Shown: piece after piece, positions 1 through 64,000 of the stretch
How the letters are laid out: every line of letters begins with the position of its first letter
How positions within the stretch are numbered: position 1 is the stretch's first letter
DNA from: a phage
Assembly (NCBI GenBank): GCA_012401045.1
Contig: GCA_012401045.1_4704.2
Strand: one strand, 5' to 3'
Length of the DNA stretch: 64,000 nucleotides
Made by a program: the position numbers and the translations under genes
Notes under the pieces: model-generated
What the model saw: the letters and a program-made list of their open reading frames with translations, nothing else
What the model was told of the DNA's origin: nothing
Databases searched by the model: none

Positions 1-37
1 CAGGCTCTCCAATGAAGGAGAGCCTGTGGCCGTCAGT

Positions 38-739
38 TTAAGATGCAGATAATCTCGCGTACTTCTGGCGAACATGGTTCTTACGGCGAACTTCGTCGTC
101 CTCGTCACGCCATTCGAGGTAAGCAACGAATCGACGTAACTGCGCCGCCGTCATCGTTGACGAGCGGTCTTCTACGTCTAGAACAACGTAACGAACATCA
201 CCAACGCCATCGCAATCAACGTAACTGAATACCAAAAGGCCATCGCCGTACTCAACGATGGTAACTTCGAATCGTTTATCGAACAAATAAAACAGTTCCG
301 ATTCAATGATCATCGGAATGACGCATAAATCAGCACGATTGAGGATTTCCATCATCACCCGTAACGCGCGAGGAGTATGGCGAGCGAACTGGTCGTTAAA
401 ACGTTGTTTCATCGCTTGTTCCACGCCATCTGTTTTTGTTCCAAACCACGGACGTACTACAGATTTCGGTGGTGTAAGACGAAAGCGATATGCTTGTATA
501 AACAACAGAATATCAGCGACGTTAGGAAATTCTTCCTGGTCTTCGTATATCTTGCGGATAATATCCGGAATCGTAACCATCAAGTATTTCTTATCGCCTC
601 CCACTTTCTCGAGATTAGCAATATGTCCTTCTACCACAGGCTGGTAAACGAAATTATACCAATGACGGTATCTTTCGGTACGTTGGTAGTTTGGGATAAA
701 ATTAAGAATAATACTCACTGCGTGTTTTAACGGGTTCAT
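38..739 (-). CDS. hypothetical protein (233 aa)
   Basis: Long ORF at the end of a co-directional minus-strand gene array; no recognisable catalytic motif. Confidence 0.45.
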   Translation of the reverse strand: MNPLKHAVSIILNFIPNYQRTERYRHWYNFVYQPVVEGHIANLEKVGGDKKYLMVTIPDIIRKIYEDQEEFPNVADILLFIQAYRFRLTPPKSVVRPWFGTKTDGVEQAMKQRFNDQFARHTPRALRVMMEILNRADLCVIPMIIESELFYLFDKRFEVTIVEYGDGLLVFSYVDCDGVGDVRYVVLDVEDRSSTMTAAQLRRFVAYLEWRDEDDEVRRKNHVRQKYARLSAS

Positions 740-753
740 CGGAAGGATCCTTC

Positions 754-1188
754 TTATGTTTTAATATGCACATCGTCAATCCCCTCGGTAATCCAGCCGA
801 TGGGAAGGACAATCGTTGTTATCGTGTTATGGGTGTAATGATTGAGAAAGTGGAAATAGTAATTTTTGTTAGACTGTTCGATCCGTAGGTCGAGGTGCGC
901 GTCTTCAGGTAACCGTAACCAAGCACCGTACAGTTCATTAAACTTACGCTGAATTTTACCGGGGTTCATTGGAACCCCACGACCACGACGATGTAGCTGA
1001 CGTAATGATTCAATCAAACACTCAGAGATACCCGTTGTCGTTCCGTTATCGCTTGTATCAATAACGATGAACTCTCGTGACCCACGACCGAGATAAAAGC
1101 CAGCGACAAAAGCTGCAGCAACAAAAATTATCGTACCGATACCAATATACCAATAGTAAGTATCCATAACGACCTCACTTATACCCAA
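754..1188 (-). CDS. hypothetical membrane protein (144 aa, N-terminal TM helix)
   Basis: Hydrophobic N-terminal segment YWYIGIGTIIFVAAAFVAGFYL; 10-nt overlap with upstream gene suggests co-translation. Confidence 0.45.
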   Translation of the reverse strand: MGISEVVMDTYYWYIGIGTIIFVAAAFVAGFYLGRGSREFIVIDTSDNGTTTGISECLIESLRQLHRRGRGVPMNPGKIQRKFNELYGAWLRLPEDAHLDLRIEQSNKNYYFHFLNHYTHNTITTIVLPIGWITEGIDDVHIKT

Positions 1189-1712
1189 TAGTCGGCAAGC
1201 GGTTTTACCTTATTAATGGGCAACTGTACTTTACCGATGTTCTCTACATCCGCATCAGCGTAGAGAACAATTTTATCACCGTCTCTTTCCCAACGAATAA
1301 TGAATCGACCAGGAAGAAGATTACTCTGTTCAAGAGACGCAGTAACCTGTTGTGTTAAAACAGACAACCAAGCAGGCATCAGTGTTGCAACATCTAAGTC
1401 ATTTGACCATTCAGCGCGTTGCTCCACTGGACGTAACATACGTTCGACGGTGCGTTGAACTGTTGCGGTGATATAGCCTTTATCTTCGTCACTGATTGGA
1501 TCAGGACGAGACACAAAACGTTCAGCAGGCTTGTGGGTAATATATTCATGCAAATCGATGAGTGGTGTTGTCATAGTACTCGCTCCATCAGAATGTAATT
1601 GGGTAACCCGCAGGGTTGTCTGCATGCTATTCAGAAGCGCAAAAGCGCCATAAACAACAATGATACTAAGTACGACCAAAACAGAAATCATTAATGTGTA
1701 TTGCATTGTCAT
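1179..1712 (-). CDS. hypothetical membrane protein (177 aa, N-terminal TM helix)
   Basis: Hydrophobic N-terminal segment LMISVLVVLSIIVVYGAFALL followed by soluble domain. Confidence 0.45.
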   Translation of the reverse strand: MTMQYTLMISVLVVLSIIVVYGAFALLNSMQTTLRVTQLHSDGASTMTTPLIDLHEYITHKPAERFVSRPDPISDEDKGYITATVQRTVERMLRPVEQRAEWSNDLDVATLMPAWLSVLTQQVTASLEQSNLLPGRFIIRWERDGDKIVLYADADVENIGKVQLPINKVKPLADYWV

Positions 1713-1807
1713 CTCCTACTCACACGTATCTTGAAGATTAGTTAAAATCAACAAAAGAAAAAACAATATAAAGCAAGGTCCTCTGATATCAGAGGACCTC
1801 GGATCAA

Positions 1808-2464
1808 TTAGCTTGCAGCTTCTTCATTTGTATCAGGTTTGCTTCCCCCTAACAAACCGTCAAACAGACCCGTATGTTTCAGGTAGAAGAGAGCGATAGC
1901 GCCCATTGCTGCTGCGCTCGTCGCCGTTAACGCAACCCCGGCACGATACTGCCATTTACGGTCGGGCTTTTGATCAAGAGCCATACGACGCATGTATTCA
2001 GCCTCTGCTTCATTCCGATGAATTTCGGATTCAGCCAAGCGGGCTAAGGTATCGCGGTCAAGGTTATCATAACGTACGTTCATGGTGGTTTCCTCTTGTT
2101 TGGAAGTTGATTGCTTAGTGGATTCTTGGTCAACAGTCGTTTCAGATGGTTCAAACGGCTGGTTGTTCATTTTCTGATCTTTATTGGTCATGATAGACTC
2201 CTTCGATTTTTGAGACGAAATTGATTTAAACCATCGTGGATGGCGGTATTCAGTTTTACATGTGCAGTTAAGTTTCTCGTGCAGGAAAGCGTAAAAACGT
2301 TTTGCGCCTACACGTAAGGCTTTCAGCATTACCCATCCACGAGCACTCAAACGGTGTAGCTGTTGCGGTATGTCGAGTTTCCTAGCCAAGCGAAAGTATC
2401 TTTCAATCACTTCGATAGGAAACCATTGTTGTTCCACATCGGTGAGACTGAAAGTCTTATCCAT
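1808..2464 (-). CDS. hypothetical protein with C-terminal TM segment (218 aa)
   Basis: ATG at 2464; C-terminal hydrophobic stretch VALTATSAAAMGAIALFYL; conserved 24-bp promoter-like motif lies 24 nt upstream. Confidence 0.5.
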   Translation of the reverse strand: MDKTFSLTDVEQQWFPIEVIERYFRLARKLDIPQQLHRLSARGWVMLKALRVGAKRFYAFLHEKLNCTCKTEYRHPRWFKSISSQKSKESIMTNKDQKMNNQPFEPSETTVDQESTKQSTSKQEETTMNVRYDNLDRDTLARLAESEIHRNEAEAEYMRRMALDQKPDRKWQYRAGVALTATSAAAMGAIALFYLKHTGLFDGLLGGSKPDTNEEAAS

Positions 2465-2488
2465 GATTGAAATCTCGCTGGCTTACTT

Positions 2489-2512
2489 CACTTAGGTAAT
2501 ATAGCCGTGAAA
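2489..2512 (-). promoter_or_regulatory. conserved 24-bp promoter-like motif, copy 1 (minus-strand reading TTTCACGGCTATATTACCTAAGTG)
   Basis: Identical 24-mer also at 15021-15044; close variants at 43179-43202 and 51362-51385; each lies 25-140 nt upstream of a minus-strand gene start. Confidence 0.45.
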
Positions 2513-2614
2513 AATGTTGGATTAAGTTAAATACCGCAACCGCAGCTAATTTTATAGGCTTTTAGCCTAAACCAATCATCTTCGGAATCATCATCTTTGA
2601 AACAGGAATCTATC

Positions 2615-3436
2615 ATGGAAAAAGTATTTGTTTGTAAGTTGTTTACCAACGGCAATAGCCAACCAATGTATCTGACCGATCCTGTTCTAGGTAATCGGAA
2701 CAGTACCGTATTCAAAGAGGCTTTCGAATACGCTAAAAATAAAGCCGTGAGAACACTGACGTCTGATGACTGTATCAACGGTATCACGTGGGCAGAGTTA
2801 ATCGGTGATGCCGTTCGACACTTCGTTCGGGATGCGAGAAAACGGGAAATCTGTCTCACGACTATTGTTGTGCGTGAAAACGCAGAAATTTTATCAAACG
2901 TTTTGGTTGATTTTAATGACGTTTGCGTGTTTAATCCAGAGAACACGTTTGAACAATACCTTACTGCCCTGAACAACCAGCTCGGTAAAGATATTCATCC
3001 CGAATTCGCCAAGTTAACATATCAGTTACTTTTTGACGACGTCGATCCAAATACGAAGATCGATACCAGCTTATCGCCCCTGGTAAAGAAATACGGATCG
3101 GTTCTCGCTACGGCAACACCCACCACCGATGGCGGTTATGATATCGAATTGGATGGTCCATTAAAAGAACAAGAGCCTACTGGGGTTAGGGCGGTACATC
3201 ACAACCTCGTCGTTAAATCTGATGGATGCGATGAACATTACGCTATGATAAACGATGAAAACAATTACCGTTTAAGTCAAGCGATTGGTGTTCTACGCTA
3301 TACCGAACCCACTGTTGTAGACGATTATACATCGACAACAACGCACACCACGTGTTTCATTTTCATCTATCCCAATGAAAGTGTGTACATTACCGACTGC
3401 TATGGCAATACCGTAGATAGCTTACGTCGTTATTGA
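2615..3436 (+). CDS. hypothetical protein (273 aa)
   Basis: ORF track starts at TTG 2597; in-frame ATG at 2615 preceded by AGGAA SD at 6-nt spacing; followed by a clean intrinsic terminator. Confidence 0.55.
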   Translation: MEKVFVCKLFTNGNSQPMYLTDPVLGNRNSTVFKEAFEYAKNKAVRTLTSDDCINGITWAELIGDAVRHFVRDARKREICLTTIVVRENAEILSNVLVDFNDVCVFNPENTFEQYLTALNNQLGKDIHPEFAKLTYQLLFDDVDPNTKIDTSLSPLVKKYGSVLATATPTTDGGYDIELDGPLKEQEPTGVRAVHHNLVVKSDGCDEHYAMINDENNYRLSQAIGVLRYTEPTVVDDYTSTTTHTTCFIFIYPNESVYITDCYGNTVDSLRRY

Positions 3437-3442
3437 TTATCG

Positions 3443-3470
3443 AGCCTGTCCTTCGGGGCAGGCTTTTTAT
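3443..3470 (+). terminator. rho-independent terminator (hairpin AGCCTGTCC-TTCG-GGGCAGGCT followed by TTTTT)
   Basis: GC-rich stem with tetraloop and T5 tract immediately after the stop of the 2615-3436 gene. Confidence 0.7.
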
Positions 3471-3545
3471 GCTGTTAAATATCAGGAATAAGAATTAACA
3501 AAATAGGAAAATGGTGTGAATATAACACAAAGGAGGGAGATGATC

Positions 3546-3662
3546 ATGTTACTCATTTTAATGGAGAGAGCATTGCTGGCGGGTATCTGCGCATTCTCTG
3601 TTAAACACGCTGTTGCTATCATGGCTGAAGAAAGGCGTAATACGCATAATGTATTACGCTGA
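3546..3662 (+). CDS. candidate small ORF (38 aa, hydrophobic peptide MLLILMERALLAGICAFSVKHAVAIMAEERRNTHNVLR)
   Basis: Strong SD AAAGGAGGGAG 9 nt upstream of ATG; below ORF-track size cutoff; hydrophobic N-terminal half; expression unproven. Confidence 0.25.
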   Translation: MLLILMERALLAGICAFSVKHAVAIMAEERRNTHNVLR

Positions 3663-3772
3663 AAACACTGTGTGCATTAGTGTATGACGAGAAATCGTCG
3701 AGGCCCCCGTCTTCACGAGGGCCAACACCTATGCATGATTATTCATCGTCTGTTAAACAAAAGGTTATAAAC

Positions 3773-4081
3773 ATGAGCAATTTGAACGTTGAATTTACTT
3801 CAACAACGCCTGTCATGAATGGTGTTGGCACTGAAACCAAAATCGTATTAGAACCCATTCCAGGGTTACGCGATCTCGGTGATTTTTATCCACTGATGCC
3901 GCGTATACGGAAGGCCTTAAACAGTATCGATCTTGATTCCAATAAAGATTTCCAACACGATACAGAAAATACCGATCATGTATTGCTGCCATCAGGGATC
4001 GCAAAATTCACCTACACGCAAACATTGAAAGCCTCTGATGGTGAAATCCGTCGTTTTATCGTTGAAGTAGAAAGCGCATAA
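3773..4081 (+). CDS. hypothetical protein (about 102 aa from ATG 3773; ORF track extends to GTG 3680)
   Basis: The GTG at 3680 and ATG at 3731 lack an RBS; ATG at 3773 has AAAAGG upstream; bidirectional hairpin downstream. Confidence 0.4.
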   Translation: MSNLNVEFTSTTPVMNGVGTETKIVLEPIPGLRDLGDFYPLMPRIRKALNSIDLDSNKDFQHDTENTDHVLLPSGIAKFTYTQTLKASDGEIRRFIVEVESA

Positions 4082-4085
4082 AAAC

Positions 4086-4117
4086 CATCCTCCCTTCCCT
4101 TACGGGTTGGGAGGATG
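4086..4117. terminator. conserved GC-rich hairpin family, copy between convergent genes
   Basis: CATCCTCCC-TTCCC-TTAC-GGGTT-GGGAGGATG; minus-strand reading has GTAA loop and is followed by GGTTTTT. Confidence 0.5.
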
Positions 4118-4134
4118 AAATATGCCGTTAAACG

Positions 4135-4764
4135 TTATTCAACAAACCCTGCATTCAACAGATTGTCGTAAACACGATTAGCGACATCAACAGGAGAATG
4201 TGTGTTACTGGTATCTATACGCAGCGTTTTCGCGTCGCCGAGATAGTCCATAAAATCCATGTAACGATAACGTCGTTTATTGAATGTCGCTTCATCGATG
4301 TTATCAAACATCTGATGTTTAGCGTGACGAACACGGAACCGCCTTAAATACGTAGGATAGTCGATATCCAGATAAACATAGTAAGACGGCATGATAATCG
4401 ACGGTAGGTTCGGCAACAATGCGTCAAACAACTTAACGTTGGCATCATTAACCTGATAAACATACGTCGAAGCAATCGAACGATCGCTAAGCACAGTCTT
4501 CCCTTCGTTAAGGGCTGGATGAATCACCTTGTTGAAGAGATGATTACGTTGCGACATCATCGCCAATAGTTCAGTTTCTGGATCGAATCTGTTCGTTGGT
4601 GTCTGATCTTCCAGGATAAGTTTACGAATGGCTTCTCCGTAGAGCGTACCACCGGGTTCACGTACGACACAGACGTTGTTTAAACGACTGTGTAAAGACG
4701 AGATAACCGAACTCTTTCCTGAATAATCCAGACCTTCAATAACGATATATTTATTACGAGACAT
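4135..4764 (-). CDS. tmk: thymidylate kinase (dTMP kinase)
   Basis: P-loop YIVIEGLDYSGKSS and REPGGT motif collinear with bacterial Tmk; ATG at 4764 with GGAG SD (ORF track begins at TTG 4776). Confidence 0.85.
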   Translation of the reverse strand: MSRNKYIVIEGLDYSGKSSVISSLHSRLNNVCVVREPGGTLYGEAIRKLILEDQTPTNRFDPETELLAMMSQRNHLFNKVIHPALNEGKTVLSDRSIASTYVYQVNDANVKLFDALLPNLPSIIMPSYYVYLDIDYPTYLRRFRVRHAKHQMFDNIDEATFNKRRYRYMDFMDYLGDAKTLRIDTSNTHSPVDVANRVYDNLLNAGFVE

Positions 4765-4780
4765 TCCCCGCTCCAATTAA

Positions 4781-6034
4781 CTACTTCGTTTTCGCCGTTA
4801 TCGGCTGCGATACTGTAATCTCGACCCGATCGACATCGGTACGTTTAACGATGATAAGGCTGCGTTCATCACCGAATGGTTCTGAGATCTTACAAGCCTC
4901 TTTAAGATTTTCGAGAATCGTGCCATGGGGTTCAAACACCGCAAAACCGGAACTAGCGTCGATTCTTATTAAATATACACGCACATTGTTTACGGTAATG
5001 GTGTCATCCGTCTTGAACCCACAGCAGGAGGGTAGACAGAACTGACCATTAACGCAATTAGCTAAGTATGCCTCACCACCGAACATTTCTATTAACGTCA
5101 CCGGTTTAAATGTTTTCTCTGGGAAAGCATTATTAAGAATATCGTTTCCATTCACAAACCAGATCGTTACTTTATCTTCGGAATACGCTAGTCTGTATGG
5201 TTGGGTTGCGGACGCCTGCGCTTTATGCTGGTTAAATAACTTTGATTTTGTCGCAATCACAGCACGACCTTGGGCGTCAAAGTACAGAACTTCATACCCA
5301 ACACATCCGATAAACACGCGACGGTTATTAAGTTCCGGAATTCTGACTACTAACGCATTACCATCTTCCGTCGGTGTAATACCACGTAGGATGATAGATT
5401 CGTTGTTCAATGTTGAGTTGCTCACGATGACGCTTCGCATTACCGCTGGCGACACTATTTCATCTGCTGCAGGTTCAAGTTGCTCCGCTGTTACAGTCAC
5501 GGATCTGTCTTCCTTTTCAACTGGCCAGTTGAAAAGGATTGTTTTATTAAGACAAACAATTGGGGTAATTTCGCCGATACTCCGTATCTTGACTGAGGGG
5601 CAATTGCACACATACGGAACAAAAACATCAATATCGTTGGTCGCTTCTTCAAGCATGCTAGCATACGCCATTGCTTCGGGACGATCGGTGAGATGAATAA
5701 CAGCATAGACGATATCGTCTTTTAACCACGCACGTTTCACTCGTCCTATAACACGATTGATGTCTACAATAACTCTCTGAGCTTTCATCTCCCATTTTAC
5801 TGCATCAGTACCACCCGCAACCACGTTCGGTTTATCCGTGTTTACACGATGAAGGAAACTATTGATTATTTCCTCATCGATCTGGATATCCTTTCTCGCA
5901 AAATTCAACAACGGAATAACGAACTCATTGTTACCGCACTTCTCTGCTCCGCGAATGATAGGAGTACACTTCTTGTTCTCATCTGATCCCCAGATAACTT
6001 TAGTCATTTTCTGTTTCCTTCTTGGGTTTTGCAC
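4781..6034 (-). CDS. hypothetical protein (417 aa), Cys-rich C-terminal half
   Basis: Long ORF in the recombination/nucleotide-metabolism cluster; no metallophosphatase motif order recognisable. Confidence 0.5.
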   Translation of the reverse strand: MQNPRRKQKMTKVIWGSDENKKCTPIIRGAEKCGNNEFVIPLLNFARKDIQIDEEIINSFLHRVNTDKPNVVAGGTDAVKWEMKAQRVIVDINRVIGRVKRAWLKDDIVYAVIHLTDRPEAMAYASMLEEATNDIDVFVPYVCNCPSVKIRSIGEITPIVCLNKTILFNWPVEKEDRSVTVTAEQLEPAADEIVSPAVMRSVIVSNSTLNNESIILRGITPTEDGNALVVRIPELNNRRVFIGCVGYEVLYFDAQGRAVIATKSKLFNQHKAQASATQPYRLAYSEDKVTIWFVNGNDILNNAFPEKTFKPVTLIEMFGGEAYLANCVNGQFCLPSCCGFKTDDTITVNNVRVYLIRIDASSGFAVFEPHGTILENLKEACKISEPFGDERSLIIVKRTDVDRVEITVSQPITAKTK

Positions 6035-6040
6035 AAGTTT

Positions 6041-6655
6041 CTAACGGCGTTTTGTACCGACCTTCCCATTTCGATGGTCATCAAGAATACGCCATTCTTC
6101 GAACAGGAGTTCGGCTGCGAAATAACCTACAGCGATGCTGTCTATCGCATGCTCATCAAGATTCGCTAACACAACACCGTTTCTGGGTGTGATGTTCATG
6201 AGGTTCAACACTTTCTGGCGAACATCGTCCTTACCAACACGGGACGTCATAATCCCAACAGCGCGTTTTGCGCTTCGGTTATCAACCCCTAAGAAAGATA
6301 CCGTAGGATCAAAATCGATAACCGTTGTCTGAATCGCTGAAAACAGCTCGCTGAGCGCCATACCGCTTTGCTTGAAACGACCGATGAATGGCGTCTCACA
6401 AGCGACCGCTTGCGGCTGGTACTCTTGCAATAACGTTGTCAGTGAACGACGGTGTTCTTGGATACGTGCGGCACGATTACCGTATCCAAGCGCAATATCG
6501 CCATCGGGATCATATCGACGTGAAGCGTGCCATGTCCCTGCATACAGCAGTTCAATATCTTCGACACGCACGTCCAAACGTAGTAACGACGCACCGAGTG
6601 TATCGGTGCCAGGGTCGATTGCCAGAATATCGTAAGCGTATTCTGGTGGGATCAT
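6041..6655 (-). CDS. RuvC-like Holliday junction resolvase
   Basis: ILAIDPGTDTLG N-terminal motif, QPQAVACETPF, and C-terminal DEHAIDSIAVGYFA collinear with RuvC catalytic regions; start taken at ATG 6655, which forms an ATGA overlap with the upstream stop (track start 6682). Confidence 0.65.
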   Translation of the reverse strand: MIPPEYAYDILAIDPGTDTLGASLLRLDVRVEDIELLYAGTWHASRRYDPDGDIALGYGNRAARIQEHRRSLTTLLQEYQPQAVACETPFIGRFKQSGMALSELFSAIQTTVIDFDPTVSFLGVDNRSAKRAVGIMTSRVGKDDVRQKVLNLMNITPRNGVVLANLDEHAIDSIAVGYFAAELLFEEWRILDDHRNGKVGTKRR

Positions 6656-7467
6656 GGTGTTACAACAGCCTCTACTGACCATGGGAAGGTTTTCGCAACA
6701 ACACCTTCCAGGAAGCGTTCAACTTCCGATTGCTCATACACCGAAAGCTTTTCGAACGGCGTTTGGTCTTCGGTTAAACCTATCGCATGAATAGGACCCA
6801 GGTCTTTAACCAGAGTAACTTCACCTTTAACGCCTTCGCGTTTAACGATGATCGCATGATCATTAACCTTGGGATCATACAGCACGCGCATCATGGTTAC
6901 CGCGTCATCCGGTTCATGACCGAAATCGATGGCAACACGGGCATTCGTCCCTTCATCGTCCAGAAGCTTGCTTAGCGCTTTACAACGGTCTTCAATCCAA
7001 TCCAAAGCGACCACGGTTTCTTGGCGTAGCTGAACCTCAACCTCTTTTCCTTGTTCGTCGATACGTTTCACGGTAACAAAATCGTGTAATAAACGGTCAG
7101 GAAGGAGAGAAGAAATAAGCTCAATGTTGGGTTCAGGTTTTTCGTTTTCCAGAATGATGGTCGCTTGTGCGTCCAGATGTTCTTTAAAACGGATGTAGCG
7201 CGTTAATCGCAGAACTTCATCTTGGGATTTTGCGTCTTCGGGAATAATCTCCGTCATGACGTTATAAATCTTTTCAGCGAACGTCGGAATTACGGTGATT
7301 GTAATTCGTGCTGGTGTACCACGCTCCTGGTACTCATCGGCTAACTTCTTCGCCATCCCGTTAAAGTAGGTCTGGAGAAACGGTTGCTGCGTTAAAAACA
7401 TTTTCTCCAGATCGGAATAGCGATGCTTGCGTGCATGGCCTAGCTTCTTCATGGGTTTTTTCATCAA
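6652..7467 (-). CDS. hypothetical protein (271 aa)
   Basis: ORF between Rad50-like and RuvC-like genes, translationally coupled to the latter; no nuclease motif identified. Confidence 0.5.
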   Translation of the reverse strand: MMKKPMKKLGHARKHRYSDLEKMFLTQQPFLQTYFNGMAKKLADEYQERGTPARITITVIPTFAEKIYNVMTEIIPEDAKSQDEVLRLTRYIRFKEHLDAQATIILENEKPEPNIELISSLLPDRLLHDFVTVKRIDEQGKEVEVQLRQETVVALDWIEDRCKALSKLLDDEGTNARVAIDFGHEPDDAVTMMRVLYDPKVNDHAIIVKREGVKGEVTLVKDLGPIHAIGLTEDQTPFEKLSVYEQSEVERFLEGVVAKTFPWSVEAVVTP

Positions 7468-7485
7468 CAGAAATCCTTATTTGTC

Positions 7486-9942
7486 TTAAATAATCGTGAC
7501 GTGTTCGTTATACGTTTCAGGGAGAATGATGTTCGTTTTATCAAGAACCATACACTCGGCTTTACGGAATGATGCATGGTTGATCACATAGTGACTGATG
7601 AACCACACCTGGCTTACGCGGTGACCATCAACCAGACGACGAACAAAATCCATGGCATTAGATTGGTGCTGTGGATCAAATGTTGATGCGAATTCATCTA
7701 ACATCAACGGATAATCCGTGAACCCTTTGTAATGCATCATCGCGATGATGAACGCGATATTGATAATTTCCTTTTGTCCCTTACTCCCATAAACAATATC
7801 TTTTCGCGGTGTCGGATACTTCTCAGTTAAAAGCGGAAAACGATAGTTCAATCCTTGCGCGTCGATAGCACACGGGAGTATCTGAAGTTGGTATTCCCAA
7901 ATACTCGCAATGATGCCGTTCATGTACTCAACGAACGCGTTGATGGGACCCGCAATTGTTTCGGCAATCAGTCCGTTGGATGGACTCAACTCATCCAGAA
8001 CAAGTTGTGCGTAACTGAGCTGTTCTTCCACCTCTTTTTGTGTCGTTTCCAACTGAGCCAGAAGCTGCTGGTCGGTTTTAGCTTCCTGTAACTGCTGTTC
8101 GACATGACTTATTCGGCGAACTGTATCAGACATCGCAGCACGTAACGATTTCGTGTAGAGGTGTTGCAGATACTCTAACCACAGTTGCGTTAACGCTTTA
8201 TCGCTGTTATCAGAACGTACCTGATCTTCCATAATCGCCGTAATGGTTTCCAATCTACCTTCCGTAGCTGTGATGGCTTGTGTTAACCGCTCAACGGTTG
8301 TTAACAACTCTGTCCTGTTCTTATAAAGCAATTCTCGACGTTGCTGTAACGGTTCAACATCAACCGCTTGTACCCGTTCGAGCATACCTTGAAGATGCTT
8401 CCGTTCCTGTTCGGCTTGTGTGTAACGCGCAAGTTTCTCAAACGCAAGCAACCAATCGTTAATGATTCCAATGCTGCGGAATCCTAAACCGTTTTTACGT
8501 CCTTCTTCCAGCAGATTATCCCACATGGGTTTAATGGCGTAATAATCCTTCGTCCAACGTGTTAACTGACGATGCTGTTCCATCCAGAGCGTATAGCGCT
8601 GAACCTTCTCACTAAGCTCAGCTAACGATTTCTCTTGTTCTTCAACCCAAGCACGGCCTTTCTGAATGCGTTGTTCAATACTCGCTTTGCTGGTCTTTTC
8701 TGTCTCACCAACGTGAAAGCGATAATTGCATTTTGGACAGCTGGTCTGGGGTTGATGATTCAGGTGGTCAAGATGCGCTTCCAAATCGGCTAACGCATGT
8801 TTCGCGTTACGCAAACGCATTCTTGCCGCCTCTTCCTCCTTGATGTAAGCTTCAGCATCGTAAACATGATAGGTGTTGTCGGTATCAATCCATTCTTGGA
8901 GTAATTCTGTTAACGGAGCCTGAACTTGCGTGAGCTGTTGTAAACAAACCGCAGCGTCCAGATTCATTGTTAAAAGCTCACCTGGATGATCTTGCTGAAG
9001 TTGTTCGTCCAAACGTGCAATGCGGGCTTTAATTTGATCGATATCACCTTCGCCAGACTGTTTCAACTGGTCAAGGATATTATCGATACCCAACAGCTCG
9101 TCAACCTGACTTTCGAGTTTCGCATTCGCATTCGCGAGTTGTTCTCTTAGTTCAGCCAGATTCTGCTGTTCTTGTTGCGATGTTCCTCCTTGGTAACGAA
9201 CAACCGCACGAAGAAGCTCGCGATTAAAATGATGGGCACGTTGTGCGGATTCCAGAAGCTGTCGTTGATCAACATCGCTATCGAATAACGGCAATCCCAT
9301 CATCGCTTCGAGCGCTGAGCGTTGCTGCTTTAACTCCGCTTCCAATCCCTGATGGTCGGTGCCGGTGTATTTCGCTTCAATGCGTTGTGATGTTTCAACC
9401 AACTTATTCAGTGTATGCTCATTCACCGCTTTCAGTGAACGTACTTGTTGCTTAACCACCTGAAACAACTCGAGTGCGTAATCGACGTTAACCGGACATA
9501 TCTGCGTTAATCGTTCGCGACGTTTCATCGGTCCCATTTCGGTGAACTGATAAGCCGTTTCGTAACCTAACAACAAACGAATGGTGTCATCATTAAGTTC
9601 AAAATGTTCTTCGATCAGTTTCCACTGGGCCGGTTGTGTGCCACCACCATTCAGGTTATCGCTATCGTTAACGTAGAACTCATGCTTAAACCCTTTTTCT
9701 AAACGACTGATAAGACGGTATTGCTTATTACGATGTTCGCAGCGGTACTCGTAATACCCGTCTTTATCAAAATCGGCACGCTCAGGAACGGTCGGATACA
9801 GCAAAGGCAATAGACTACTCTTACCGGAACCATTACTACCTAAAATGAGTTGTACGGGATTATCTGGCCGGATGACCAGCTCCCGAATCATCCCGGTATC
9901 AAAACGATTGAATCCACGTAAGTGGAGATAGGTGCATCGCAT
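7486..9942 (-). CDS. Rad50/SbcC-like recombination ATPase
   Basis: Walker A GSNGSGKSS, long coiled-coil middle with CPKC zinc-hook motif, C-terminal SKGQK signature-like and LMLDEFAS Walker B; start taken at ATG 9942 (MRCTYLHLRGF), track start 10005. Confidence 0.7.
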   Translation of the reverse strand: MRCTYLHLRGFNRFDTGMIRELVIRPDNPVQLILGSNGSGKSSLLPLLYPTVPERADFDKDGYYEYRCEHRNKQYRLISRLEKGFKHEFYVNDSDNLNGGGTQPAQWKLIEEHFELNDDTIRLLLGYETAYQFTEMGPMKRRERLTQICPVNVDYALELFQVVKQQVRSLKAVNEHTLNKLVETSQRIEAKYTGTDHQGLEAELKQQRSALEAMMGLPLFDSDVDQRQLLESAQRAHHFNRELLRAVVRYQGGTSQQEQQNLAELREQLANANAKLESQVDELLGIDNILDQLKQSGEGDIDQIKARIARLDEQLQQDHPGELLTMNLDAAVCLQQLTQVQAPLTELLQEWIDTDNTYHVYDAEAYIKEEEAARMRLRNAKHALADLEAHLDHLNHQPQTSCPKCNYRFHVGETEKTSKASIEQRIQKGRAWVEEQEKSLAELSEKVQRYTLWMEQHRQLTRWTKDYYAIKPMWDNLLEEGRKNGLGFRSIGIINDWLLAFEKLARYTQAEQERKHLQGMLERVQAVDVEPLQQRRELLYKNRTELLTTVERLTQAITATEGRLETITAIMEDQVRSDNSDKALTQLWLEYLQHLYTKSLRAAMSDTVRRISHVEQQLQEAKTDQQLLAQLETTQKEVEEQLSYAQLVLDELSPSNGLIAETIAGPINAFVEYMNGIIASIWEYQLQILPCAIDAQGLNYRFPLLTEKYPTPRKDIVYGSKGQKEIINIAFIIAMMHYKGFTDYPLMLDEFASTFDPQHQSNAMDFVRRLVDGHRVSQVWFISHYVINHASFRKAECMVLDKTNIILPETYNEHVTII

Positions 9943-10056
9943 GCTATGATAATCCTTCTTCGATACCTTCTGAACCACGGGTTCAGAATGCGAAGCTGAA
10001 GCCATACTTCAGCGTTATTTTCTATATCGTTATTTAAATCAGTAGGAGATTACAGC

Positions 10057-11145
10057 ATGAGCGACCTGGCAACAGACAATCGCACAAAAGGGAGTCAGCT
10101 AGCTCCAGACAACAACGTAAGCGTTTTCCGTATCTATGCCTTGGGTACTGTTGCTGCCGACTTTTCCAATAAAAGTCTGGAGGAAGATCCTAACCAGACG
10201 CTGGAGGTCTTTCTTGATGAGATGATGTCAGGCGCTGATGGGAAAGTTGAAGCGGCGGGAAGCGTTAAAGAAGTCAGTGCAACAGACGCTCAAGGGAACA
10301 GTTATACGGCGAAAGCGGCAACGACTACCAGTGTACAGTGTTACTGGTTACCCTTTGGTAGTAACCGGATGACAGCACCTAACTTGAGGAAAGGTCAGCG
10401 TGTGGTGGTTTGGCGTACCGCCGATGAAGAACAACTCTACTGGCAACCCAAAGGAGGGGATAGTGAGCTGATGACCATGGAATCGGTTATCCTCACCGTC
10501 AGCGCACGTCCTAGCGCCAAGAAGGACCGTAAATCGATTTCAACGGAAGACTGCTATTACCTAATGGTTGATACCTTCCTCAAGAAAGCGGTTATCGGCA
10601 CCAGCGCACAGCTTGGTGAAGTTACCCAAGTCTACATGGAACTTAATCTGGACGAGGGTTACCTACAGGTTGCGGACAGCGTTCATCAAAATCTGTTGTT
10701 ACTCCATTTTGTCGAGCATATGCTGCGTTATCAAAACCAGGACGACAGCATCATCGACGTGACAAAAAAGAACATCACGTTCCAGTGCGAGGATACGCTC
10801 AAAGCCATTGCTAAGAACGATATCCGAATGAAAGCAAAAAACATTTATACCGAATGTGAGAACTTCGAGCGTACCAGCAAAACAGAAAGCGTTACGAGTC
10901 AGAATGTTTCTTTGAAGTGTGATCGTTACACCGCGCAAGTATCAGGACAGACCACGTTTAAATGTCCGAATACGGTATTCACTGGAGCTGTAAGCTTCAC
11001 AGGTGAAGACGGAAACACGATGACGTTGAATGGGAACTTCGTACACATCGCAGGCTCTTGGCGTTCACCAACCGGAACAAACGTATACACCCACGATCAC
11101 GGTGGTGTAGATCGTGGTAGCGGTCGTACAGACCCGTTCCAATAA
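10057..11145 (+). CDS. hypothetical protein (362 aa), possibly virion or baseplate associated
   Basis: ATG with AGGAG SD; C-terminal Gly-rich region with HDH motif (THDHGGVDRGSG) loosely reminiscent of spike-tip metal sites; assignment speculative. Confidence 0.45.
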   Translation: MSDLATDNRTKGSQLAPDNNVSVFRIYALGTVAADFSNKSLEEDPNQTLEVFLDEMMSGADGKVEAAGSVKEVSATDAQGNSYTAKAATTTSVQCYWLPFGSNRMTAPNLRKGQRVVVWRTADEEQLYWQPKGGDSELMTMESVILTVSARPSAKKDRKSISTEDCYYLMVDTFLKKAVIGTSAQLGEVTQVYMELNLDEGYLQVADSVHQNLLLLHFVEHMLRYQNQDDSIIDVTKKNITFQCEDTLKAIAKNDIRMKAKNIYTECENFERTSKTESVTSQNVSLKCDRYTAQVSGQTTFKCPNTVFTGAVSFTGEDGNTMTLNGNFVHIAGSWRSPTGTNVYTHDHGGVDRGSGRTDPFQ

Positions 11146-11164
11146 AAAAGAAATGCTATACAAC

Positions 11165-11199
11165 CTCCTTCCCCGGCCTTGACGGCTAGGGAAGGAGGA
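11165..11199 (+). terminator. GC-rich hairpin terminator (variant of the conserved hairpin family)
   Basis: CCTCCTTCC...GGAAGGAGG stem followed by ATTATAGTTTATTTATT. Confidence 0.5.
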
Positions 11200-11213
11200 T
11201 TATAGTTTATTTA

Positions 11214-11603
11214 TTAACGCGTTGCATTCTGGATGATTTCTTTTCCGATCTTAACCAAAGCGGGTATCTGTACAGCGGTTGCGCCTCGATGACGAAACGC
11301 GGTCGTTAACGCGGTATCGATACTCACCGCACGTCCGTGAAGACGATCGAAATAGACTTGAGTGATTGCGGTAGCGTAATCCTTTCGCTGTTTCTTGGTT
11401 TGGCTCAACAGCGCCGCACTATGACTAACGATGAAGTAAGCGATTAAGAAGAACGCCGCTGACCGCGAACCAGGTAGAAAACCTTGTCGCTTAGGAAGCA
11501 TCTCACAATCGCGAACAGTATTATCGTTCGCGAGCTCTTCCATGTCAACACAGCATAATTTTGCATAGGTGTGGAGATAGTGGGTAAAAGTTGAATTTAA
11601 CAT
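11214..11603 (-). CDS. hypothetical small protein (129 aa), central hydrophobic segment
   Basis: ORF in array of small co-directional genes. Confidence 0.4.
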   Translation of the reverse strand: MLNSTFTHYLHTYAKLCCVDMEELANDNTVRDCEMLPKRQGFLPGSRSAAFFLIAYFIVSHSAALLSQTKKQRKDYATAITQVYFDRLHGRAVSIDTALTTAFRHRGATAVQIPALVKIGKEIIQNATR

Positions 11604-11708
11604 TTTCTTTCCTCGATTGCCATGAGTTCAATGTATAGCTTAAACGTCACAGAACGACGTATAACGGTTTGTTTTAATTTCTAAGGGGTTTCCTTATCTA
11701 AGATTGAA

Positions 11709-12071
11709 TTAAAGCGTTCTGAAGAGTTCTGTAGCGTTCTCGTCACGTAGACAGGCTTCGTTCAACAATTCAGCTAACAGCTTCGACCGAACTTCAACAA
11801 ATGTCCTGAGGCGATGCTCCCATTCTAAACGGATAGTGTACGTATTATCCAGGTTTTTGTAATCAACGACAGATGTGGAACAACGGGCTTCGCGTTTGTT
11901 CACAGCACTCCAAACATCACGGATAACCGTCACGCCTTTCTTGGTACACGTAAACGTTAAAATAAAGCGATTATTCGCTGCTTCTTCACGGACATGACTA
12001 AATTCACTTCGTAACGATGAGACTTTGATAAGTCGGTCAATAGCTAACGATAAACCGATACGTTGTTGCAT
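11709..12071 (-). CDS. hypothetical small protein (120 aa)
   Basis: ORF in array of small co-directional genes. Confidence 0.4.
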   Translation of the reverse strand: MQQRIGLSLAIDRLIKVSSLRSEFSHVREEAANNRFILTFTCTKKGVTVIRDVWSAVNKREARCSTSVVDYKNLDNTYTIRLEWEHRLRTFVEVRSKLLAELLNEACLRDENATELFRTL

Positions 12072-12072
12072 A

Positions 12073-12498
12073 TCAAATCCCCTCTTTCAGAATCTCATTA
12101 AGACCGTCAGTAATCCAGTCGAACTTCGTCTTAATCATGGCTGGGTTCAATCCATATACTTCCCACACAAGCTGGGGTTTATGTGTTCCATCGTCCAAAC
12201 AAAGCACATCGATTGAGAGTACCATACCACCCGTCAATTTCATGTTCTCGCAACTACGAAGATATGCGGATTCTAGCAATACTTTCCCTAACGCAGTGCA
12301 AGCAAATGTTAACCGGGAAGAGTACAGGTACGATGACGTTTTACAGTAGGTTGCTGATATCGGTTGAATATGTTTGCGGAGTTTGGCGTCTTCACGTAAA
12401 AGCAATAACGTGTGATGTAACCGCGTATGCTCGGTAACCGATGAGCTATACTCACCGATGCACTCTTCGGCGACTGATTTAGGCCATTTAATTTGCAT
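12073..12498 (-). CDS. hypothetical small protein (141 aa)
   Basis: ORF in array of small co-directional genes; 1-nt gap to next gene. Confidence 0.4.
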   Translation of the reverse strand: MQIKWPKSVAEECIGEYSSSVTEHTRLHHTLLLLREDAKLRKHIQPISATYCKTSSYLYSSRLTFACTALGKVLLESAYLRSCENMKLTGGMVLSIDVLCLDDGTHKPQLVWEVYGLNPAMIKTKFDWITDGLNEILKEGI

Positions 12499-12513
12499 GT
12501 TCGATTCCCCTTG

Positions 12514-12957
12514 TTAGCAGTACGTGTCGTTCAACACGCGACTCACGTCTAAATGTTCTAGTTGATGTATAATGCCATCAGCAATGCGTTGTAGATAGGC
12601 TGTCTTATCCAATACCGAATCCGATGAAATCGCCCAGTAGGCTTCTGATACCCGATATTCGCTACCTTCACCGAGACTGACCTGATTAACCAGCTTCACA
12701 TCAGCGTATCTCGTCCCACGTTCAGCGTACCAGTAGATGTTTTCCAGTACGTCCTTTCCCGTTTGTGAAAACACAAACCAAAGCTTCACGTCTAAGCCGG
12801 ATACTTCGACAACAACGCAGCGAAGATGATTCTCCAAAGGCGCAAAAGAGGCTAAACGTTCCAGCGCGTTTTGCAGCGTGGGGTGATTAAGCTTTTCTAG
12901 ATCTTTAGCGGGTTGTTTAGATGATAGCGCGATCGATTTACAGAATTTGGTTTCCAC
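12514..12957 (-). CDS. hypothetical small protein (147 aa)
   Basis: GTG start with AGAGGAA SD; 20-bp palindrome 30 nt upstream. Confidence 0.4.
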   Translation of the reverse strand: METKFCKSIALSSKQPAKDLEKLNHPTLQNALERLASFAPLENHLRCVVVEVSGLDVKLWFVFSQTGKDVLENIYWYAERGTRYADVKLVNQVSLGEGSEYRVSEAYWAISSDSVLDKTAYLQRIADGIIHQLEHLDVSRVLNDTYC

Positions 12958-12987
12958 GGTAGGTTCCTCTTGATAGATGGTAGTAAC

Positions 12988-13007
12988 GGGGATACCGCGG
13001 TATCCCC
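12988..13007. promoter_or_regulatory. perfect 20-bp palindrome GGGGATACCGCGGTATCCCC
   Basis: Located between two small minus-strand genes, about 30 nt upstream of the 12957 start; shares GGATACC half-site with palindrome at 26312. Confidence 0.3.
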
Positions 13008-13065
13008 TAAGTCTTTATAACACATTCCAAGCCATATTGGATACAGGCTCGTTACGTTCGATGAA

Positions 13066-13467
13066 TCACATCAGTTGTTCTTTAAGTTGGGTTAACTTAT
13101 TCGCAACGATGGTCTCAACATCGATGATCTTGTTCATGTTGTCGAGGGTATCCTGCCAGATGAAAATATCCACAGAACGGGTTCCGGTTAACCCGTTCTC
13201 AGGACGATGGTCGCGGGTCACGTAGCGTGGTCTCTGCGGGCTGGTTTGTAACTCGATCCAAAGCGCATCTAACGGACCGTGGTCCGTGACACCTAAGGCG
13301 AAGAATTCACCTCGTACGACCAGAACATCATCAGCCGTCCTGACACGGGTTGATCCTTCGTACACCAATTCCATCTTTGCTCGGCAGGCCGGGTTCCCGT
13401 TCCACGCCTGGACGGCATCGGCAAGGGCTATTGACGTTGCGGTGGTGTTCGTTTGATCATGTTGCAT
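13066..13467 (-). CDS. hypothetical small protein (133 aa)
   Basis: ORF in array of small co-directional genes. Confidence 0.4.
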   Translation of the reverse strand: MQHDQTNTTATSIALADAVQAWNGNPACRAKMELVYEGSTRVRTADDVLVVRGEFFALGVTDHGPLDALWIELQTSPQRPRYVTRDHRPENGLTGTRSVDIFIWQDTLDNMNKIIDVETIVANKLTQLKEQLM

Positions 13468-13543
13468 TCTAAGCTCCTGTAACGCTCTCTAAGCGTCGTT
13501 TTAAGTTAAGGTATGTTTCCCTTCCTTGGGTTAGGTTATTGCG

Positions 13544-13819
13544 TTACACGGCTTTACAGCTTGCGTAAACCACAACTGTTCCGTTGTTGATTGCCTCAAC
13601 AACATCCTGGGTCAGTTTGGTCGCGAGTTTATTATCCGCATTCGGTACGTAATAACCTTCTCCTGTTTCAGTGACTAGGCGGTAACGTACTAATCCCACT
13701 GTACGCTCGACGCGTATCACCTTTTCAAGTTTGTATTTGATGATCTTCGTCAGGCCGACTGTGTCTGACGCGTAGATTGCTTTATAAACCTTGTTCTTTG
13801 CTGTCGGTTTCATCAACAT
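13544..13819 (-). CDS. hypothetical small protein (91 aa)
   Basis: ORF in array of small co-directional genes. Confidence 0.35.
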   Translation of the reverse strand: MLMKPTAKNKVYKAIYASDTVGLTKIIKYKLEKVIRVERTVGLVRYRLVTETGEGYYVPNADNKLATKLTQDVVEAINNGTVVVYASCKAV

Positions 13820-13859
13820 GATTTCTGTTGTACTTTCCTTTTCGCTTGTTGGTGTTGGA

Positions 13860-14159
13860 TTAAGGTTTAGGTTCCGTTTTGTGTTGTGCGAGTAGTGTGT
13901 TGATCTGCTCCCGTTGTTCTTTTAAGTATGCGGGAAGCTGGTCTTCCCGTACCGTTCCGATTTCCAACGTGATGTACCAGCGTTGTTCGGAAGCCTGCCA
14001 TTGAAAACCGCTCTGTAACCGTAGGATGCTAGGATCACGTACCTTGCTTGCGCTGTAACGGTTGAACCAATCCAGGTATTCTGCTTTCCCTTCCTCGTCG
14101 GCAACGTAACGCTGCACGCTGTTCTTGCCTTTGTTCTCGTATCCCGTTGCACGTATCAT
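13860..14159 (-). CDS. hypothetical small protein (about 99 aa)
   Basis: Start taken at internal ATG 14159, which forms an ATGA overlap with the stop of the upstream gene (track start 14213). Confidence 0.4.
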   Translation of the reverse strand: MIRATGYENKGKNSVQRYVADEEGKAEYLDWFNRYSASKVRDPSILRLQSGFQWQASEQRWYITLEIGTVREDQLPAYLKEQREQINTLLAQHKTEPKP

Positions 14160-14938
14160 GCGAACGTTTCTCCTGTAACGTGTTGTGGACGTTGTAGCAT
14201 GGTAGCATCCCATTGTACGATCCGGCTCCGGCTTACCAGCATCATGACGGATTCATCGTCAAGCCCTGGTTGCGCAACCGGCAACCAACGTTCGTTAAGC
14301 ACCTTCGCTTCAACGCGTTTCTTGCGGGGATTGTAACGCACCTCGCTAACCCAAGCGAACCCAAGTGGATGCACAACCCGCGGATAATACGTGCGAAGCA
14401 ATTGATGCATCCGATCTGTCACCTCCAAGCTCGCCTCCGCCATGTAAGGTTTCACCGTGGTAAGCTTTTTGGTGTAATACGTTCCAACGGTATGGTTACG
14501 CCAACTTGGCAAGGCATGATCCCCTTCTCTCAGTTTGCTATCCGAGTTCATCGGCCAGACCTGCTGTTTACCGGCCAGCATCGCGTACTGCCGATCAACG
14601 CAACGAACCTGATCGGCGAACAATGGATCCAGAACATCATCCACCGCACCCTTATTGCGATAACCGTGATGTACCACCAACCTGCTTGCGCTCATCGATG
14701 CGGGATGCTGGCTCTTATGCGCATACAGCCCTCCGTCACCGCGAGGGTCGTAAAGATAGCCGCATGCGCCACGCCATATCACCTTGCCTACGGTTCTCTC
14801 GTTTTCAAGCAGCATCGTCGGCCCATCAAGCAAATTGGTGAACCACTGCACCTTCACGCATTCCGCTTGGACATGCTCAGGTAATGCCTGATACTCTTTT
14901 TGGGTGTATAAGGTATCAAAAATGATTTCATCGTTCAT
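14156..14938 (-). CDS. hypothetical protein (260 aa)
   Basis: ATG with AGAGGA SD; first gene downstream of promoter-like motif copy 2. Confidence 0.5.
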   Translation of the reverse strand: MNDEIIFDTLYTQKEYQALPEHVQAECVKVQWFTNLLDGPTMLLENERTVGKVIWRGACGYLYDPRGDGGLYAHKSQHPASMSASRLVVHHGYRNKGAVDDVLDPLFADQVRCVDRQYAMLAGKQQVWPMNSDSKLREGDHALPSWRNHTVGTYYTKKLTTVKPYMAEASLEVTDRMHQLLRTYYPRVVHPLGFAWVSEVRYNPRKKRVEAKVLNERWLPVAQPGLDDESVMMLVSRSRIVQWDATMLQRPQHVTGETFA

Positions 14939-15020
14939 TTAAAAGATCCTCTGTTTTTCACGTTAATTAAACAACGTATTGATTTCTATTTGACAGAACA
15001 CGAACATTGTACGTATCTAT

Positions 15021-15044
15021 CACTTAGGTAATATAGCCGTGAAA
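15021..15044 (-). promoter_or_regulatory. conserved 24-bp promoter-like motif, copy 2
   Basis: Identical to copy at 2489-2512; about 80 nt upstream of the 14938 start. Confidence 0.45.
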
Positions 15045-15151
15045 GGATTTGTGTTACTGTAAGGGTTTTGTTTTTAAGAAGGGATGGATTTAGAAGAGGT
15101 GTTTCAAGGAAGGTAAACGAGGATAGGTATTTTGATTTAAGTAAGTAAGAT

Positions 15152-15249
15152 GTTATCTGTATTGTCTAAGTTATCTTGTTTATCTTAGGTTTAAGTTGTT
15201 TTTATTTATCTTGTTTGTATGTTTAAATTAGATCAATAAGCTTATCTTC
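15152..15249. repeat. iteron-like short direct repeats (five TTATCT-containing units) in AT-rich non-coding region
   Basis: GTTATCTGT, GTTATCTTGTT, TATCTTAGG, TTATCTTGTTTG, CTTATCTTC within about 100 bp. Confidence 0.35.
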
Positions 15250-15263
15250 AAAACAATGGATAA

Positions 15264-15311
15264 CATGTGTTTACTACGCTCGTTGAGTTATAACTCAACG
15301 GTAACACATGT
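15264..15311. repeat. nested inverted repeat (ACATGTGTT ... GTTGAGTTATAACTCAAC ... AACACATGT)
   Basis: 18-bp perfect palindrome flanked by 9-bp inverted arms, inside the gene-free region. Confidence 0.35.
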
Positions 15312-15719
15312 CATCTGTGCATTACACTCCGTTACATGCTAGTTAACAACGTTTTGTGAAGACAAAACGTTCAACTCAAAAAACATTTGTGATACTCTTC
15401 TTCACGTTGTTCATCAGAGTATCTCGTCTATACTCATTGCATTCGTATACGACATAACCGTTATACGCTAACGCTACGCTTATAGCTTGATAACTCTAAG
15501 GATAAAAACATAAACTCGCTTCGCTCGTTTAGTTTTTCTTTTTCTTAGAGTTATCCTGTTGCTCGTCTCTAAAGGACTTCGCTCCTCCCCCGTCCCCCGA
15601 AGGGGCCGAGGTCGTGGAAATTTTACTTTCCAAATACATTTACAACATCTGTAAACTTTTACTCCAGGTACTTAATCTTATCATTAGAAATTATAAAAGA
15701 GAATAAACACAAACATAAA

Positions 15720-15752
15720 CCTTCCTCCTTCCCTTACGGGTTGGAGGAAGGG
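15720..15752 (-). terminator. conserved GC-rich hairpin family copy downstream of the 15763-16656 gene
   Basis: Minus-strand reading CCTTCCTCC-AACCC-GTAA-GGGAA-GGAGGAAGG followed by TTTATGTTTG. Confidence 0.5.
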
Positions 15753-15762
15753 AGAGATTAAA

Positions 15763-16656
15763 TTATTCGGAAACGTTATAACCGAATACTGCTTTACCGT
15801 AGGTGTGGGTACCGTCGGTTAACGACACCACTAACACATTGCTGTACGTAGCGTTAACACCCTTGTCGGTAGACCCGGTGGTAACACCGTTATAGACAAA
15901 GGTAGCTGTTTGCAGATTGGTTTTCAGTTCATTGATGATATCATCACTCACACCGGTCTGCTCTTTGATCAGGGTAGTCAGGTTACCTGCCAGGCTTGCA
16001 TCGATCTTGGTTTCGTTACTGGTAATAGCTTGTAAACCTGCAGTGTAGGTGCTGAAGTCTAACGGATAGGTTAACAGACGTGCTGACGTTTTGGTACCAT
16101 CGCCTTCATCAACATAGGTTAAGTTACCCAGGTTGGTAACCTTGATGATGTTAGCCAGATCCAGCGTGGTGTTATAAACTTTAACTTGAACAGAGCCATA
16201 CCACGCCAACGAATCTTCTTTGGCTTCCAGGGTGATCGTCTGGATACCATGATCGTCGAAGGTAACAGGATTAGCTAACGTATCGGCTTTGATGTCTTTC
16301 GCTTTATCCAGGAACTTCTCACCGGAAGGCGTGATCATACCGTAGCGTTGAGCTACAAGGTCAACCACATCACCGATGGTGGTGTTAGCAGTAACGTTAA
16401 CACGTACGGCGATCTTCTGGAACCACTTAGCCAGATCCAGACGATGGTAGGTAACATCGCGTTCATTGAAGTAAGGGGTACCTTCACCAGGGCTAAGCGT
16501 TAAAGTTGCTTCTGGAGCAGAAGCGCTTTTGGATTTAAGAACGTATTTAAGATCACTGTATTGGAAGCTGGCACCAGTGTCGGCGTTGAGCTGGTTGATC
16601 TCATCAACGATAAGTTGCCAAGGTGTTTTTAAAGTAAGTGAAACTTGAGTTGCCAT
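15763..16656 (-). CDS. paralogous virion-type protein family member (297 aa)
   Basis: ATG with GAGGT SD; shares about 90-aa domain (Y-x-R-L-D-L ... YG[ML] ... LAW[YT]GSVQV) with ORFs at 16798, 27716, 29538 and 30400; codon usage biased. Confidence 0.55.
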   Translation of the reverse strand: MATQVSLTLKTPWQLIVDEINQLNADTGASFQYSDLKYVLKSKSASAPEATLTLSPGEGTPYFNERDVTYHRLDLAKWFQKIAVRVNVTANTTIGDVVDLVAQRYGMITPSGEKFLDKAKDIKADTLANPVTFDDHGIQTITLEAKEDSLAWYGSVQVKVYNTTLDLANIIKVTNLGNLTYVDEGDGTKTSARLLTYPLDFSTYTAGLQAITSNETKIDASLAGNLTTLIKEQTGVSDDIINELKTNLQTATFVYNGVTTGSTDKGVNATYSNVLVVSLTDGTHTYGKAVFGYNVSE

Positions 16657-16797
16657 TTTCTACCTCTATGGTTGTTACATCACTCTCAAAAGATGTAAGT
16701 GTTTACAGAAATAAGTATATTTTATATTAATGTAAATAATATGGAGAACGACTCCGAATCTCCTTTTCGACCATCAAAAATCAGAGGACACACAATC

Positions 16798-17340
16798 ATG
16801 GCCTTAGACTTTAACAAAGCAGCGAAATCCCTTCTGCTTGATCTTATTAACACCAAAGCGACCCGCACATTGGCTGAAGAAGAACTGCAGTTCGGTACTC
16901 CGGGGGCATCTTCCGAACATGAAAAGAACACCGTTATTCAGCTGGACGCTGCAGTTGGTGCAGAAAACCTGCAGGGTAGTCAGCAGTTCTACTACGATCG
17001 TCTGGCTCTGTCCGAAGTTTTCGCTGATGTAACCGGCGATGTTACTTTCGAACTGCCGCATGGCACTGACAGCATCCAGGCTTCTGAACTGGTAAGCAAG
17101 CTGGTCACCAAATTCGGCCTGGCTTCCCTGACCGGTGAAATCCAGGAAGAAACCTTCCAGCTGTCTGCAGGTACTGTTGGTCAGGTAACTCTGACTGCGA
17201 TCGAGGGCGGCCTGGTATATACCGGCACCCTGCAGGTTGCACTGACCTACGCAGCTGCACCGAAAGATGACCTGGCAACCGTTCTGGCGAATAACGTAGC
17301 TGAAGGCTTCGAGAAACCGACCGTTAGCGTTGTTGGCTAA
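16798..17340 (+). CDS. short highly expressed paralog of the same family (180 aa), candidate abundant virion protein
   Basis: ATG 16798 with GAGGA SD (track start 16699 lacks RBS); strongly optimised codon usage; two hairpins downstream. Confidence 0.55.
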   Translation: MALDFNKAAKSLLLDLINTKATRTLAEEELQFGTPGASSEHEKNTVIQLDAAVGAENLQGSQQFYYDRLALSEVFADVTGDVTFELPHGTDSIQASELVSKLVTKFGLASLTGEIQEETFQLSAGTVGQVTLTAIEGGLVYTGTLQVALTYAAAPKDDLATVLANNVAEGFEKPTVSVVG

Positions 17341-17539
17341 TAAGCACATAGAGCAATAGTATGGGTTTTGTACAGCTCGGCTATTGCTCTTCTACAATTT
17401 GGTTGTAACAATCTGCGTGGTTGCACGCTTATCTTTCTCATTGAGCGCTTCGTATGAAGCGTGGTGTTGAAAGGGTTGTGGATCTCCTCAAGCGGCCAGG
17501 GACCCAGACCAACCTGAATAAACACGAACACCTGTTAAG

Positions 17540-17571
17540 CCCCTCCTCATCCGTTATTGGGTGAGGAGGGG
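17540..17571 (+). terminator. GC-rich hairpin terminator (CCCCTCCTCA...TGAGGAGGGG) followed by TCTTATACGTCTTTATG
   Basis: 10-bp stem, 11-nt loop, T-rich tail, downstream of the 16798-17340 gene. Confidence 0.5.
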
Positions 17572-17634
17572 TCTTATACGTCTTTATGCGTTCCGTTCGT
17601 TCTGGAGCGTTTTAGAACGGTTTACGACAGGGTT

Positions 17635-18270
17635 TTATTCAACACTGAAACCGTTCAAACAGATAGCTTCGTAACGCTTACGTTCACGACGTTTACGCGC
17701 CTGCCAACCGTAAATGAACTTCTCGTCTTTCTCACGACGTTCCGCTAATTCGATGTAATAGGTGCTCTGCATGTCCAGCATTGCATCGATGAGATAATCC
17801 TTACCGGTTGCGCCACGCTTAGCGATATAGGCATCAAGAGCCGCCAGTGATTTGGGGCCCATTGCGCCATCAGCATCAATATCTTTCCAGTAAGTTTGGC
17901 GGTTGTTCATGACGTTCAGATAACGCTGGAGGTTCTTAACTGCGACTGATTTGCCTGCGTTGATACCCAGGTCAAAGAGACGGTCAGCTAAAAACACAGA
18001 ACGTTTCATGACTTCATCAAGCTTCATCTTATCCCAGAAGTGGGCCTTGTAGATAAAGAACGCCATTTCCGTGGTAAGGTTACGCATGTTACCGTTCCAG
18101 CCGAATTTCGTTTTCAGCGTGGTTTTGTATTGATCAGCAAGTGCTTGCGTAATGCCGTGGTTTGTACATTTTCCGCTGTCGTCTGGGTCATCAACATACC
18201 CGCCTTCAACATCGGTTTTGTCGCGAATGATGAATTCGCAGGTAAAATCTTTTTCAGTAATCTTAGCCAT
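17635..18270 (-). CDS. endolysin, GH108-type lysozyme with C-terminal peptidoglycan-binding domain
   Basis: EGGYVDDPDDSGKCTNHGIT motif, YKAHFWD and DGAMGPKSLAAL segments collinear with GH108/PG_binding_3 proteins; ATG with GAGGAG SD. Confidence 0.8.
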   Translation of the reverse strand: MAKITEKDFTCEFIIRDKTDVEGGYVDDPDDSGKCTNHGITQALADQYKTTLKTKFGWNGNMRNLTTEMAFFIYKAHFWDKMKLDEVMKRSVFLADRLFDLGINAGKSVAVKNLQRYLNVMNNRQTYWKDIDADGAMGPKSLAALDAYIAKRGATGKDYLIDAMLDMQSTYYIELAERREKDEKFIYGWQARKRRERKRYEAICLNGFSVE

Positions 18271-18373
18271 TAGAACTCCTCGTTGGAATAACGATTTAGA
18301 GGAACAGGAAGGGTCTAGAACGCGATAAACGATTTAATCCAGGCAAACCCCAGGTTAAACTTTTCTAAGCGTT

Positions 18374-18387
18374 AGAACGCGTTCTAG
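18374..18387. promoter_or_regulatory. 14-bp palindrome TAGAACGCGTTCTA (related CGCGTTCTAGA repeat at about 18315 and TTAGAACGG at about 17605)
   Basis: Repeated GTTCTA-containing palindromic elements flank the endolysin gene. Confidence 0.3.
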
Positions 18388-18396
18388 AGCGCAATA

Positions 18397-20445
18397 TCAA
18401 ATACCTTTGGTTCCTTTCACGTGATGTGCAATTTCTTCAATCATTGCACGCAGGGCACGAAGCTGTTGGTCGTGTTCGTACCAACCGCCTAATAGAACCC
18501 CGCTATACACCATGGTGTCAAGACTTAACAGCCCTTTATCTGATACGTTGATCATTTCCGGGAACTGTTCTTGAACACGCTGTGCGATAACACCGATCTT
18601 CTCGACATCAGGATCGTAGTTGTGACGGAAACGGGCAAGCCCGCTGCGCGCCATTTCACGTAAACGTTCACTGAGAGATTCCGGATGATCTTTCAGATAA
18701 CGGATGTCGTGTTTACTGCGTTCATCCGAGCGGATGTATGCGTTAGGAACATCGATATTGCTGTTGAAGTACAGCGCACTACCACCGCCTGCAGAGTTCC
18801 CCCAATAGAAGCGTGTGATCTCACCGCCACCATTTTCCGTGATGATGACATGTTTACCTAAACGCGTACCACCGTTACCATCAACGAAGACCAGTTTGTT
18901 TCCGCTGTAAGAACCCCAGAACAAGCGTGTATCGATGATGTGTGTTGCAGCGAGACGGGCGTTACGTGGTGTAGAATACACGGTGTTCACATCTTGCTGT
19001 GCATGCGCATCGGAAGCGATACCGTAGTTCTGTACGTTACCCAATCCTACCTGCGCTTTTGTAACAGCATGAGGGTTATCCCGGCGGTTAGCGTGAGCGT
19101 TAACCAGATCACCCGCTAATTTCTGGATTGCCCAGTTGGTAGACTGTGGCGTCATGTAACGGTTAGTTGCAGAACCACCTTGCGCTTCAGCTTGGTTAGC
19201 GGTTGGATAGTTCTCAACGCTCCCTAACCCTACTTGTGCTTTAGACACTTGGTGTGGGTTATTCTTGTCAGCGATGTGTGCATTCAGCGGAACTAACGCG
19301 AAGGTCTCAATGGACGCTTTGGTTGTGTTCGGTGCCATTAATCGGTTAGCTGCAACACCGGCACGCGCTTCTTCTTCAGACGCCATTGGGTAGTCTTGCA
19401 CATTCCCTAACCCAACCTGTGCTTTGGTCACCCTGTGTGGGTTGTTATAATCGGCTTTATGCGCATTAAGCGGAATCAATGCGAATTGTTCGATCGCGGC
19501 AACGGTACGTAGCGGCGTCATGAAACGGTTGTTCGCTGTTCCGGCTTTCGCCTCATCATCCGAAGCGGTCGGGAAGTTATCAACGTTCCCAAGGTTAACC
19601 TGTGCTTTGGTGACGCTGTGTGGGTTATCCCGGCGGTTAGCATGCGCGTCGACTAGATCGCCCGCCAGTTTAGCAATCGCCCAGCCAACCGTTTGTGCGG
19701 TCATGTAACGGTCAGGTGCAGTACCGGCTTCTGCCTCCGCCTTGTTTGCGGTAGGATAGTTCTGTACGTTACCTAGTCCGACTTGGGCTTTTGTTACTTC
19801 GTGCGGGTTATCGGTACGGTTAGCATGCGCGTAATGCAGATCGGTCAGATCTTTATCCGCCGCTTGCATGTCTTTGCGTAGCTGATCGATTGCCGCCCAG
19901 AGACGGTTATCGGACGCAGCATCACCGATAAGTATTGCGGCTTTTAACGAATAGATCGCTAAGCAAAGATGTTCGGTACCGTAAATAGCACTAACGTGGT
20001 GGATGTGTGGTTCAGGCGGATAGAGTTCCGGTTTGTTCTTGATGTCGTCCCAGTTGATCGGACGATCGTCAAGTTTGAGTTCTTCGATAGCCTGATATAA
20101 CGCGTCAATAAGACTTACGTAAACACCACCGATGATACGATAGTCGTTAATTAACGTCCCCTCGATATCATCGTTGATGATGGCGATCGCCGCACAGATT
20201 TCTTTACCTGCGTAAAGCGTCGCATCCTGATACAAGAAGATGGGTTTATAATCCACGCCTCGTACCAGTGTCTTACCGGTAAGCTTTTCAGTGATGACCA
20301 GACTTTCGGTAAAGAACGGTCCGCCATCAAGGGCGTAACATTTATTCTCGGTTCGTGGAACGGTATGCTCTTCACCAACGATGTGGTTGCTGGCGAGTGT
20401 ACCGGTCCAGTCCTCGGGGTACTTCAGGGTAATTGGTGTCGACAT
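18397..20445 (-). CDS. tail fibre protein with C-terminal intramolecular chaperone (S74-type autoproteolytic) domain
   Basis: Five to six repeats of NPHxVTKAQVGLGNVxNY (phage tail fibre repeat type); C-terminal SDERSKHD motif with downstream chaperone-like region. Confidence 0.75.
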   Translation of the reverse strand: MSTPITLKYPEDWTGTLASNHIVGEEHTVPRTENKCYALDGGPFFTESLVITEKLTGKTLVRGVDYKPIFLYQDATLYAGKEICAAIAIINDDIEGTLINDYRIIGGVYVSLIDALYQAIEELKLDDRPINWDDIKNKPELYPPEPHIHHVSAIYGTEHLCLAIYSLKAAILIGDAASDNRLWAAIDQLRKDMQAADKDLTDLHYAHANRTDNPHEVTKAQVGLGNVQNYPTANKAEAEAGTAPDRYMTAQTVGWAIAKLAGDLVDAHANRRDNPHSVTKAQVNLGNVDNFPTASDDEAKAGTANNRFMTPLRTVAAIEQFALIPLNAHKADYNNPHRVTKAQVGLGNVQDYPMASEEEARAGVAANRLMAPNTTKASIETFALVPLNAHIADKNNPHQVSKAQVGLGSVENYPTANQAEAQGGSATNRYMTPQSTNWAIQKLAGDLVNAHANRRDNPHAVTKAQVGLGNVQNYGIASDAHAQQDVNTVYSTPRNARLAATHIIDTRLFWGSYSGNKLVFVDGNGGTRLGKHVIITENGGGEITRFYWGNSAGGGSALYFNSNIDVPNAYIRSDERSKHDIRYLKDHPESLSERLREMARSGLARFRHNYDPDVEKIGVIAQRVQEQFPEMINVSDKGLLSLDTMVYSGVLLGGWYEHDQQLRALRAMIEEIAHHVKGTKGI

Positions 20446-20458
20446 AACCTGGAGGTCC

Positions 20459-23056
20459 TTATAACGTGACTGTACCTAATTTGGTTGTCTTATTGAGATT
20501 AATGACAGAGATCTGGGTATCGCTGGTCGTAATCGTTCCGATATTAACGCGCTGTCCTTTATCATCTTCTTGCTTGTAGATGGTTAACTCCAGTTCTAAC
20601 TGGTCGCCATTAGGAACAACGGAAACGTACCATGTTTTATTACCTGGTGAACTATTATAGTCTTTTAGGTTATAATGGCCTTTAGGTAAGGTCATGGCCT
20701 TACCGGCAAACAAACATGAAATGTCCTCGTTGATATAAACGTCGAAACCGGAAGAAGCGATGACTGTTGAGGCCATTATTCGAGACGCGACGATACCACG
20801 ATTATAGTCGTCGATTGTGGTACCTATGACATTGAATACTTGCCCCCCGTTACCCATAATGGTCGATTCGCTAGTGTTTACGTAGCCGATACCCCAAGTC
20901 GGATGAATGTTCCAGCGGTACCCACTGTTTTGTAAATACGTATACAAGTCTTCATAGGCCGCATTCACCCAACTACCATCACTTTTTCGTCCAGCCCTAA
21001 ATTGGAATGTGTTGCTATTTCCAGATGTTCCTCGGCCAAGAGGGACATGTCCCGCCACCAACCAACCATCTGTACTTTGCATATACGCGAACGAACCGTA
21101 CGCTCTGTTATCGGCCCAAATATTCACGGTATCAACACGTTCAACGTAGGCGATCACCTTTTGTACGCCGGTTATAGCGATTGAACCCTTGCGTGCCGAC
21201 ACATTAACTTCAGCAATTACGACACCCATTTTCCGCTGGCTGCTGTTAAATCCCAATACGACCATTAAACACGGTGCGTTTGTTGTTTCTGGAGGAATCG
21301 TTATCGATTGTTTCCAGTCGGTGATTCCGCTGAGTTTCGTTCCAGTATATGCGTTCCAGACGGTTTGTCCAGCCGATTTCAGATTCTGTTCAGAAATAGA
21401 AATGGCCTCGCCCTCAGGGATTAACGTGTCGTAATTGAGACCAATGTTGCTGGATAGACGAAGGTCGTTTAAGTAAGATCCGCTGAGTGTGACGTTACCG
21501 TTACGATAAATTGTCAAGAATGGCGCAGCCAGGGAGTTTAATACCGTAAAGTTACTCGATGGCATGAAACCATAGACATCGATGCCATTACCGTGGTAAT
21601 GGTAGTTTGTCCAACTACCTTGATAACTTACGGTACGTGCATCGTAGTGGCCTTGTCCAAGACCGCTGCTGGATAACGTGTATATCTTGGTTGCTGATAG
21701 AAATGCGAGATATCCATGCGCTGCCAGAGCTCCAACTACCCTGTCTTTTATCTTTAACCAAGCTGAAGTATACAACGTACTGTCGGGATTCATTTTGGCT
21801 ATTTCATCGTAAGCTGTGCCTGCGAAGTTTCCGATAGTGTACGTACGTATATCCGGCTGTCCGTTATTGTCGTTCTGTACAGCAATTACTTGCCCAGAAT
21901 CATTGATATCGATATTACCGATACAGTTGTGAGCCCCCCACACCCAATATCCATCTTTATAATTGGATTCTCCTTGTGTAAATGTCGACGGTCCTCGCCA
22001 CGCGATGCCGTTCGATTCGGCGTAGTAGGTAGCTTGTCCCGATCCTGGATTCATGGCGTATCTGTTATTGGTCGGGTCAAAATCGATGTAAAAATGATGC
22101 ATTCCTTGACGTTGACGGTTGTCCCGATCATTTGTCCACCACGACGAACCGACCAGAATTCGCGCCTTACCATTTTTTACAGTGGACCATAAACGTATTG
22201 CGGCGCGCCAGACGATTTGACCGATCCCGTTGGACGGGAAACTATTCGTACTGATGCTGTTGCAGACAACGAGCTCGCTGCTGTTGTTTATTTGAGTCCC
22301 TTCAATTGTAACGCCGTTTATGTTAGTAATCAGTGTTGCCGATACACTACCCCCTGTAGGGGCGATAGAGGAACGTTGAACGGTGTAAATTTTTAGTGAT
22401 AATTTATAGCCGCTCCGAATAGCTATACCAATGTAAATAGTTCCGTTAATTTCCCAACAACAAACATCGGGCATTGTTTCTTTGAAATCGGATAAAGCAC
22501 CGTCGATATACATCGCAACGTGTTTACTGGCGTCGAATGTGCCGTCCGTTAACGCGATGAACATTTTGGCATTATTACCGTTGATATCAGCCGCTAATCC
22601 GAGTAGTATGTTGTTCTGATGACAGTAGATGGCTTTAGGTGCTAGATCCAACATAGCTGGTTGGTACTGTCGGCTTGTTGGTATTACGCTAGTAACTGCA
22701 CCATTCTGATCCGTTTTACAAATAACGTAATATACACCGTGTATGATGCTGTTTGTCGCTGACCTCAGTAGGACGATCGTCCCGTCAGATTCACGACATA
22801 TACCGTAATGGCGATAGTCGGTGATTAAACCGATAGCGCCATCGGCCGAACCTTCGATTGCCAGAGGAAAATAACTTTGGTCCCCAACCTGTTCGATATC
22901 GGTTGCGCCAATATCGATGTATTTTTCCATCTCAGTGTTGAACTCAGCGGTACTGTAGGCACCGAGATCGCTCGCCTTTAGTCCCGTTGGGTTGTCACGA
23001 CTGGCGATACGCGTAGTAACGCTACTCACCAGTTCGCTGAACTTTTTCATTGTCAT
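20459..23056 (-). CDS. tail fibre or baseplate-associated protein (865 aa)
   Basis: Embedded in fibre module; N-terminus shares a SEL...DNP...A(A/S) motif with the two downstream small proteins. Confidence 0.5.
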   Translation of the reverse strand: MTMKKFSELVSSVTTRIASRDNPTGLKASDLGAYSTAEFNTEMEKYIDIGATDIEQVGDQSYFPLAIEGSADGAIGLITDYRHYGICRESDGTIVLLRSATNSIIHGVYYVICKTDQNGAVTSVIPTSRQYQPAMLDLAPKAIYCHQNNILLGLAADINGNNAKMFIALTDGTFDASKHVAMYIDGALSDFKETMPDVCCWEINGTIYIGIAIRSGYKLSLKIYTVQRSSIAPTGGSVSATLITNINGVTIEGTQINNSSELVVCNSISTNSFPSNGIGQIVWRAAIRLWSTVKNGKARILVGSSWWTNDRDNRQRQGMHHFYIDFDPTNNRYAMNPGSGQATYYAESNGIAWRGPSTFTQGESNYKDGYWVWGAHNCIGNIDINDSGQVIAVQNDNNGQPDIRTYTIGNFAGTAYDEIAKMNPDSTLYTSAWLKIKDRVVGALAAHGYLAFLSATKIYTLSSSGLGQGHYDARTVSYQGSWTNYHYHGNGIDVYGFMPSSNFTVLNSLAAPFLTIYRNGNVTLSGSYLNDLRLSSNIGLNYDTLIPEGEAISISEQNLKSAGQTVWNAYTGTKLSGITDWKQSITIPPETTNAPCLMVVLGFNSSQRKMGVVIAEVNVSARKGSIAITGVQKVIAYVERVDTVNIWADNRAYGSFAYMQSTDGWLVAGHVPLGRGTSGNSNTFQFRAGRKSDGSWVNAAYEDLYTYLQNSGYRWNIHPTWGIGYVNTSESTIMGNGGQVFNVIGTTIDDYNRGIVASRIMASTVIASSGFDVYINEDISCLFAGKAMTLPKGHYNLKDYNSSPGNKTWYVSVVPNGDQLELELTIYKQEDDKGQRVNIGTITTSDTQISVINLNKTTKLGTVTL

Positions 23057-23068
23057 TATTCACCTCGA

Positions 23069-23554
23069 TTAAATAGGCGAGTCGGGTAGCTGACCATCAT
23101 CGATCTCGATGGTGGCCACCTTACGTGTTGCAGCAAGATGTGATGTACCCTGGATTTTGTTCCAGGTGCCGATACGCATGGCGTTTTTGTAGCTGCTATC
23201 GCTATCGTTCAGCGTGTAAACAAAACCGCTATCGGTTACGGCAAGATAGATCCAGCCTACAGACTCACTGATGCCTGACACGTCCAAAGTTGCTGCTGGC
23301 ACCGTCCCTACCACCGTGTTGTATTCCGCTGTACCTTGACCAATGCTGATCCGTCCGTTGCTGTAAGTGGCTGCCGGAAGCGTTTTATTTCGACTGAAGA
23401 AAAGAAACGGAAGGTAACGCTGAGTAACAAGCGGTGCAAGTTTAGGAGCCACTTCGGTCTTAACGTAGACGTTTGTTTGTGCTGGCGTTACCTCGTGAGG
23501 GTTCTTTTGGGTGAGATACGCTCCCCATTCAGAAAGCAATGTTGATAGCTTCAT
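23069..23554 (-). CDS. tail fibre module small protein (161 aa)
   Basis: N-terminal LSEWGAYLTQKNPHEVTPAQ resembles fibre N-termini and fibre repeat. Confidence 0.4.
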   Translation of the reverse strand: MKLSTLLSEWGAYLTQKNPHEVTPAQTNVYVKTEVAPKLAPLVTQRYLPFLFFSRNKTLPAATYSNGRISIGQGTAEYNTVVGTVPAATLDVSGISESVGWIYLAVTDSGFVYTLNDSDSSYKNAMRIGTWNKIQGTSHLAATRKVATIEIDDGQLPDSPI

Positions 23555-23558
23555 GCGG

Positions 23559-24074
23559 TTACCCCATGTAACGTTTTTGGCCGAGGATGAAGACTTTGTT
23601 AAAGACCACCGAAGTGATTCCTGTTGCGTTACAGCTCACCTGCCCGACGCGAATTGCTGTTGATGTATCGACCCCAGCACTACTCTGCCAGATCCAATCG
23701 ATCGATCCGTCTTTCTGACGAATGAAAAGATAACCGGTTTTGTTCGCCCAGTCGGAAGTAAGTTTTTTGATGTCTAGCGTTCCCTTCGCCAGAATATAGT
23801 CGGTACCGGCGATCATGACGGGTATTTCAGGATACGAGATTACCGTACCGCTGGCAGTAACGTTGCTGATGCGTTCGCTACGAATATCGGTACAGTCACC
23901 GAAATACGCTACGGGGAGTATTCCCTTAGGGAGCTTTTTGCCGATTCTCGTATCGATAGTGTTTTTATCGGGTGCGTCGATTTGCGCTGCAGTGACTTGG
24001 TTAGGGTTATCCTTCCTTGCGTACCATGTCGTCATGCGAGCACCCAATTCACTCATTTTTGTGCCCATTTTCAC
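23559..24074 (-). CDS. tail fibre module small protein (171 aa)
   Basis: N-terminal MSELGARMTTWYARKDNPNQVTAAQ resembles neighbour; paralog of 23069-23554. Confidence 0.4.
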   Translation of the reverse strand: MKMGTKMSELGARMTTWYARKDNPNQVTAAQIDAPDKNTIDTRIGKKLPKGILPVAYFGDCTDIRSERISNVTASGTVISYPEIPVMIAGTDYILAKGTLDIKKLTSDWANKTGYLFIRQKDGSIDWIWQSSAGVDTSTAIRVGQVSCNATGITSVVFNKVFILGQKRYMG

Positions 24075-24084
24075 ATCCTATCGA

Positions 24085-24120
24085 AAAATAAAAAGAAGGA
24101 AAGGTGGGTAGAACCCACCC
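24085..24120 (-). terminator. hairpin GGTGGG-TAGAA-CCCACC with T-rich tail on minus strand (intra-operon terminator or attenuator)
   Basis: Located in the 51-nt gap after the 24126-26279 fibre gene. Confidence 0.4.
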
Positions 24121-24125
24121 ATCCG

Positions 24126-26279
24126 TTATAACGTTTCGAAGTCGGTTGCTTTGATAACCGCGTTGAAGTTGGCAAGGAATTCCTTAAGCAGTGCTTGGAA
24201 GACATCACGAAACGCTGTGTTCGTCTGCAAGCTGGTTAAATAATCGTTCTTAAGGTAATCGCTCAGCTTACCGATCTTCTGCATCTTCTCGCCGTCTTGG
24301 TTCTCTCCAGGTTCTTGGCTGTTGATGTTAACCCATTTGATCCCTTCGAGATCGCCATCGGCAAGGAAGTTGGCGGGTGTCTCATCGTCGTTCAGGATTT
24401 TAATCGTATCACTGGATTCAATGCCACCGTAAGCTTCCAGAAGCTGGTTGACTGTTAGCTTATTGGTGTTGATTGAACCATTGACACCATCGATACCGAT
24501 GCCTGCACCTGTGATGGATGTCGCCGAAAGATCGATCGGTCCGGTTAACTTACCACCGTTGATCGGTAACGCACCAACTTGCTCAGCGGTGTGTGTATGG
24601 TCAGCTAACGCCGCAAACGCCACGATAGACTTATATGTCGAATACGGCGTCATATACGCTGATTGGTTGGTGTTGTCAGCCGCTTCAGTATCGGTAGCGA
24701 CATTAAAGTTCTGCACGTTGCTGAGACCGACCTGCACCTTCGTTACTTCATGCGGGTTGTTCTTATTGACAACGTGTGCTGCAAAACCATCACCAGCTAA
24801 AGCAGTGATTGCCGCTTTTGTCGCAGCCGGTGTCATATAGCGGTTGGTTGCTTCACCCGTTTGCGCCTCTTCGTCGGAAGCAACAGGATAGTTCTCAACG
24901 CTTCCCAAACCGACTTGGGCTTTTGTTACTTGGTGTGGGTTTTCGGTATTCGCAATATGACTACTGAACCCTTGACCCGCCAGTTGCTCGATTGCGTAAC
25001 GAACAAGTATTGGTGTCATGTACTTGTTGTTAACTTGACCATCGATAGCTTCTTGGGTGGTGGCAACCCCGAAGTTTTGCACGCTCCCCAACCCAACTTG
25101 CGCTTTTGTAACAGCATGAGGGTTATTGGTGTTACCGATGTGATCGGTAACCGTTGGGGTGATTAATCCTGCGATAGCGGCTGCCGTGGTCGCAGGGGTC
25201 ATGTATTTATCGTTAGCAACACCCGCAGCAGCTTCTACGTTAGATGCTACACCGTAGTTCAATACATTTCCTAACCCAACCTGCGCCTTGGTTACCCCGT
25301 GGGGGTTGTTCTTGTCTCCGGTATGGGTTGTCAACGTAGCGTTAACGTTATCGATACGCGTGCTTAAGCTATCAGTGATTGCTTTGATTGCGGCTCGTAC
25401 ACCCGCTGGTGTTGTGTACAGATCTGTGGCCGTACCGGTAATGGTTGTATTACTATCGGCTACACCGTAGTTCTCAACGTTTCCGAGTCCCACCTGGGCT
25501 TTCGTTACCTTGTGTGGGTTGTTGTAGTTGCTGATGTGCGCAGCAGCACTATCACCACTCAGGTTAGCGATCATTTTACGCGTCATCGCCAACGTCATGT
25601 ACAGATTTTCACCGATGGTTTCCAGATCGCTCTCGGTCGCCGTTGTGAAGTTCTGAACATTTCCTAACCCAACTTGAGCCTTGGTTACGCCGTGGGGGTT
25701 ATCGCGACGATTCTCGTGCTGCAGCAATGCAGTCATTGCTTTATTGAACCCTTCTTCAAGCGGTTCTTTCAATGATTCGATTGCAGCCACCACATCGTCC
25801 CACGTCATTGTGTCGGTTTCGACATTATGTTGGTGGTTGATTGGCGGGAATACGGAAGGAACGTCAGCAACCTTTTCCCAGAACGTAACGCGAGGGTCGT
25901 AAAGGTTGTTGGCTAAAACGTTAAGAATTTGTTGTTGATCAAGTGTAAACTCACCCCCCAGTGAATAGTAGTTCAGTTGCAACTGTCCACTGAATGCGGT
26001 GTCCAACAGCATGATGGAACCGTATAATTCCAGGCCGGTCAGCGCAGCCATGGCACGGAAGGGGTGAGTGCATAAAAAGTCAACGCCTTCTTCCAGATAC
26101 GCGTTTGTTTCAGGGTTGTAGATCTTTAACCCATTGCGAAAATATGGCGCGTATTTAGGAACGAGAAAGTTAAATCCGGTCCCCGTGGAAGGACGGACAG
26201 TGACGAGTTCTTCTGGAACCCATGCGCCATCCAAATTCCCCTGCGGGTTATACGGAAGGCGTTTAATTTCATCTGTCAT
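24126..26279 (-). CDS. tail fibre protein (717 aa)
   Basis: About eight repeats of NPH[GAQE]VTKAQVGLGNVxN[FY]; ATG with AAAGGG SD. Confidence 0.7.
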   Translation of the reverse strand: MTDEIKRLPYNPQGNLDGAWVPEELVTVRPSTGTGFNFLVPKYAPYFRNGLKIYNPETNAYLEEGVDFLCTHPFRAMAALTGLELYGSIMLLDTAFSGQLQLNYYSLGGEFTLDQQQILNVLANNLYDPRVTFWEKVADVPSVFPPINHQHNVETDTMTWDDVVAAIESLKEPLEEGFNKAMTALLQHENRRDNPHGVTKAQVGLGNVQNFTTATESDLETIGENLYMTLAMTRKMIANLSGDSAAAHISNYNNPHKVTKAQVGLGNVENYGVADSNTTITGTATDLYTTPAGVRAAIKAITDSLSTRIDNVNATLTTHTGDKNNPHGVTKAQVGLGNVLNYGVASNVEAAAGVANDKYMTPATTAAAIAGLITPTVTDHIGNTNNPHAVTKAQVGLGSVQNFGVATTQEAIDGQVNNKYMTPILVRYAIEQLAGQGFSSHIANTENPHQVTKAQVGLGSVENYPVASDEEAQTGEATNRYMTPAATKAAITALAGDGFAAHVVNKNNPHEVTKVQVGLSNVQNFNVATDTEAADNTNQSAYMTPYSTYKSIVAFAALADHTHTAEQVGALPINGGKLTGPIDLSATSITGAGIGIDGVNGSINTNKLTVNQLLEAYGGIESSDTIKILNDDETPANFLADGDLEGIKWVNINSQEPGENQDGEKMQKIGKLSDYLKNDYLTSLQTNTAFRDVFQALLKEFLANFNAVIKATDFETL

Positions 26280-26311
26280 GATGCGCCCTTTACAAGTTGT
26301 TAGTAAGTATG

Positions 26312-26329
26312 GGATACCCTGGGGTATCC
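26312..26329. promoter_or_regulatory. inverted repeat GGATACCC-TG-GGGTATCC in divergent promoter region
   Basis: 8-bp arms; between fibre gene start 26279 and plus-strand gene start 26384. Confidence 0.3.
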
Positions 26330-26383
26330 TGTGTTAACAGCGGTAAAATATTACTGTAACTATAAAATAAGGGGGCCTCTCCC

Positions 26384-27664
26384 ATGTATACATTGGTAAA
26401 AACTTACGGGTTACCCGTAGGTTCTGGCACGGCCTGGACAGCGCTTGAGGCGGGTGAAAGTGTCCTGAGTACGTTGTTCTCAACGTATCAAAAACTCAAG
26501 ATCCAGGTCCACGAAAGCTATGCTGACCAGCAACAAGTTATTGATCTGTACACATTTCAATCCGAGCTTCAAAACAGCAGCGATACGCTCAATGCGTGGT
26601 TGAAAGCGAAATCGGATGCGCATACCAACCTTCGTGGACAGCCTGGCGAGCTGTCGATTAAAACCCACAAGCTTTATTGTCACGACGCTATTACTGTAGG
26701 CTTTCTCCCTAAAGTCGGTAATAGTGGCTATCATCCGAGCAACGCGATCCCTGAGTCGGAACGCACTGATATCCTGTTGACGAAAGCGAATACGAATTAC
26801 GAAAATATCGGCAAACACTGCTTGTTCACCGTAGGCGGTTATGTTCATCCTCACGTCTACGGTAAAGACGTCGGTGTCTATATCCAGGGTGGGTTCAAGA
26901 CGGCACAGCGCAGCCAAGAAAACGATATCGGCATGATTGATTTTAGCCGTATCGGGAGTTTGGAAATCCATGCTATCACAGAAGAGATGATTGCTGATTC
27001 CACGAAGCTCTTGCCGTATAAGGACGAGATGTACTTGCGGTTACCGCGCAAGGTCGCCGAAGATGAAACCGTCGCGCTGGTGTTCGGGGGATATTTACAT
27101 CTTCTTGACGATTGTTACACGATCGTTAGCGACACGACAGCGAAAATAAACTGCATTAACATGTTTCTCTATGAACGGTACTTCCGTTCCCGTAAATACC
27201 TTGATCTAACATCTCTTGGTATTCTGTTGAACGAAGAAGACCCACAGTCCGACATTGTTGCCAATCGTTTATTGTCCGATAAAGCATTAAAAGCGTGGGT
27301 GACGCATCCTTGCAGTTTCTGGGTGTATATCAAAGCAACATCAATTCAGGTTACGCAAGAACCTTTACCACGAAGCGGTGTACCGGGACAGTATTTCTTA
27401 GGTAAGAAACCGGAAGGATTGATTCGGGCCGATCTCGGTGAGTTACCCGCTTACGTGCAGACCTATGAAAAACCGTTATGGGTACTTCACTCGCGCTGGG
27501 GACTTCGTAAGAACATGTTGTTTGAAAATACGTTGTACAAACATACGCGCGTTAAGCGACTTAACGATACGCCTTATCTTCACCAGGTCTGGTTGGAAAC
27601 GCATGCGACGTTGCAGACAGTACACAAGCTCGAATTGATCGATTCCAGTCAGAAAAACAAATAA
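26384..27664 (+). CDS. hypothetical protein (426 aa)
   Basis: ATG with AAGGGGG SD; divergent from fibre module; followed by conserved hairpin. Confidence 0.5.
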   Translation: MYTLVKTYGLPVGSGTAWTALEAGESVLSTLFSTYQKLKIQVHESYADQQQVIDLYTFQSELQNSSDTLNAWLKAKSDAHTNLRGQPGELSIKTHKLYCHDAITVGFLPKVGNSGYHPSNAIPESERTDILLTKANTNYENIGKHCLFTVGGYVHPHVYGKDVGVYIQGGFKTAQRSQENDIGMIDFSRIGSLEIHAITEEMIADSTKLLPYKDEMYLRLPRKVAEDETVALVFGGYLHLLDDCYTIVSDTTAKINCINMFLYERYFRSRKYLDLTSLGILLNEEDPQSDIVANRLLSDKALKAWVTHPCSFWVYIKATSIQVTQEPLPRSGVPGQYFLGKKPEGLIRADLGELPAYVQTYEKPLWVLHSRWGLRKNMLFENTLYKHTRVKRLNDTPYLHQVWLETHATLQTVHKLELIDSSQKNK

Positions 27665-27674
27665 CCAAACATAA

Positions 27675-27706
27675 CCCTCCTCCAACCCGTAAGGGAAGGA
27701 GGAGGG
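27675..27706. terminator. conserved GC-rich hairpin family copy (CCCTCCTCC-AACCC-GTAA-GGGAA-GGAGGAGGG)
   Basis: Between convergent genes; GNRA-type GTAA loop closed by CCC/GGG. Confidence 0.5.
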
Positions 27707-27715
27707 AATATGCTG

Positions 27716-28621
27716 TTATGCTACATATAACGTCAGATAACCGTCGATGAGCGTATTCATCACACTGAGTTGAAGTACGACAGCTTTACTAACATCTGTA
27801 CGTACACCGAACGGTAGTGTTTTGAATTGCTCTGGATCGGCTATTACTTGCGCATTCTGCAAGTTGAGCGGTCCAGGCATTGCTGACAATACCCAGCGAT
27901 CGTTGACCATAAGGCCGTCGATCTCTTCAGAGAGACCCAATTGCAGTGCGTTCATTTCTGCGATTAGTGCCTCCGATTGCGTATCGCCTGAGGTTAGCGT
28001 ATACCCATCGGTAAGCGATGCCAGAACACCAGCAGATACGAACCAGTTGTACGAAACAATAGCGCCTGGGAGTTTACTGCTATCTCGATCGATGATATAA
28101 TTCAACCCAGCCAACATATTGTTGCGAATGAGGTTGTTGAGGTCGTTATGTCCTGAAGTTAACTCAACAAGTAATTGACCAACCCATACTTGGTTACCAG
28201 GTTTAGGTGTTATCGCAACATGTATCGGTGATTTGGATTTATCCAGATCCGCGTCGACGATCTCGGTTTTATTGAGAAGGATACCGTACGTTGATGCTAA
28301 GACAGGTAATATCTCAGAGACCTTGGTTAGTGTATCTAAGGTTTCGATCTCGATGGGCCAGCGGTGCTGTCCACCAGGCCAAATACCCAGTTTACCAAGA
28401 TCGACGCGGTTATAATAGATGTCGACAGAGTTCACCAGCCCCGAACCCGGTTGGGGATGCACGGTTAACTTGCTGTTACGCTTGTACCCTGTGCTTTCAG
28501 AAGCCTCACCGATAACCAGTTTATCCAGCGTTACGCCTCGAGCATCGAAATCGCTATGCTTTCGAATCAGCCGAAAGAGGATTTCTTTCGATTCTAACCC
28601 TAGGATTTCACTGTACTCCAT
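27716..28621 (-). CDS. paralogous virion-type protein family member (301 aa)
   Basis: Contains the IYYNRVDLGKL ... STYGILL family domain. Confidence 0.5.
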   Translation of the reverse strand: MEYSEILGLESKEILFRLIRKHSDFDARGVTLDKLVIGEASESTGYKRNSKLTVHPQPGSGLVNSVDIYYNRVDLGKLGIWPGGQHRWPIEIETLDTLTKVSEILPVLASTYGILLNKTEIVDADLDKSKSPIHVAITPKPGNQVWVGQLLVELTSGHNDLNNLIRNNMLAGLNYIIDRDSSKLPGAIVSYNWFVSAGVLASLTDGYTLTSGDTQSEALIAEMNALQLGLSEEIDGLMVNDRWVLSAMPGPLNLQNAQVIADPEQFKTLPFGVRTDVSKAVVLQLSVMNTLIDGYLTLYVA

Positions 28622-28636
28622 TTAACACCCCTTAGG

Positions 28637-29521
28637 TTACGGTAGGATTTCTGCGCCCGTCGGGCCTGCCTTACGAGCTTCCAACGCACCAAGGTCGTAT
28701 TTCAACGTCAGCGTATCGTTGGTGGTAAATAGGTTGTGGTAAGTCGAAATCAGGTCGGTAACCTGCGCACCGACGATTTCGTTCATGTCGAAGGCAGAAC
28801 CTTGACCATCATCAGCACGAACGATTTTGTCACCAGCGGAGACCATCCCAATTTCAGAAATAACCGCGTACTCTTCACCACCTTCGGTGAGTTTAGCTAC
28901 ATTGAGGTATTCGTTAATATCCCATGGTGTCCAAACCAAAGAGACTTTACAGCTATAATCGTAATACTCCCCGGTCGCCACCAGAATTCCTGTTGTTGGA
29001 ATATCCGGTCGAGGTGGGTTGAGGTTCTTGTCGGTCGGATGCCATTCGATAGTCTGAGCAACACCATCGATGTACTTGGTATATCGCGTGGAGCGGACAA
29101 CGTTATCGAAATCGATGCGACGACCGTAATAACAGATGTATTTTTTACCGTTTTCCAGCGTCTCAATACGACGTAACCCAAATCTAGCACGTTCGTCCGT
29201 GGTCAAATCGTTACCAACTTCACGCATCACGAAAGGTTTGATTTTCCATGGTGAAAGATCGCTTGCTTCGTGAGCGATCGGCATCGAGGAAGGGATGCCG
29301 TTAGCGTTGCGGATGAATTCGTGACCTTGGTTGCCGATACAGAAGTAACGTACAGCAGGATTACCGTCGGGGTAAATCTTTGATTGAATCTGAAGCTTTT
29401 CGTTCAAGGTGCTGTGTTCTTCCCACGCATGAGGAAGACCGAGCGTAAGGTTCGTTTGTACTTGACCGCCGATAATCGTACGGACGATACGATCGGTAGC
29501 ACGGATTTGTGTAGAAGCCAT
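28637..29521 (-). CDS. hypothetical protein (294 aa)
   Basis: ORF between family paralogs. Confidence 0.5.
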   Translation of the reverse strand: MASTQIRATDRIVRTIIGGQVQTNLTLGLPHAWEEHSTLNEKLQIQSKIYPDGNPAVRYFCIGNQGHEFIRNANGIPSSMPIAHEASDLSPWKIKPFVMREVGNDLTTDERARFGLRRIETLENGKKYICYYGRRIDFDNVVRSTRYTKYIDGVAQTIEWHPTDKNLNPPRPDIPTTGILVATGEYYDYSCKVSLVWTPWDINEYLNVAKLTEGGEEYAVISEIGMVSAGDKIVRADDGQGSAFDMNEIVGAQVTDLISTYHNLFTTNDTLTLKYDLGALEARKAGPTGAEILP

Positions 29522-29537
29522 GTCTTTTCCTATTTAA

Positions 29538-30389
29538 TCAGTTATATTGCATCAACAGGATACCGCCGTAGTTCGTGCAGTAATCTTGGCTAAGCGTAAC
29601 GATAACAGCGTTAGCGAACGCGGGGTTAACAGGATAACCCTGTGCGATAAGTTCTGTTGTTTTACCGGTTGCGAGTACGGTAGACCCGTAAAGGTTGTTT
29701 TCGTCTTCACGGCCGTTATAAACCCATGGGGTTGGTGCAACGTTGTTGAATAAGCTAACCATTGCGCTTAGGTTACCACCAACCTTTAACCCGGCAAGAT
29801 CGGAACGGATTGCTGTGCAGTCTATAGCGTAACTGTAGACCAACGCTTGGATACGATTTGCGGTGTAGTACGGGAAATTGAGACCGGTCATCACCGTGGT
29901 CTTCATCATCCCCGCAATATCGTGGGCACTATCGAGAAGATAGAACGTAACGCTCCCCGTCCAAGCCAATCCAGTTGTTTTCAATTCTACGGTGTGTGGG
30001 AACGGATATTCATCGCCTCGTACAATCGGAGAATCGACGCAGCTATCCTGATCGATAACGATACCGTACGTTGATTGAATCAGAGGGATAAGATCGTGTG
30101 TCGTTTTAACCCCGGCATCGATAGCAAGCTTCGGTTCCATCCCCAAGAAGAAGTCTTGGATAGGGATACGATCGTACCACACGTAGCTGCTTTCACGGTA
30201 TTGTGCTGGTGTTACTGTTGCCGAAGGCGATACTTTCGCGCGGGTGTTCCGTTTATACGCATGGTTTCCGTTTTCAGCAACATCCGTGATATCAAGTGCA
30301 TCGAAGTTAAAGTCGAAGTCAGGATTGGCTGCCTGAATAAGTTCAGCGACCAGTACTTTAGGACTTTTGTTTAACAATTTCTGACTCAT
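29538..30389 (-). CDS. paralogous virion-type protein family member (283 aa)
   Basis: Contains YVWYDRIPIQDF ... STYGIVI ... GLAWTGSVTF family domain. Confidence 0.5.
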   Translation of the reverse strand: MSQKLLNKSPKVLVAELIQAANPDFDFNFDALDITDVAENGNHAYKRNTRAKVSPSATVTPAQYRESSYVWYDRIPIQDFFLGMEPKLAIDAGVKTTHDLIPLIQSTYGIVIDQDSCVDSPIVRGDEYPFPHTVELKTTGLAWTGSVTFYLLDSAHDIAGMMKTTVMTGLNFPYYTANRIQALVYSYAIDCTAIRSDLAGLKVGGNLSAMVSLFNNVAPTPWVYNGREDENNLYGSTVLATGKTTELIAQGYPVNPAFANAVIVTLSQDYCTNYGGILLMQYN

Positions 30390-30399
30390 TGTTTATTCC

Positions 30400-31335
30400 T
30401 TAGCCTTGTTCTTCTGGAGAACGACCCTGGAGGCTTGCGGTATGTCCGTCGACGTTGTAATAGAAAATCAATGGACCGCCAACGGCAGTACAGTAGTTTT
30501 CATCCAGACTGATCTCGATACCGTATTGGTAACCTGCTCTTGCTGGAATACGTCCGCCTAACTCACCGTTGAAAGCCACTTTAGCATTATACAGGTTATA
30601 CGGTGCGACATTGTCGTCTAATACCCAACGATCGGTAGTCATTTCAGCCAGAAGATCGGCAACCACCACATCGCTAATAACTGTACCTGTTACCAGCGAA
30701 GCCAGCAGTTCACCGTAATCAGAGGTATCACGACTGTAACTGTAAATCTCACCGCTAGCGCGTACGCCTTGACCAAAGAACTTAAGACCATCCAGCTCCT
30801 TGATCGCGATAATATCATCAAGATTCGGTACACGCGACTTCATCAAGATACGAACGCTCCCCGTCCAAGCCAGGCAGTTAGATGCGACACGAAGCAATTG
30901 TCCGTTAACAGTATCCCAGTTAAGTTCGTCGTTGACGATTTCTTCCGCGGTAAGACCAAGACCGAAACGTTCTTTGATGATAGGCCAGATATCACGCATC
31001 TTGGCGGCGTCTGGCGCATCGATAAGAATAGGCGCTACGTTACGCAGATACGCACCGATGTTAATACGGTCGTAATACAGTGTCGTCGAACCTTCGTAAT
31101 CGTCTAACTCGGTAAGCTTAGCGGTTGCTGTCGCCGTAATCTGGGTGTCGCGCTCATAGGCGCTTTGGTTGGTGGTTGGTGTTCCTAAAACCAATAATTC
31201 AGGGGTTAGGATATGCTCTCCGTTCTGAGGTGGGTTATCGTGGTTGATAAGACCATACACGAGATCGGATGAGGGTAAAGAGACGTCGACCGGGTAAAGT
31301 TCGGTGTCGTCAATAGTTGTTACCGTATCACTCAC
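30400..31335 (-). CDS. paralogous virion-type protein family member (311 aa)
   Basis: Contains LYYDRINIGAYL ... ERFGLGL ... CLAWTGSVRI family domain; GTG start with GAGGAGG SD. Confidence 0.5.
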   Translation of the reverse strand: MSDTVTTIDDTELYPVDVSLPSSDLVYGLINHDNPPQNGEHILTPELLVLGTPTTNQSAYERDTQITATATAKLTELDDYEGSTTLYYDRINIGAYLRNVAPILIDAPDAAKMRDIWPIIKERFGLGLTAEEIVNDELNWDTVNGQLLRVASNCLAWTGSVRILMKSRVPNLDDIIAIKELDGLKFFGQGVRASGEIYSYSRDTSDYGELLASLVTGTVISDVVVADLLAEMTTDRWVLDDNVAPYNLYNAKVAFNGELGGRIPARAGYQYGIEISLDENYCTAVGGPLIFYYNVDGHTASLQGRSPEEQG

Positions 31336-31394
31336 GGTGACCTCCTCGCCAGGAATTAGATAAAAAAGACTTTACGATTTGCTGCGCTATCACG

Positions 31395-33875
31395 TTAAAC
31401 GTCCTCGATAGGCAAAGGTTTAACAATCAAACGATTGAGCGGATTCGATAGACGCATACTGATAGGCTTATACGCAACATGATTCGTCTCACTTAGAGCC
31501 ACTGATCTGAAACGACCGTTCAACTGTTTGTAAATCGGTTCTATCCAGAGACCTCGAAGATCACGTTTACGGAAACGTTGTTCGAACGGTTTGATTGGGG
31601 TTACGGTTAACCCACGCAACGACTCTGACGGTAAACGCTCACGAAGGTCGCGTGGTGCCCGACCTGGGAACGGTGCAAGCCACAAACCATCGAGCGGATT
31701 TTTACGGAAACGCAACGAGACAGGATCGCTAATGACTTGTGCCCAATATTGCGTACTGAATCGAACCGTTTGGGTATTCTCGTAACCGCTACAATCACAC
31801 CAGGTTGGTTTCGGAGGCGCTTCCAAACTTTCAACCGCTGATTCACGCCAGTTCGTCATCGGGTTGTTATCATGCACGAATTTGATAACTTCCGTAGCCT
31901 GGTTATCCGTATCATGAACGTTTGCCTGTGCCCAGTCTTCCCACAGTTCTTCACTACCACTTACTAAACTCGAACCGAGACGAACGGCGATTTTGTTTAG
32001 TGGTTTGATTGGGTCACTGTTGATTGTCTGGATAAAATGGATGGTGTAACTGCTCAATGTCTTAAGCAGCTGCAGCATTCCGTATTGAATATCCTTAAGA
32101 CTGGTGACATCTTCCAAATCCTGGCCGGTGGCCTTTGTGAAGATATCGAGAGCCAGAATACCCGCCTCTTCTTGACTGATTGCGTCAAGCTCCCAATCCA
32201 TCGATAAGAACCATTCCTTGTAAAGCTGTCCAATACCGAAGTCGACACCAACATCCATGTAGAAGTTTTCAACGATGGCTTCAGCCATGCCTCGAGCTTG
32301 ATAATGTTCTTGGAGCTGATACATGAACTGATGACGACGCCAGCCCTGGTAGATCTCGGTAACGGCGCTCAGAAACTCTTCAGTACTGACGACAGCACGC
32401 AGCGTCACTTGCTTATCCAAACACCACCAGATCAGTTTATCGGGAATGATAGCAGGATCGGTAATGCTACGGAGATGGTCGAATGTCGGTAGCGTTAACA
32501 CCCTGACGTGGTTAGCATGGATCTTAGGTACTTCAATCAGCGTCATGCCCATCGAATAGTTCAGCAAATACAAGAACAGCTTGTAGGCATCTTTCATCGA
32601 CATCGTCATGGTATCACCCGTCACCGGGTTGGTTGTCGTTAACCGTGACTGATACATGCCTATTGCGCTAAGATGAATCCATTCATTCAGCAGGAAATCA
32701 TACTTAGGATACAATTCACTGTCTGTAAGGTCTTCGGCTTCACTTTCCAACACCTTGGTCGTTAAGGTATTGTTGTCATGCATCGACATTTTCTCTATCG
32801 TGCGGTTAAGCTCGGTATAATACTCCGCTTCGTTATCCCGCGCTAGAGGGAACTGTTGCTGCATCACGGTGGTGACCTTACGTCTTACCGTGCCATTACC
32901 GACGATCTCTTGAAGGTTAAGCGGTTTACGCTCCATGTAAACTGCGGGTTTTAACGTCTGGGGTATCTCGGAAGCGTCTTGTTTGATCGAGAACGCACCG
33001 ATTGGAATCCCACGATCGGTTAATACCTTTTGAATGAGCTTATCGTAGTTTTCCGTTCTGCCCATGTTTCTTTCAACGTAAGCGATGTTACGATAGAACC
33101 AGAGCATTTGGGATTCGGTCATGTACCGCTTGAATCGATCAAGGCCTTGATGGCTTGCCAGATAACTCCAGATATGGAAGCTATGGGCATAATGGGTATG
33201 ACAGTTTTCCCAACGAATACCTTTTATCATCTCAGGTATTTGTGTGAATAGGATGGCGTATAGCGCAGGCCAATGAAGCATATCGACGCTCTCGTATGCC
33301 GGATGTTCCCAGCGTCTGAAGTAATCGTCGATTTCTTGCTGTAAACGTGGAATAAGATTGGCCTCGCGTGACTCAACCTCTTGTCTATCGTACCAGAGAA
33401 TCTCATGATTGCGTGCCGCAATTGCTTTCTCGATATCGATGGGGTTAAGGATACCCAAGATCAACATACGTTGTTCCGGGTACCGCGCAATTAAACGATT
33501 GAAATAATCTCCGCCATACGCGTATTCCCTTGCCGTCATGCGATGCCGTAACATGTTTTCCTTGGTGAACTCGATCTCTTCGAGCGTATCCAGGGAATTT
33601 ACGGTCATCATTGTCTGACAAGGATGATACTCGCCAGCGAGATTCATGTAGTATAACCACGTGCGTGGGTCGTCCCCGACGGCCATCTGGTAGACTTCGG
33701 AAACCTTGAGGTTTAACCGTTCTGCCGTGATGTCGCTTTTAATAATCAGGGTGTCCGTTAGACGCTGCACGCTTTCCGAATAAAGCTGATAGTCAGTGTT
33801 GGACACGATCGGTCCTCCAAGGAGCCAGTGTAAATGAACGATATAAATAAAGGGCGCGTCGCCCTCGAACGTCAA
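31395..33875 (-). CDS. large hypothetical protein (about 803-826 aa) with C-terminal RFRK...GLW repeats
   Basis: Track start is TTG at 33875; a GTG at 33806 with GGAGGA SD is the more likely start; internal repeat RFRKNPLDGLWLAPFP / RFRKRDLRGLWIEPIY. Confidence 0.5.
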   Translation of the reverse strand: MTFEGDAPFIYIVHLHWLLGGPIVSNTDYQLYSESVQRLTDTLIIKSDITAERLNLKVSEVYQMAVGDDPRTWLYYMNLAGEYHPCQTMMTVNSLDTLEEIEFTKENMLRHRMTAREYAYGGDYFNRLIARYPEQRMLILGILNPIDIEKAIAARNHEILWYDRQEVESREANLIPRLQQEIDDYFRRWEHPAYESVDMLHWPALYAILFTQIPEMIKGIRWENCHTHYAHSFHIWSYLASHQGLDRFKRYMTESQMLWFYRNIAYVERNMGRTENYDKLIQKVLTDRGIPIGAFSIKQDASEIPQTLKPAVYMERKPLNLQEIVGNGTVRRKVTTVMQQQFPLARDNEAEYYTELNRTIEKMSMHDNNTLTTKVLESEAEDLTDSELYPKYDFLLNEWIHLSAIGMYQSRLTTTNPVTGDTMTMSMKDAYKLFLYLLNYSMGMTLIEVPKIHANHVRVLTLPTFDHLRSITDPAIIPDKLIWWCLDKQVTLRAVVSTEEFLSAVTEIYQGWRRHQFMYQLQEHYQARGMAEAIVENFYMDVGVDFGIGQLYKEWFLSMDWELDAISQEEAGILALDIFTKATGQDLEDVTSLKDIQYGMLQLLKTLSSYTIHFIQTINSDPIKPLNKIAVRLGSSLVSGSEELWEDWAQANVHDTDNQATEVIKFVHDNNPMTNWRESAVESLEAPPKPTWCDCSGYENTQTVRFSTQYWAQVISDPVSLRFRKNPLDGLWLAPFPGRAPRDLRERLPSESLRGLTVTPIKPFEQRFRKRDLRGLWIEPIYKQLNGRFRSVALSETNHVAYKPISMRLSNPLNRLIVKPLPIEDV

Positions 33876-36743
33876 ATGAGTAATAATGACGTTGCGAAGG
33901 CACTCATGAACAAATTTGTCGCTCCTGCTCCGCAGTCACGTCTTTATAATACACGTGATGCGGAAGGAGCGAACGGTCGTTTCGGGTTAGTTGTTCCCGA
34001 CCAAATGACGATGAACACGGTTACGCGTGCGACCGCGACAAACATCGAGGATAATAAAAACATCCTCGAGTTGTTCCCTGAACTTAAACGTGTGATGCAG
34101 ATCTACGTTGCCGCGTTGACGAACCCTAACGATCTTAAGACGGTCGAGATGTTTATCGATAGCGAAGATTTCCCCGGCAGAGTCGCAGAAATCGTTCAGC
34201 CGATGATCGATACCATCGACACGCATTTTAAGAATATCTATAAAATAAAGACGCTTATCCCTCGTATCATCGAAGACGTCTTCTTTATCAAGGGCAGTTA
34301 TAACTTCGTTGTTCTGCCGGAAAGCACGCTCGACCGCGCCATTAATGGTAACGGTCAACTGAAACTTGAAGAATACGGATTTAAAGACAACCATTTTGCA
34401 AGTTGGGGGCTTCTAGGTAACGACAGTCGCAAACGCCACGAAAATCAATTACCTGCGACGGTTTCGATGGAAGATTATTTCTCGGGTGTTAATGAAACCA
34501 TACCGTACGATCCTGTTGTTCGCATAGACAGCATCAAGTTTACCAATACCCTGCTTCGCGATAAGGACGGTAAATTCATTGAAGCGAAGATCGATATTCC
34601 GGATATGGTTACGGTTGTCGATAACCCAGACATCCTCCGCATGCCTATTCTGCATCAACGTCGAGCAGCGACAGCAGTGCAGCGTGCGTTACGCGCAAAC
34701 ACGTTAGGAGGTAGTGGTTTGGTAACGCTGTCAGGCGATCCGACCCTAACCGCTAACCGACGTGAGCTGTCGCAAGAACAGGTTAACGAGATCTGGAATA
34801 AGCTCAACATCCAGCGCCACACCAAGGTATCGCCCGTTTACGCGCTGGCAACCCCAGATACGCTTGATCGTCAAAGCGTTGGCCATCCTGGCGTGATGCA
34901 TGTACCACCTGAGGCATTAGAACCCGTACATGCGCCCGGTGATCCTGAGAACCATATCGGGTATTTGGTTCAGTTGGATGAGTTTGGTTATCCAGTACGT
35001 TTGGTTGAAGATGCGGCGTATTACAAGCAGTTGGAAGGTCGGTTGTCGAAGATCACCGCAGATATCGCAGGTACGTCAAGCAACGGCATGGCGAGCGAGA
35101 TGATTGGTGCAGCCAAGAACATGATCCAGGGTACGTCATGTAATCAGGTAGACATGTCGGCCTTCGTATCATCGTACGAATCGCTGATGCAACGTTACAT
35201 TGTCGAACGTATCGTTAACGGTTATCTTGGCAGTGCGGTGGAGATCGGTGCGACATCATCGTTTTATCTGTCGATGCTTGCTCGTAGCCTCGCTCACAAG
35301 CAGACCCGTGTTTTGTTTATTCCTCGAGAGATGGTGACTTACATCGCTTATGAATACAACAAATACGGTATCGGTCGTTCGCTGCTTGAAAGTACGAAGA
35401 TGATCTCATCGCAACGAGCCATGCTCATGGTTCAAGAACTGATGGCGAAAATCAAAAGTTCGTTGAACTATACGACGCTAAGCGTAATGCTTGAAGACAC
35501 CGACAGAAACCCGGTCGATACCGTCGAACAAGCGCTGCATAGTTTCGCTCGTGTCTACCAGTCTGGTTTCCCTCTGGGTGAAACTAACCCGATGGATATC
35601 ATCAACGCGTACGAACGAAGCTCGATTCGATTGAAGGTTGAGGGGAATAACCCACGCTTCCCGAAATTGAATACAGACGTCAGTGTTGAGCAGCGTAACT
35701 ATCAGTCTCCTGATAATGAGCTGATGGATCGTTACCGTCGTGACCATTTCATGGGCTTGGGTGTGTCTCCGGAGATTATCGATACTTCCTACCAATCTGA
35801 ATTCGCAGCTTCTGTGATTACAGCTAACGCGATGCAAGAGAAACAGTTCACGGTTTGTCGTGAGGTGATCACGAATGGGTTATCGGACCACATCAAGAAA
35901 TATACGGCATACAGTCCCGTGTTGTTGACGTCGTTACGAAACACGGTTCGTGCGAACATGTCTAAGCTCTCCCAGGCACAATTGAAGCAGCTTTTTGGTA
36001 GCGATTTCGAAAACGGTGTTATCCGTAACGTTAACGCCTATCAGGAGATTGACGACCAATCAGCAACAATGGATCTGGATTACACTAAACCAGAAGTCCA
36101 GGAAGTTATTGCCGATGCTTATGTGTCCATGTTCTTAAACAGCCTGCGTGTGCGTTTACCGGATAGCAATGCCCGTCGCCTTGAAGATCAGGTACGTGAA
36201 TATAATCAGTACAAGGAAGCGATTACTGCGCAACTTGATGATTATTTAACGCCTGATTACGTCATGGGTCTGGGTGGGGTTGATGAAACAACGCTGCAGA
36301 TGATCCGCGCATGCATTATTGGTACCGCGATGCGTACGTGGGCAAAAGAGAACAACTTCAATCAGGAGCTGGCTGATCTCTTCAGTCTTGACGATAAGAA
36401 GAATGCCGTGCAAGATTGGAAACGTATGTCCATGGAACATATTGAAGTCATGGGTAAATGCATGGGTGATTTTGCATTGTATATTCAGAATCTGACGAAG
36501 AAGATTGAAGAGAAGATGGGAGCTCAAGCACAGGACGGTAGCGTTTCATCTGATGGTTCGTGGTCATCCGATTCAAGTAGCGATACCGGTTCTTCTGATG
36601 ACTTCGGTGGCGGTGACGATTTCGGAGATACCGATTTCGATACCGAAACGATGGAGGAAACCTCAACAGAAGAAACAACCACATCTGAGGATACGACGAC
36701 CGACACAACGTCAGAAGACGATACTTCAGGTGACATTGTCTAA
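33834..36743 (+). CDS. portal protein candidate (969 aa) with acidic Ser/Thr/Asp-rich C-terminal tail
   Basis: Size and highly acidic low-complexity C-terminus typical of portals; ATG with AAGGAG SD; not confirmed by search. Confidence 0.35.
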   Translation: MNDINKGRVALERQMSNNDVAKALMNKFVAPAPQSRLYNTRDAEGANGRFGLVVPDQMTMNTVTRATATNIEDNKNILELFPELKRVMQIYVAALTNPNDLKTVEMFIDSEDFPGRVAEIVQPMIDTIDTHFKNIYKIKTLIPRIIEDVFFIKGSYNFVVLPESTLDRAINGNGQLKLEEYGFKDNHFASWGLLGNDSRKRHENQLPATVSMEDYFSGVNETIPYDPVVRIDSIKFTNTLLRDKDGKFIEAKIDIPDMVTVVDNPDILRMPILHQRRAATAVQRALRANTLGGSGLVTLSGDPTLTANRRELSQEQVNEIWNKLNIQRHTKVSPVYALATPDTLDRQSVGHPGVMHVPPEALEPVHAPGDPENHIGYLVQLDEFGYPVRLVEDAAYYKQLEGRLSKITADIAGTSSNGMASEMIGAAKNMIQGTSCNQVDMSAFVSSYESLMQRYIVERIVNGYLGSAVEIGATSSFYLSMLARSLAHKQTRVLFIPREMVTYIAYEYNKYGIGRSLLESTKMISSQRAMLMVQELMAKIKSSLNYTTLSVMLEDTDRNPVDTVEQALHSFARVYQSGFPLGETNPMDIINAYERSSIRLKVEGNNPRFPKLNTDVSVEQRNYQSPDNELMDRYRRDHFMGLGVSPEIIDTSYQSEFAASVITANAMQEKQFTVCREVITNGLSDHIKKYTAYSPVLLTSLRNTVRANMSKLSQAQLKQLFGSDFENGVIRNVNAYQEIDDQSATMDLDYTKPEVQEVIADAYVSMFLNSLRVRLPDSNARRLEDQVREYNQYKEAITAQLDDYLTPDYVMGLGGVDETTLQMIRACIIGTAMRTWAKENNFNQELADLFSLDDKKNAVQDWKRMSMEHIEVMGKCMGDFALYIQNLTKKIEEKMGAQAQDGSVSSDGSWSSDSSSDTGSSDDFGGGDDFGDTDFDTETMEETSTEETTTSEDTTTDTTSEDDTSGDIV

Positions 36744-36773
36744 ACGGATGTAAAAAAAATAACACATAGTTAA

Positions 36774-36809
36774 CCTTCTCCCCAACCCGATGAGGGAAGG
36801 GGAGAAGGG
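36774..36809 (+). terminator. conserved GC-rich hairpin family variant followed by T-rich tract
   Basis: CCTTCTCCCC-AACCC-GATGA-GGGAA-GGGGAGAAGG then CTATGCGCTATTTAATTTATT. Confidence 0.5.
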
Positions 36810-36828
36810 CTATGCGCTATTTAATTTA

Positions 36829-37101
36829 TTACGAGGTTAACCACGATTCAATTGTGGTGAGTTTGCTTCTCAGTACGCGCCAACTAGGGTGTGGTGGGAT
36901 CACAGCGCCTTTGTCGATTACGGTTAGCTGAACCTGGTACTTCTGCTGCATACGCGCTACCGTGTCGCTTATCGAGAGGAAAAGCTGGTAACGTTCATAT
37001 GCCGTCAGTTCACTGTCCTGTTGAACTGCGTTGGCCGCTAACGTAATTTCGCGTAAGTCCTTTGCATCCACAGAGACGGTAATGAGTTTATATTGACTCA
37101 T
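36829..37101 (-). CDS. hypothetical small protein (90 aa)
   Basis: ORF convergent with the portal candidate. Confidence 0.4.
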   Translation of the reverse strand: MSQYKLITVSVDAKDLREITLAANAVQQDSELTAYERYQLFLSISDTVARMQQKYQVQLTVIDKGAVIPPHPSWRVLRSKLTTIESWLTS

Positions 37102-37162
37102 ACGGTTTCCTTATCAACTAGGGTATTGCAAATACAATACCCACCGTCGGACGATAAGTTAA

Positions 37163-39721
37163 TTACTGCTCTTCACGTTCCAGCAGATACTCGGAAGCGG
37201 TAATACCGTTTACCGTACGTACTGCTTTCAGACGAGTATCATCGCTCAGAATTACAGTAACAGATTGCAGACCTTTTACTTTGGTTTCGAAGGTCTTGAA
37301 CACCTGATCCAGCATACGAGCAATGCTTGGGTTGGTTGCAGCCGATGCGTGGGTGTAACCGCTCTGATTCAGCTTCAGAATCTTGGCGTTGGTCGGTACG
37401 CGAACAACAACATGCGGGCGCATCGCGAATACGCTGTGATTGAACCAGTAAGCGTCGTTACTATCTTCGTCGGTAACGATGTCTGGATTAACACGCATAT
37501 CCTCGACAGCCGCATCCGCCAAACGACGTTCGATTTCATCGGCGTCCAGAGAGCCATCTTTCTCCAGTTCTGCACGATACTCACTCATGGCAACCAGATG
37601 ACGTTCACGATTCGCTGCGGATTTTTCGTGAGCTGCTTTCAGGTAGTCATGCATGTTGTACAGTTCTGCCATGGAAAGACGAATGTTCCACTGACCTTCG
37701 CCGTCACGATTGCAGTAGAGACACTTCAGCATGTTGACCCAGGTATAGTAGCAATTGGAGAATTCATCTTCAATGAACTTCTGGTCCATTTTAAGATCGT
37801 GAATCAGCCAACCGGACAGTTCTCCGATATCATCAACGAAGCTAGAGATGGTGGTTTCAGAGAAGTTCTTCGGTACGATACGTTTGATCAGCTTATTGAC
37901 GTCTTTGGTCATGCTATCGTTCAGGAAATGCCAAATACGCAGAGGAATAACATCTCGATACTGTTGCATGATCTGACGATAAGCTTTGATATCGTCGCTA
38001 CGACCTTTATCAATAGACAACGCATCCAGGAATTCATGGATTGCATCCAGCTCTTTGTCGGTATAGGTTCCCAGATAGGAATTGACGGTGGCAAGGAATG
38101 CTAATGCGTCGTTTTGGTTGACGTCGGTGTTGGTCTGCTGAATGATTGCCACTGAAGCTTTGGTTTCAGCATCCTCAACGCTTGACGCTGCGATTGCGTC
38201 GGTGACGGTAAACAGTTTCATTTCGCGCTGCTCACCGACAACGATTGGCTCACGTTGAACCGGTTTGTTAAGACTAACACGAACAACTTCTGCTTGCGCG
38301 ATGCGATCCAGTTTTGCCATTTCCTGCTCTGCCATACGACGAGCGGTTGGATCTGATTCAAGTTCGATGTATTCCACTTCTTCCTCCGTGAGGGATGTAA
38401 TGTCAACAATGGTTTCATGAAGAATTCCGTTTTCGTCGATACGTGCTCGACGAGCGAAGTGCCTGAAGTCATACAACGTCGGCCAACGACTATTAGGTGC
38501 AAAGTCTTTGGCTTTCAGACGCATCTGCATAAATTCTTCATGTTGAACAACACGACCGTAACGCTTAGCATCTTCGGTCGCATCAATTGGATTAACGGTC
38601 TTTGTTACCGTAGCAGAACGAGCCGTACGAACGGGTTCCGGTTTCACCTGCGCAGGTTCAGGTTGAACGGGTTTCTGCTGCCCAGCCTTAACATGCCATT
38701 CTGGCTCTTCGTACTGTTCAGCAAACTGTTCAGCCGCTGCAAAGATATCGTTGATACCACCAATATCTCCTTCAGGATTTGTCGAGTAAATCCGTGGTTG
38801 TGGTGCCTCGTAACGCGGCGCTGTGTTAACAGGTACCTCATCAACGATAGGATCGTCATCACCAACATCATACAAACGGTTGAACGCACAATCCTTCGAA
38901 TCGATGTATGATGGCGCTTGTGGTTGGACAACCGTAGGTCGAGGTTGTGTGCCGTATCCTGGTGTTGTTGGAGCCATACCACGCATAACTGCAGGACTAG
39001 GTTGGTATTGCGGTTGTGGGTAGGTTCCACCATACATGGCGTACGCAGGCTGTTGTGGTTGACCATACCCGTTGCTAACCATCGCGCTTGCTTGCGGCCC
39101 ACGATAAGTCATCCCCATCTGCATCACCTGCTGCTTCAAACCACGTGATTTCTGAGCGATTTGCGCCAGGCTTCCGCTTTTATTCAGCTGCGTGTACTTA
39201 TTCGCGGCTTCCGGGTTAATGCGTGATAATTCAATCGCGCGATAATATTCCGGGTACTGATTCGGTTCAAAGAGCCACGTTACAAGATGATACAGCGCAA
39301 CTGTACTCACGGCAGCAGAGACGATCTGGTCATCGGACGCGTTCTGTGGCATCGGGTTGATGTAAGAGAACACGTTCCAACAACAGTCTTCAACAAGCGA
39401 TTCCATCATCATATCGTTATTGGTATAACGTGCGACGAACTCGGTTTGTATTTTGTCTTGCTGAGCGAAGTCTTTCAGGACATTAAAGATGGCTTGACGG
39501 ATTTTGACGATCGTCGCTTCTTGGGTGATGAAGTTATAGTTCTGCTGATATGAGGGTTGTTGGTATTGTGGTGGTTGATAGGCGTTATTCGGGTATGCGC
39601 CGTACGGCGATTGCTGATACTGTTGCTGACTAACCTGTTCAGCCGCATAATTAACCGTGCTCGTATAAGGGTTTTCGCTATAGCCCATTTGTTGATACAT
39701 GTTGTTACTGCCATTATACAT
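37163..39721 (-). CDS. hypothetical protein (852 aa) with Q/Y/P/N-rich low-complexity N-terminal region
   Basis: N-terminal about 60 aa and a second stretch around residues 200-270 rich in Q, Y, P, N, G (QQYQQSPYGAYPNNAYQPPQYQQPSYQQNY). Confidence 0.55.
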   Translation of the reverse strand: MYNGSNNMYQQMGYSENPYTSTVNYAAEQVSQQQYQQSPYGAYPNNAYQPPQYQQPSYQQNYNFITQEATIVKIRQAIFNVLKDFAQQDKIQTEFVARYTNNDMMMESLVEDCCWNVFSYINPMPQNASDDQIVSAAVSTVALYHLVTWLFEPNQYPEYYRAIELSRINPEAANKYTQLNKSGSLAQIAQKSRGLKQQVMQMGMTYRGPQASAMVSNGYGQPQQPAYAMYGGTYPQPQYQPSPAVMRGMAPTTPGYGTQPRPTVVQPQAPSYIDSKDCAFNRLYDVGDDDPIVDEVPVNTAPRYEAPQPRIYSTNPEGDIGGINDIFAAAEQFAEQYEEPEWHVKAGQQKPVQPEPAQVKPEPVRTARSATVTKTVNPIDATEDAKRYGRVVQHEEFMQMRLKAKDFAPNSRWPTLYDFRHFARRARIDENGILHETIVDITSLTEEEVEYIELESDPTARRMAEQEMAKLDRIAQAEVVRVSLNKPVQREPIVVGEQREMKLFTVTDAIAASSVEDAETKASVAIIQQTNTDVNQNDALAFLATVNSYLGTYTDKELDAIHEFLDALSIDKGRSDDIKAYRQIMQQYRDVIPLRIWHFLNDSMTKDVNKLIKRIVPKNFSETTISSFVDDIGELSGWLIHDLKMDQKFIEDEFSNCYYTWVNMLKCLYCNRDGEGQWNIRLSMAELYNMHDYLKAAHEKSAANRERHLVAMSEYRAELEKDGSLDADEIERRLADAAVEDMRVNPDIVTDEDSNDAYWFNHSVFAMRPHVVVRVPTNAKILKLNQSGYTHASAATNPSIARMLDQVFKTFETKVKGLQSVTVILSDDTRLKAVRTVNGITASEYLLEREEQ

Positions 39722-39755
39722 TTCTTACGATCCTTTTTATTTATTCGGTTATGTG

Positions 39756-41552
39756 TCAATCGATTATGTCACGATCGTTAATTTCTACAATTTCTTCATC
39801 GAATCGACCGACGTCTTTCTTCAAGCCTGCATTGGTTGCTGCAACGTCATTTGCAATTTGTGGGGTAATGATTAACCGACCGCGTTCGTCGATAGGTGCG
39901 TACATACTGAACTTCTGACGTCCGGTTGGTTCGGAGTGTGGAAGATTCAGATAGCTTGCGCAGAACGGGATGGAACCACTAACCAAACGACTCTCGTCAG
40001 CCAATGCAGCACCGCCTGCGTTTTGGCTCTGGAGAACAACATGCGTGCTCACTTTGAACAGCATGCAATCACCAGGTGACTGAATCGATGTTGCCACTTT
40101 CTCACGTTTGTCACGATTGCTCTGGATATTGAGAATCGCTTCCGTTGCAACTTGATTTCGCAACGCCTTCTGTACATCGCGATTGGTCATCTCTTTACGG
40201 TTGTTCTGTCGTTTACCACGCTCCGTGGTTTTAAGATGGAACCCCAGTTTAAAGATGCTCTTACGCACATCCTCCATGACATATTCCAACACCATCAATT
40301 CCTTACCGAACATCGTCGTGGTATCAACACGACTCATTTCGATAGTAACATTGTCAATCAGATAGGCCATAAATTCATAGAAGTCGTCGCAAGGAATATT
40401 TTCCTGTTTGAACTTCTTCTGCTGAATTTCGTCAACGTAAAGATCGAGACTGTCGATGTGGTGGTTTACATCACGCAACAAACGCGCATCCGCATTGTTG
40501 TTATTAAAGATAATCAAACCGAGTAATGTACGCCAATGGTCTGGCGCATTCGCGAACTCCTCAACCGGATAGTCTTCCGGAAAACGATCGTAATAACGGT
40601 CGATGAGATACAAGAATGCACCGACAAGGCCAAGAACAATACGTTCCGTGCCTCCACGTCTTACAGCAATTTGAATATCAGGATGTTTGTAACGTACAGC
40701 GCTAGCGCTACGACTTTTACCGCTTTTGCTGATACTAAAACCTTTAGGAATAACCCCCATGGTGCGATAGATTACCCATTGGTCACGCGGAAAATCGCGT
40801 TCAGCAAGGTTCCGTCCGGTTACGGCTTCGACACCTGCAAAACGTCGGAAACACTCACCCACCCCGTACTTCGCAAAGAGATAGTGACCCAGTGTGGTTA
40901 CGCTGGTGTGGTTGATGTTGTCACCGTTCACTTTACTTTGTTTGGTAAGATGATAGATTTGTGACCAGGGTAATGACAGGTAATGACGATAATCGATACC
41001 GGTCGGTGTATCATTGCTCAGGAACTGATACGGCGTACGTTTAACCGTGATTTTGTCACGCGGAAGCATGATGAACGCCATGTCTTTCGTGTAACTGATT
41101 ACCGGGTCAGCGAGCACTGCACTGAGAATGAAGTTCGCACCACGTAGACGCATTTTACCACCCTGACCTACCGCGGGTAATAGGAGAGGATGTCGGATAA
41201 TGCAGTAGTCCTTTCCGGGTTCACGACGGTCACCTGATTCCATCGCGCCGTACCAGCGGAATTCTAGCATCACCATAAACACATCGGATGGCGCAAGGTC
41301 GAAGGTCAGCTTACCGCTATCCTTCCCTTTGGTTTTCTTTCCTCCGCTTAAGTAGTGGAACTGTTCGCGGGCCATACAGCGACGCAGGCCATGATACACC
41401 AGATCCTTAGGTAAACTATCTTTGCTGTTCCGCCAAAGACGATCAACATAGGACTCAACATCTTGCATCTTATCGACGACGATGTTGCGTGCTATCTTCT
41501 CGTTCATCTTCGGTGCAAGCCCAGCGACAGCTTTGCAGAATCTAGGATCCAT
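39756..41552 (-). CDS. hypothetical protein (598 aa)
   Basis: ATG 41552 with AAAGGAG SD (track begins at GTG 41555). Confidence 0.55.
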   Translation of the reverse strand: MDPRFCKAVAGLAPKMNEKIARNIVVDKMQDVESYVDRLWRNSKDSLPKDLVYHGLRRCMAREQFHYLSGGKKTKGKDSGKLTFDLAPSDVFMVMLEFRWYGAMESGDRREPGKDYCIIRHPLLLPAVGQGGKMRLRGANFILSAVLADPVISYTKDMAFIMLPRDKITVKRTPYQFLSNDTPTGIDYRHYLSLPWSQIYHLTKQSKVNGDNINHTSVTTLGHYLFAKYGVGECFRRFAGVEAVTGRNLAERDFPRDQWVIYRTMGVIPKGFSISKSGKSRSASAVRYKHPDIQIAVRRGGTERIVLGLVGAFLYLIDRYYDRFPEDYPVEEFANAPDHWRTLLGLIIFNNNNADARLLRDVNHHIDSLDLYVDEIQQKKFKQENIPCDDFYEFMAYLIDNVTIEMSRVDTTTMFGKELMVLEYVMEDVRKSIFKLGFHLKTTERGKRQNNRKEMTNRDVQKALRNQVATEAILNIQSNRDKREKVATSIQSPGDCMLFKVSTHVVLQSQNAGGAALADESRLVSGSIPFCASYLNLPHSEPTGRQKFSMYAPIDERGRLIITPQIANDVAATNAGLKKDVGRFDEEIVEINDRDIID

Positions 41553-41591
41553 CACACACTCCTTTCAGAAAGTTGCTTAAGCAGATTAAAG

Positions 41592-43028
41592 TTACTTTTT
41601 CGATGACGCTTTCTCAAGAATCTTGAAAAAGGTCATACCTATACCGACAACGGCCGCGGTTATGCTCGCAGCGGCTTTCCAAACATCGACGTTACGTTGA
41701 CGTCGCGCTTCTTCCGCTTCACGTTGTCTTTTTGCCTCTTCATCACGTCGACGTATCTCAGCAGCAAACTCGTCGTGCTTACGTTTGGATTCTTCGTCTC
41801 GACGACGAAGTTCAGCGACGAATTCTTCATGTTTGCGTTTAGCCTCGTCGTCACGACGTTTTAAATCAGCTTGATAATCTTCGTGTATTTGTCTACGTAG
41901 ATCATCTTGACGCTTCATTTCGGCTTGGTGTTGTTCCATCCTACGTTTTTGTTCGTCTTTAAGCTGATCGAGTTCGGCTTTATGTTGTTCATCGCGCAGC
42001 TTTGCGTCGGCGCGATGCGCCTCATGCATCTGTGAGATAACTGCCTTGTGTTCATCCGCCATACGTCGCATTTCAGCCATCACCCCTTTAAGGGTTTCTT
42101 CTGATGCCTTACGTTCGTAGCTACGTTGGTCGAAATCATTTTTGTAGGCTTCTTTTTGGATGGGGTCGCGCCAATGCAATGCCGATTCACGTGTCGGAAA
42201 AACATTGTACTTCCACATCTCTTTTTCCAAATCTTCGACCGGTACGAAGATGGAGTCATTATTCCCGAAGGTAACCAACATGCCTGGCGCGCCTGCTCCA
42301 TTCGTTGGTTTTATTTCGAACGCTTTCCCCAACACGTTAACCCATAAGCTATACGGATTATGAAAGTCGGGCGGCGTCCAATGGATAGTGAGTTGCGTTC
42401 CGAGAATCCGGAAACCCTCTGTTTTTCCCGTCAAGCTCCGCGCGCACGTTGCGATGTAGGGGTGATCAATCCCTTTCGTAACGTGGTCTGCGCTTTTGTA
42501 TTCTCCTTTAACTTTTACGATTGCCACGTTGATTTGCGCGACATAAGCGGGTTGATTAAAGTTCAACGTGTTGAGGTCAATTTGACATATTTCATCCAGC
42601 GTATCGTACCAGTCTTGCTGGTCTAATAGACGCGGCATTTTCTCTGTGTTAACAATACGACGGATATGCGGTTTCCTTATCGCGTAACCTGTACCGTTTT
42701 TAACACGGAGTATATCCCGACGTCTACCCGCGTAGACGAAGTTTCTGAATGCACCATTCGCATTAGATACGTCATGGCTGTCAACTATTACAGGACTACG
42801 AAATTTTGAACGTCGTACGATCCTGAATGTATTGCCGTCCTCAACCCTACCAGGAATGTACTGGAACATATTGTCGGAGGTGATAACCAACACGGTATGG
42901 CCAGATTCATTAATACATGCCCATCCTAATTCCAGGTCATATAACGGTTCAGCATAACCGTCAATGCGATAAGCGTGCGTACCATCCCACGGTTCGAACG
43001 CGGTATCACATATTGGCATGGAGGGCAT
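41592..43028 (-). CDS. tail-anchored coiled-coil protein (about 478 aa): globular N-domain, KR/DE-rich repeat coiled coil, C-terminal TM helix
   Basis: Three tandem 17-aa repeats RRRDEE[AS]KRKH[DE]EF[VA]AE[LI]; C-terminal hydrophobic AAASITAAVVGIGMTFFKIL; ATG 43028 with GGAGG SD. Confidence 0.55.
   Translation of the reverse strand: MPSMPICDTAFEPWDGTHAYRIDGYAEPLYDLELGWACINESGHTVLVITSDNMFQYIPGRVEDGNTFRIVRRSKFRSPVIVDSHDVSNANGAFRNFVYAGRRRDILRVKNGTGYAIRKPHIRRIVNTEKMPRLLDQQDWYDTLDEICQIDLNTLNFNQPAYVAQINVAIVKVKGEYKSADHVTKGIDHPYIATCARSLTGKTEGFRILGTQLTIHWTPPDFHNPYSLWVNVLGKAFEIKPTNGAGAPGMLVTFGNNDSIFVPVEDLEKEMWKYNVFPTRESALHWRDPIQKEAYKNDFDQRSYERKASEETLKGVMAEMRRMADEHKAVISQMHEAHRADAKLRDEQHKAELDQLKDEQKRRMEQHQAEMKRQDDLRRQIHEDYQADLKRRDDEAKRKHEEFVAELRRRDEESKRKHDEFAAEIRRRDEEAKRQREAEEARRQRNVDVWKAAASITAAVVGIGMTFFKILEKASSKK
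41690..41850 (-). repeat. tandem about 51-nt coding repeats (3 units) inside the 41592-43028 gene
   Basis: Repeated ACGACGAAG...TTCTTCATGTTTGCGTTT units encoding the RRRDEEAKRKHEEF repeats; boundaries approximate. Confidence 0.4.
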
Positions 43029-43178
43029 CGTCAACCTCCATCAGATTGAAAACTATCACGCATAATACATTTCCCTTTTCTTGTTCTTATCGAGCCGACA
43101 GCCGACGGTTTCAGCATCGTTCCTAGCGCGAGAACGACCTTACGTGTTGTCTATGCCTTATTCATCGCAGGCGTCTGT

Positions 43179-43202
43179 CACCTAGGTAATGTAAGCGTCA
43201 AA
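43179..43202 (-). promoter_or_regulatory. conserved 24-bp promoter-like motif, copy 3 (variant TTTGACGCTTACATTACCTAGGTG)
   Basis: Downstream of capsid-gene hairpin and about 150 nt upstream of the 43028 start. Confidence 0.4.
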
Positions 43203-43236
43203 TTTTTTCTATTCGCAACGATAAACGGCATAGAAA

Positions 43237-43266
43237 CCTCCCCCAACCCTTGCGGGCTGAGGGAGG
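43237..43266 (-). terminator. GC-rich hairpin (family variant) downstream of the capsid-like gene
   Basis: Minus-strand CCTCCC...GGGAGG stem followed by TTTCTATGCC. Confidence 0.45.
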
Positions 43267-43365
43267 CTGACTTATGTATCACGGTGCCGGATGAATGTCC
43301 GGTGCAATGAAACCATCCGCAACGTTGTCATCAAGAATATCATCCAACGAAGCAGCTACGGTAGT

Positions 43366-45588
43366 TCAGTTAGTCTGAACCGGCAGCTTGATGTTTTCAG
43401 TGTAGACCTTACGCAGGTTCACAACGTTAATCAGACCCAGCAGCGGGCAGTTGTTAACGAAGCGGCAGCGCGGCTGAACCATGGTTTCTTTAGAAACCTG
43501 ACCGTTACGGGTAACCTGAGCAACAGATACCAGTTCCGGTACGTACAGGAACATACCGAAGGTCAGCGGATCCGGAGAACCCTGGATACCACGAGACAGG
43601 GTCACGAAGATCTTATCGCGCAGCATGACGTTCGGGTTATCTACAACCACGAAGTTGAAGCTTACACCGACGGTACGGAAATCGCCATCGGTCTGCAGGA
43701 ACTGCGGGATGTAGTTGTCAGTTGCTACTACGCAACGCGGTTTCTCATCGGCGTTGGAAGACAGCAGCTGCAGAGCTGGCTGATAACCAGACTCGGAGTA
43801 CATGCGGTATGCCATCTCACGAATCACGTTCATGATCGCAGCAGACACTTCAGCACGACGTTCTGCAGTGGTGGTACCCTGAACAGATTTCTCCAGGTCC
43901 AGATTGATTTCTTCGAACCACGGACGGATCAGGTAACGACCGAAACCTTCGATCTGGATGTCACCGAACTGACGGAAGCGAGAGGTCGCAACCGCTTTCA
44001 GTGCGTCTTTGTAGCTGAACAGTTTCTCAACCATCAGGTTGTCGAAACGTGCGTTAGCAGCTTGGATCAGAACGTCCAGGTCAGCAGCGTTTTCTTCCCA
44101 ATCCAGCGGACGAGGAATGGAGAACGGAGCCAGCAGGCCGATTGCGTAACGTTCTTGCTTCATGTTGAAGTCAAGGTGCTTACCGCGTTCACGACGGTTG
44201 CTGTTGTTACGGCGGATACGCAGTTCGTAACCAACCAGTTTGAAGCTCAGGTCTTCAGCCAGTTGTTTGAACTCTTCGCTCTTACGCGGTTGTTCGATGT
44301 TGTCCTGATCAACCAGGCGATACAGTTCAGCGTTAGCGCCGTTAACACGCAGACCCGCTTTCTCTACGTTGGAAGAACCGTAAACTTCGATCGCCAGCTG
44401 AGCAGCAGATTTCGCATCGATGATGTCCTGCAGCGCTTCGGCTTTCGCACCTTTAACGTCTTTGGTGTTCTCATCAACGAAGATGGAGTGGGTGTCGAAC
44501 GCCAGGGTCATTTTGCGGAAGTCGCCTTCCAGGGATTTCTGGAAACCGTTGGTGATCAGACCAGATACGTCGAACGGTACGTAAGAGGTTTTGCTGTGCT
44601 TGGTAGATTTGATTTCCACCAGGATTTTGGTCAGCGTGATCTGGGCGTCCAGCGCGTCGGTGTTGTCGCTATAACCGTTAGCCAGGATGCTATCGTCTTC
44701 AGCGATACCGATCATGTCGATCAGTTTATCAACAGCCAGGTAAGACGTTTTATAAGTTACGCCTTTAATTTCGATGTCGCGCGGAGCAACGATAGCTTTG
44801 TCAACGAAGTACTGCGCGTTAGCATCGTCAGCACGATAGATCGGATGCAGATCGGTCACGTCGTTGGACAGAACGTCGTTGTACATGAACGCATCCAGCA
44901 GCGGACGACGTACCCAATCAGCCGGAGTACCGTCGGCGTTACGACGCAGGTGGTTGAACACCAGCGGACGACGGAAAGATACGTCGTAACCGATCTGGTT
45001 CGGAGCCAGAACGATGGTGTTGTACAGTTCGTTACCCATGCGGCTCAGACGAGAAGCCTTCACGTTGAACACAACGGAGTACGGCATCATGTCACGCAGT
45101 TCTTTCTGGTCGTAGGACAGCTGAACCAGTTCTTCAGATTCGCAACCGCAGGAATCAGCAGCCATCATGACGAAGTTAGAGCTGTCAACTTCACGGCCAG
45201 ACGGAGTGGTGCTGATGTTCATGGAACGTGCTTGTTTAGCATATTCCACCGGGTTACCATGAGCCAGCATGATCAGTGCTGCTGCACGAGCCTGCTGTGC
45301 GTTCATGGTGAACAGCTGTTCTTCAATACGCTGCTTCTCTTCCGGAGTGGTGGTTTCGAAGCCCAGCATGGACAGAACCGGTTCTTCTGCTTTACGGATG
45401 TCGCTGCTGAAGCTCTTAACATCCATTTCGTTAACCAGTTTGTCCATGGATTTGAAATCAACCTTAGAAGCAGATTCCATAGACAGGAAGGTGTTCTCCA
45501 GACCTTTGTCTGCTGGTTTGCTACCATTAGCGGTCAGGAACTGGCGAGTGGCCGCGACCTGTTGGCTAAGAAGGGTTTTATCATTCAT
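43366..45588 (-). CDS. major capsid protein candidate (740 aa)
   Basis: Extreme highly-expressed-gene codon bias, capsid-like size for a jumbo phage, AAGGA SD, own upstream AT-rich region; could alternatively be another very abundant virion protein such as sheath. Confidence 0.5.
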   Translation of the reverse strand: MNDKTLLSQQVAATRQFLTANGSKPADKGLENTFLSMESASKVDFKSMDKLVNEMDVKSFSSDIRKAEEPVLSMLGFETTTPEEKQRIEEQLFTMNAQQARAAALIMLAHGNPVEYAKQARSMNISTTPSGREVDSSNFVMMAADSCGCESEELVQLSYDQKELRDMMPYSVVFNVKASRLSRMGNELYNTIVLAPNQIGYDVSFRRPLVFNHLRRNADGTPADWVRRPLLDAFMYNDVLSNDVTDLHPIYRADDANAQYFVDKAIVAPRDIEIKGVTYKTSYLAVDKLIDMIGIAEDDSILANGYSDNTDALDAQITLTKILVEIKSTKHSKTSYVPFDVSGLITNGFQKSLEGDFRKMTLAFDTHSIFVDENTKDVKGAKAEALQDIIDAKSAAQLAIEVYGSSNVEKAGLRVNGANAELYRLVDQDNIEQPRKSEEFKQLAEDLSFKLVGYELRIRRNNSNRRERGKHLDFNMKQERYAIGLLAPFSIPRPLDWEENAADLDVLIQAANARFDNLMVEKLFSYKDALKAVATSRFRQFGDIQIEGFGRYLIRPWFEEINLDLEKSVQGTTTAERRAEVSAAIMNVIREMAYRMYSESGYQPALQLLSSNADEKPRCVVATDNYIPQFLQTDGDFRTVGVSFNFVVVDNPNVMLRDKIFVTLSRGIQGSPDPLTFGMFLYVPELVSVAQVTRNGQVSKETMVQPRCRFVNNCPLLGLINVVNLRKVYTENIKLPVQTN

Positions 45589-45737
45589 TGAAAGTATCCT
45601 TTACAGAATTAACTTATATAAGTCGGTCGATAGACCATAGCGTACACGCGTGCATGCGCCACTATAGTATCAGTAAACACTTACCGTTATTGAGGTCGTG
45701 ATACAACACTAAAAATGCCGCATAACTTTTCCCTACG

Positions 45738-46358
45738 TCATAAACGACGCAGGCGATAATGGATGGAACGATTGGTGCAATATGAACGGAACAGCGGCAA
45801 TTGCGCAACTTCCGCAAGACTCATATTAATTCGCAGGTGTTCAATAACGGCGCTGTAGTTATCAGCAATACGATCGCTCAATAACTCTTCTGCCAATAAA
45901 GGAAGACAATCGACAACAATCGCGATCACATCCTCATTAACATAACGCACCCGAACACTCAACGGACGTTTGTCTGGGCTGTAAGTTGGATCCGCCAAAC
46001 GACGTTCAATATCACGCGGATAGCTCGTCAGTAAATGGTAATAACCATTGTCATAACGATTGATGTACTCACACAGCACATCAACATTCTTCTCTGGCGG
46101 CAAACCTGTTTCGTCATAGTGATACGCAAACATACCACCAAGCAGGTTGTTAAGATGAACCGCAGGGTTCGCTTGTTCGTGTTCTTTCGTGATGAAGAAA
46201 GGCACATTTTGAGCTGCGAAATAAAAACCTACATCATTGGGCGATAGTATGCCGAAAAGACTTTTAGGGTCTAATAACACCTGTAAGTCATCACGCGCAT
46301 TTCGAATAATCGCGTGTTCTACCCAATTCGGAACGACGAGATATCGGAGTTCCTTCAT
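45738..46358 (-). CDS. hypothetical protein (206 aa)
   Basis: ATG with AGAGGT SD; head-to-head with plus-strand gene 40 nt away. Confidence 0.5.
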   Translation of the reverse strand: MKELRYLVVPNWVEHAIIRNARDDLQVLLDPKSLFGILSPNDVGFYFAAQNVPFFITKEHEQANPAVHLNNLLGGMFAYHYDETGLPPEKNVDVLCEYINRYDNGYYHLLTSYPRDIERRLADPTYSPDKRPLSVRVRYVNEDVIAIVVDCLPLLAEELLSDRIADNYSAVIEHLRINMSLAEVAQLPLFRSYCTNRSIHYRLRRL

Positions 46359-46397
46359 TATGATTACCTCTTTGCAAGTATCGAAAGGATTGAGTCG

Positions 46398-48008
46398 ATG
46401 GACCCAAAACAGATAGCCATTAAGATTATTACGTTACTGTTTCGTAATGCACAATTGAACCATCCCGATCCCAGTACGATCGAACATGTTAAATCCGTCT
46501 TAGATAAAGTCGAACCCCCGAAAAACCATCTCGCTACAGACGTAGATAGAGAGGTTTTCAACAACCTGATGAATACCATTCATTGGATGTTGGAACAACC
46601 ATTATCGGAACCTTTCGATAAACAACAGTTGTTACAAAGGATACGTTTGGATTGCCTTGAACAAAGCAATCTTTACGAGATTCTTGCCGACGGACTGTAC
46701 GATATCGAAGACGACGCTCATATCAGTAAGGTCTGTTCACTCTATTACAACGAATTACGTAATCTGATTACCCGTCGTCGTGTTTTCGAAACCTTTAGAA
46801 ACACGTACATGGATATCAGTAACGGGCGACTTGGGGATAAAGAATTTTTCGATGCAATGGCGAATCTGAAATTATCGCTAGACAGTATCGAAATGGATAC
46901 CGAAAATCCCGAAGAGATGTCGTGTATGATTGACGGCTTTATCGCTGACAGCGAAGACGATATCGAGAAAGTCGAACGTATGTTCGTCAAAGCGATGGAA
47001 CGTAACAGTCCTGAAGGTGGATTTGTAACCGGCTGGCAAGGCTTTAATAAAATGTTGGGGTCGGTCGGCGTTTTACGTCGCGGTACCTTAGGACTGATCG
47101 GTGCAATGCAGCACCGGAACAAGTCAGGCGTGTTGTTAAAACTGTTCACACATCTGGCATTGTACAACAAACCCCATTTCTTTTTCCCGGAGCGAGCAAA
47201 GAAAGCATTACTGATTCATTTGTCGACAGAAAACGAAGTGGAAGAAAACACGCTTCAGATATACAAGAACATGCGAGAACAGGAAACAGGCGAATATGTC
47301 GATATTCGTAAGATTGACCCTCGCGAGGCATCACGTTATGTGTTGAAGGTGTTCAACGATGCGGGTTTCTCTGTTTGTATGCGTCGTGTTGATGGGATGA
47401 GTTATAAACAACTCGCTAATCTCATCGACCATTTCGAACGCATGGGTTATGAAGTCATGGCGTTGTTCATTGACTATCTGAAAATGTTCTCATCGGAAGG
47501 GTTGGATAGAAATGGACCGACCGGCGCATGGCTCCAAGAACTCTTCAACAAAGTACGTAACCTCTGCAGCGTCAAACGTATTTTAGGTATGACTGTACAC
47601 CAGCTGTCATCCGATGCGAAGATGCGTGCGCGTGATGGTAACGATGAAGAGTTTGTTGACCAGGTCGCAGGTTTAAGTTACTGGGATGGTTGTAAAGGGA
47701 TCGACCGTGAGATTGACCTTGAAGTGATTGTTGATATCGTTAAGGAGCCGGGCAAACGTCAAAGCTGGCAGGTCTTTGCGTTAGGGAAAGACCGTCAACC
47801 GGATAACGGTTCAACGAAACCTGAAGACAAACATTTCGCGATGCCATTCCAAACCATCGGGATGCTTCCTGATGATTACGGTAAGAAAGCAGTATATTGC
47901 CGCAAGGTTGGCGGACAACCTGTCTCCGAGGGAGGTAAAGGTCCGTGGAACAAGTTCGATGAAAACGCAGCACCGAGTAATGAATTACAATTTGATTTAG
48001 AATTTTAA
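46398..48008 (+). CDS. hypothetical protein (about 536 aa)
   Basis: ATG 46398 with AAAGGA SD (track start is GTG 46314 overlapping neighbour); followed by A13 tract and conserved hairpin. Confidence 0.5.
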   Translation: MDPKQIAIKIITLLFRNAQLNHPDPSTIEHVKSVLDKVEPPKNHLATDVDREVFNNLMNTIHWMLEQPLSEPFDKQQLLQRIRLDCLEQSNLYEILADGLYDIEDDAHISKVCSLYYNELRNLITRRRVFETFRNTYMDISNGRLGDKEFFDAMANLKLSLDSIEMDTENPEEMSCMIDGFIADSEDDIEKVERMFVKAMERNSPEGGFVTGWQGFNKMLGSVGVLRRGTLGLIGAMQHRNKSGVLLKLFTHLALYNKPHFFFPERAKKALLIHLSTENEVEENTLQIYKNMREQETGEYVDIRKIDPREASRYVLKVFNDAGFSVCMRRVDGMSYKQLANLIDHFERMGYEVMALFIDYLKMFSSEGLDRNGPTGAWLQELFNKVRNLCSVKRILGMTVHQLSSDAKMRARDGNDEEFVDQVAGLSYWDGCKGIDREIDLEVIVDIVKEPGKRQSWQVFALGKDRQPDNGSTKPEDKHFAMPFQTIGMLPDDYGKKAVYCRKVGGQPVSEGGKGPWNKFDENAAPSNELQFDLEF

Positions 48009-48037
48009 ACGCAAAAAAAAAAAAAGATTGTACGGTT

Positions 48038-48069
48038 CCCTCCTCCAACCCGTAAGGGAAGGAGGAAGG
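48038..48069. terminator. conserved GC-rich hairpin family copy, flanked by A13/T13 homopolymer
   Basis: CCCTCCTCC-AACCC-GTAA-GGGAA-GGAGGAAGG; preceded by 13 A at about 48012-48026. Confidence 0.5.
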
Positions 48070-48085
48070 TTTATGACCGCTTTGA

Positions 48086-48412
48086 TTAACTTATTGTCAT
48101 GAATTCATTAGGTGAAAATTTCCAGCCGTTCTCAGTGAGAAGCGTGTTGAGTTTTGCCGCAACGATAAGCCATGCATGCATGGCCGTTACATCGTATTGG
48201 CGATTCACTCGACGTTGGTTTTCGATATTGATTTGCTCCTGTTCAGTGATGTTTGGATAAAGTGCGATAGCGCTAGGTTTACCCAGCGCGCTAGTCATCA
48301 CCGCCGTACATTCACTGATAATGTTGTTTAAGTGGTAGTTATACACCGTTCCACGCATGACGCGATGACGGCATTCGATAATAGCGTCGTAAATGATTTC
48401 TCGAGTAATCAT
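48086..48412 (-). CDS. hypothetical small protein (108 aa)
   Basis: ORF in minus-strand array. Confidence 0.4.
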   Translation of the reverse strand: MITREIIYDAIIECRHRVMRGTVYNYHLNNIISECTAVMTSALGKPSAIALYPNITEQEQINIENQRRVNRQYDVTAMHAWLIVAAKLNTLLTENGWKFSPNEFMTIS

Positions 48413-48418
48413 GATAAT

Positions 48419-48820
48419 TTAAAACATACGGTCGTTTTTAGCACGGGCGTCCATTACCAGATCGTAGATGCCTGCGGTTCGTAAGCACTCTTCGTAGTAA
48501 CGATGTGTGCCTTCCTCAGCCATCCACGATAACCCTCGGCTATCCGCAACGATAACCAGTTTGTTATTGTTGAACGCACACACCACACGGTAGGTCGCGT
48601 TGTTATTCGGATCGCGAGTGATAAGTTCGTAAACGCCGTTAACAGGTTTACTGAATTCGCCGTTTAACGGAACGAGTTCGGTAGTACCTTCAGCAAACGT
48701 TACGTTGATCGGTGATGGGTCTTTAGCGATAACAGTATATTCCACATTGTGTTCTTTACTGGTCATAATACCGAAGTAAGAACTCACAGGGGAACGCGGT
48801 ACACTAAGAATATTAAACAT
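48419..48820 (-). CDS. hypothetical small protein (133 aa)
   Basis: ORF in minus-strand array. Confidence 0.4.
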   Translation of the reverse strand: MFNILSVPRSPVSSYFGIMTSKEHNVEYTVIAKDPSPINVTFAEGTTELVPLNGEFSKPVNGVYELITRDPNNNATYRVVCAFNNNKLVIVADSRGLSWMAEEGTHRYYEECLRTAGIYDLVMDARAKNDRMF

Positions 48821-48889
48821 AAATGTTGTCCTCTTAATTGGATTTAGATTGTTGGGTATGTGATTGGAAATGAAAACGTTGTTTCGGTT

Positions 48890-49459
48890 TTAGACGATGA
48901 GTGACCAGGTGGTAAGCACCCCACTTGCGAATTCGAGCTTAAGACGTTTACCGATAAGTTGTTGCTGGATCATCTTCTCGGTGATACGTCGATCATGCTG
49001 AACCGCTTTATCAAACGCTTCTTTCGCTTCAGCTTGGTAGAAGTTCGTTTCTTCGTTTTCGTCGATCTCTTCGAGAGCATCGTCGTCGATGTCAGCAAGT
49101 TTCACTCGACCGTTTTCATCAGGTTGTTCTGCAGGTTCATTGTCATACGGCGTGTCTTTTGTTGGTGCGACACGATGTTGCAACTCGACCTGCGTTAACA
49201 TGATCTCCATCTCACCATCGATAGGAATGATTTCATCGGCGCTGCCGTTTTCGGTCAGCTCGCGACTTTCCAGTAATGTCGTCGTAACAGAGAACACCTC
49301 TTCAACAGGAACCTCATCATCGTCGATGGTGTTAACCGTGTTGCTGGTAACTTCAGCAACAACCATCAAATCAAATGCGTGAGGGTCACCTGGCATTTTG
49401 ATTCCTGGAAGTTTGTTGAGGTACCAAGGATCAAGAATCATGATTTCTGGATTAAACAT
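48890..49459 (-). CDS. hypothetical acidic protein (189 aa)
   Basis: Asp/Glu-rich ORF in minus-strand array. Confidence 0.4.
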   Translation of the reverse strand: MFNPEIMILDPWYLNKLPGIKMPGDPHAFDLMVVAEVTSNTVNTIDDDEVPVEEVFSVTTTLLESRELTENGSADEIIPIDGEMEIMLTQVELQHRVAPTKDTPYDNEPAEQPDENGRVKLADIDDDALEEIDENEETNFYQAEAKEAFDKAVQHDRRITEKMIQQQLIGKRLKLEFASGVLTTWSLIV

Positions 49460-49535
49460 CGTATTTTACCTTTCTATGTTAGGTGGATTTCGGATAGAAG
49501 AATCAATGCATAAACTAATTTAAGTTTGTTAAGGT

Positions 49536-50438
49536 TTACTTAGCCTTTGAGTTATACGGACTAACATGTTGTTGTACTCGTTGGATTGTATCGTAGTACG
49601 GGTTAAGTTGATTGAACATGTTGTTGTGTGGGTGATAGCCATATGGCGCATTTTGCCTTGTTGGTGAGAAACCTTGTTGAGAAGGACGGTTTGAATTAAC
49701 CGCGAGTACGTAGTAAACCAAATTTTGGCGGTCGAACGTTCCTTCGTTTTTGAAGGTGTCGGCGTAGGCGCTTACCGCTGGAGCGAGCCTATCACCATCG
49801 GTTGTAATGATTGTGCCATCGGGATAAACTTCCCGAACGACGCACCATGTTCCGATGAGAACATCTTTGGGTGATGTATTACCGTATCCGGTTGTAACGG
49901 TAAGGTAAGTATCGAACCCTTCAGAACAACAAGGATGACGATAGATGGGTCCTGTCATTTCCAGTCTATCGGTGTCACCGCATTTCTCTATTGAGAGCGA
50001 TGATGTGTCGGTTTTGAAATTGTCAAATTCTTTCTTTAAGTCGATTACGGGTTCTTTCGTATAGTACTTCTTGATTGCTTTGACGTAAAGATCGGGAACG
50101 GTTGTCAGCAATCCGTTATACCTGATTCTCAGGTTTTCGAGTAATCCAAAGATGCTCGCGCATGCCTGTTCGCGAGGTTTTGTAAGATAAGAGATCCCCC
50201 CAGGAACGCTGGGATCTTTGAGAAAGAAGATTGCGTTATTGTCGTTGTGCGATGCGTTGAAGAAAACGATTGATTCGATATATACGGAGCATAGGCTGTC
50301 GTTGGCGTCGTCAGATAACACCCAGATGCACTCATCGGTCGTCTTGTTTAAAAGTTCTGTTTTGTCGACCAAACGTTGTTTCATTGCGAGGAAATGTGCC
50401 TGTTGTTCAGCGGATAATTCACGATAAATGGTGGTCAT
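49536..50438 (-). CDS. hypothetical protein (300 aa), paralog of 50524-51306
   Basis: Shared motif IY-x-HP-x-C ... YLT-x-T-x-G ... REVYPDG-x-I; ATG with AAGGAG SD. Confidence 0.5.
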   Translation of the reverse strand: MTTIYRELSAEQQAHFLAMKQRLVDKTELLNKTTDECIWVLSDDANDSLCSVYIESIVFFNASHNDNNAIFFLKDPSVPGGISYLTKPREQACASIFGLLENLRIRYNGLLTTVPDLYVKAIKKYYTKEPVIDLKKEFDNFKTDTSSLSIEKCGDTDRLEMTGPIYRHPCCSEGFDTYLTVTTGYGNTSPKDVLIGTWCVVREVYPDGTIITTDGDRLAPAVSAYADTFKNEGTFDRQNLVYYVLAVNSNRPSQQGFSPTRQNAPYGYHPHNNMFNQLNPYYDTIQRVQQHVSPYNSKAK

Positions 50439-50523
50439 GTTGAGCTCCTTGATTACGATAAGGATGATTGCGGTTTTGTGGTGTTGGTAGGGCCCTAAAC
50501 AAATGAACCCTACTAATATTAGG

Positions 50524-51306
50524 TTAATCGGGATCGGCGTAGAAATGGTGAGGATAGCCGGAGTACGATCCCGCGTTACCGGTTATGGATTCTTTCTGGG
50601 AATCGACGACGAGTGCATAGAACTGTCGGGAATTTGTTAGCGTTGAGAAATAAGAGGAAAGGACTTTTTCATTCAACGCATCGCAAGGTAGACAGGTGCG
50701 ACCGCAAAACGTCACGATACGGCCGTCAGGATAGATCTCACGAATCATTCTCCACTCGCCAATATCGACTGGTGATGGCGCTGCTACACCACCTGTTATC
50801 GTTAAGTAACGATCGTACGTGGTATGGCATTCAGGATGAACGTAAATCGGTTGGGCATCAATACTATCGTTTTCTGTTTGATCTTTATTCACGTATACCT
50901 CAAGGTAGATTGTTGGTAACCCGGTTAGAACGCCAGTGTCACGACGTTTTTTGGTAATCCGGGGACGGATATTATCGAGCACGCCTTCCAGTTTTTCTGC
51001 GACTTCGTCAGCCGGTAATATATACCCGTATGTTGGTTCTGGGTCATCACCGTGGCTAAATAAGATACGACAGTCGTTTTTATTAAATTCTATATCTTCA
51101 GGTGGGAAGATGATGACGCGAACCGTATGGCGTTCTGCGATATAAAATCCTTCAGGCCCCTCAGTTTTGGTAAGTGTAAAGGACCAGGATGAATGATCTT
51201 CAAGTGACGTGCCTGCCAGGAAAAAGTCCGCCCGAATTGGTGCGTTCCATTTCGCGATCATATTGGCGTGACCAATAACGCCTAATTTTTGATAAATATC
51301 TGTCAT
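50524..51306 (-). CDS. hypothetical protein (260 aa), paralog of 49536-50438
   Basis: Shared Cys/His-containing motif; ATG with GAGGA SD; promoter-like motif copy 4 upstream. Confidence 0.5.
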   Translation of the reverse strand: MTDIYQKLGVIGHANMIAKWNAPIRADFFLAGTSLEDHSSWSFTLTKTEGPEGFYIAERHTVRVIIFPPEDIEFNKNDCRILFSHGDDPEPTYGYILPADEVAEKLEGVLDNIRPRITKKRRDTGVLTGLPTIYLEVYVNKDQTENDSIDAQPIYVHPECHTTYDRYLTITGGVAAPSPVDIGEWRMIREIYPDGRIVTFCGRTCLPCDALNEKVLSSYFSTLTNSRQFYALVVDSQKESITGNAGSYSGYPHHFYADPD

Positions 51307-51361
51307 GATTGTATCCTCGGTTATTAAGAGAATTTACAACGATAACAGTAACCGCTGTTAT

Positions 51362-51385
51362 CACCTAGGTAATGTAGTCGCGAAA
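51362..51385 (-). promoter_or_regulatory. conserved 24-bp promoter-like motif, copy 4 (variant TTTCGCGACTACATTACCTAGGTG)
   Basis: About 55 nt upstream of the 51306 start, immediately downstream of a family hairpin. Confidence 0.4.
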
Positions 51386-51419
51386 TAAACTGGAGTAATG
51401 CGAAATAAGACAGCATAAG

Positions 51420-51451
51420 CCCTCTCCCAACCCGTAAGGGAAGGGAGAGGG
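51420..51451 (-). terminator. conserved GC-rich hairpin family copy
   Basis: CCCTCTCCC-AACCC-GTAA-GGGAA-GGGAGAGGG just past the stop of the 51456-52823 gene. Confidence 0.5.
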
Positions 51452-51455
51452 AATA

Positions 51456-52823
51456 TTAAACGGTTGGACGAACGGTGTTGTCTTTTTCTGGTGCAAGCCA
51501 TAACGTGACCGTACCATGGCATGTCCACTGTGGTTCACGTACAGAAGAACCTGCCATTGTAACAGCGCAATCGGTACGCATGATAACCCCGTATGCTTCG
51601 CAGAGATTGTTATCTTGCATCCACACAACTTTAGCAGGCATGCCGGGATACAACATATCCATGTTTGCGTATTCCCACACCAACTGCATTGTTCTACCGC
51701 GTAATCCAGCAGTATTACTTAATTCACGCCATCGGTTATCGGTTACGCGTCCCATCCCTTTCGCCACCTTCACGTTATCGCTACGTTCTTCAGTTACGTA
51801 CTCGCTAACGTTTACGGTACGACTGATTATCGTATCACCCCCTTTTGATAACGTCATTCCCTGACTCATCTGACTTGCCGAAACAAAACGCCCACCCGCA
51901 TTACCTAACAACGAAGCCGCGTTATTGATGTCGCTTACCGACGCCCCTCTCGTACATGCAATTTCCACGTATTTGTCACGATTGATCCAGGTCTTGTCCA
52001 TGCCCGGAAACATGTCGGCAGGATAGTTGTAAAAGATAGCCGTGCGCCGACCGTCAGAGAAACGGGTTTCGTCGTAGAGAGGATAAATATACAGATACGG
52101 AGATTGATAATAACAACCGACATCCGCTGAATAAATACCGACCTGGTTCTGGATTTTGTCTACGAGATCCATTGCGTTGGTGCCGTGCGGAAGAATAAGC
52201 AACTTGAACAGGTTGTCGTTATTCGGTGCAACAATATCCACGCCCTGCATTTTGAACCCGGTGTCGGCTTCAACCGCAGAAAGTATCTTGCTGAATTCGA
52301 GCCGTAACACATCCAGCACTTTCGACCCGGTATAGTTTTCACCGGTTTCTGATTGCATGAAGCTTTCAAGAACAGGATCGAACAGTTGAAATTGAAGATC
52401 GACCATTTGTTCGTAGTCTTTCTTCGAAGAATCGGTTGCGGTACGTTCGTCGTTAGCAGACATACGACTGTCTACGGTTGTTAAACAAACCGCTCGGTAG
52501 ACGTAAGCTTGTGCGGCATCGTCTACGGTTTGGCGTTGTCCGCGCATCAGGCTGTACGCCTGCACGATGATGCGCATTTTAAGTTGTTGTTGGTACGGTA
52601 GAATGTATTTTCCGTAACTGCCGGGCGGGAACTTTACAGAGATATAGAGTTCATCTCCAGCGTTACGTTCATAGTCTCGATACGTGTGGACTTGAGTCAC
52701 TAAAGGAACAGACACCGTCATTGACGGCGTGATTAATTCCGCGGTGACTTTATACGCAACAGCAACTGCTTCCTGCGCAAATGTACCGATATACCGTCCT
52801 AACGGCGTCTGTTTGTAATCCAT
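51456..52823 (-). CDS. hypothetical protein (455 aa), probable structural protein
   Basis: Long ORF in head-gene region; no enzyme motif. Confidence 0.5.
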   Translation of the reverse strand: MDYKQTPLGRYIGTFAQEAVAVAYKVTAELITPSMTVSVPLVTQVHTYRDYERNAGDELYISVKFPPGSYGKYILPYQQQLKMRIIVQAYSLMRGQRQTVDDAAQAYVYRAVCLTTVDSRMSANDERTATDSSKKDYEQMVDLQFQLFDPVLESFMQSETGENYTGSKVLDVLRLEFSKILSAVEADTGFKMQGVDIVAPNNDNLFKLLILPHGTNAMDLVDKIQNQVGIYSADVGCYYQSPYLYIYPLYDETRFSDGRRTAIFYNYPADMFPGMDKTWINRDKYVEIACTRGASVSDINNAASLLGNAGGRFVSASQMSQGMTLSKGGDTIISRTVNVSEYVTEERSDNVKVAKGMGRVTDNRWRELSNTAGLRGRTMQLVWEYANMDMLYPGMPAKVVWMQDNNLCEAYGVIMRTDCAVTMAGSSVREPQWTCHGTVTLWLAPEKDNTVRPTV

Positions 52824-52825
52824 GT

Positions 52826-53431
52826 TTAACGACCCCGTTGCTGTTGTTGAATGATGAATTCTTCGATCTTCGTACCACGGAATTCGCTGTGACGAACCGC
52901 TTGCAGTTGCTCTTCAACGGTTGGGCCTGCATTGAGACCACCACGACGTGCGCGGTTGATGCCGATTTTACGGCGCTGACCGATTTCACGTAAACGTGAA
53001 GATAATCCGCTCATTTCGGTTGGGTCTTTAATGCGACCGCGTGCAACGTTCCACAGACCACCCATGAACTCTTCGAGAATACGACTGGCTTCGAGAGACG
53101 GTACGCGTGCGTTAGGATCGTTTTCGAGATTGTATTTAACGTATTCCGTGTGTTCCAGAAGAAGCATGAACATCTTCATGGCGTTCACGTCAGGATTTGC
53201 AATACGCATAGGAACACCACGAGAATGTTTTTCAGCAGCCTGCGGTACGGTAAGCTGTGCGGGCACCTCTTCGTTCATGGCCATATCGTCGATTTCTGCA
53301 ACCCCTGAAGAGTAGACGCCGCTGACCTCATTGGTGTAATTGTCCACCATGAATTTACGGGGAATCCAGAATTCGAATTTACGTTCAAATAGACGTTTGG
53401 TTGGGGTATCTTTAACGTGTTGTAGACTCAT
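52826..53431 (-). CDS. hypothetical protein (201 aa)
   Basis: ATGA start/stop overlap with upstream gene. Confidence 0.45.
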   Translation of the reverse strand: MSLQHVKDTPTKRLFERKFEFWIPRKFMVDNYTNEVSGVYSSGVAEIDDMAMNEEVPAQLTVPQAAEKHSRGVPMRIANPDVNAMKMFMLLLEHTEYVKYNLENDPNARVPSLEASRILEEFMGGLWNVARGRIKDPTEMSGLSSRLREIGQRRKIGINRARRGGLNAGPTVEEQLQAVRHSEFRGTKIEEFIIQQQQRGR

Positions 53432-54744
53432 GGTTCAATAGCTCCTGCTCGTAACAGCATAATAACGAACGGTGTGAAATAATAACGATCCAGCGGAGAA
53501 AGCAACGGTATTGCGTCAACCATCTGTTTCAGTGCCGGATGGCTGATCGCTTTCTCATCGACCATATCACGTACCATACTCTCAATAATCGTCATTGGGG
53601 CTTGGTTGCGGTAGAAAGCCTCTGTGAAAACATAGTACGGATCGTCTGCTACCGATGGAAACAACGGAACGCCGTCATACTCCATCGATGTAAGGTTGGT
53701 CACCAACGGATTTGTCGGTGGTGTGTTTTCAGGTACAGCCAACTCTTTACCGACGTCTTCACCGAGCGACGTGGTCGCAGGCCACATACAGAATCGCGCC
53801 CCGCTAAAACGAATCCCACCTGCAGCCGGGTACTGATAGAAACGCTTTGTTGACAACAGTGTGAATTTCACCGTCAACCGCGCCTCGTCTTCCCGACGTC
53901 CGTCCATTACCCATTCAAAGACAGAAATCGCATTCGCTTCCTGGCTGTCGTCTACGTTAAGACGTCCGAAGTTCCATGAAGGTTTTCCTTCAAGCGACGA
54001 CCATAATTTCGTAAACGCGTTAACACACCAGGGATCGTAGGTTGCCGCATCCTGACCAGGAACAAGTAGTGTGTTTAATTCACGGCTGTAAAATTCGTGG
54101 TAATACGCATGACAAAGTCCCAGCGCACGACGGAGATAATCATACTTACGATTGTATTTCTCCGTTGCCATTACGGGATGTTTTCCGTGCTTCAACTGGT
54201 CTTGGTCGTACAGTGTATCCTCAACGATTTTCGCTTCCAGTTCGATAAGCTGTTTTTCGTCAAGAATACGCTGGAAGGAAATATCGCATTCGTAAGCCGG
54301 TGCTAAGCTAATGTTCTTCGGCGTGATTCGGGTGATCGTGTACACCGCGATACGATGATCGAGACCGGAGATTAACAGCATGTTACCTAAAAGAGGAACC
54401 GATACCGCCGGAAGTATACACGTACCCTCGGATTGAAAACGTGCGGTCCCGTTGTCGTACGATGGCGTCAATGACGACATTAACTTGATAGGGTAATGTC
54501 TGATGCGACGGTACTGCTGTTCAGCGATATCGCGGTTAGCTTGAAAACTGCTTTGTTCATCATCGCGACCGAGAATCTGTTCGTAATAATCACATTCTAC
54601 GGAATAACCGGATGCGTAATTCACTAACCCGATTTGACTATTGTATTGCTCATCCACCACCGCAGAACGATAAACATCGTCGCGAGCCTTCGCGGGTTGT
54701 TGGGGGTTGATGATGGGTTTCGCGGGCTTCTTAGCGAGCGCCAT
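53428..54744 (-). CDS. hypothetical protein (438 aa)
   Basis: ORF overlapping upstream gene end by 14 nt. Confidence 0.5.
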   Translation of the reverse strand: MALAKKPAKPIINPQQPAKARDDVYRSAVVDEQYNSQIGLVNYASGYSVECDYYEQILGRDDEQSSFQANRDIAEQQYRRIRHYPIKLMSSLTPSYDNGTARFQSEGTCILPAVSVPLLGNMLLISGLDHRIAVYTITRITPKNISLAPAYECDISFQRILDEKQLIELEAKIVEDTLYDQDQLKHGKHPVMATEKYNRKYDYLRRALGLCHAYYHEFYSRELNTLLVPGQDAATYDPWCVNAFTKLWSSLEGKPSWNFGRLNVDDSQEANAISVFEWVMDGRREDEARLTVKFTLLSTKRFYQYPAAGGIRFSGARFCMWPATTSLGEDVGKELAVPENTPPTNPLVTNLTSMEYDGVPLFPSVADDPYYVFTEAFYRNQAPMTIIESMVRDMVDEKAISHPALKQMVDAIPLLSPLDRYYFTPFVIMLLRAGAIEP

Positions 54745-56296
54745 AGCGTTTCACTCCTACGATGGTACCGACAAGAATTCTCGGTACGAATAAACTACGA
54801 TGTTTGAACCATGAAGCGGTTGTTGGGATACGTTTGATGGCTTCGATAAGCCCGATTAGCGTATAGCATCCCCGACTGTTCTTCTTAGGCCAGTACTTTT
54901 TATCTAGACCTAATACTGCAAACAGCTCATCCACCAGATTGGGATAACAACACAATGCTTCAAGTGTTTCAACCTGTAACTGACTTAAATCTAACAGTAT
55001 CGCTAGACGAACGTGGTAATCACTCCGTAAGTCTAACGGATCTTTCGCTTCAAGATCACCAACGTCGGTTAATGTCCACGCGTCTCTTGCGTAGCGGTAT
55101 TTACCCTTCCAAACCTCAAGGAAAAAAGGAGATTGGTAATGACATTTTGACCATTCTGGGTACTCACGGAACCACCGAACAAGATCGGGATGGAATTCAC
55201 CTTCTTCGGCTAACGAGTCCAACGTCACCAACAGGTTAGGTTGTTCAGGATCGATGGCAAGCAGCGCGGTGAAAAGCGTGCTTGATGGAAGTTCGGTTTC
55301 CACACTTGATGGCGGTAGCCATTCATCCAGATCAGGATACCGATACGCTTGAATCGACTCACCCTGCTCGGGCAAGAACGAATCACGAAGAATGTCCTGA
55401 TACTGCACCACCATACCACCACGACGCGCACGGGATTTATCGCGCACCGAGAGGCTCGGTTTGTAAAGGTACTCTTCGGGGAGTATCTGTTGGTGTACTT
55501 GAACAGGATACCGTGCTACGATATGTGTTGGCGTGTCGTACGTGTAACGGTAAGAGAAGGTTGCGTTGTACGAAGAACTGTTCTCATTCTTCTCTGGCTT
55601 CGGAGCGTCGGTGAAATCAAATTGACCAGAGATCTCTTCTTGCATTTCCCTGATAACCAATTTAACGCTCTTACCGTCACCGGCAACTGTCGTCATGGTG
55701 GTTGCGCGGTTGTCGAACCCGTCTCTAAGGTATTCGCTGAACTTATCCCCGTAACCCGCTATTGCTTCCCGGTGTGTATGAATAACTTTTAACAACATGA
55801 GAAACTGTGTTGGGATCGCATAGCTGTATTCGGCGCTAAGGAAGGCAGCGACATGCTGACTTGTGAGCAACCGTTTCATGTCGTACCACCAACGTTCGGC
55901 AGTGACCTGATCTTCGAACCGTTTGGTGATCTGCATGGTTGCAACCATCGTACTGTAAACAGGTACTAACGATACGCCAAGGTTACGGTCTTCAAATACG
56001 GGAAGACTGTTTCGTTTGTAAACGGTATCGTACATAGAGGCCTGTTCTTCAGGGACAATGTTAAGCTCAATTTGGATAAACCCGTCAGCAGGCCCCTTTA
56101 CATCCTGATCAACAACTTGCGGCGGTTGCTCGTTCGCAGCACTCATTTTAGCGTGAAGAGCTTCCCCTCGAAAAAGAATGTTCTCCCGACTATAATCCCA
56201 CCCGCAAAGCTCGCTGATCTGCCGTAACACCGCGATTGCAACCGGACGTGTTACCGTCGCGTATACGTCATTGATTTTTCGATCAAGTTTAGGCAT
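54731..56296 (-). CDS. hypothetical protein (about 521 aa)
   Basis: ATG 56296 with GAGGA SD (track begins at GTG 56323). Confidence 0.5.
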   Translation of the reverse strand: MPKLDRKINDVYATVTRPVAIAVLRQISELCGWDYSRENILFRGEALHAKMSAANEQPPQVVDQDVKGPADGFIQIELNIVPEEQASMYDTVYKRNSLPVFEDRNLGVSLVPVYSTMVATMQITKRFEDQVTAERWWYDMKRLLTSQHVAAFLSAEYSYAIPTQFLMLLKVIHTHREAIAGYGDKFSEYLRDGFDNRATTMTTVAGDGKSVKLVIREMQEEISGQFDFTDAPKPEKNENSSSYNATFSYRYTYDTPTHIVARYPVQVHQQILPEEYLYKPSLSVRDKSRARRGGMVVQYQDILRDSFLPEQGESIQAYRYPDLDEWLPPSSVETELPSSTLFTALLAIDPEQPNLLVTLDSLAEEGEFHPDLVRWFREYPEWSKCHYQSPFFLEVWKGKYRYARDAWTLTDVGDLEAKDPLDLRSDYHVRLAILLDLSQLQVETLEALCCYPNLVDELFAVLGLDKKYWPKKNSRGCYTLIGLIEAIKRIPTTASWFKHRSLFVPRILVGTIVGVKRYGAR

Positions 56297-56672
56297 CGAT
56301 GTCGTCCTCGCTAATTTCCTCACCTCCTTGTTGTCGATATCCGGTATAATGAATCAGACTGCTCTGTAGAAGCTCTTTAACGAGCCCTAGACGCGTTTTA
56401 TCTGTTTCATTGGACGTTTCCATTAATGTTTCTATTTCGTTGTTTAAAACAGCGTATAGCGCTTCTAACGGCAATCCTTGGATGATTGGTTTGATGGTAC
56501 CTTCCGGTAGTGCCGCAACAGGAATCTGCACGACGGTTTCGTGTGCGGTATGTGGGTTAATACGGCAAATATACATACCGGGTACTGAATGTCGCGGGCA
56601 CGCCGCTACCAAGCATGTCTGTTGCTGCGCACCGTTAAGTGCGAGTGAAAGAAATTTTGCTTCACGTGTCAT
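56289..56672 (-). CDS. hypothetical small protein (127 aa)
   Basis: ORF in minus-strand array. Confidence 0.4.
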   Translation of the reverse strand: MTREAKFLSLALNGAQQQTCLVAACPRHSVPGMYICRINPHTAHETVVQIPVAALPEGTIKPIIQGLPLEALYAVLNNEIETLMETSNETDKTRLGLVKELLQSSLIHYTGYRQQGGEEISEDDIDA

Positions 56673-56724
56673 CGCAGATTCCTGTTTGAAAGATAAGATA
56701 TCACATGATGGTCGACAGCATAAA

Positions 56725-56744
56725 GCCCACCCCGAAGGGCGGGC
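56725..56744 (-). terminator. hairpin GCCCGCCC-TTCG-GGGTGGGC (minus-strand reading) followed by TTTATG
   Basis: Immediately downstream of the 1125-aa gene stop. Confidence 0.45.
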
Positions 56745-56760
56745 TGTTTATGCGTACGGA

Positions 56761-59700
56761 TTACTTGTAGGCACCGCAATGGGCTTTGATGAGGAAAAGC
56801 ACCGCTTGCATCGGTTTATTGAACTGTTGCCATAACGTCAATGCCGGATGGAACAACCAATCTTCCAGGCCGAGAACAATACCGTAGTTAACGACATTAT
56901 TAACATCGTTCTCAACGTTGAGTTCGCTATCCAGGAATTTATCGATTGAACGCAGGGTCTGCATGGCGTTGTCAGCAATAAGCCAAGCTTCATGTGCTTC
57001 ACGAGCCGCACGCAGCACTGCCTCCAGTTCGCTGATAGTAGCTACCGGTAATTCCTCACTGGTGAGGTCGTCAGAAACCGTAAACTGGCGATTGATACCG
57101 GTGTAGATCCACTGCATCAGTTTCGCTGCTTCCTCGTTCGGGTTGTTACGCGTTGTCGCATAAGTCGCGCTCACCTTCACGATGTGCGTTTCACCAAGAT
57201 ACGCTTTGGACCCAACACCTTTACGATCGCTGTCTTTCCACGGTTGTACGGTAGCGACCATGAGCTTATCCCATTTCTGAATAGGAATACGCTTCAGACC
57301 AACAACCGATCCAGCGGATGTTTCGGACTGGTTGCTCTTCCGCACGTCGCTGAGCTCACGATCGATCGCAACGATTAATTCACGCGTCATGTTACCAAGC
57401 ATTTTGATTTCACCCAACGCAGCGATGAGCTTCTTCACATCGGTAACAGGTTCACCACCGATGGTAAGATGACGGATGAAACGTTTCAGAATAATCCGTT
57501 CTGCTGCTGGGTTACCGCGCCGCGCTTTGGCCAACGCTTGCTGTGTTTCGGCGAACAGCTTATCCCATGGAGCCGTAGCGGCGGTATAGTAACGATGGTT
57601 GGTTTCAATCCAGTTACCGATACGGTTGACCGCGGTCTTAACGGTATCCATGAATCCTTCCATCGCAATTTCGGTAGCTTCGACGTTACCCTGGAAGTTA
57701 TCAGGACCGATCTCGCGTGCCGCTACCAGAATACCTTCCACCGCGCTCACCGCGTGGCGACCGATAGCCAGATTTCGCTGCGCTTCTTCAGCACGCTCAA
57801 CGAATTCCACCACCGCAGGATCGTCAACGATTTCCACCTCAGCAACAACACGAGTACCAGCATCGCCTTCCAGTGTTTCGATGGTGACAACAGGATCGTT
57901 TTCACCAGCAACATCCTGGTATTCTTCCTGTTTGAGATCGCCGTTATCAGCCGCTGCGACAGCGGTGAGTATACGAATGGTAACATCGCCGAGTTCTTTT
58001 GCAGCGAATCCGTAAACGGTGCATGCGGTCGTTGCAAAGTTCATCAGGGTACGTGTGCGCTGCGTGACGTAGCGTGCGCCCGATTCGTTTTCCACTTTGT
58101 CTAGATCGCGGAGTAACTGCTCAGCCGTCTCCTGAAGTTGAGTAGCTGCTTTCAGGAGGTCTTCGTCAAACAGTTTTGTTGATGCATCGATCAGCATTTC
58201 AACGCTAACGTTGGGCGGTACAGCATCATCCTGCTGTTTCATGGCGCTAAGTTCGTAACGGAACTCACGAATGCCGTTTAACGCGTCGTCGATAGAATAT
58301 CCGAACGCTTTCACGCCCGCCATTCCAAGAGCTGCTTTCATTTCAGCTGGATGCTGAACTTGCTCGCCTTCCTTGCTGTTCTTTAACTCATCGAAATATT
58401 TCTTCGACGCGTCCGCAATACGTTTACTGTCTTTAACCGCATTTACGATCTTATCGACAGATTTCGAGTCGTTTGCGAGCAGCGTATCCAGTTTATTCCA
58501 CTCAACGTCAACCTTCTTGGTGTCGCTCGGCGGAGGAAGCAGTTTCATCACTGGTGCTGTGCGTTGTTCTTTGGTCAGCTTGTTGGCCTTCTCTTCGATT
58601 TTTTTCTTATTAACACCAAAGAGATTTTTCAAACGCGCCACGAGGGCTTTTAAGAACTTCGCGACCGCTTCGTAAACCGATTTCAGAATCTGTTTAAAGC
58701 GACCCGGCTGCTTTTCCCCGTCTTCCAGATTGAGATCGCTGTTCAGTGCGACATCAAGCTGTTTGTACGATTCCATGATGTATTCGTCTTTGATTTCAGG
58801 ACGAATCTCGAAGCTTTCCATCGGACCTTCAGCCGGACGGAATTCCATTTTCAGTTCGCCTTGCAGGGTAGGGTCGACAATGGCGATCGCTTCACCCTGA
58901 CCATCAGCGTTAAAGCGTTCAGCGTAACGAGTACGGCGAACAATAACACTCTTACCCCCGTCAAGACGACGTACCACCATGGTGCCAGGAATGTACGGTT
59001 GTTCTGTTTCAATGACGGTTACATCTGTTTCACCCTCACCGAGAATAACAGATGCACGCTGTTCAACAACAGGAACATCTAATACACCACGGGCTTCCAG
59101 CTCTTGATGAATTTCGAACGACTCTTGTTTCAGATCTTCATCTTCTTCGTTTTCGTCGTCTTCATCATCGCCACCTTTGGTGTTTTCATCACCCTTGGTG
59201 GTTGTGTCGTCGGTGGCACCAGCGTCAGCGTCGGTGTTAGCAGGTTCTTCGGACGCAGGTTCGGTGGTGTTGTCCTCCGTGGACGACCCGTCAGTGTTAT
59301 CGACATCAACATCACCTTGCAGTTCTGTTTCCTGAGCAACTGCTTCGGCTTTCTGCTCGCCGGTATTGCCGTCATTAGCGTCAACGACAGGTTGTTCGTC
59401 AGCGACGGTATCTTCAACCTTTTCTACTTTCTCCACGACACGTTTAATCACGGTGACTTTGATGGGTTCTTCCGTCGTTTTGGTTTCTGGCGTCGCCTCG
59501 GCTACCTCAGCTGCTGTTTCAGCAACAGGTTCTGCTTTTTCCGGTTCGACGACATTGCCTTTAACACCTTCGGTGGTTTCTGCAGGTTGCGTCGCCTGTT
59601 CGATTTGTGCCGGATTGGTTGGATCGATGGCGTTAGCCGCATCCTGAATCTTGTTCTTCAGGTTGTCGCGGTCAGCGTTAACGGTCGGGTCGTTGGTCAC

Positions 59701-60138
59701 TTTCGGTGCCGGTGTTTCGGTCGGTGCGTTTGCCGGATACGGGTTCTTCGGCTCTTCGCCAGGTGCGGTCGGTACCGCGATCAGAACGAACGGTTGAACA
59801 TCGTTACCGTCTTCCATGGTTACGCCACCGTTGCTCGGTGTGAAACGAATTCGTAAACTACCATCAATAGGACGGGTCACAATAACAGCACGTACGACAT
59901 CCTCACCGTTCTCATCCGTGCTACGAATCACACGAACAGCGTCATCAACGGTAGCCCCTTCCTCGAGCGTATCTGATTCGATCGTCGCTTCGATGCTGTC
60001 TGGCCGTGCCGCTGTAGGTAATGCGATCACTTGCTCTTCTTTATCAGTAGAAAGCGTTGCTTTGACTTCGATAGGTGTATCGCCGCTTTCCAGGTTAAGA
60101 TGCGACTTACGCATCAGATCAGCTAACGATTTTTTCAT
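56761..60138 (-). CDS. giant acidic virion-type protein (1125 aa) with internal repeats and D/E/T-rich low-complexity region
   Basis: Central DDEDDENEEDED tract, T/E/P-rich linker, duplicated about 35-aa segment (VVRAVIVTRPIDGSLRIRF / MVVRRLDGGKSVIVRRTRY); candidate head internal or ejection protein by analogy. Confidence 0.5.
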   Translation of the reverse strand: MKKSLADLMRKSHLNLESGDTPIEVKATLSTDKEEQVIALPTAARPDSIEATIESDTLEEGATVDDAVRVIRSTDENGEDVVRAVIVTRPIDGSLRIRFTPSNGGVTMEDGNDVQPFVLIAVPTAPGEEPKNPYPANAPTETPAPKVTNDPTVNADRDNLKNKIQDAANAIDPTNPAQIEQATQPAETTEGVKGNVVEPEKAEPVAETAAEVAEATPETKTTEEPIKVTVIKRVVEKVEKVEDTVADEQPVVDANDGNTGEQKAEAVAQETELQGDVDVDNTDGSSTEDNTTEPASEEPANTDADAGATDDTTTKGDENTKGGDDEDDENEEDEDLKQESFEIHQELEARGVLDVPVVEQRASVILGEGETDVTVIETEQPYIPGTMVVRRLDGGKSVIVRRTRYAERFNADGQGEAIAIVDPTLQGELKMEFRPAEGPMESFEIRPEIKDEYIMESYKQLDVALNSDLNLEDGEKQPGRFKQILKSVYEAVAKFLKALVARLKNLFGVNKKKIEEKANKLTKEQRTAPVMKLLPPPSDTKKVDVEWNKLDTLLANDSKSVDKIVNAVKDSKRIADASKKYFDELKNSKEGEQVQHPAEMKAALGMAGVKAFGYSIDDALNGIREFRYELSAMKQQDDAVPPNVSVEMLIDASTKLFDEDLLKAATQLQETAEQLLRDLDKVENESGARYVTQRTRTLMNFATTACTVYGFAAKELGDVTIRILTAVAAADNGDLKQEEYQDVAGENDPVVTIETLEGDAGTRVVAEVEIVDDPAVVEFVERAEEAQRNLAIGRHAVSAVEGILVAAREIGPDNFQGNVEATEIAMEGFMDTVKTAVNRIGNWIETNHRYYTAATAPWDKLFAETQQALAKARRGNPAAERIILKRFIRHLTIGGEPVTDVKKLIAALGEIKMLGNMTRELIVAIDRELSDVRKSNQSETSAGSVVGLKRIPIQKWDKLMVATVQPWKDSDRKGVGSKAYLGETHIVKVSATYATTRNNPNEEAAKLMQWIYTGINRQFTVSDDLTSEELPVATISELEAVLRAAREAHEAWLIADNAMQTLRSIDKFLDSELNVENDVNNVVNYGIVLGLEDWLFHPALTLWQQFNKPMQAVLFLIKAHCGAYK

Positions 60139-60153
60139 AAAGCGTTATTCCTC

Positions 60154-61260
60154 TTAAAAGTAATATTTCAGCGCCTCGCGAGAGACATCAAGCATAGCCG
60201 CTGTTGAATTCGTAAAGAACTCGGCATAGCCCACAAGCGGCACCTTGATCCACGCGGTATACGCTGTAAGGTATCGAGAAAGGGCTACCATAGCATCATC
60301 AGAAGCAGTAGTAACTGACAACTGACCTTGTTGACGATAAACGTCGTTAAGTTTTGCTTGTAGATTCCCTGCGATTTCGAGTAACTCGTTGGCGTACTTT
60401 TTACGATGGTAACTAACCAGTAAATCAACACCCGTATTTACCGACTCGAGTAGCACACCAACTTGTTCTAATGTTGGCATTGTAACCACCATATCCCGTT
60501 CAACGGACGGTACATCCTGGACTTCAAACCGTGCGGATTGAATAGCGAGGGACTGTTGAATTGAACCAGAACCTGAGGTGGTAACCTGATCGAGTCGTAG
60601 CGTACGGTTACCCAGTAACGTTACATTGACGAGTCTCGATTCGTTCAGCGTACTGTAGACTTTATGCAATAACGTATACGCGTCACGGTTAATCACATCG
60701 ATTAATGCGGTATCCGTCTGTTTTAAGATAATGTCGAGCGCTCTATCTAACGTATTAGCGAACTGTTTGAAATCATCACGGAACGACGAAGACAAGAGAT
60801 ATTCAGCGATTGCCAAATTCTGTTTGTATAACGTATTCCCAGTTGTGAAGTCGAATCCAAAACTGTTCCCATACCGTAGGTGCGGTGCCAGCGTTGACGA
60901 AGCTTCGAAGCTTTGCGCGATGGGTTTACGACCAACGGCTTTTGTGTAGTGACGGCGGATGTTGCTGAGTTCGAGCTGTAGTGCGCGACTACGATCGATA
61001 AACCGGGCGATAAACGCAGTGATGTTCCGCAACGTTGTCCAGATTGCATCGATGATGGCTTTGATGATTTTCATCGCAAGCTGATTGTACGATTCCATCG
61101 TGAGGAGATCAGCACTTTCCGTGGTATAACTGGTTGTCGGAATACCGCCCGCTTGCTGATAAATGAGCTGGTGAATTTGTCGTTGCGTTGCTGTCTCTGG
61201 CACAGGTAATTTTTTTAACAAGCTTAACGCTTGAATCTGTCCATCATAGGTCTGCAGCAT
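60154..61260 (-). CDS. hypothetical protein (about 368 aa), head-gene cluster
   Basis: ATG 61260 with GAGGAA SD (track start 61302 overlaps upstream gene by 59 nt). Confidence 0.5.
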   Translation of the reverse strand: MLQTYDGQIQALSLLKKLPVPETATQRQIHQLIYQQAGGIPTTSYTTESADLLTMESYNQLAMKIIKAIIDAIWTTLRNITAFIARFIDRSRALQLELSNIRRHYTKAVGRKPIAQSFEASSTLAPHLRYGNSFGFDFTTGNTLYKQNLAIAEYLLSSSFRDDFKQFANTLDRALDIILKQTDTALIDVINRDAYTLLHKVYSTLNESRLVNVTLLGNRTLRLDQVTTSGSGSIQQSLAIQSARFEVQDVPSVERDMVVTMPTLEQVGVLLESVNTGVDLLVSYHRKKYANELLEIAGNLQAKLNDVYRQQGQLSVTTASDDAMVALSRYLTAYTAWIKVPLVGYAEFFTNSTAAMLDVSREALKYYF

Positions 61261-62545
61261 TGCTGGTTTCCTCAAGTTCGAGATGCGCGTCAAGATAATC
61301 ATTAAGACCGTCGATGACGTCGCAGACAGTTAACAGGAATCGGGCAAAAGCAACCGCCTGGAAGCCGACGACGTTACGCGCGATACCCACACGTTGAACG
61401 ATAGCGGATGCGGCGGTATCGTTGTTGTCCATCTGTTGTAGCAGGCGCTCGTAAGGTTGAATCCATTCGTCCTGATCGGCAAGGCTTGCTTCAAGACAAC
61501 GTTTAAATTCCAACTGTCGTAGCGTAGACCATAACGTACTTAATGCGTTGATGATCGCGTTGGTTCCGTCGATAACATCGTTTAACGGCAAGAAACGGAA
61601 TCCGTCTTTTGCTGATTGGAAAGGTACGGCTTCCCACACAACGCTGAATTGCGTTCCTGTTGCGTCTTCGATGTTGTGTAATTTAAGATAGGAAGCACCA
61701 ACAGGTACGTCAACGACTAGATCGTCTGTTCCGGTAGGCGTTAACGGCTTCTCGCATAACGCATCGTTGATGACTTCAAGGATATTCTCCCAACAGGCTT
61801 CGTTTTCTGCAGCGATACCTTCTTTGTTATCCGCTGATGGTGCTTTTAGTAGCCGCATTAATAACGGATCGAGTTGACGATGCCACGCTGCGAGGATTCC
61901 TGTGTTCGTTACGATGTTTTCTGCGGTTTGTCGTAAATCAGCAATACTGCTTACCGCACCGCCTTTCGGATGAAGATAACGCCAGTTGTAGGGAAAGTTC
62001 TCCCAGAACGCGTTATCTTCATCGACGTCGTATTCGGAAATATTTTTCAACGCAACCGCTTTCTTTAATAACGGCTTCACCTGACGAACGAATCGACGAT
62101 AACAACGATTACAGATATCGATCGCGTAACGGTATAACTCGTTCATGTAAAGCCATAACGCTCGGGTTGCTTCTTTTGCGGTCTTGTCAAAACTTTCCAT
62201 GTTCAAGCTCATCCCGCTGGAAGTTTCCTCTTCCAGACCCTCGATGATTTGGTTTGGGTCCATCCCCATCCCGGCTGCTGCGGTTGTTGCGATATGTTTG
62301 ATGGTGTTAATATCGCGTTCTTCAACTTCAGCCATGTTTGGGACAATATCCAGCCTGAGTTTATTTAATGTTTGAAGGTGTTGTTCACCTTCTTTCATCA
62401 CCGTGTTTGTTTCGTCGATTGAGTGAAACTGATTCTCAATATTACTGGCATCGAGAACGTTGCCAGCGATACCGAACGATTCTACAGGTTCATCATCAAT
62501 CCCTTGAAATAACGATGTCATGGGTTGTTGTAACACGTTTTCCAT
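61244..62545 (-). CDS. hypothetical protein (433 aa), paralog of 62694-63983
   Basis: Shared N-terminal SLF and I-x-x-IA-T/S-x-AA-x-x-GM segments with the upstream gene; ATG with AGGAG SD. Confidence 0.5.
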   Translation of the reverse strand: MENVLQQPMTSLFQGIDDEPVESFGIAGNVLDASNIENQFHSIDETNTVMKEGEQHLQTLNKLRLDIVPNMAEVEERDINTIKHIATTAAAGMGMDPNQIIEGLEEETSSGMSLNMESFDKTAKEATRALWLYMNELYRYAIDICNRCYRRFVRQVKPLLKKAVALKNISEYDVDEDNAFWENFPYNWRYLHPKGGAVSSIADLRQTAENIVTNTGILAAWHRQLDPLLMRLLKAPSADNKEGIAAENEACWENILEVINDALCEKPLTPTGTDDLVVDVPVGASYLKLHNIEDATGTQFSVVWEAVPFQSAKDGFRFLPLNDVIDGTNAIINALSTLWSTLRQLEFKRCLEASLADQDEWIQPYERLLQQMDNNDTAASAIVQRVGIARNVVGFQAVAFARFLLTVCDVIDGLNDYLDAHLELEETSNAADL

Positions 62546-62652
62546 TTGGGACTCCTACGTAGGAAAATCTTGGCGGGTGATCATGTCCGCCATTTACCTT
62601 CTGAACCGTTGATTCAGAAGTCAAAAGATAACCGGATACCAACGCCATAAAC

Positions 62653-62684
62653 CTTCCTCCAACCCAACAGGGAAGGAGGAAGGG
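62653..62684 (-). terminator. conserved GC-rich hairpin family copy (loop variant AACA)
   Basis: CCTTCCTCC-AACCC-AACA-GGGAA-GGAGGAAGG; minus strand followed by TTTATGGCG. Confidence 0.5.
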
Positions 62685-62693
62685 ATATGGTGA

Positions 62694-63983
62694 TTATGCT
62701 TTTTCGGTCGCTGCGTTGAAGTATTTCGCAGCAGCAAATACAGCATCCGCATATTGACGTATCGAAGCGCGAAGAATCTTGGTTGACAATACTGTACTTA
62801 AACGTGCCATTTCAGAAACCGCGCTTACATAAGGACGGATGGTTTCACGATCGGCTTCAGGCAGCTTGTCAAGCATATCACCCCACTTCGTTTTGATTTT
62901 CATGCCGTTGAGTTTAGCGGTACGCTCCACAGAACCAGCCAAAGCTTCAACCATGTGGAAATAAGAGGAGTCTATCGTACGGAACACGTTAAGATAGGAA
63001 GTCAATGCACCTTTCAGTTCGTTATCGTCTTTGAAAATGTTTGCGTTCTCTATCTCACCGGTCGCCGTCGTCTCGGTTTCAACCCGAATATTTTTCACCA
63101 ACGTGTAGGCTTTAATCGCATCACGTTCGTTTTCAACAGCATCGAGACCTTGAATAACGAAACGTTTCCCACCGCTCTCTGGAAAAACAACTTTATTCAG
63201 AGCCGATTTGATCGCAAGCAGGTATTTGTCTAAGATAGACGGAAGCAGTGTGAGGTCAGTGAGGTCTGCGACCTTTTTATTGATATCAGCCACTTGCTTA
63301 AACAATGAATCCACCCCGCTTGCGCTTGCAGCGAGTTGTTCGATATGCTTGCTTGCAAACACGGCATTCGCTGATTTCGCATTAGGGAACATATTGACCA
63401 TATTTCCAGTGGGCTTATCCAACTGTTTGATATGGCGCTCACCTTTATTCACAGCGGTTGCGATGTTGACAATTTTGTTGTATGCGACAACCAGGTTCTT
63501 GAACAACATCTGGAACAGTTTGAACAGCTGCTCAGCGATATTCGCAATGATTACCCAGACCGCATATAACGCTTGTGCTGCGCGTTCTTTAAAACCTTCC
63601 AGTACAATAGCTTGCCCTTCCACCAAACGATCGTCGGCTTGGAACATGTCTTCATCGGACATCCCCAGGTTAGCTGCTGACGTCGAAGCAATCTGACGGA
63701 TAAGTGCGATGTCGCTGGCGCGAGCTTCAGGGATCGTAGGTGCGATCATGTACGCGGTATCTTCCAGCGTTGCTGAGGTACGCACCGCAATTTCAGCCAG
63801 TTCGCTGGATTCATCGATCGTCTCGTCGGTACGTCGAATCACCAACTCAACTTCGTCCTCTTCGATTTCTGCGTTAGGATCGTGTTGCTCCGCTGGAATT
63901 GCTGCAAGAAGATCTTCGGCGCTGAGCAATGCGAGTTCGAATGCGTTTTTATTGACGTTATCAAAAAGAGAAATACGTGCCAT
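62694..63983 (-). CDS. hypothetical protein (429 aa), paralog of 61244-62545
   Basis: ATG with AAGGAA SD; similar size and shared motifs with neighbour. Confidence 0.5.
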   Translation of the reverse strand: MARISLFDNVNKNAFELALLSAEDLLAAIPAEQHDPNAEIEEDEVELVIRRTDETIDESSELAEIAVRTSATLEDTAYMIAPTIPEARASDIALIRQIASTSAANLGMSDEDMFQADDRLVEGQAIVLEGFKERAAQALYAVWVIIANIAEQLFKLFQMLFKNLVVAYNKIVNIATAVNKGERHIKQLDKPTGNMVNMFPNAKSANAVFASKHIEQLAASASGVDSLFKQVADINKKVADLTDLTLLPSILDKYLLAIKSALNKVVFPESGGKRFVIQGLDAVENERDAIKAYTLVKNIRVETETTATGEIENANIFKDDNELKGALTSYLNVFRTIDSSYFHMVEALAGSVERTAKLNGMKIKTKWGDMLDKLPEADRETIRPYVSAVSEMARLSTVLSTKILRASIRQYADAVFAAAKYFNAATEKA

Positions 63984-64000
63984 GTTAGTTCCTTAACCTT

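Follow-up and report, generated by a model that had tools for sequence, protein, structure and literature searches.

Four copies of a conserved element in a Goslar-like coliphage genome are very probably early promoters of the virion RNA polymerase

What is the function of a 24-nt sequence that recurs, always in the same orientation, upstream of four groups of minus-strand genes in a phage genome, and which RNA polymerase would read it? The sequence lies in a 64,000-nt stretch of phage DNA (GenBank assembly GCA_012401045.1, contig GCA_012401045.1_4704.2), the whole of which was analysed and is called the window hereafter. The initial annotation compared the sequence with the AT-rich early promoter element of phiKZ-like phages. 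We consider, with a probability of about 0.9, that all four copies act as early promoters in a Goslar-like chimallivirus and are read by the virion RNA polymerase (vRNAP).

Escherichia phage vB_EcoM_Goslar (NC_048170) and the window are collinear over the first 62 kb of the Goslar genome, with an identity of 92-97% along the length (about 94% overall). Goslar is a phiKZ-like, nucleus-forming jumbo phage of the Chimalliviridae, and its entire annotated genome was used as a proxy for the remainder of the genome from which the window comes. A scan of IMG/VR with TTTCACGRCTAYATTAC returned Goslar and two more Goslar-like genomes; neither Goslar nor these two genomes are identical to the window. 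The remaining IMG/VR matches, one in each sequence and devoid of a downstream (G/T)TG, were judged to be due to chance.

The exact 24-mer TTTCACGGCTATATTACCTAAGTG is present at copies 1 and 2 only (Table 1) and is contained in none of 100 dinucleotide shuffles. Its core, TAYATTACCTARGTG, occurs four times, on the minus strand only, compared with an expected number of 0.26, and an unbiased repeat search returned the identical four-copy family (family D7). The occurrence of four copies on the same strand is beyond chance; both the sequences quoted originally for two identical copies and two close variants and their common orientation were verified. When the copies were aligned with their flanks, the likeness between them was confined to about 38 nt. 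Counted from its 3' end, the 24-mer is followed by a minus-strand start codon after 25, 83, 151 (ATG at 43028) and 56 nt in copies 1 to 4, respectively, so that the range of 25-140 nt first given holds for copies 1, 2 and 4 and is exceeded by copy 3. The hairpins reported just upstream of two copies are present: GC hairpins precede copies 3 and 4, and each ends exactly 35 nt upstream of its motif.

Table 1. Coordinates of the putative early promoters, early units and hairpins of the window. Matrix scores are given in the order: matrix applied to both window and Goslar, matrix from nine Goslar sites, matrix from six chimallin promoters.
Feature	Coordinates	Strand	Details
Putative early promoter, copy 1	2487..2524 (24-mer 2489-2512)	-	predicted start ~2489; matrix scores 49.0, 45.9, 29.7
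Putative early promoter, copy 2	15019..15056 (24-mer 15021-15044)	-	predicted start ~15021; matrix scores 47.8, 44.4, 19.9
Putative early promoter, copy 3	43177..43214 (24-mer 43179-43202)	-	predicted start ~43179; matrix scores 42.4, 37.0, 26.5
Putative early promoter, copy 4	51360..51397 (24-mer 51362-51385)	-	predicted start ~51362; matrix scores 43.7, 36.7, 16.0
Early unit 1	1..2489	-	genes 1808-2464, 1179-1712, 754-1188, 38-739; internal hairpin 1774-1801; terminal hairpin 1-26
Early unit 2	11164..15021	-	eight small genes, 14156-14938 down to 11214-11603; terminal hairpin and T-tract 11164-11198
Early unit 3	36774..43179	-	genes 41592-43028, 39756-41555, 37163-39721, 36829-37101; terminal hairpin 36774-36808
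Early unit 4	48038..51362	-	genes 50524-51306, 49536-50438, 48890-49459, 48419-48820, 48086-48412; terminal hairpin and T-tract 48038-48069
Non-virion RNA polymerase beta N-terminal-half subunit gene (phiKZ gp123 homolog)	39756..41555	-	599 aa
Terminator hairpin of upstream late gene (major capsid protein)	43237..43266	-	13-bp stem; -26.5 kcal/mol; family D6
Terminator hairpin of upstream late gene	51420..51451	-	-25.2 kcal/mol; family D6
Hairpins of family D6	15718-15760, 27673-27715, 43234-43276, 48036-48078, 51418-51460, 62650-62692		six copies

Each TAYATTAY of the window and of Goslar was listed, and true copies were separated from chance 8-mers by their flanks. The extended motif of about 38 nt is composed, in this order, of an A-rich or CCAAC-type upstream element, TTTCACGrC, TAYATTAC, YTnnr and TGA. 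TAYATTAC is invariant, except for its Y, in the four window sites and in 13 of 13 Goslar sites, and the stretch upstream of TTTCACG is found in four recurring versions (GAAAAAAA, TTAATCCAACA, AACACAAATCC and CAGTTTA) across the window and Goslar copies. It was observed that the upstream version is independent of position: copies 1 and 2 of the window share the 24-mer, and their Goslar orthologs differ from one another at five positions. Orthologs of the copy-2 promoter in four genomes differ solely at positions that are also variable between copies.

Scores obtained with a position weight matrix were bimodal in the window, with four sites at 42-49 and a runner-up at 13. The same matrix identified 13 sites at 29-50 in Goslar, together with a single marginal one, over a background that did not exceed the shuffle maximum of 18.4. 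All 13 strong Goslar sites are on the minus strand, all are intergenic and each points into a minus-strand gene. Beyond the window, the motif is thus strictly intergenic, co-oriented with the downstream genes and not randomly placed, in keeping with the position upstream of gene starts first noticed for the four window copies. The marginal, degenerate fourteenth site (151618-151655; core TACATAAC, score 20.6) is found in the gap that precedes gp165, the non-virion polymerase beta gene; the ratio measured in the knock-down described below is slightly higher for gp165 than for gp166.

Such a motif, whose AT-rich core of some 10 nt has its centre near -10, is present upstream of presumed early operons in every jumbo phage that encodes its own polymerases and, wherever transcripts have been profiled, is the early promoter of the virion polymerase (review, PMC7598289). 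The early promoters of phiKZ and 201phi2-1 have been confirmed by dRNA-seq and ONT-cappable-seq. In a published table of consensus sequences (PMC7058600), the entry for 201phi2-1 is TTAWTAVAA_HYWTTTRARR_BTATATTACDWHDGTG and that for OBP is BSHAWWWWWTTTYARRYAKATATTATYWWADTG; the table also gives WTTTYAAACCTACATTATY for EL, TATATTAC for phiKZ and TTTYARRYAKATATTATYWWADTG for OBP and N1M2. The segment TTTRARR_BTATATTACDWHDGTG of the 201phi2-1 consensus aligns with TTTCACGGCTATATTACCTAAGTG position for position, with equal blocks and equal spacing, and the extended layout, with elements near -20 (TTT...) and near -30 and a (G/T)TG near the start, matches the consensus sequences of 201phi2-1, OBP and N1M2 and agrees with published descriptions of conservation at -10, -20 and -30. 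These phages and EL differ from the Goslar lineage in genus and host, and OBP, N1M2 and EL carry TATTAT instead of TATTAC. In 201phi2-1 the motif sites are located about 10 bp upstream of starts mapped by ONT-cappable-seq.

The comparison was extended with two further matrices. The first, made from the nine Goslar sites that lie beyond the part of the genome with homology to the window, gave scores of 36.7-45.9 to the window sites and 13.8 to the runner-up. The other was made from six chimallin promoters (phiKZ, PhiPA3, Eowyn, RAY, Noxifer and RSL2) and contained no Goslar sequence; scanned over about 128,000 window positions, it placed the four sites at 16.0-29.7 and the runner-up at 9.7, and it also recovered most Goslar sites. 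The resemblance noted in the initial annotation is therefore borne out, as the copies match the published consensus sequences and a matrix from other genera ranks them as the top four sites. The same element is present upstream of chimallin in seven genera (for example, gaaaaaaaTTTGAGATTTATATTACTAAATTGA in phiKZ and gaaaaaaaTTTCAGGGTTATATTACCTAGGTGA in Goslar). In phiKZ, the promoter of gp054 (chimallin) has a mapped primary start with the early motif, in addition to a middle start; this early promoter is P54E, the reference for its class, and the non-virion polymerase does not use it in vitro.

With phiKZ, which has 28-32 early promoter sites, the Goslar lineage shares the TATATTAC core, the T-rich element near -20, the A-run near -30 and the (G/T)TG near the start, as well as sites upstream of the chimallin and non-virion polymerase subunit genes and a two-polymerase strategy. 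Unlike phiKZ, it accepts TACATTAC besides TATATTAC, conserves TTTCACGrC more strictly, carries a C after the core, has a smaller number of sites (13-14 per 237 kb) and infects E. coli. The logic by which a packaged polymerase transcribes early genes encoding a second polymerase is also that of the uracil-DNA jumbo phage AR9 and of coliphage N4; however, the consensus of AR9 is a different one and its genome contains uracil, the giant polymerase of N4 consists of a single subunit and reads promoters in hairpin form, and neither system is related in sequence to the window motif. For phiKZ and AR9 only, it has been shown that early transcription requires neither the host RNA polymerase nor newly made proteins. 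Our literature searches found no earlier account of promoter motifs in Goslar. The class as such is familiar, motifs of this type being identifiable by bioinformatics in all such phages according to the review (PMC7598289), and its annotation here appears correct but unsurprising; the Goslar-lineage set appears not to have been described before.

Expression data bearing on the motif come from a Goslar preprint (10.1101/2023.09.20.558163), which reports RNA-seq of a ChmA (chimallin) knock-down, where the phage genome is arrested in the early-infection vesicle together with the virion polymerase. According to this preprint, the transcriptome of the knock-down matches that of a 5-20 min wild-type infection and vesicle-stage transcription is attributed to the virion polymerase; the preprint itself is silent on promoters. 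We used the per-gene counts of its Supplementary Table 2, which are gene-level, come from a relative (Goslar) and were taken at 30 min in the knock-down. Goslar genes form two kinds of blocks in the ChmA knock-down: the log2 fold change is about -1.3 to +1.4 in retained blocks and about -3 to -8 in lost ones, late genes being decreased 8- to 200-fold or more. Ten blocks are retained: gp001-004, gp014-021, gp037-040, gp044-047, gp070-075, gp094-159, gp162-gp246, gp243-gp225, gp214-216 and gp200-201. A motif copy is present at the 5' edge of every one of them, the other three Goslar copies are inside retained blocks, and none is in a lost region. The chance that 13 random gene junctions would cover all ten boundaries is about 1e-15 (hypergeometric P).

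In the knock-down, the read density per base rises 402-fold at the Goslar ortholog of copy 1 (upstream of gp004), 133-fold at that of copy 2 (upstream of gp021), 31-fold, relative to the major capsid gene, at that of copy 3 (upstream of gp040) and 49-fold, between gp048 and gp046, at that of copy 4 (49716-49753). Steps of 25- to 133-fold were observed at five of the other six boundary sites, and a 5.8-fold step at chmA; the same ratios were about 1-2.4-fold in control cells. The four early transcription units proposed originally coincide with gp001-004, gp014-021, gp037-040 and gp044-047, all of which are on in the vesicle-arrested infection. For roughly 150 early-expressed genes, Goslar has 13-14 sites. 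The 29-kb block gp159-gp106 contains one motif only, at its head, and gp183 and gp236, neither of which has a recognisable motif upstream, show a jump of the log2 fold change to about +1. These observations may result from very long early units that read through hairpins or from a second type of early start signal; as the jumps occur without a motif, other early start signals may exist.

The log2 fold changes of the Goslar orthologs are +0.2 to +1.3 for unit 1 (gp004-gp001), +0.8 to +1.4 for unit 2 (gp021-gp014; -4 to -7 for the flanking genes), +0.7 to +1.2 for unit 3 (gp040-gp037) and +0.7 to +1.3 for unit 4 (gp047-gp044). In all four units a strong GC hairpin immediately follows the last stop codon (-20 to -37 kcal/mol, z between -4.3 and -7.6). 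The folding energies are -20.4 kcal/mol for unit 1, -31.2 kcal/mol (z = -6.1) for unit 2, -36.9 kcal/mol (z = -7.6) for unit 3 and -27.6 kcal/mol for unit 4, and the Goslar read density falls 62- to 238-fold at the ends of units 2-4, with the 238-fold step at the 3' end of unit 3. The latter unit, which had been drawn from 43028 to 37163, is indeed an early block, as gp040-gp037 are retained, and needs a new end, since it includes one more gene, to 36829. The description of unit 1 as a membrane-protein operon running from 2464 to 38 is roughly right, because three of its four proteins have one predicted membrane (hydrophobic) segment each; the fourth has none, and the first gene is followed by a strong internal hairpin (12 bp), across which the read density is 2.6-fold lower in the Goslar data.

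The product of the polymerase subunit gene in unit 3 matches chain E of PDB 7OGP (PHIKZ123) with E = 2.9e-40 and phrog_2943 with E = 1e-119, and gp123 is an early-gene product in phiKZ (PMC4666361). By its position, upstream of chmA in Goslar and at the head of the unit with the PHIKZ123 homolog in the window, the motif drives the expected gene classes. Scans of the genes downstream of the copies against Pfam, PHROGs and NCBIfam gave nothing besides phrog_2943, PDB sequence searches with the 478-aa and 852-aa proteins of unit 3 gave nothing significant, and Rfam at gathering thresholds together with a tRNA scan found no RNA genes in the window. The hairpins that precede copies 3 and 4 belong to family D6, a near-palindromic GC hairpin (CCTTCCTCCAACCCGTAAGGGAAGGAGGAAGG-like) found in six copies at gene-block ends. 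These terminators are conserved in sequence and in many cases precede a TTATGCTGT-like tail; they are reminiscent of terminator motifs described as conserved in phiKZ and 201phi2-1.

We propose that the sigma-less multisubunit virion polymerase, injected with the DNA, would recognise the element of about 38 nt and start just downstream of it. TAYATTAC would be centred near -10, TTTCACGrC near -20 and the A-rich or CCAAC-type stretch near -30. A core centred near -10 would put the start some 7 nt past TTAC, at the final G of the conserved GTG or, for (G/A)TG generally, at or next to its last G, and transcription would proceed leftwards from the predicted positions of Table 1. Each promoter would drive a minus-strand block of mostly uncharacterised early genes ending at a strong GC hairpin, and one block (unit 3) would supply a subunit of the second, non-virion polymerase, which would later transcribe the remaining genes. 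Goslar virions contain the virion polymerase (gp78, gp196, gp205, gp207 and gp210), the genes of which are outside the window; we infer its recognition of the motif from the homology to phiKZ and from the vesicle-arrest experiment.

Two published observations bear on the predicted start. Positions -2 and -9 are conserved in 201phi2-1 and variable in phiKZ. When the last G is taken as +1, they correspond to the G/T of (G/T)TG and to the T/C of TATAT(T/C)AC, both of which vary among the genera compared by their chimallin promoters; the remark on these positions fits the predicted register. In the Goslar preprint (10.1101/2023.09.20.558163), the 'TSS sequences' on display have their first nucleotide 91 nt before the chmA start codon, about 25 nt further upstream than expected from our register, which predicts a 66-nt chmA leader. 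The legend seems to designate the start of the displayed sequence rather than a mapped end; it is ambiguous and not of single-nucleotide resolution.

The core contains TATATT, which is identical to the sigma-70 -10 hexamer TATAAT at 5 of 6 positions, and the E. coli RNA polymerase might use the copies as host promoters straight after injection; copy 2 even has a weak 9-of-12 match (GTAACA-16-TATATT at 15057-15030). Nevertheless, no -35 element at a spacing of 16-18 nt is common to the four copies, no consensus match overlaps copies 1, 3 or 4, and the invariant TTAC, YT, TGA and TTTCACG are not sigma-70 determinants. Sigma-70-like sites are at or under shuffle expectation (23 vs 27; 15 vs 23), related phages transcribe without host polymerase, and Goslar DNA is in a vesicle with vRNAP at the arrested stage, all of which make the use of host promoters extremely unlikely. 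A promoter of the middle or late class, read by the non-virion polymerase or by both polymerases, is very unlikely, if less so. This enzyme is not strictly absent from the knock-down cell, because early proteins, including its own subunits, are still made there, and phiKZ gp054 provides an example of a gene with both early and middle starts. Published middle and late motifs are nevertheless different: they carry TATG where transcription starts and, at about -22 to -24, a TACT or AT-rich element. The phiKZ enzyme does not transcribe the homologous early promoter in vitro, and a genome trapped with vRNAP in the vesicle still expresses the units, while its late genes drop.

The element might also be mainly the binding site of an injected or early phage regulator, with polymerase recognition taking place elsewhere. 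Co-injected proteins may contribute to promoter recognition by vRNAP, and the upstream part of the motif exists in four distinct versions. Yet the position, orientation and spacing to gene starts are those of a core promoter, and the core is conserved across genera with differing accessory proteins; we regard a regulator site, which is inseparable from a promoter that requires a factor, as no more probable than use by the non-virion polymerase. That the copies are parts of a mobile or recombinogenic repeat without any role in transcription has a likelihood close to nil. Indels are found on either side of the copy-4 terminator-promoter module in close relatives, and one relative has a 43-nt insertion flanked by a 13-nt direct repeat at copy 2, but the similarity between copies ends after about 38 nt without terminal repeats, and all copies are intergenic, co-oriented with genes and exactly at expression boundaries. 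The 260-aa proteins encoded downstream of copies 2 and 4 are unrelated, and a duplicated cassette of promoter plus gene, considered because each of these two copies precedes a 260-aa ORF, was rejected as well. A mobile repeat is thus excluded as a stand-alone explanation, and a recombination role could only add to the role of early promoter.

A stem-loop followed at a fixed distance by the early promoter is found at copies 3 and 4 of the window, with an identical 35 nt, and at Goslar 86698. These modules have some likeness to the PeSL cassettes of T4-type phages (composites of a terminator and an early promoter; PMC2839356, PMC4122927), namely a stem-loop plus early promoter and the presence of indels beside one module; the T4-type cassettes belong to another phage family, with another polymerase and promoter sequence, and a role of the window modules in recombination is putative. 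The copy-4 module is nearly identical in three genomes (window, Goslar and IMGVR_UViG_3300011560_000001). On its downstream side, the window contains a 1.8-kb, two-gene segment (49513-51301; 300 aa and 260 aa, no family matches), where Goslar has only 89 bp; relative to Goslar, this insertion begins five bases into the first ORF after promoter copy 4 and corresponds to the first two genes of unit 4. In Goslar, the annotated gp047 overlaps the promoter and the terminator, and its start was therefore probably mis-called.

On the other side of the module, IMGVR_UViG_3300011560_000001 (L024 1623-2273) has an extra segment of about 650 bp, with an ORF of about 210-243 aa, between the gp048 homolog and the module hairpin; this segment is missing from the window and from Goslar. 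In the same genome (L015, about 3037-3130), a 43-nt insertion flanked by the 13-nt direct repeat TTACCTTCATGAT is located at the predicted start of copy 2. Between the window and Goslar there are three indels, one of which adjoins a module. The other two are inside genes, which makes the evidence for recombination points thin. We consider it possible, although rather doubtful, that the modules (GC hairpin, 35-nt spacer, early promoter) are also PeSL-like recombination points that swap accessory early genes, and that the four upstream versions of the motif are sub-classes differing in timing or strength.

The region preceding copy 2 has features of its own. An ORF-free gap of about 820 bp (14939-15762), also present in Goslar, separates a late gene from this promoter copy. 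It contains a series of inverted repeats (15250-15700) whose folding on either strand is much more stable than that of shuffles (z = -6.2 and -5.7), and then a G-poor tract, about 200 nt long, for which no structure is predicted. The gap has no Rfam or tRNA match and might encode a non-coding RNA or act at the DNA level, for example as an origin. The conserved giant-phage sRNA was considered for this region and rejected, as that sRNA belongs upstream of a tail gene. Elsewhere in the window, two large virion or tail-fibre-like genes (18397-20445 and 24126-26279, homologs of Goslar gp025 and gp029) contain tandem arrays of a 183-nt (61-aa) repeat, and the repeats are also similar between the two genes.

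The current understanding of how such phages work is unchanged by these results. They provide a sequence-level definition of the early regulon in Goslar-like coliphages, the E. coli model for nucleus-forming phages, with four promoters and four promoter-to-terminator units in the window and 13-14 promoters genome-wide. At least one annotation, that of Goslar gp047, is corrected by the position of a promoter. The motif set accounts for the block structure of the published Goslar transcriptome; it names templates for the study of promoter finding by a sigma-less virion polymerase and offers host-independent promoter parts.

Follow-up and report, generated by a model that had tools for sequence, protein, structure and literature searches.

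The window, a 64,000-nucleotide stretch of phage DNA, carries five genes whose products all match the Pfam family DUF7941 (PF25613), with scores of 76-214 bits against a curated gathering cutoff of 27 bits. We name them after their orthologs in phage Goslar. The first-pass annotation had listed five related ORFs, and an ORF check of the window returned them at exactly the same coordinates and on the same strands. The genes and surrounding features are as follows.

15720..15751, minus strand: inverted repeat, hairpin CCTTCCTCC..CCC/GGG..GGAGGAAGG, directly 3' of the gp22 stop; likely terminator
15763..16656, minus strand: gp22 ortholog, long DUF7941 form, 297 aa (Pfam 174 bits)
16657..16797: divergent gp22/gp23 control region, 141 bp, with blocks conserved across diverged Goslar-like phages
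16739..16775, plus strand: conserved TATG, then conserved leader GGAGAACGACTCCGAATCTCCTTTTCGACCATC, upstream of gp23
16783-16788: gp23 ribosome-binding site, AGAGGA
16798..17340, plus strand: gp23 ortholog, short DUF7941 form, 180 aa (Pfam 76 bits)
17540..17571: GC-rich hairpin CCCCTCCTCA...GTGAGGAGGGG between the convergent gp23 and endolysin genes; likely shared terminator
27716..28621, minus strand: gp31 ortholog, long DUF7941 form, 301 aa (Pfam 187 bits)
28637..29521, minus strand: gp32 ortholog, baseplate spoke filament protein (Pfam DUF7208, 318 bits), not a paralog
29538..30389, minus strand: gp33 ortholog, long DUF7941 form, 283 aa (Pfam 161 bits)
30400..31335, minus strand: gp34 ortholog, long DUF7941 form, 311 aa (Pfam 214 bits); its GTG start codon is the same in the Goslar annotation
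31395..33806, minus strand: gp35 ortholog, upper baseplate wedge protein, 99.3% identical to Goslar gp35

The five proteins had been proposed to be paralogs, and this held: when Smith-Waterman scores were compared with those of 300 shuffles, eight of the ten pairs exceeded their controls (z 9-27). Direct similarity was not significant by this measure for gp23-gp22 (z 1.9) and gp23-gp33 (z 1.5); gp23 is joined to gp22 and gp33 via gp31, gp34 and the family profile. When all window ORFs of at least 60 aa were searched with a five-sequence profile, no further member turned up (next E > 0.9). The shared motifs quoted earlier are roughly correct, reading Y[YH][DNH]R..[LI], then [YF]G[LIM], then LAW[TY]GSV, LVYTGTL or QVWVGQL. 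All five proteins also match PHROG 1037/2935 'virion structural protein'; apart from these PHROGs and DUF7941 nothing was matched in the Pfam and PHROG scans, and no tail-fibre or tailspike domains were found in them. The five genes are true paralogs and belong to a known family of virion proteins, probably self-polymerising, from nucleus-forming jumbo phages (Chimalliviridae). The paralogy was correctly observed but is already known, and the window is one more ortholog set.

The genes for gp31, gp33 and gp34 border two baseplate genes, gp32 (spoke) and gp35 (wedge). The product of gp32, which has DUF7941 genes on either side, is a homolog of phiKZ gp139, and the role of gp32/gp139 was seen in Goslar and phiKZ cryo-EM structures; the structure of Goslar has gp35 in the upper wedge. 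The gp34 gene lies directly downstream of gp35, as phiKZ gp127 follows gp128, and the phiKZ gene order gp128-gp127-gp126 matches. The neighbouring gp25 and gp29 carry fibre-like repeats.

The divergent gp22/gp23 pair

The spacer between gp22 and gp23 had been described as an AT-rich promoter region of about 140 bp; it measures 141 bp and is 68% AT, compared with 53% for the window. In an alignment of the window, Goslar and loci L002, L003 and L004, the TATG and leader block is invariant. TATG is the core of the phiKZ-type late promoter, with its G at +1 (PMC4666361). On the gp22 side of the spacer no TATG was found, nor did the spacer contain a sigma-70-like site, the total count of that scan being no higher than chance. 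We also asked whether the gp23 leader forms a hairpin that stabilises the 5' end, but it folds no more favourably than shuffles do (z +0.4 to -0.8); thus, only its sequence conservation is demonstrated.

A divergent long/short pair adjoining an endolysin gene recurs in L002, L003, L004 and L008, and the pair is also present in L009, a short contig without the endolysin gene. Short DUF7941 forms near the endolysin gene occur in phiKZ (gp143) and SPN3US (gp160) as well. The hairpin at the gp22 stop belongs to a genome-repeated family, with similar copies at about 4082, 27675, 48038 and 62652. In the Goslar annotation, the copy that follows gp31 is marked as a terminator, and another terminator is placed at the site equivalent to the gp23/endolysin hairpin. 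Just downstream of gp22 lies an ultra-conserved noncoding element of about 460 nt (15235-15705). It is absent from the more distant loci L008 and L009, and Rfam and tRNA scans of this conserved region were negative.

The short form had been noted for its strongly optimised codons, and gp23 indeed ranks first of the 56 window ORFs, with a CAI of 0.67 (mean 0.30, sd 0.067) and an ENC of 33.8; the CAI weights are the E. coli set after Sharp & Li 1987. gp22 ranks third (CAI 0.457) and gp31 54th (0.228), the lowest expression among the five. Published mass spectrometry of Goslar virions gave about 2140 copies of gp23, 580 of gp22, 112 of gp33, 27 of gp34 and 8 of gp31, with 90% peptide coverage of gp23 (Basu et al., bioRxiv 10.64898/2026.04.21.720040, April 2026). 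The CAI ranking found here follows these copy numbers with a Spearman rho of 0.9 over the five proteins; the order of abundance measured for the paralogs could be predicted from codon adaptation alone. With about 2,700 copies of gp22 and gp23 together in Goslar, the DUF7941 family ranks among the most plentiful constituents of chimallivirus virions. These data, from proteins 89-98% identical to those of the window, support the earlier suggestion of a virion-associated accessory family with one abundant short form. The term 'decoration' is not borne out if it means an ordered protein of the capsid lattice: no known decoration fold was matched in the PDB, and no DUF7941 density was reported in the Goslar maps.

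Domain architecture and variation of the family

The shared module had been put at roughly 90 aa. AF2 models show it to be larger, with an N-terminal domain of about 150 aa and a conserved linker or tail of about 25 aa. In gp22 (pLDDT 89.6) the N-terminal domain spans residues ~10-163, the linker ~164-190 and the C-terminal domain ~190-297. In gp23 the N-terminal domain (1-151) is followed by the conserved tail (152-180) without a C-terminal domain, and the Pfam match covers positions 4-174. The four other proteins are long forms of 283-311 aa, as had been reported, but their 'extra' C-terminal domain itself lies inside the DUF7941 family model. In pairwise comparisons with shuffles, the C-terminal domain of gp34 is significantly similar to those of gp33, gp31 and gp22 (z 13, 8 and 7), gp22-gp33 similarity is weak (z 4.4), and gp22-gp31 and gp31-gp33 are not significant (z 1.5 each).

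The N-terminal alpha/beta domain has the fold of phiKZ gp127 (PDB 9XQD). A PDB profile search with the five sequences found this protein at E 2e-16; a search with gp34 as a single sequence gave no match, and no fold matches in the PDB beyond phiKZ gp127 were found.

The idea of modular variants was borne out across the family. Among the best ~156 representatives, 108 have the N-C architecture and 17 are N-only, while covalent repeats account for 13 N-N proteins (two with extra C-terminal extensions) and five N-N-N proteins (two with extensions). Other members are fused to lectin, Ig or SPRY domains (Laminin_G_3, Ig_2, He_PIG and SPRY matches), and in Goslar gp86, gp92 and gp161 DUF7941 is fused to CBM, GH and LRR domains (Basu et al.). 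Both gp22 and gp23 diverge faster than neighbouring proteins. Within one clade, the first 35 residues of gp23 are 78% identical and its C-terminal tail 68%, whereas identity drops to 21% in the central segment (76-135). Four of the 17 short forms match Pfam Spiralin (best E 5.7e-8). As a weaker addition to our reading, this suggests that the N-terminal domain and the spiralin domain found in surface proteins of Spiroplasma may have a common ancestor.

Multi-paralog sets were found in chimallivirus (phiKZ-like) jumbo phages. By tblastn, DUF7941 occurs in 124 phage records; all of those listed are 210-305 kb long, with at most eight places per record. Every named BFVD match is to a phiKZ-like phage, and a third protein search (alignment-based, word-indexed) added little diversity. 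The apparent restriction to chimalliviruses refers to phage collections.

A proposed filament system and its possible sites of attachment

Basu et al. identified the same DUF7941 proteins as filament formers and proposed a baseplate-anchored 'fibre cloud'. They saw Goslar gp22 filaments by negative-stain EM, obtained AF3 models of head-to-tail dimers, and observed no DUF7941 density in the Goslar capsid and baseplate maps. The Goslar isolation paper does not describe fibre morphology.

Based on these data and our own, we propose a model in which chimallivirus virions carry non-enzymatic filaments that assemble themselves from DUF7941 subunits and probably serve as an external adhesion array. 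Each subunit would consist of the N-terminal domain and the linker or tail (DL..I/V....L.GL/GF), and the linker may dock on the N-terminal domain of the next subunit to give a head-to-tail chain, as in the published AlphaFold3 models. In gp23, tail residues 152-180 and DLATVLANNVAEGF are candidate docking determinants. The conserved gp23 tail and the natural N-N and N-N-N fusions would lend indirect support to such polymerisation. As it has the N-terminal domain and tail only, gp23 may be the mass-produced chain unit, presumably transcribed from its own TATG late-type promoter and translated from near-optimal E. coli codons, with gp22 as a putative second bulk unit. For the low-copy gp31, gp33 and gp34, the most likely role would be that of an anchor or adaptor on the outer periphery of the baseplate, comparable to phiKZ gp127, where the gp139 band ends (it 'terminates at gp127' in the structural atlas, PMC13250141); about eight copies of gp31 would be compatible with 6-12 sites. 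Lectin, Ig, LRR or glycosidase tips are borne by further members of the family, encoded at other places in the genome and in relatives. We infer from such tips an external location and an adhesion role, that is, most likely a flexible external array and not a catalytic or DNA-associated one. If this is correct, the array would influence adsorption kinetics and host range, and also how jumbo phages considered for therapy behave.

Where the polymer is attached is a point on which published work disagrees: the SPN3US data indicate the head or neck, whereas the Goslar and phiKZ work indicates the baseplate. Our comparison exposes this conflict between two published data sets. In doubly CsCl-purified tailless heads of SPN3US, all DUF7941 proteins ('Paralog family B', including gp141 and gp160) have normalised head/wild-type PSM ratios of 1.06-1.67. 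The major capsid protein gives 1.39, whereas tail proteins give 0.004-0.03 (PMC5694885, PMC10052503). This retention contradicts a purely baseplate-anchored polymer, and an internal location would be possible. The Goslar preprint neither cites nor discusses the SPN3US tailless-head data. We tried to separate head and baseplate classes by orthology, but phiKZ gp127 is nearest to gp22 and the SPN3US head-associated members are nearest to gp33 and gp34, which lie in the 'baseplate module'. Thus, sequence class fails to separate head from baseplate.

We tentatively suggest that the bulk of gp22 and gp23 sits on the head or neck as a capsid-borne, micron-scale adhesive coat, and that only the low-copy gp31, gp33 and gp34 are in the baseplate; we hold this as a possibility short of an even chance. 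If true, it would overturn the Goslar model and account for the SPN3US tailless-head data.

Alternatively, practically the whole of the DUF7941 protein, some 2500 or more subunits, could form six micron-long filaments on the peripheral baseplate only, with the 'fibre cloud' making first contact with the host. The gp22 filaments formed in vitro and the position of gp31, gp33 and gp34 in the baseplate module fit this arrangement, as do the modelling of phiKZ gp127 at the outer baseplate periphery (PMC13250141) and the preprint's fit of gp126-gp127 into unexplained density there. We nevertheless think it unlikely. SPN3US tailless heads keep family B at head-like stoichiometry when baseplate and fibre proteins fall 20- to 200-fold, and these head-associated members are the ones most similar to gp33 and gp34; moreover, phiKZ shows only one gp127 per lobe, and the Goslar baseplate map is without DUF7941 density.

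Another reading, less probable still, places gp22 and gp23 inside the head, where they would be packaged along with the DNA and from which they would be ejected into the cell; their filaments would then form only in vitro. 'Head ejection?' is the tentative label given to family B by the SPN3US authors. The association with heads seen in two independent tailless mutants of SPN3US, very high copy numbers like those of PF12699 internal proteins, and the invisibility of DUF7941 in symmetrised maps would all be in keeping with ejection. However, a Pfam scan of the five proteins gave no match to the PF12699 inner-body/ejection family at E <= 0.1, and the AF2 models are alpha/beta, not helical bundles as in PF12699. 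Lectin, Ig, SPRY, LRR and glycosidase domains, to which family members are fused, are typical of external adhesins. The proteins also diverge quickly and in patches, and a segment of their surface is hypervariable, which speaks against ejection. One member, phiKZ gp127, has been placed in the baseplate experimentally. Family B is also not among the nine prohead-protease substrates of SPN3US, and the coverage of Goslar gp23 is 90%.

Least credible is that these proteins are no true virion components but self-assemble in the cytoplasm into filaments (such as a scaffold for assembly or for bundling particles) that entangle and co-purify with virions: recombinant gp22 does polymerise alone, ordered density on virions is not seen, and natural in-frame deletion variants of gp22 in ~240-kb assemblies suggest dispensability, but the SPN3US ratios to capsid protein stay constant (CVs of a few percent) after step and buoyant-density CsCl purification, DUF7941 proteins are detected in Goslar, SPN3US and phiKZ virions, and phiKZ gp127 is built into a cryo-EM map.

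Comparison with known systems

Goslar is the closest. Its gp22, gp23, gp31, gp33 and gp34 are orthologs with 89, 89, 97.7, 97.9 and 97.7% aa identity, respectively, gene order, strands and spacing are identical, and there is no functional distinction from the window proteins. In the gp22/gp23 region the window is 93% identical at the nucleotide level to Goslar, an E. coli jumbo phage; its source is a different but closely related Goslar-like phage.

SPN3US family B is the same Pfam family (Ali et al. 2017, PMC5694885; Scheuch et al. 2023, PMC10052503): gp138-145, gp151, gp154 and gp160 match DUF7941, and phmmer comparisons of gp33 and gp34 with gp138-143 gave E 1e-15 to 3e-21. SPN3US shares the pattern of an abundant long form (gp141, ~32 kDa) and an abundant short form near the endolysin gene (gp160, ~18.5 kDa). 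It differs in having about 20 members, mostly in one tandem array, compared with five in the window and ten in Goslar, and in that family B was assigned to the head by experiment, not to the baseplate.

In phiKZ, gp127 (PDB 9XQD chain 0; PMC13250141) is only 16-18% identical to the window proteins, and what was modelled experimentally is its N-terminal domain only, in one copy per baseplate lobe. phiKZ has three members (gp126, gp127 and gp143).

T4 Hoc and phage head fibres are non-essential, surface-exposed, fast-evolving and often Ig- or lectin-tipped, and are thought to raise encounter with hosts or surfaces. Their likeness to DUF7941 is a functional analogy only, with no relation in fold or sequence. 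Hoc-type proteins bind the capsid lattice one-to-one, whereas DUF7941 proteins, going by the structural models, would polymerise head-to-tail.

The five DUF7941 paralogs and their domain layout

In a phage collection search, positions 15500-17600 of the window matched Escherichia phage vB_EcoM_Goslar, a 237-kb nucleus-forming jumbo phage of the Chimalliviridae, over their full length at 93.3% identity; no second match was found in that collection. The Goslar annotation and the window agree one to one in gene order and strands, with window coordinates about 63-71 lower. The five open reading frames that the first-pass annotation had assigned to one paralogous family were all found, exactly as placed there (amino acid identity to Goslar in brackets):

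15763-16656, minus strand: gp22, long form (89.2%)
16798-17340, plus strand: gp23, short form (89.4%)
27716-28621, minus strand: gp31, long form (97.7%)
29538-30389, minus strand: gp33, long form (97.9%)
30400-31335, minus strand: gp34, long form (97.7%)

Their paralogy is upheld by Pfam PF25613 (DUF7941), which each matches with 76-214 bits (cutoff 27), and all five match PHROG 1037/2935, ‘virion structural protein’. When pairs were compared by Smith-Waterman alignment with 300 residue shuffles, 8 of the 10 stood out clearly (z = 9-27), but gp23-gp22 (z 1.9) and gp23-gp33 (z 1.5) did not. As these two pairs are not significant alone, gp23 is tied to the family through gp31, gp34 and the profile. 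A profile of the five sequences (A1) recovered precisely these five proteins from the window ORFs of at least 60 aa, with no sixth DUF7941 member among them. The five remaining Goslar members, gp86, gp91-93 and gp161, lie outside the window (bioRxiv 10.64898/2026.04.21.720040).

The shared domain had been put at about 90 aa, which is too short: in AF2 models of the family (pLDDT ~90) the N-terminal alpha/beta domain spans ~150 aa, and a linker of ~25 aa comes after it. The same models bear out an extra C-terminal domain of ~105 aa in the four long forms, which is included in the Pfam DUF7941 model. In the shuffle test the C-terminal domain of gp34 was significantly similar to those of gp33, gp31 and gp22 (z 13, 8 and 7) and gp22-gp33 weakly so (z 4.4), with no significant similarity for gp22-gp31 or gp31-gp33.

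Divergence from Goslar is mosaic. Three minus-strand genes, 20459-23056 (65% identical), 14156-14938 (61%) and 12514-12957 (63%), have neighbours that are 97-100% identical. The 865-aa protein, whose gene has a fibre-like gene on either side, looks like a host-range cassette that has been swapped.

Expression and noncoding sequence around gp22 and gp23

With E. coli relative-adaptiveness values (Sharp & Li 1987) as weights, gp23 had a CAI of 0.67 (ENC 33.8) and ranked first among 56 putative window genes (mean 0.30, sd 0.067). The other paralogs had values of 0.457 (gp22, third of 56), 0.34 (gp34), 0.32 (gp33) and 0.228 (gp31). Published virion copy numbers in Goslar, from label-free MS, are ~2144 for gp23 (range 1428-3368), ~577 for gp22, ~112 for gp33, ~27 for gp34 and ~8.5 for gp31. 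Over the five paralogs the two orders agree with a Spearman rho of 0.9; therefore the earlier description of a short, highly expressed member was correct, and that member is gp23, which is top by both measures. An antisense ORF of 181 aa (16804-17349, minus strand) spans the entire gp23 gene. No homology support was found for it, and it is most simply explained as a by-product of the extreme codon bias of gp23.

The spacer between the divergent genes gp22 and gp23 is 141 bp long and AT-rich, as had been noted (68% AT versus 53% window-wide). In an alignment of the sequence upstream of gp23 from the window, from Goslar and from three Goslar-like contigs of greater divergence, the block TATGG.GAA.GACTCCGA.TCTCCT.TTCGA.CATC is invariant, with an AT-rich stretch before it. 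In phiKZ late promoters, which are read by the non-virion RNA polymerase, TATG is the necessary core and transcription begins at G (PMC4666361). The gp22 side of the spacer has no TATG, and the gp23 leader hairpin was no more stable than shuffled controls. The window has three copies of an 18-nt motif, GCTATATTACCTAAGTGA (two of them exact; chance expectation 0.03), each 5' of a gene start; gp22 and gp23 are without it:

2488-2505, minus strand
15020-15037, minus strand
51361-51378, minus strand

Its core, TATATTAC, appears to resemble the phiKZ early-promoter consensus.

On the 3' side of gp22, the unannotated 824-nt gap to gp21 (14939-15762) holds a conserved stretch of ~460 nt (about 15235-15705). 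This stretch is almost invariant in the window, Goslar and four relatives (L002, L004, L005 and L006), with flanking proteins only 42-83% identical; L008 and L009, which are more distant, lack it. It has no ORF longer than 36 aa, and searches for Rfam matches (E <= 1) and for tRNA or tmRNA were negative. It forms a chain of hairpins, such as GATAACTCTAAG...CTTAGAGTTATC and AACGTTTTGT-loop-ACAAAACGTT, the latter with its loop inverted in L004, and as RNA it folds with z = -6.7 (plus strand) and -5.7 (minus strand). Before it comes an AT-rich part that contains TTATCTT repeats, and the stretch stands at the local minimum of cumulative GC skew. We regard it as a candidate structured noncoding RNA or DNA element (origin-like).

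A GC-rich hairpin, CCTTCCTCC..CCC / GGG..GGAGGAAGG, recurs in near-identical form at gene ends, among others after gp22 and gp31:

about 4082-4115
15720-15751
27675-27712
48038-48075
62652-62704

The copy after gp31 is a terminator in the Goslar annotation, and the symmetric internal loop varies by phage (TT/TT versus AA/AA).

The family across phages

An exhaustive profile search returned 2302 clusters (50% identity) at E <= 1e-3 and 896 at 1e-10. Separate N-domain and C-domain profiles were used to classify the best ~156: 108 were N-C, 17 N-only (167-193 aa, gp23-like), 13 N-N and 5 N-N-N (2 of each with extensions), and 7 joined N to an unrelated C-terminal extension. Covalent N-N(-N) arrays are what gene fusion would be expected to make of a beads-on-a-string polymer. 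Domains fused to long members include Laminin_G_3 (ConA-like lectin), Ig_2, He_PIG and SPRY. The annotated phage collection holds 124 matching records, and all those listed are jumbo phages of 210-305 kb with at most 8 places per genome; the named BFVD structural matches are all phiKZ-like phages. Pfam Spiralin (PF05215) matched 4 of the 17 short forms (alignment A8; best E 5.7e-8), in SPN3US gp160 at residues 27-68, and DUF7941 has been reported in Spaid-like and other Spiroplasma proteins (PMC13375240, 2026). Together these cast doubt on a restriction of the family to chimalliviruses. The phage module and surface proteins of Spiroplasma may be distantly homologous, or sequence may have been transferred between them.

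The divergent long/short pair beside a GH108 endolysin gene is kept in L002-L004, where gp23 is only ~50% identical, and in the still more distant L008 (gp22 52% identical). L009, a short contig without the endolysin gene, also has the pair. A short form likewise stands beside or near an endolysin gene in phiKZ (gp143, 177 aa) and SPN3US (gp160, 175 aa).

The two most abundant paralogs, gp22 and gp23, diverge faster than the surrounding genes. Against Goslar both are 89% identical, compared with 97-99% for the endolysin, fibre and gp31-35 proteins. Between clades the values are 50-54% for gp23, 76-83% for gp22 and 88-95% for endolysin and fibre proteins (against L002 and L004, gp23 50-54% and endolysin 91%). 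Between-clade gp23 identity is 78% over residues 1-35, 68% over the tail (152-180) and 21% over residues 76-135, which fits conserved polymerisation interfaces around a variable exposed face. A gp22 of 205-207 aa (P0095-P0098, P0107), with residues ~77-168 deleted in frame, is encoded in several Goslar-like assemblies, ~240-kb contigs among them. The deletion joins two LDLA motifs, which have in common a 14-nt direct repeat, CTGGATCTGGCTAA. In the P0107 contig the antisense strand of gp23 is fused to the 3' part of gp22, and gene callers translated the antisense ORF. These are either real deletion variants or assembly artefacts; if real, the gp22 core would be dispensable.

Head, baseplate and the proposed virion filaments

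Ten Goslar DUF7941 proteins, including exactly these five, were described in April 2026; AF3 predicts that protomers pair head to tail, the linker of one docking on the N-terminal domain of the next, recombinant gp22 formed filaments in negative stain, and a role in host recognition was proposed for a ‘DUF7941 fibre cloud’ with its anchor point in the peripheral baseplate (bioRxiv 10.64898/2026.04.21.720040). Gene context touches the baseplate as well. The spokes of the Goslar baseplate are formed by gp32 (28637-29521; DUF7208), which is encoded between gp31 and gp33/gp34 and is a homolog of phiKZ gp139; according to the phiKZ atlas, each of six star lobes has a band of five gp139 dimers that ‘terminates at gp127’ (PMC13250141). 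As gp127 follows gp128 in phiKZ, gp34 follows the wedge gene gp35 in the window.

SPN3US points elsewhere. Its ‘Paralog family B’ was listed in 2017 with 20 members (gps 83, 138-154, 161 and 237), and an abundant pair, gp141 (32.6 kDa) and gp160 (18.5 kDa), exceeds 300 copies each (PMC5694885). DUF7941 matches SPN3US gp138-145, gp151, gp154 and gp160, and family-B proteins are homologous to those of the window (E down to 3e-21); judged by homology, DUF7941 is paralog family B. In a follow-up of 2023, two CsCl gradients were used to purify heads of 255(am107), an amber mutant of the tail tube. Normalised head/WT PSM ratios were 1.06-1.67 for family B, which could not be told apart from those of the major capsid protein (1.39) and portal (1.40), versus 0.004-0.03 for sheath, tube and fibre proteins; gp237 (0.06) was the sole listed member that behaved as a tail protein (PMC10052503, Table S2). 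The Goslar preprint makes no mention of SPN3US or tailless particles. Taken with phiKZ gp127, the published evidence thus assigns one member to the baseplate but most of the family to heads.

We consider it reasonably probable that the paralogs are external, self-polymerising subunits of virion filaments with a function in adhesion or host encounter. gp23 and gp22 would be the bulk units, with gp31, gp33 and gp34 as low-copy anchors or adaptors at the baseplate periphery. A fibre cloud confined to the baseplate, as the preprint and gene context might suggest, is unlikely because the SPN3US tailless heads speak against it. Those heads would suit internal ejection proteins, but we think that role quite improbable: the adhesin-type fusions, the lack of prohead-protease processing and the hypervariable surface segment favour an external location. 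That the proteins form cytoplasmic filaments which co-purify non-specifically seems very improbable.

The family itself is already known, from Pfam, from SPN3US paralog family B (2017, 2023) and from two publications of 2026, the phiKZ atlas and the preprint on Goslar. Our analysis adds the agreement of CAI with copy number, the architecture census, the long/short/endolysin layout conserved across genera, and the connection of DUF7941 with paralog family B, which brings out the contradiction between head and baseplate.

Follow-up and report, generated by a model that had tools for sequence, protein, structure and literature searches.

What are the palindromic repeats around the endolysin gene of this phage, and do they act on its expression? 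An earlier note on the same DNA had proposed that a 14-bp palindrome, a second copy of its motif about 55 nt away and an inverted repeat downstream bracket the gene, as regulatory sites and a terminator controlling lysis. Judged from its sequence, the window, by which we mean the whole 64,000-nucleotide stretch analysed here, comes from a Goslar-like nucleus-forming jumbo phage (Chimalliviridae). The 4-kb stretch around the locus is 95.5% identical to Escherichia phage vB_EcoM_Goslar (NC_048170; Goslar coordinates minus ~63 give window coordinates), and the gene order is that of Goslar: gp26-gp25-gp24-terminator. The endolysin is the homologue of Goslar gp24. The gene before it is the homologue of Goslar gp25, which has been detected in virions as a presumed peripheral component of the baseplate or tail fibres. 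The spacer between the two genes is 126 nt long, with no small ATG-started ORF on its sense strand; the intergenic spacers from gp29 to gp25 measure 4–57 bp. The features discussed below are collected in Table 1.

Table 1. Positions in the window of the genes, repeats and predicted RNA elements around the endolysin gene.
Feature	Position	Strand	Basis or remark
gp23 homologue, convergent	ends at 17340	+	
Bidirectional terminator, GC-rich hairpin CCCCTCCTC...GAGGAGGGG	17539..17572	.	Annotated in Goslar
Downstream inverted repeat of the earlier note, CGTTCTGGAGCGTTTTAGAACG, 6-bp arms	17598..17619	.	Judged part of no element
Endolysin gene, GH108 + PG_binding_3, Goslar gp024 homologue	17635..18270	-	
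Endolysin Shine-Dalgarno (SD), GAGGAG	18276..18281	-	
Pyrimidine tract UUCCUC, weak predicted pairing with the endolysin SD	18299..18304	-	RNAalifold helix 4
Extended RNA hairpin, 75 nt, in the gp25-endolysin spacer	18314..18388	-	Single-sequence folds, RNAalifold, pair counts, covariance model
Outer-stem 3' arm CGCGUUCUAGA, the "second CGCGTTCTAGAC" of the earlier note	18314..18324	-	
Inner hairpin GUUUAAC CUGGG GUUUG CCUGG A UUAAAU	18332..18360	-	Inverted copy in L022
Perfect 14-bp palindrome TAGAACGCGTTCTA	18373..18386	.	3' part of 5' arm plus partial proximal 3'-arm copy
Outer-stem 5' arm UCUAGAACGCG, begins 9 nt past the gp25 stop codon	18378..18388	-	
Tail-fibre-like gene, C-terminal Peptidase_S74 chaperone domain, Goslar gp025 homologue	18397..20445	-	
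gp26 homologue	20459-23056	-	

The repeats themselves were found much as described. The palindrome TAGAACGCGTTCTA is real and perfect over its 14 bp, but lies one base away from 18374-18387, where it had been placed. The second CGCGTTCTAGAC is present as well, but on the other strand, as the reverse complement GTCTAGAACGCG at 18313-18324; the exact 11-mer TCTAGAACGCG occurs at 18314-18324 on the plus strand and at 18378-18388 on the minus strand, with 53 nt between. The inverted repeat downstream of the gene is there too, its 6-bp arms separated by a 10-nt loop. Taken singly, none of the noted sequences exceeds chance expectation. In the window TAGAACG has 6 occurrences where 8.9 are expected, and GTTCTAGA with at most one mismatch has 47 where 43.7 are; a motif search with these two, TCTAGAACGCG and the mismatched 14-mer returned no enrichment in the window, and the 14-bp palindrome has no further copy in the window or the remainder of Goslar. 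Perfect 14-bp palindromes number 12 in the window against 4.5 ± 2.1 in simulated sequence, so that TAGAACGCGTTCTA is individually unremarkable, and four loci carry an inverted repeat whose arms measure 11 bp or more and lie within 100 nt. What does stand above chance is the conserved long-range pairing between the two upstream copies.

According to structure predictions, the upstream palindromes are the paired arms of a single, conserved RNA hairpin formed on the gene-sense strand. In both the MFE and the centroid folds of the minus strand, UCUAGAACGCG pairs with CGCGUUCUAGA. Above this outer stem of 11 bp the predicted hairpin has a 4x3 internal loop, at about 18325-18327 and 18374-18377, then 4 bp of AACG paired with CGUU, an A-rich bulge of 9 nt and, innermost, a hairpin of 11–12 bp. 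Independent folds of the window and of four relatives (L022, L019, L004 and L003) gave the identical architecture, with z-scores of -3.4 to -5.4, and the RNAalifold consensus was the same. The sense strand folded better than the antisense strand in every case (MFE of -27 to -36 against -15 to -26 kcal/mol; -36.3 against -15.7 kcal/mol in L019), and the G·U pairs of the sense strand become A·C on the opposite strand. The hairpin has a GC content of ~43%, with UCUAGAACGCG, AACG and GUUUAAC as its stems. Folded together with its flanks it reached a z-score of only -1.0, and in a genome-wide scan of 90-nt windows it ranked below the top 22 regions by stability, most of them terminators.

We gathered relatives from IMG/VR, metagenomes and assemblies, which yielded 20 hairpin-bearing sequences, 14 of them distinct; beyond this set there are roughly 57 more endolysin clusters with identities of at least 91%. 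All 20 of the Goslar-clade sequences examined carry the hairpin, once per genome. The 14-bp palindrome is intact in 7 of the 14 distinct sequences. Partial extra copies of CGTTCTA flank the 5' arm and are polymorphic among the relatives; the proximal copy, and hence TAGAACGCGTTCTA, is present in the window, L003, L018, L019, L021 and others. Goslar, L004 and L020 have TAGAACGCGTTGTA instead and have gained a different, overlapping palindrome, CGTTCTAGAACG, and L022 has neither palindrome and nonetheless keeps the long-range stem. From these sequences we infer that the 14-bp palindrome is probably a by-product rather than the unit of function, with no function of its own.

Pairing is what the relatives retain. 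In the alignment of the 14 distinct sequences, which was fitted to the model and is of low diversity, 97.1% of cells were paired, against 21–49% when the partners were slid. The number of extra pair types was 16, against 13.4 ± 0.8 in shuffles (reached in 2 of 500); the covariation score was 0.140 against 0.123 (3 of 500); and three pairs had changed on both sides (4 of 500). The outer stem holds only one clean compensatory pair. Among single changes at Watson-Crick pairs, eight kinds stay paired as G·U and one breaks pairing. In the adjacent endolysin coding sequence A>G and C>T together make up 96 of 269 variant types (36%), with no strand bias, and a binomial test of 8 out of 9 at p = 0.357 gave P ~0.002. 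At unpaired positions of the hairpin, transversions predominate among the changes. Taken together, the wobble variation and the strand asymmetry in these sequences look like a signature of RNA pairing and not of a DNA-binding site.

This bears directly on the reading of the earlier note, taken in the sense that a dimeric regulator binds the palindromes as DNA operators and that the lysis gene has a terminator at its flank. In its favour, the perfect 14-bp palindrome does have a related 12-mer within 75 bp, both of them upstream of the gene, and its two 7-bp half-sites recall the operators of helix-turn-helix dimers. Here, though, the half-site is neither conserved nor recurring, and the variation preserves pairing, not sequence: Goslar reads TACAACGCGTTCTA, L022 has no palindrome and others have the different, overlapping one; no other part of the window or of Goslar is enriched in the motif; wobble-type changes with strand asymmetry are marks of RNA; and the downstream repeat is polymorphic, with the real terminator elsewhere. 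We regard operators as extremely improbable. What survives of the proposed regulatory sites is the upstream pair, as part of a conserved cis element beside the lysis gene that may influence expression; the DNA palindromes as such are not conserved and do not recur.

The downstream repeat fares no better. Across 10 related sequences its left arm reads CGTTCT in five, CGTCCT in four and CGCCCT in Goslar, and a sister clade has a terminator 11 nt past the endolysin stop and no downstream repeat. For a terminator the repeat is weak, it is polymorphic and the sister clades lack it, and speaking of repeats that bracket the gene has little meaning when the downstream member varies among relatives; it probably has no function of its own. 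We also rejected it as an RNA hairpin: its plus-strand variants could all pair through G·U, but 6 bp closing a loop of 10 nt make too feeble a structure to bear an argument. Termination belongs to the GC-rich hairpin further downstream, which is followed by CTTATACGT on the plus strand and by a GT-rich tail, ...GTGTTTATTC, on the minus strand, a tail shared with the terminator after gp22. About ten similar terminators occur in the window, built as CCTCC..CCC-loop-GGG..GGAGG and followed by TTTATG or TTAT. In phiKZ the same motif (CCYCCCC...GGGRRGG, then TTAT) has been mapped experimentally at 61 terminators (Putzeys et al. 2024, PMC10914365). For annotation, the lesson is that real terminators in this phage follow the phiKZ motif and that lone 14-bp palindromes say little.

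Could the upstream hairpin itself be a partial terminator, an attenuator for the phage non-virion RNA polymerase that lowers endolysin transcription relative to the structural genes? As an intergenic stem-loop just past a stop codon in a chimallivirus genome it resembles the phiKZ-type terminators; a pyrimidine-rich tract comes after it, and the inner hairpin with CGUU is followed by UUAU, recalling the phiKZ-type TTAT tail. It differs from them in being AU-rich, 75 nt long and irregular, without the TTAT(G) tail or, at the level of gene counts, a marked drop in reads. The phage's own terminators form a tight sequence family to which the hairpin does not belong: the GC-rich CCYCC...GGRGG stem and TTTATG tail of the roughly ten terminators in the window are missing, and the outer stem leads into CCCUUCCUGUUCC, with no U-run. 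A scan for sigma-70 promoters and generic terminators called nothing at the hairpin site, and the phiKZ-type late promoter motif TATG is absent from the spacer (a chance occurrence in L022 excepted).

Published expression data bear on the same point. Dividing gene-level RNA-seq counts (Armbruster et al., bioRxiv 10.1101/2023.09.20.558163) by annotated gene lengths gave, for Goslar at 30 min post-infection, ~881, 723, 725, 672, 729 and 529 reads/kb from gp29 to gp24. In the same published data, all of these genes fall 16- to 60-fold on knockdown of the nuclear shell (ChmA). The counts fit one late transcript running through the hairpin into the endolysin gene. From gp25 to gp24 the ratio is 0.73 (~729 to ~529 reads/kb), on gene-level counts only, and this 27% drop lies within the gene-to-gene scatter of the operon (529–881 reads/kb). 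Strong termination at the hairpin is excluded by the counts, with which modest attenuation is compatible; we consider an attenuator improbable.

Another possibility is that the RNA controls translation of the endolysin, delaying or limiting synthesis by sequestering the SD through UUCCUC/GAGGAG or through alternative pairings. In phage T4, the lysozyme gene e is reportedly controlled by a translational hairpin that contains the ribosome-binding site, with a late promoter inside. The likeness is an RNA structure upstream of a lysozyme or endolysin gene that could limit translation from read-through transcripts, and the timing of endolysin synthesis is a plausible target of control. RNAalifold predicts the UUCCUC/GAGGAG helix in 8 of 8 sequences, with a C>U change giving U·G, and the duplicated UAAAUCGUU and AACG/CGUU motifs could permit alternative pairings. 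Here, however, the hairpin ends ~33 nt before the SD, which together with the AUG lies outside the conserved structure; no promoter motif is present; and the helix over the SD is short, its variation uninformative because C>U opposite G is always tolerated. The stretch ACGAGGAGTTCTAATG at the SD is invariant in every hairpin-bearing genome without an HNH insertion. In the two genomes with such an insertion (L003 and L047) the SD-proximal region is wholly replaced, and sister clades have a plain spacer of 11–20 nt. Translational control by the spacer RNA seems to us quite improbable.

The distribution of the hairpin ties it to a narrow lineage and to a variable place in the genome. With the covariance model (R1), no extra copy turned up in the window, in the remainder of Goslar, at distant endolysin loci or at those of the sister clades; when IMG/VR was scanned for the exact two-arm pattern, only three Goslar-like contigs matched; and BLAST, apart from Goslar itself, returned nothing in phages, in complete genomes of E. 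coli or in plasmids. Rfam gave no match at E <= 1 between 16500 and 19000 save a spurious snoRNA and none at gathering score in the whole window, where no tRNAs were found either. A repeated mobile palindrome of the MITE or REP kind was ruled out by the single copy per genome and the lack of copies in unrelated genomes.

Sister clades with endolysins at 71%, 68% and 60% identity leave only 16, 11 and 20 nt, respectively, between the upstream gene and the endolysin, with no hairpin; these are relatives with a conserved endolysin context that lack the repeats, an outcome which the earlier note had itself named as refuting its proposal and which tells against a general regulator of the lysis gene. 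In L038, from the 71% clade, the gene before the endolysin is a gp26 homologue (E 7e-129) and not gp25. The sister clades thus lack both gp25 and the hairpin, which indicates that gp25 and the 126-nt spacer are an insertion specific to the Goslar clade, and that the hairpin is dispensable for endolysin expression in general. L003 and L047 carry a gene for a 369-aa HNH/EndoVII-like endonuclease on the opposite strand, upstream of the endolysin. The cassette in L003 lies between ...AAATCGTTATT and the endolysin SD and has its own canonical terminator; the hairpin there remains intact beside gp25, and a new SD region precedes the endolysin. Parted from the endolysin by a cassette with its own terminator, the hairpin is excluded as an obligatory part of the 5' UTR. 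In L022 another gene takes the upstream place, for a 318-aa protein with weak similarity to Goslar gp087, and the hairpin follows it nonetheless. Wherever it occurs, the hairpin lies at the 3' end of a cargo gene in a variable slot between gp26 and the endolysin, and marks the 3' edge of that slot.

Such a position invites the explanation that the hairpin is a functionless relic, either the scar of a junction or a palindrome carried along as a passenger, dating from the insertion of the gp25 cassette or from a mobile element once present there. The youth of the clade would explain the relic's persistence, together with template switching and inversion, which preserve palindromes. The hairpin is missing in sister clades that share the gene order, the site is an insertion hot spot (the HNH cassette in L003 and L047, the other cargo gene in L022), thermodynamic stability is unremarkable, and hairpin identity among relatives (93–97%) is near that of the gp25 3' end. 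L022 adds an instance of inversion: its inner hairpin scored 9 against the reverse complement of the others and -3 in the forward direction, with a null of -6.3 ± 3.1. The apparent covariation there is therefore an inversion, which preserves a hairpin without selection. Other observations do not sit well with a relic. Correction of quasipalindromes would not favour wobble pairs, whereas the changes on the sense strand run 8:1 for G·U over A·C beside a coding sequence free of strand bias. L022 keeps the outer stem although the remainder of its spacer is too diverged for BLAST, and in L004, L019, L020 and L021 the hairpin is more conserved than the adjacent endolysin coding sequence. We consider a relic unlikely, if by no means negligible.

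The best reading, to which we give an even chance on the strength of position and shape, is a post-transcriptional, intercistronic mRNA hairpin that affects stability, processing or insulation. It would lie within a late, nucleus-dependent transcript that ends at the GC-rich terminator, where it could protect or define the 3' end of the upstream (cargo) cistron. It might also be a processing site of the RNase III/E type, and it may shield translation of the endolysin from the gene before it, which would adjust how much the two genes yield relative to each other. Coliphage T7 has about ten intercistronic RNase III processing hairpins (e.g. R1.1), and E. coli operons contain hundreds of REP elements, intercistronic stem-loops that stabilise 3' ends. 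Like them, the structure here is irregular, contains an internal loop and lies between two cistrons, in this case of a late polycistronic message of a phage that infects E. coli. Set against a T7-like RNase III site, where about two turns of dsRNA are interrupted by an internal loop, the predicted fold has an 11-bp lower stem, the 4x3 loop and 4 + 12 bp above, with the 9-nt bulge interrupting the upper part; this bulge, the single copy per genome and the restriction to one lineage are where it differs from T7 and REP hairpins. By analogy with those systems, differential stability or expression of the flanking genes would be expected.

A bolder proposal, that the hairpin is a cis-signal of the Goslar clade, either the fixed right-hand boundary of a swappable host-range (tail-fibre) cassette slot or a site recognised by an RNA-binding or export factor of the phage that times the use of endolysin mRNA, strikes us as a long shot. 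In nucleus-forming phages transcription takes place in the phage nucleus and translation apart from it, in the cytoplasm. The cis-acting RNA elements of these jumbo phages are almost uncharted. The hairpin, unannotated in Goslar, is in kind an ordinary intercistronic mRNA hairpin and a modest, lineage-specific find; it offers a concrete, mutable site for studying expression balance in late operons. The slot beside it, occupied by gp25, an alternative gene or an HNH cassette, is relevant to host-range engineering in Goslar-like phages. One further role considered for the hairpin, stimulation of read-through at the gp25 stop codon, was rejected: the stop is UGA or UAA depending on the genome, and the in-frame extension amounts to just 13 codons.

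The endolysin operon's terminator, a GC-rich hairpin past the endolysin gene, belongs to a family of near-identical terminators in the window, each of the form CCTCC..CCC-loop-GGG..GGAGG followed by TTTATG, TTAT or CTATG. This family agrees with the motif that was mapped for phiKZ, a Pseudomonas phage (PMC10914365); the signal is thus shared across genera of chimalliviruses. TATG, the start motif of phiKZ late promoters, is frequent within the tails of the window's terminators.

Positions of terminators, genes and repeats in the window and in related contigs
Feature	Sequence	Position	Strand
Terminator family member	window	3442-3465	+
Terminator family member	window	4071-4160	-
Terminator family member	window	11121-11210	-
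Terminator family member	window	15701-15790	
Terminator family member	window	17539-17572	
Terminator family member	window	27651-27740	-
Terminator family member	window	36741-36830	-
Terminator family member	window	43235-43268	-
Terminator family member	window	51401-51490	+
Terminator family member	window	56724-56745	-
Terminator family member	window	62601-62690	-
Intergenic stretch, gp23 stop to terminator	window	17341-17535	
Gap between gp21 and gp22 homologues (824 bp)	window	14939-15762	
Perfect 14-bp palindromes	window	1781, 5518, 5707, 7736, 12991, 15284, 15933, 18373, 33138, 48170, 55935, 60900	
433-aa ORF containing an inverted repeat	window	61244-62545	-
HNH/EndoVII-like endonuclease gene (369 aa)	L003	1880-2989	-
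HNH/EndoVII-like endonuclease gene	L047	1-689	-
gp25-replacing gene and inverted inner hairpin	L022	96-1052 and 1065-1157	

The intergenic stretch between the gp23 stop codon and the operon terminator is 97.4-100% identical across all Goslar-clade relatives, compared with 85-96% for the genes on either side. Its plus strand is predicted to fold into a chain of hairpins with the terminator at its end (z -5.6), and its minus strand carries a 64-aa ORF that is open in all relatives, was predicted as a gene in one assembly and had no match in Pfam, PHROG or Rfam. The sister clade retains a spacer of ~250 nt, whose likeness to this stretch was judged by eye only. Candidate roles for the stretch are a structured 3'UTR, an sRNA or the coding sequence of a small protein.

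On the other side of the endolysin gene, where a conserved 75-nt RNA hairpin lies between gp25 and the endolysin, the relatives vary in gene content. Some Goslar-like genomes carry a 369-aa HNH/EndoVII-like gene upstream of the endolysin, and most lack it; in contig L003 it separates the hairpin from the endolysin SD and has a canonical terminator of its own. Its pattern of presence and absence is that of a free-standing homing endonuclease. In the divergent Goslar-like contig L022, the place of gp25 is taken by a different, 318-aa gene (36% identity to Goslar gp087 over 83 aa), and the element carries its inner hairpin in inverted orientation compared with every other genome (GGCAAACC versus GGTTTGCC).

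Endolysins at least 91% identical to that of the window form 57 clusters (P0001-P0057). Many of these lie on 235-245 kb contigs filed with isolate assemblies of E. coli, Salmonella, Shigella or Enterobacter, which makes Goslar-like jumbo phages common passengers of enterobacterial sequencing projects. P0001, whose 105-kb contig bears the label E. coli, is 100% identical to the window endolysin. Because the Goslar annotation also names as 'endolysin' a second protein, the SleB-like Hydrolase_2 gp098 (NC_048170, 110508-111005), the GH108 protein adjoining the hairpin may not be the sole, or even the main, lysis enzyme.

Further inverted repeats occur elsewhere in the window. The gp21 and gp22 homologues are separated by a gap that contains no ORF of at least 60 aa and holds long AU-rich hairpins on the minus strand, one at 15471-15560, whose outer arms are 12 bp long (GGATAACTCTAAG/CTTAGAGTTATC), and another at 15251-15340. 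Perfect 14-bp palindromes are in excess over the whole window (12 versus 4.5 +/- 2.1 in first-order Markov simulations), and the coding region of a 433-aa ORF contains an inverted repeat at 61969-62024 whose arms are 14 bp long (GGATGAAGATAACGC ... GCGTTATCTTCATC).

Follow-up and report, generated by a model that had tools for sequence, protein, structure and literature searches.

The hairpin at 27675–27706 of the window (the whole 64,000-nucleotide stretch of phage DNA analysed here) is one of ten related hairpins that are probably transcription terminators, mostly two-way, of a Goslar-like chimallivirus and used by the phage's multisubunit RNA polymerases. Most likely, the elements in the window are the Goslarvirus version of a terminator type that occurs throughout the chimalliviruses and is already known. 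The positive evidence lies in the structure and covariation of the hairpins, their position relative to genes, the enrichment of a TATG tail and its link to the direction of transcription, their resemblance to experimentally mapped terminators of phages phiKZ and 201phi2-1, and inversions of the hairpin core between close relatives. From this evidence we infer that transcripts of the window phage end at the hairpins, and likewise how the tail would act.

Relationship of the Window to Phage Goslar

Sequence comparison gives the closest relative of the window. A 4-kb stretch around the 27675 copy is 97.4% identical to Escherichia phage vB_EcoM_Goslar (Goslar below), a nucleus-forming jumbo phage of E. 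coli in the family Chimalliviridae, and the window is collinear with Goslar positions ~66–62,357, barring a few divergent or replaced stretches. The Goslar record annotates several split genes for phiKZ-type RNA-polymerase beta/beta′ subunits, located beyond the limits of the window, and the presence of phiKZ-type virion and non-virion multisubunit RNA polymerases is read from the annotation of this ~97%-identical genome. A degenerate pattern of the hairpin core, searched against viral contigs, was too loose and returned mostly single chance matches, and it exposed two more Goslar-like metagenomic contigs, neither of them identical to the window. Hairpin cores were compared among four genomes, namely the window and three other Goslar-like genomes.

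The sole difference in gene content from Goslar is a 1.8-kb replacement that ends at 51302, 118 nt from the hairpin at 51420; at this distance, a role of the hairpin as a mosaic junction is not supported. A search of the window for tRNA genes found none.

Members and Structure of the Hairpin Family

All nine hairpins that the first-pass annotation had located in the window are present. We trained a covariance model on 19 distinct family sequences; run on the window, it matched these nine loci and a tenth at 17540–17571 (full hairpin 17536–17576); there were no other matches in the window at E < 1, and none of the matches was inside a gene. The ten members, together with two unrelated hairpins that carry the same tail and one neighboring repeat, are as follows.

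3442–3475, + strand: same putative terminator class with an unrelated hairpin, after gene 2597–3436 (+); GCCTGTCC-TTCG-GGGCAGGC then TTTTTATGCTGT.
4077–4128, unstranded: putative two-way terminator at the convergent junction 3680–4081 (+) / 4135–4776 (−); CATAA at 4077–4081 (holding the stop codon of the + gene), hairpin 4086–4117 (CATCCTCCC TT CCC TTAC GGG TT GGGAGGATG), tail TATGCCGT at 4121–4128; core an exact inversion of Goslar 4149–4180.
11164–11198, unstranded: putative two-way terminator of the second sub-type, junction 10057–11145 (+) / 11214–11603 (−); hairpin CCTCCTTCCC CGG CC TTGA CGG CTA GGGAAGGAGG; tails TATAG, not TATG, on both strands; counterpart annotated in Goslar as "putative transcriptional terminator", with the core exactly inverted relative to it.
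15714–15751, − strand: putative one-way terminator after 15763–16656 (−); hairpin 15720–15751; tail TTTATG on the − strand (15719–15714), + side without TATG; loop and core orientation unlike those in the three other Goslar-like genomes.
17536–17588, unstranded: tenth member, missed by the first-pass annotation, between 16699–17340 (+) and 17635–18270 (−); hairpin 17536–17576 with a CCCCTCCTCATCCGTTATTGGGTGAGGAGGGG core; TTTATG on the + strand (TATG at 17585–17588); ortholog at Goslar 17603–17637 annotated as a terminator.
27670–27716, unstranded: putative two-way terminator, junction 26384–27664 (+) / 27716–28621 (−), the copy from which this study started; CATAA at 27670–27674, hairpin 27675–27706, TATGCTGT at 27709–27716; counterpart at Goslar 27746–27777 annotated as a terminator.
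36765–36814, unstranded: putative two-way terminator, junction 33834–36743 (+) / 36829–37101 (−); hairpin 36774–36808 with the 5-nt loop GATGA; TATG at 36811–36814 (+) and CATA at 36765–36768 (TATG on the − strand).
43225–43267, − strand: putative terminator after the major capsid gene 43366–45588 (−); hairpin 43236–43267; tail TATGCCGT on the − strand (43232–43225); on that strand a continuous 14-bp stem with three G·U pairs and a GCAA loop.
48038–48075, unstranded: putative two-way terminator, junction 46314–48008 (+) / 48086–48412 (−); hairpin 48038–48069; tail TTTATG at 48070–48075, + strand only.
51410–51451, − strand: putative one-way terminator after 51456–52823 (−); hairpin 51420–51451; tail TTATGCTGT on the − strand (51418–51410).
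51385–51361, − strand: promoter-like repeat ~35 nt downstream of the 51420 hairpin.
56718–56753, unstranded: same putative terminator class with an unrelated palindromic hairpin, GCATAAA-GCCCACCC-CGAA-GGGCGGGC-TGTTTATGC; TTATGC tail on both strands.
62646–62689, − strand: putative terminator after 62694–63983 (−); hairpin 62652–62683, loop AACA on the + strand, as against GTAA at Goslar 61009–61040; TATG on both sides, at 62649–62646 (− strand) and 62686–62689 (+ strand).

Family members fold into a 9-bp pyrimidine/purine outer stem, a 2×2 internal loop, a CCC/GGG inner stem and a loop of 4–5 nt. A strict descriptor of this architecture (9-nt arm, 2 nt, CCC, 4–5-nt loop, GGG, 2 nt, 9-nt arm, and at least seven of the nine outer positions paired) is satisfied by eight copies in the window. 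The folding and covariance analysis that had been proposed as a check yielded stable folds and strong compensatory change across copies. Fold energies lie between −18 and −34 kcal/mol (z-scores relative to shuffles, −3 to −8), which places the hairpins among the most stable local folds of the 64-kb window. Across the 19 distinct copies, 96.5% of cells are paired and 10 of the 12 pairs show change on both sides, a level of covariation reached by none of 500 shuffles and not approached by any slid register. The compensated changes are almost all exchanges of C-G and U-A; therefore, the 5′ arm remains pyrimidine and the 3′ arm purine whichever strand is read. This polarity, pyrimidine-rich 5′ and purine-rich 3′, is also that of the phiKZ-type motif. 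In folding, the upstream CAUA(A) is able to pair with the downstream U(U)AUG, which lengthens the stem.

The copies had been described as near-identical, which is accurate for six or seven of them (79–100% identity) and not for those at 43236, 15720 and 11164. The first two have 63–67% identity to the reference (in one register), and the 11164 copy represents a second sub-type with the core CYRGCC-GTCAA-GGCYRG, of which Goslar has three copies. Similarly, the outer arm quoted for the family, CCTCCTCC, occurs literally only at 27675 and 48038, and other copies carry compensated C/T variants of it. The GTAA loop is found in five copies, as had been noted (three on the + strand, two on the − strand).

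Position Relative to Genes

Gene context was taken from the list of open reading frames, the Goslar annotation and manual inspection, and it bears out the earlier observation that the hairpins lie at gene 3′ ends, often between convergent genes. All six convergent junctions in the window have a family hairpin (4086, 11164, 17536, 27675, 36774, and 48038). The remaining four members (15720, 43236, 51420, and 62652) are located between tandem minus-strand genes, and the one at 43236 follows the major capsid gene. In most cases, the distance from hairpin to stop codon is 5–31 nt. Over the whole Goslar genome, a hairpin of the family or similar to it is found at ~18–19 of 20 convergent junctions. 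Of roughly 25 family sites in Goslar, the GenBank record marks just five, as putative terminators based on an ARNold prediction.

The TATG Tail

A TTTATG-like tract had been reported after the hairpins. This tail is real, and TATG is enriched directly after the stems: in the window it starts 1–5 nt past the stem on 13 of 20 sides, and in Goslar 35 of 52 sides have it, compared to ~3% of random 14-nt windows. The tail is often longer (TATGCYGT), and TATGCYG occurs directly after strong hairpins at 3468, 4121, 27709, 43232, 51417, and 56722. It is also linked to direction, since in Goslar TATG is present on 33 of 44 sides toward which a gene is transcribed vs. 2 of 8 other sides (Fisher p = 0.011). 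Gene-facing sides without it in the window include the − strand sides of 48038 and 17540 and both sides of 11164 (TATAG).

The same tail follows hairpins with UUCG-type loops that are unrelated to the family, at 3442–3475, 56718–56753 and several annotated Goslar terminators. It therefore belongs to the terminators of the phage generally, rather than to the hairpin family. T-runs are rare by comparison: only 3 of 20 window tails have at least five T in their first 8 nt. A scan for hairpins followed by T-runs flagged none of the ten family hairpins, in part because it demands an uninterrupted stem, and found no enrichment of terminator-like sites overall relative to shuffles. Given the few T-runs and the absence of flagged members, the hairpins are not textbook intrinsic terminators.

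The tail could also couple termination to restart, with TATG acting as the late promoter core of the non-virion polymerase and its G as position +1. Termination at the hairpin is compatible with such a role, which we consider rather unlikely. In phiKZ, the defining element of late promoters is T(−3)ATG(+1); transcription in vitro requires it, but TATG alone is insufficient for promoter activity (PMC4666361). On the transcribed side of all one-way sites (eight of eight in Goslar and four of four in the window), TATG precedes the next gene, and TTATGCGG-like sequences are also found ahead of the capsid gene, an expected location of late promoters. On the other hand, TATG is equally found on both sides of convergent junctions (25/36), where firing would produce only antisense RNA into the opposite gene, which argues against a mainly promoter role. 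Furthermore, a separate promoter-like repeat is located ~35 nt further downstream at 43236 and 51420, and the mapped 3′ end in 201phi2-1 is past TATG, so that there the motif is within the terminated RNA (PMC11512511).

Variation of the Hairpin Core

The conserved GNRA loop and AA/AA internal loop had been taken to suggest a fixed recognition site. That suggestion does not hold, as the core is inverted or replaced between close relatives. Between the window and Goslar, the 14–17-nt stretch enclosed by the arms is an exact reverse complement at 4086 and 11164; at 15720 it is inverted and has a new loop as well; at 62652 the loop is swapped (AACA vs. GTAA); and at 43236 one loop base differs, leaving a GNRA loop on the transcribed strand in both phages. 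The flanks of the changed cores are mostly 95–100% identical. Among the four genomes, the flip at 4086 is common to two lineages and the change at 15720 is unique to the window. Overall, 9.5% of positions differ in hairpins and 5.5% in flanks, and the differences in hairpins are multi-base events within the core. At one-way sites, the transcribed RNA usually has the UU / UNNY form and not AA / GNRA. Across genera, conservation of sequence is seen in the TATG(CYGT) tail and not in the hairpin core.

Flipping between the inverted arms, together with copying between sites, best explains why the cores are so uniform, as inferred from the four genomes. Recent spread of one element had been raised as a possibility at the outset; of this, shared descent or copying among sites is supported. 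The best explanation for the near-identity of copies is common descent with ongoing copying and flipping, which has no need for an exact loop sequence.

These results bear directly on a reading of the hairpins as RNA recognition tags, that is, as processing sites, protein-bound stabilizers of 3′ ends or signals for mRNA export from the phage nucleus, with the loops as contact surface. The AA-CCC-GTAA-GGG-AA core does recur in many copies, the strict pyrimidine/purine polarity of the arms is maintained via compensated changes, and mRNA export from the phage nucleus is unexplained, with no motif known for the RNA-binding protein ChmC (PMC11077065), all of which would suit a tag. We nevertheless find it distinctly improbable. 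The core is inverted or replaced among near-identical genomes while the site is retained, one-way sites mostly show the UU / UNNY version in the transcript, and other genera have unrelated hairpins, even with reversed arm polarity, at equivalent positions. Cross-linking peaks of ChmC in PhiPA3 are near start codons, not 3′ ends, and yielded no motif (PMC11077065). In the search of structured-RNA databases that had been recommended, no Rfam covariance model matched anywhere in the window at the gathering threshold, and a permissive scan of the ORF-free stretch 14880–15800 gave nothing meaningful.

RNA or DNA: Strand Bias and Dispersal

The hairpin after the capsid gene at 43236 has a fold energy of −28.5 kcal/mol on the transcribed strand and −18.5 kcal/mol on the other strand, where there are mismatches; the transcribed strand is ~10 kcal/mol more stable because of its G·U pairs. 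In Goslar, the transcribed strand folds better at seven of eight one-way sites. Together with the direction-linked tail, this strand-biased folding favors a role at the RNA level.

A palindrome might instead act in DNA, as a cruciform or a site for a dimeric protein in recombination, replication or packaging. The inverted repeats are perfect, the exact inversions between arms imply that the arms pair or template-switch in DNA at least occasionally, and covariation by itself cannot separate pairing in RNA from pairing in DNA. Such a role is nonetheless very improbable given the strict placement just past stop codons, the tie between the tail and the direction of incoming transcription, the G·U pairs of the capsid site (which work only in RNA of the transcribed strand), and the equivalents in relatives, which are experimentally mapped RNA 3′ ends (PMC10914365, PMC11512511).

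Slightly less probable still is a selfish or mobile palindromic repeat (REP- or MITE-like) that recently spread in the genome. Many near-identical copies are dispersed, with loops seemingly swapped among distant sites, as might be expected of such a repeat. However, Goslar has a copy at the matching position for every one of the ten sites in the window, without any difference in presence or absence, and the element is never within genes. Searches of host and species genomes indicate that it is not a generic host repeat: a BLAST search of 5,426 E. coli genomes with the hairpin found no match (the low-complexity filter may mask the arms), and the exact 18-nt core had 22 single matches among 185,579 species genomes, none of them enterobacterial and close in number to the roughly 17 that we estimate by chance for an 18-mer. 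The mobile-element reading was rejected on site occupancy in Goslar and these chance-level matches.

It is hardly credible that the GGAGG arm followed by ATG drives translation of small peptides: although GGAGG is 5–9 nt upstream of ATG on most sides, the resulting ORFs are 6–50 codons long and unrelated in sequence, the Shine-Dalgarno-like arm is locked in a stem of −20 to −30 kcal/mol, the TATG tail also follows hairpins without GGAGG, and the 201phi2-1 transcript ends at the ATG. The purine arm, pointed out earlier as a perfect Shine-Dalgarno mimic, thus has no coding consequence; its ATGs open only these mini-ORFs, and the tail is also found where no purine arm precedes it.

Proposed Mode of Termination

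We propose that, as the polymerase exits a gene, the nascent RNA would fold its pyrimidine-only 5′ arm and purine-only 3′ arm into a very stable hairpin. The short A/U-rich TATG(CYGT) tail directly after it would stand in for the classical U-run, and the transcript would end a few nucleotides past the stem. Being a near-perfect palindrome framed by CATA and TATG, the element could stop transcripts that arrive from either direction, and every convergent gene pair may have a hairpin because the same DNA would stop transcripts both ways. The suggestion of terminator-type behavior at gene 3′ ends is supported by gene context, by the tail and by the mapped counterparts in phiKZ and 201phi2-1. Factor-dependent termination, offered as one possibility, is not needed as a reading, because the 201phi2-1 counterparts stop the host polymerase in a reporter (PMC11512511).

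A more speculative idea, to which we give little weight, is that chimallivirus polymerases re-recognize TATG during elongation and pause with a 3′-terminal U in the RNA and G as the incoming nucleotide. In phiKZ, it is the core beta-like subunit GP123, and not a releasable sigma factor, that binds TATG on the non-template strand (PMC4666361, PMC12809450). A pause at TATG a few nucleotides past the hairpin may lead to release or to immediate restart. If this idea is true, one short DNA word would be both start and stop signal and would replace the U-run, and re-recognition would explain why the tail, and not the hairpin sequence, is kept from Pseudomonas to Xanthomonas to E. coli phages.

Implications

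The function of the elements is ordinary and their form tidy; the modest interest lies in the flipping of the core and in the start/stop identity of TATG. In practical terms, the sites amount to a working map of putative terminators in Goslar-type phages, which have become a main model of nucleus-forming phages in E. coli. They would mark the boundaries of transcription units and offer compact two-way insulator parts for engineering. Comparison across genera indicates that the conserved part of chimallivirus terminators is the CATA…TATG frame and not the hairpin, and this conservation hints at a testable link between promoter recognition and termination in chimallivirus polymerases. The core inversions show that flipping and copying, and not selection on loop sequence, can keep conserved hairpin loops of phage genomes alike.

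Comparison with Known Systems

No description of the Goslar hairpin family as such was found in the literature examined; a preprint with a Goslar RNA-seq time course reports neither 3′ ends nor motifs (bioRxiv 10.1101/2023.09.20.558163). The closest known system is the conserved terminator motif of phiKZ and 201phi2-1, determined by ONT-cappable-seq (Putzeys et al., 2024, PMC10914365; Poppeliers et al., 2024, PMC11512511). In phiKZ, 133 termination regions were mapped, 61 of them share 5′-BCCYCCCCHWWDGGGRRGGBYTTATKYYGT-3′ (a pyrimidine arm, a loop, a purine arm and TTAT), and six overlapping two-way termination sites were identified at convergent genes (PMC10914365). The same motif is present in 59 terminators of 201phi2-1, which has 15 two-way sites and in which motif combinations yield elongated stems; eight of its terminators stop transcription in vivo in a Pseudomonas reporter assay, where those of this motif type halt the host polymerase (PMC11512511).

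The window elements resemble this motif in being GC-rich stem-loops with a C/T-rich 5′ arm, a G/A-rich 3′ arm and an immediate TTATG(YYGT), often with CATAA upstream. They are likewise intergenic at gene 3′ ends, two-way at convergent genes, and present after the major capsid gene, in phages of the same virus family with the same type of phage-encoded polymerase. They differ in dimensions: the published motif has a stem of about 7–8 bp (about 7 bp in the motif as published) and a ~4-nt loop, whereas the Goslar type is a composite of 9 bp, a 2×2 internal loop, 3 bp and a tetraloop, 12 bp in all, and its stem-to-TATG spacing is 1–5 nt.

The capsid gene allows the comparison to be extended to other genera. 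The hairpin at 43236 corresponds in position to the validated capsid-gene terminator of 201phi2-1, an element of the form CATACG-GCCAGTCC-TTCG-GGACTGGC-TTTATG whose validated site, 132,419, is 8 nt past the stem. Five further phages have a CATA-hairpin-T(T)TATGC(C)G frame past the capsid gene (phiKZ, Xanthomonas phage RTH11, Klebsiella phage Eowyn, Erwinia phage Ea35-70 and Proteus phage 10), so that six other chimalliviruses in all, 201phi2-1 included, have the CATA-TATG frame at this position; Cronobacter phage CR5 has a plain T-run instead. Across genera, the capsid-gene hairpins are unrelated in sequence, and arm polarity is reversed in two. The family model, run on ~20–40 kb stretches of these seven jumbo phages (phiKZ, 201phi2-1, RTH11, Eowyn, Ea35-70, Proteus phage 10, and CR5), detected no composite hairpin there and gave marginal matches only.

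A second comparison is with classical Rho-independent terminators and with the bidirectional terminators of bacteria, which consist of an A-tract, a hairpin and a U-tract. The window elements share with them a stable hairpin right after the stop codon and a symmetric A/U-rich frame that is usable from both strands. Unlike them, they lack a U-run on 17 of 20 sides, and their tail is the specific TATG(CYGT), kept across phages whose hosts differ widely in base composition.

Phage T4 has intergenic C(UUCG)G hairpins, and promoter-plus-stem-loop cassettes (PeSL) are known from T4-type phages. These too are recurrent, unusually stable tetraloop hairpins between genes, and in two window cases, 43236 and 51420, a promoter-like repeat is found beside the hairpin (~35 nt downstream). 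The loop type is different, however, and in the window the hairpin precedes the promoter-like repeat. The difference in gene content from Goslar starts 118 nt from the hairpin, with no sign of cassette movement.

Small inversions of hairpin loops between short inverted repeats are known from chloroplast DNA and from quasi-palindrome template switching in bacteria. The core inversions described here are of the same kind, in that a 14–17-nt segment between 9–10-bp arms is exactly reverse-complemented and the flanks are unchanged. They differ in affecting a functional element at several sites of one virus, and in being accompanied by whole-loop replacements that resemble copying from other members of the family.

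Differences from the Goslar reference

A segment of about 1.8 kb in the window (49512-51302) stands where Escherichia phage vB_EcoM_Goslar (hereafter Goslar), a nucleus-forming jumbo phage of about 97% identity, has about 90 bp. The Goslar DNA it replaces takes in much of the 62-codon Goslar_00047, and the segment itself holds two ORFs:

49536..50438, minus strand, ORF in the replaced segment
50524..51306, minus strand, ORF in the replaced segment

This is a difference in gene content between genomes that are otherwise collinear. Megablast-level similarity to Goslar is also absent at 5485-6014, 14502-14847, 20758-22193, and 63182-63371, with the surrounding DNA 94–97% identical; the largest of these stretches (20758-22193) falls within an 865-codon gene (20459..23056). 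The Goslar record itself (MK327938) carries about 55 nt duplicated at both termini (Goslar coordinates 1-55 and 237253-237307), including a partial copy of the GC-rich family hairpin, read as a phage terminator, and its TTATGCCGT tail. The genome would then be circularly permuted, and the duplication resembles overlap left over from its assembly.

Repeat-array genes and an antisense ORF

Two large genes, annotated as YomR-like in Goslar, contain arrays of 183-nt (61-codon) repeats, copies of which share 60–86% identity both within each gene and across the two:

18397-20445, minus strand, YomR-like gene with repeat array
24126-26279, minus strand, YomR-like gene with repeat array

The Goslar annotation places a Peptidase_S74 domain in one of them.

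A 766-codon ORF (43291-45591, plus strand) lies antisense to the major capsid gene (43366-45588, minus strand). We rejected it as a gene: the capsid gene uses no TTA, CTA, or TCA codons, so in-phase antisense stops are absent and the frame stays open as a shadow of strong codon bias.

Promoter-like sequences

Matches to sigma-70-like promoters are depleted across the window (positions 1-64000), with 58 found vs. about 94 expected from shuffles (four segments summed), which is consistent with transcription independent of the host polymerase. A repeat of 16–25 nt, TAYATTACCTARGTGA, occurs four times vs. about 1.1 expected when up to three mismatches are allowed, and all four copies are exact:

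2488-2512, motif on minus strand
15020-15044, motif on minus strand
43178-43202, motif on minus strand
51361-51385, motif on minus strand

Every copy has a minus-strand gene start immediately downstream, and two of the four have a family hairpin about 35 nt upstream.

A terminator hairpin and a copy of this repeat bound a 0.8-kb stretch (14939-15762) that lacks any ORF of at least 60 codons, aligns poorly to Goslar, and contains a further strong hairpin (15578-15619). An Rfam search of the stretch returned no match; it is possibly a non-coding RNA or a decayed gene.

The TAYATTACCTARGTGA repeat is probably a phage promoter of the early or middle class. It resembles the promoter elements AAanTTACc / TATATTAC of the related phage phiKZ, in which TCTATATTACAG also lies past the capsid-gene terminator, at a spacing comparable to that between hairpin and repeat in the window.
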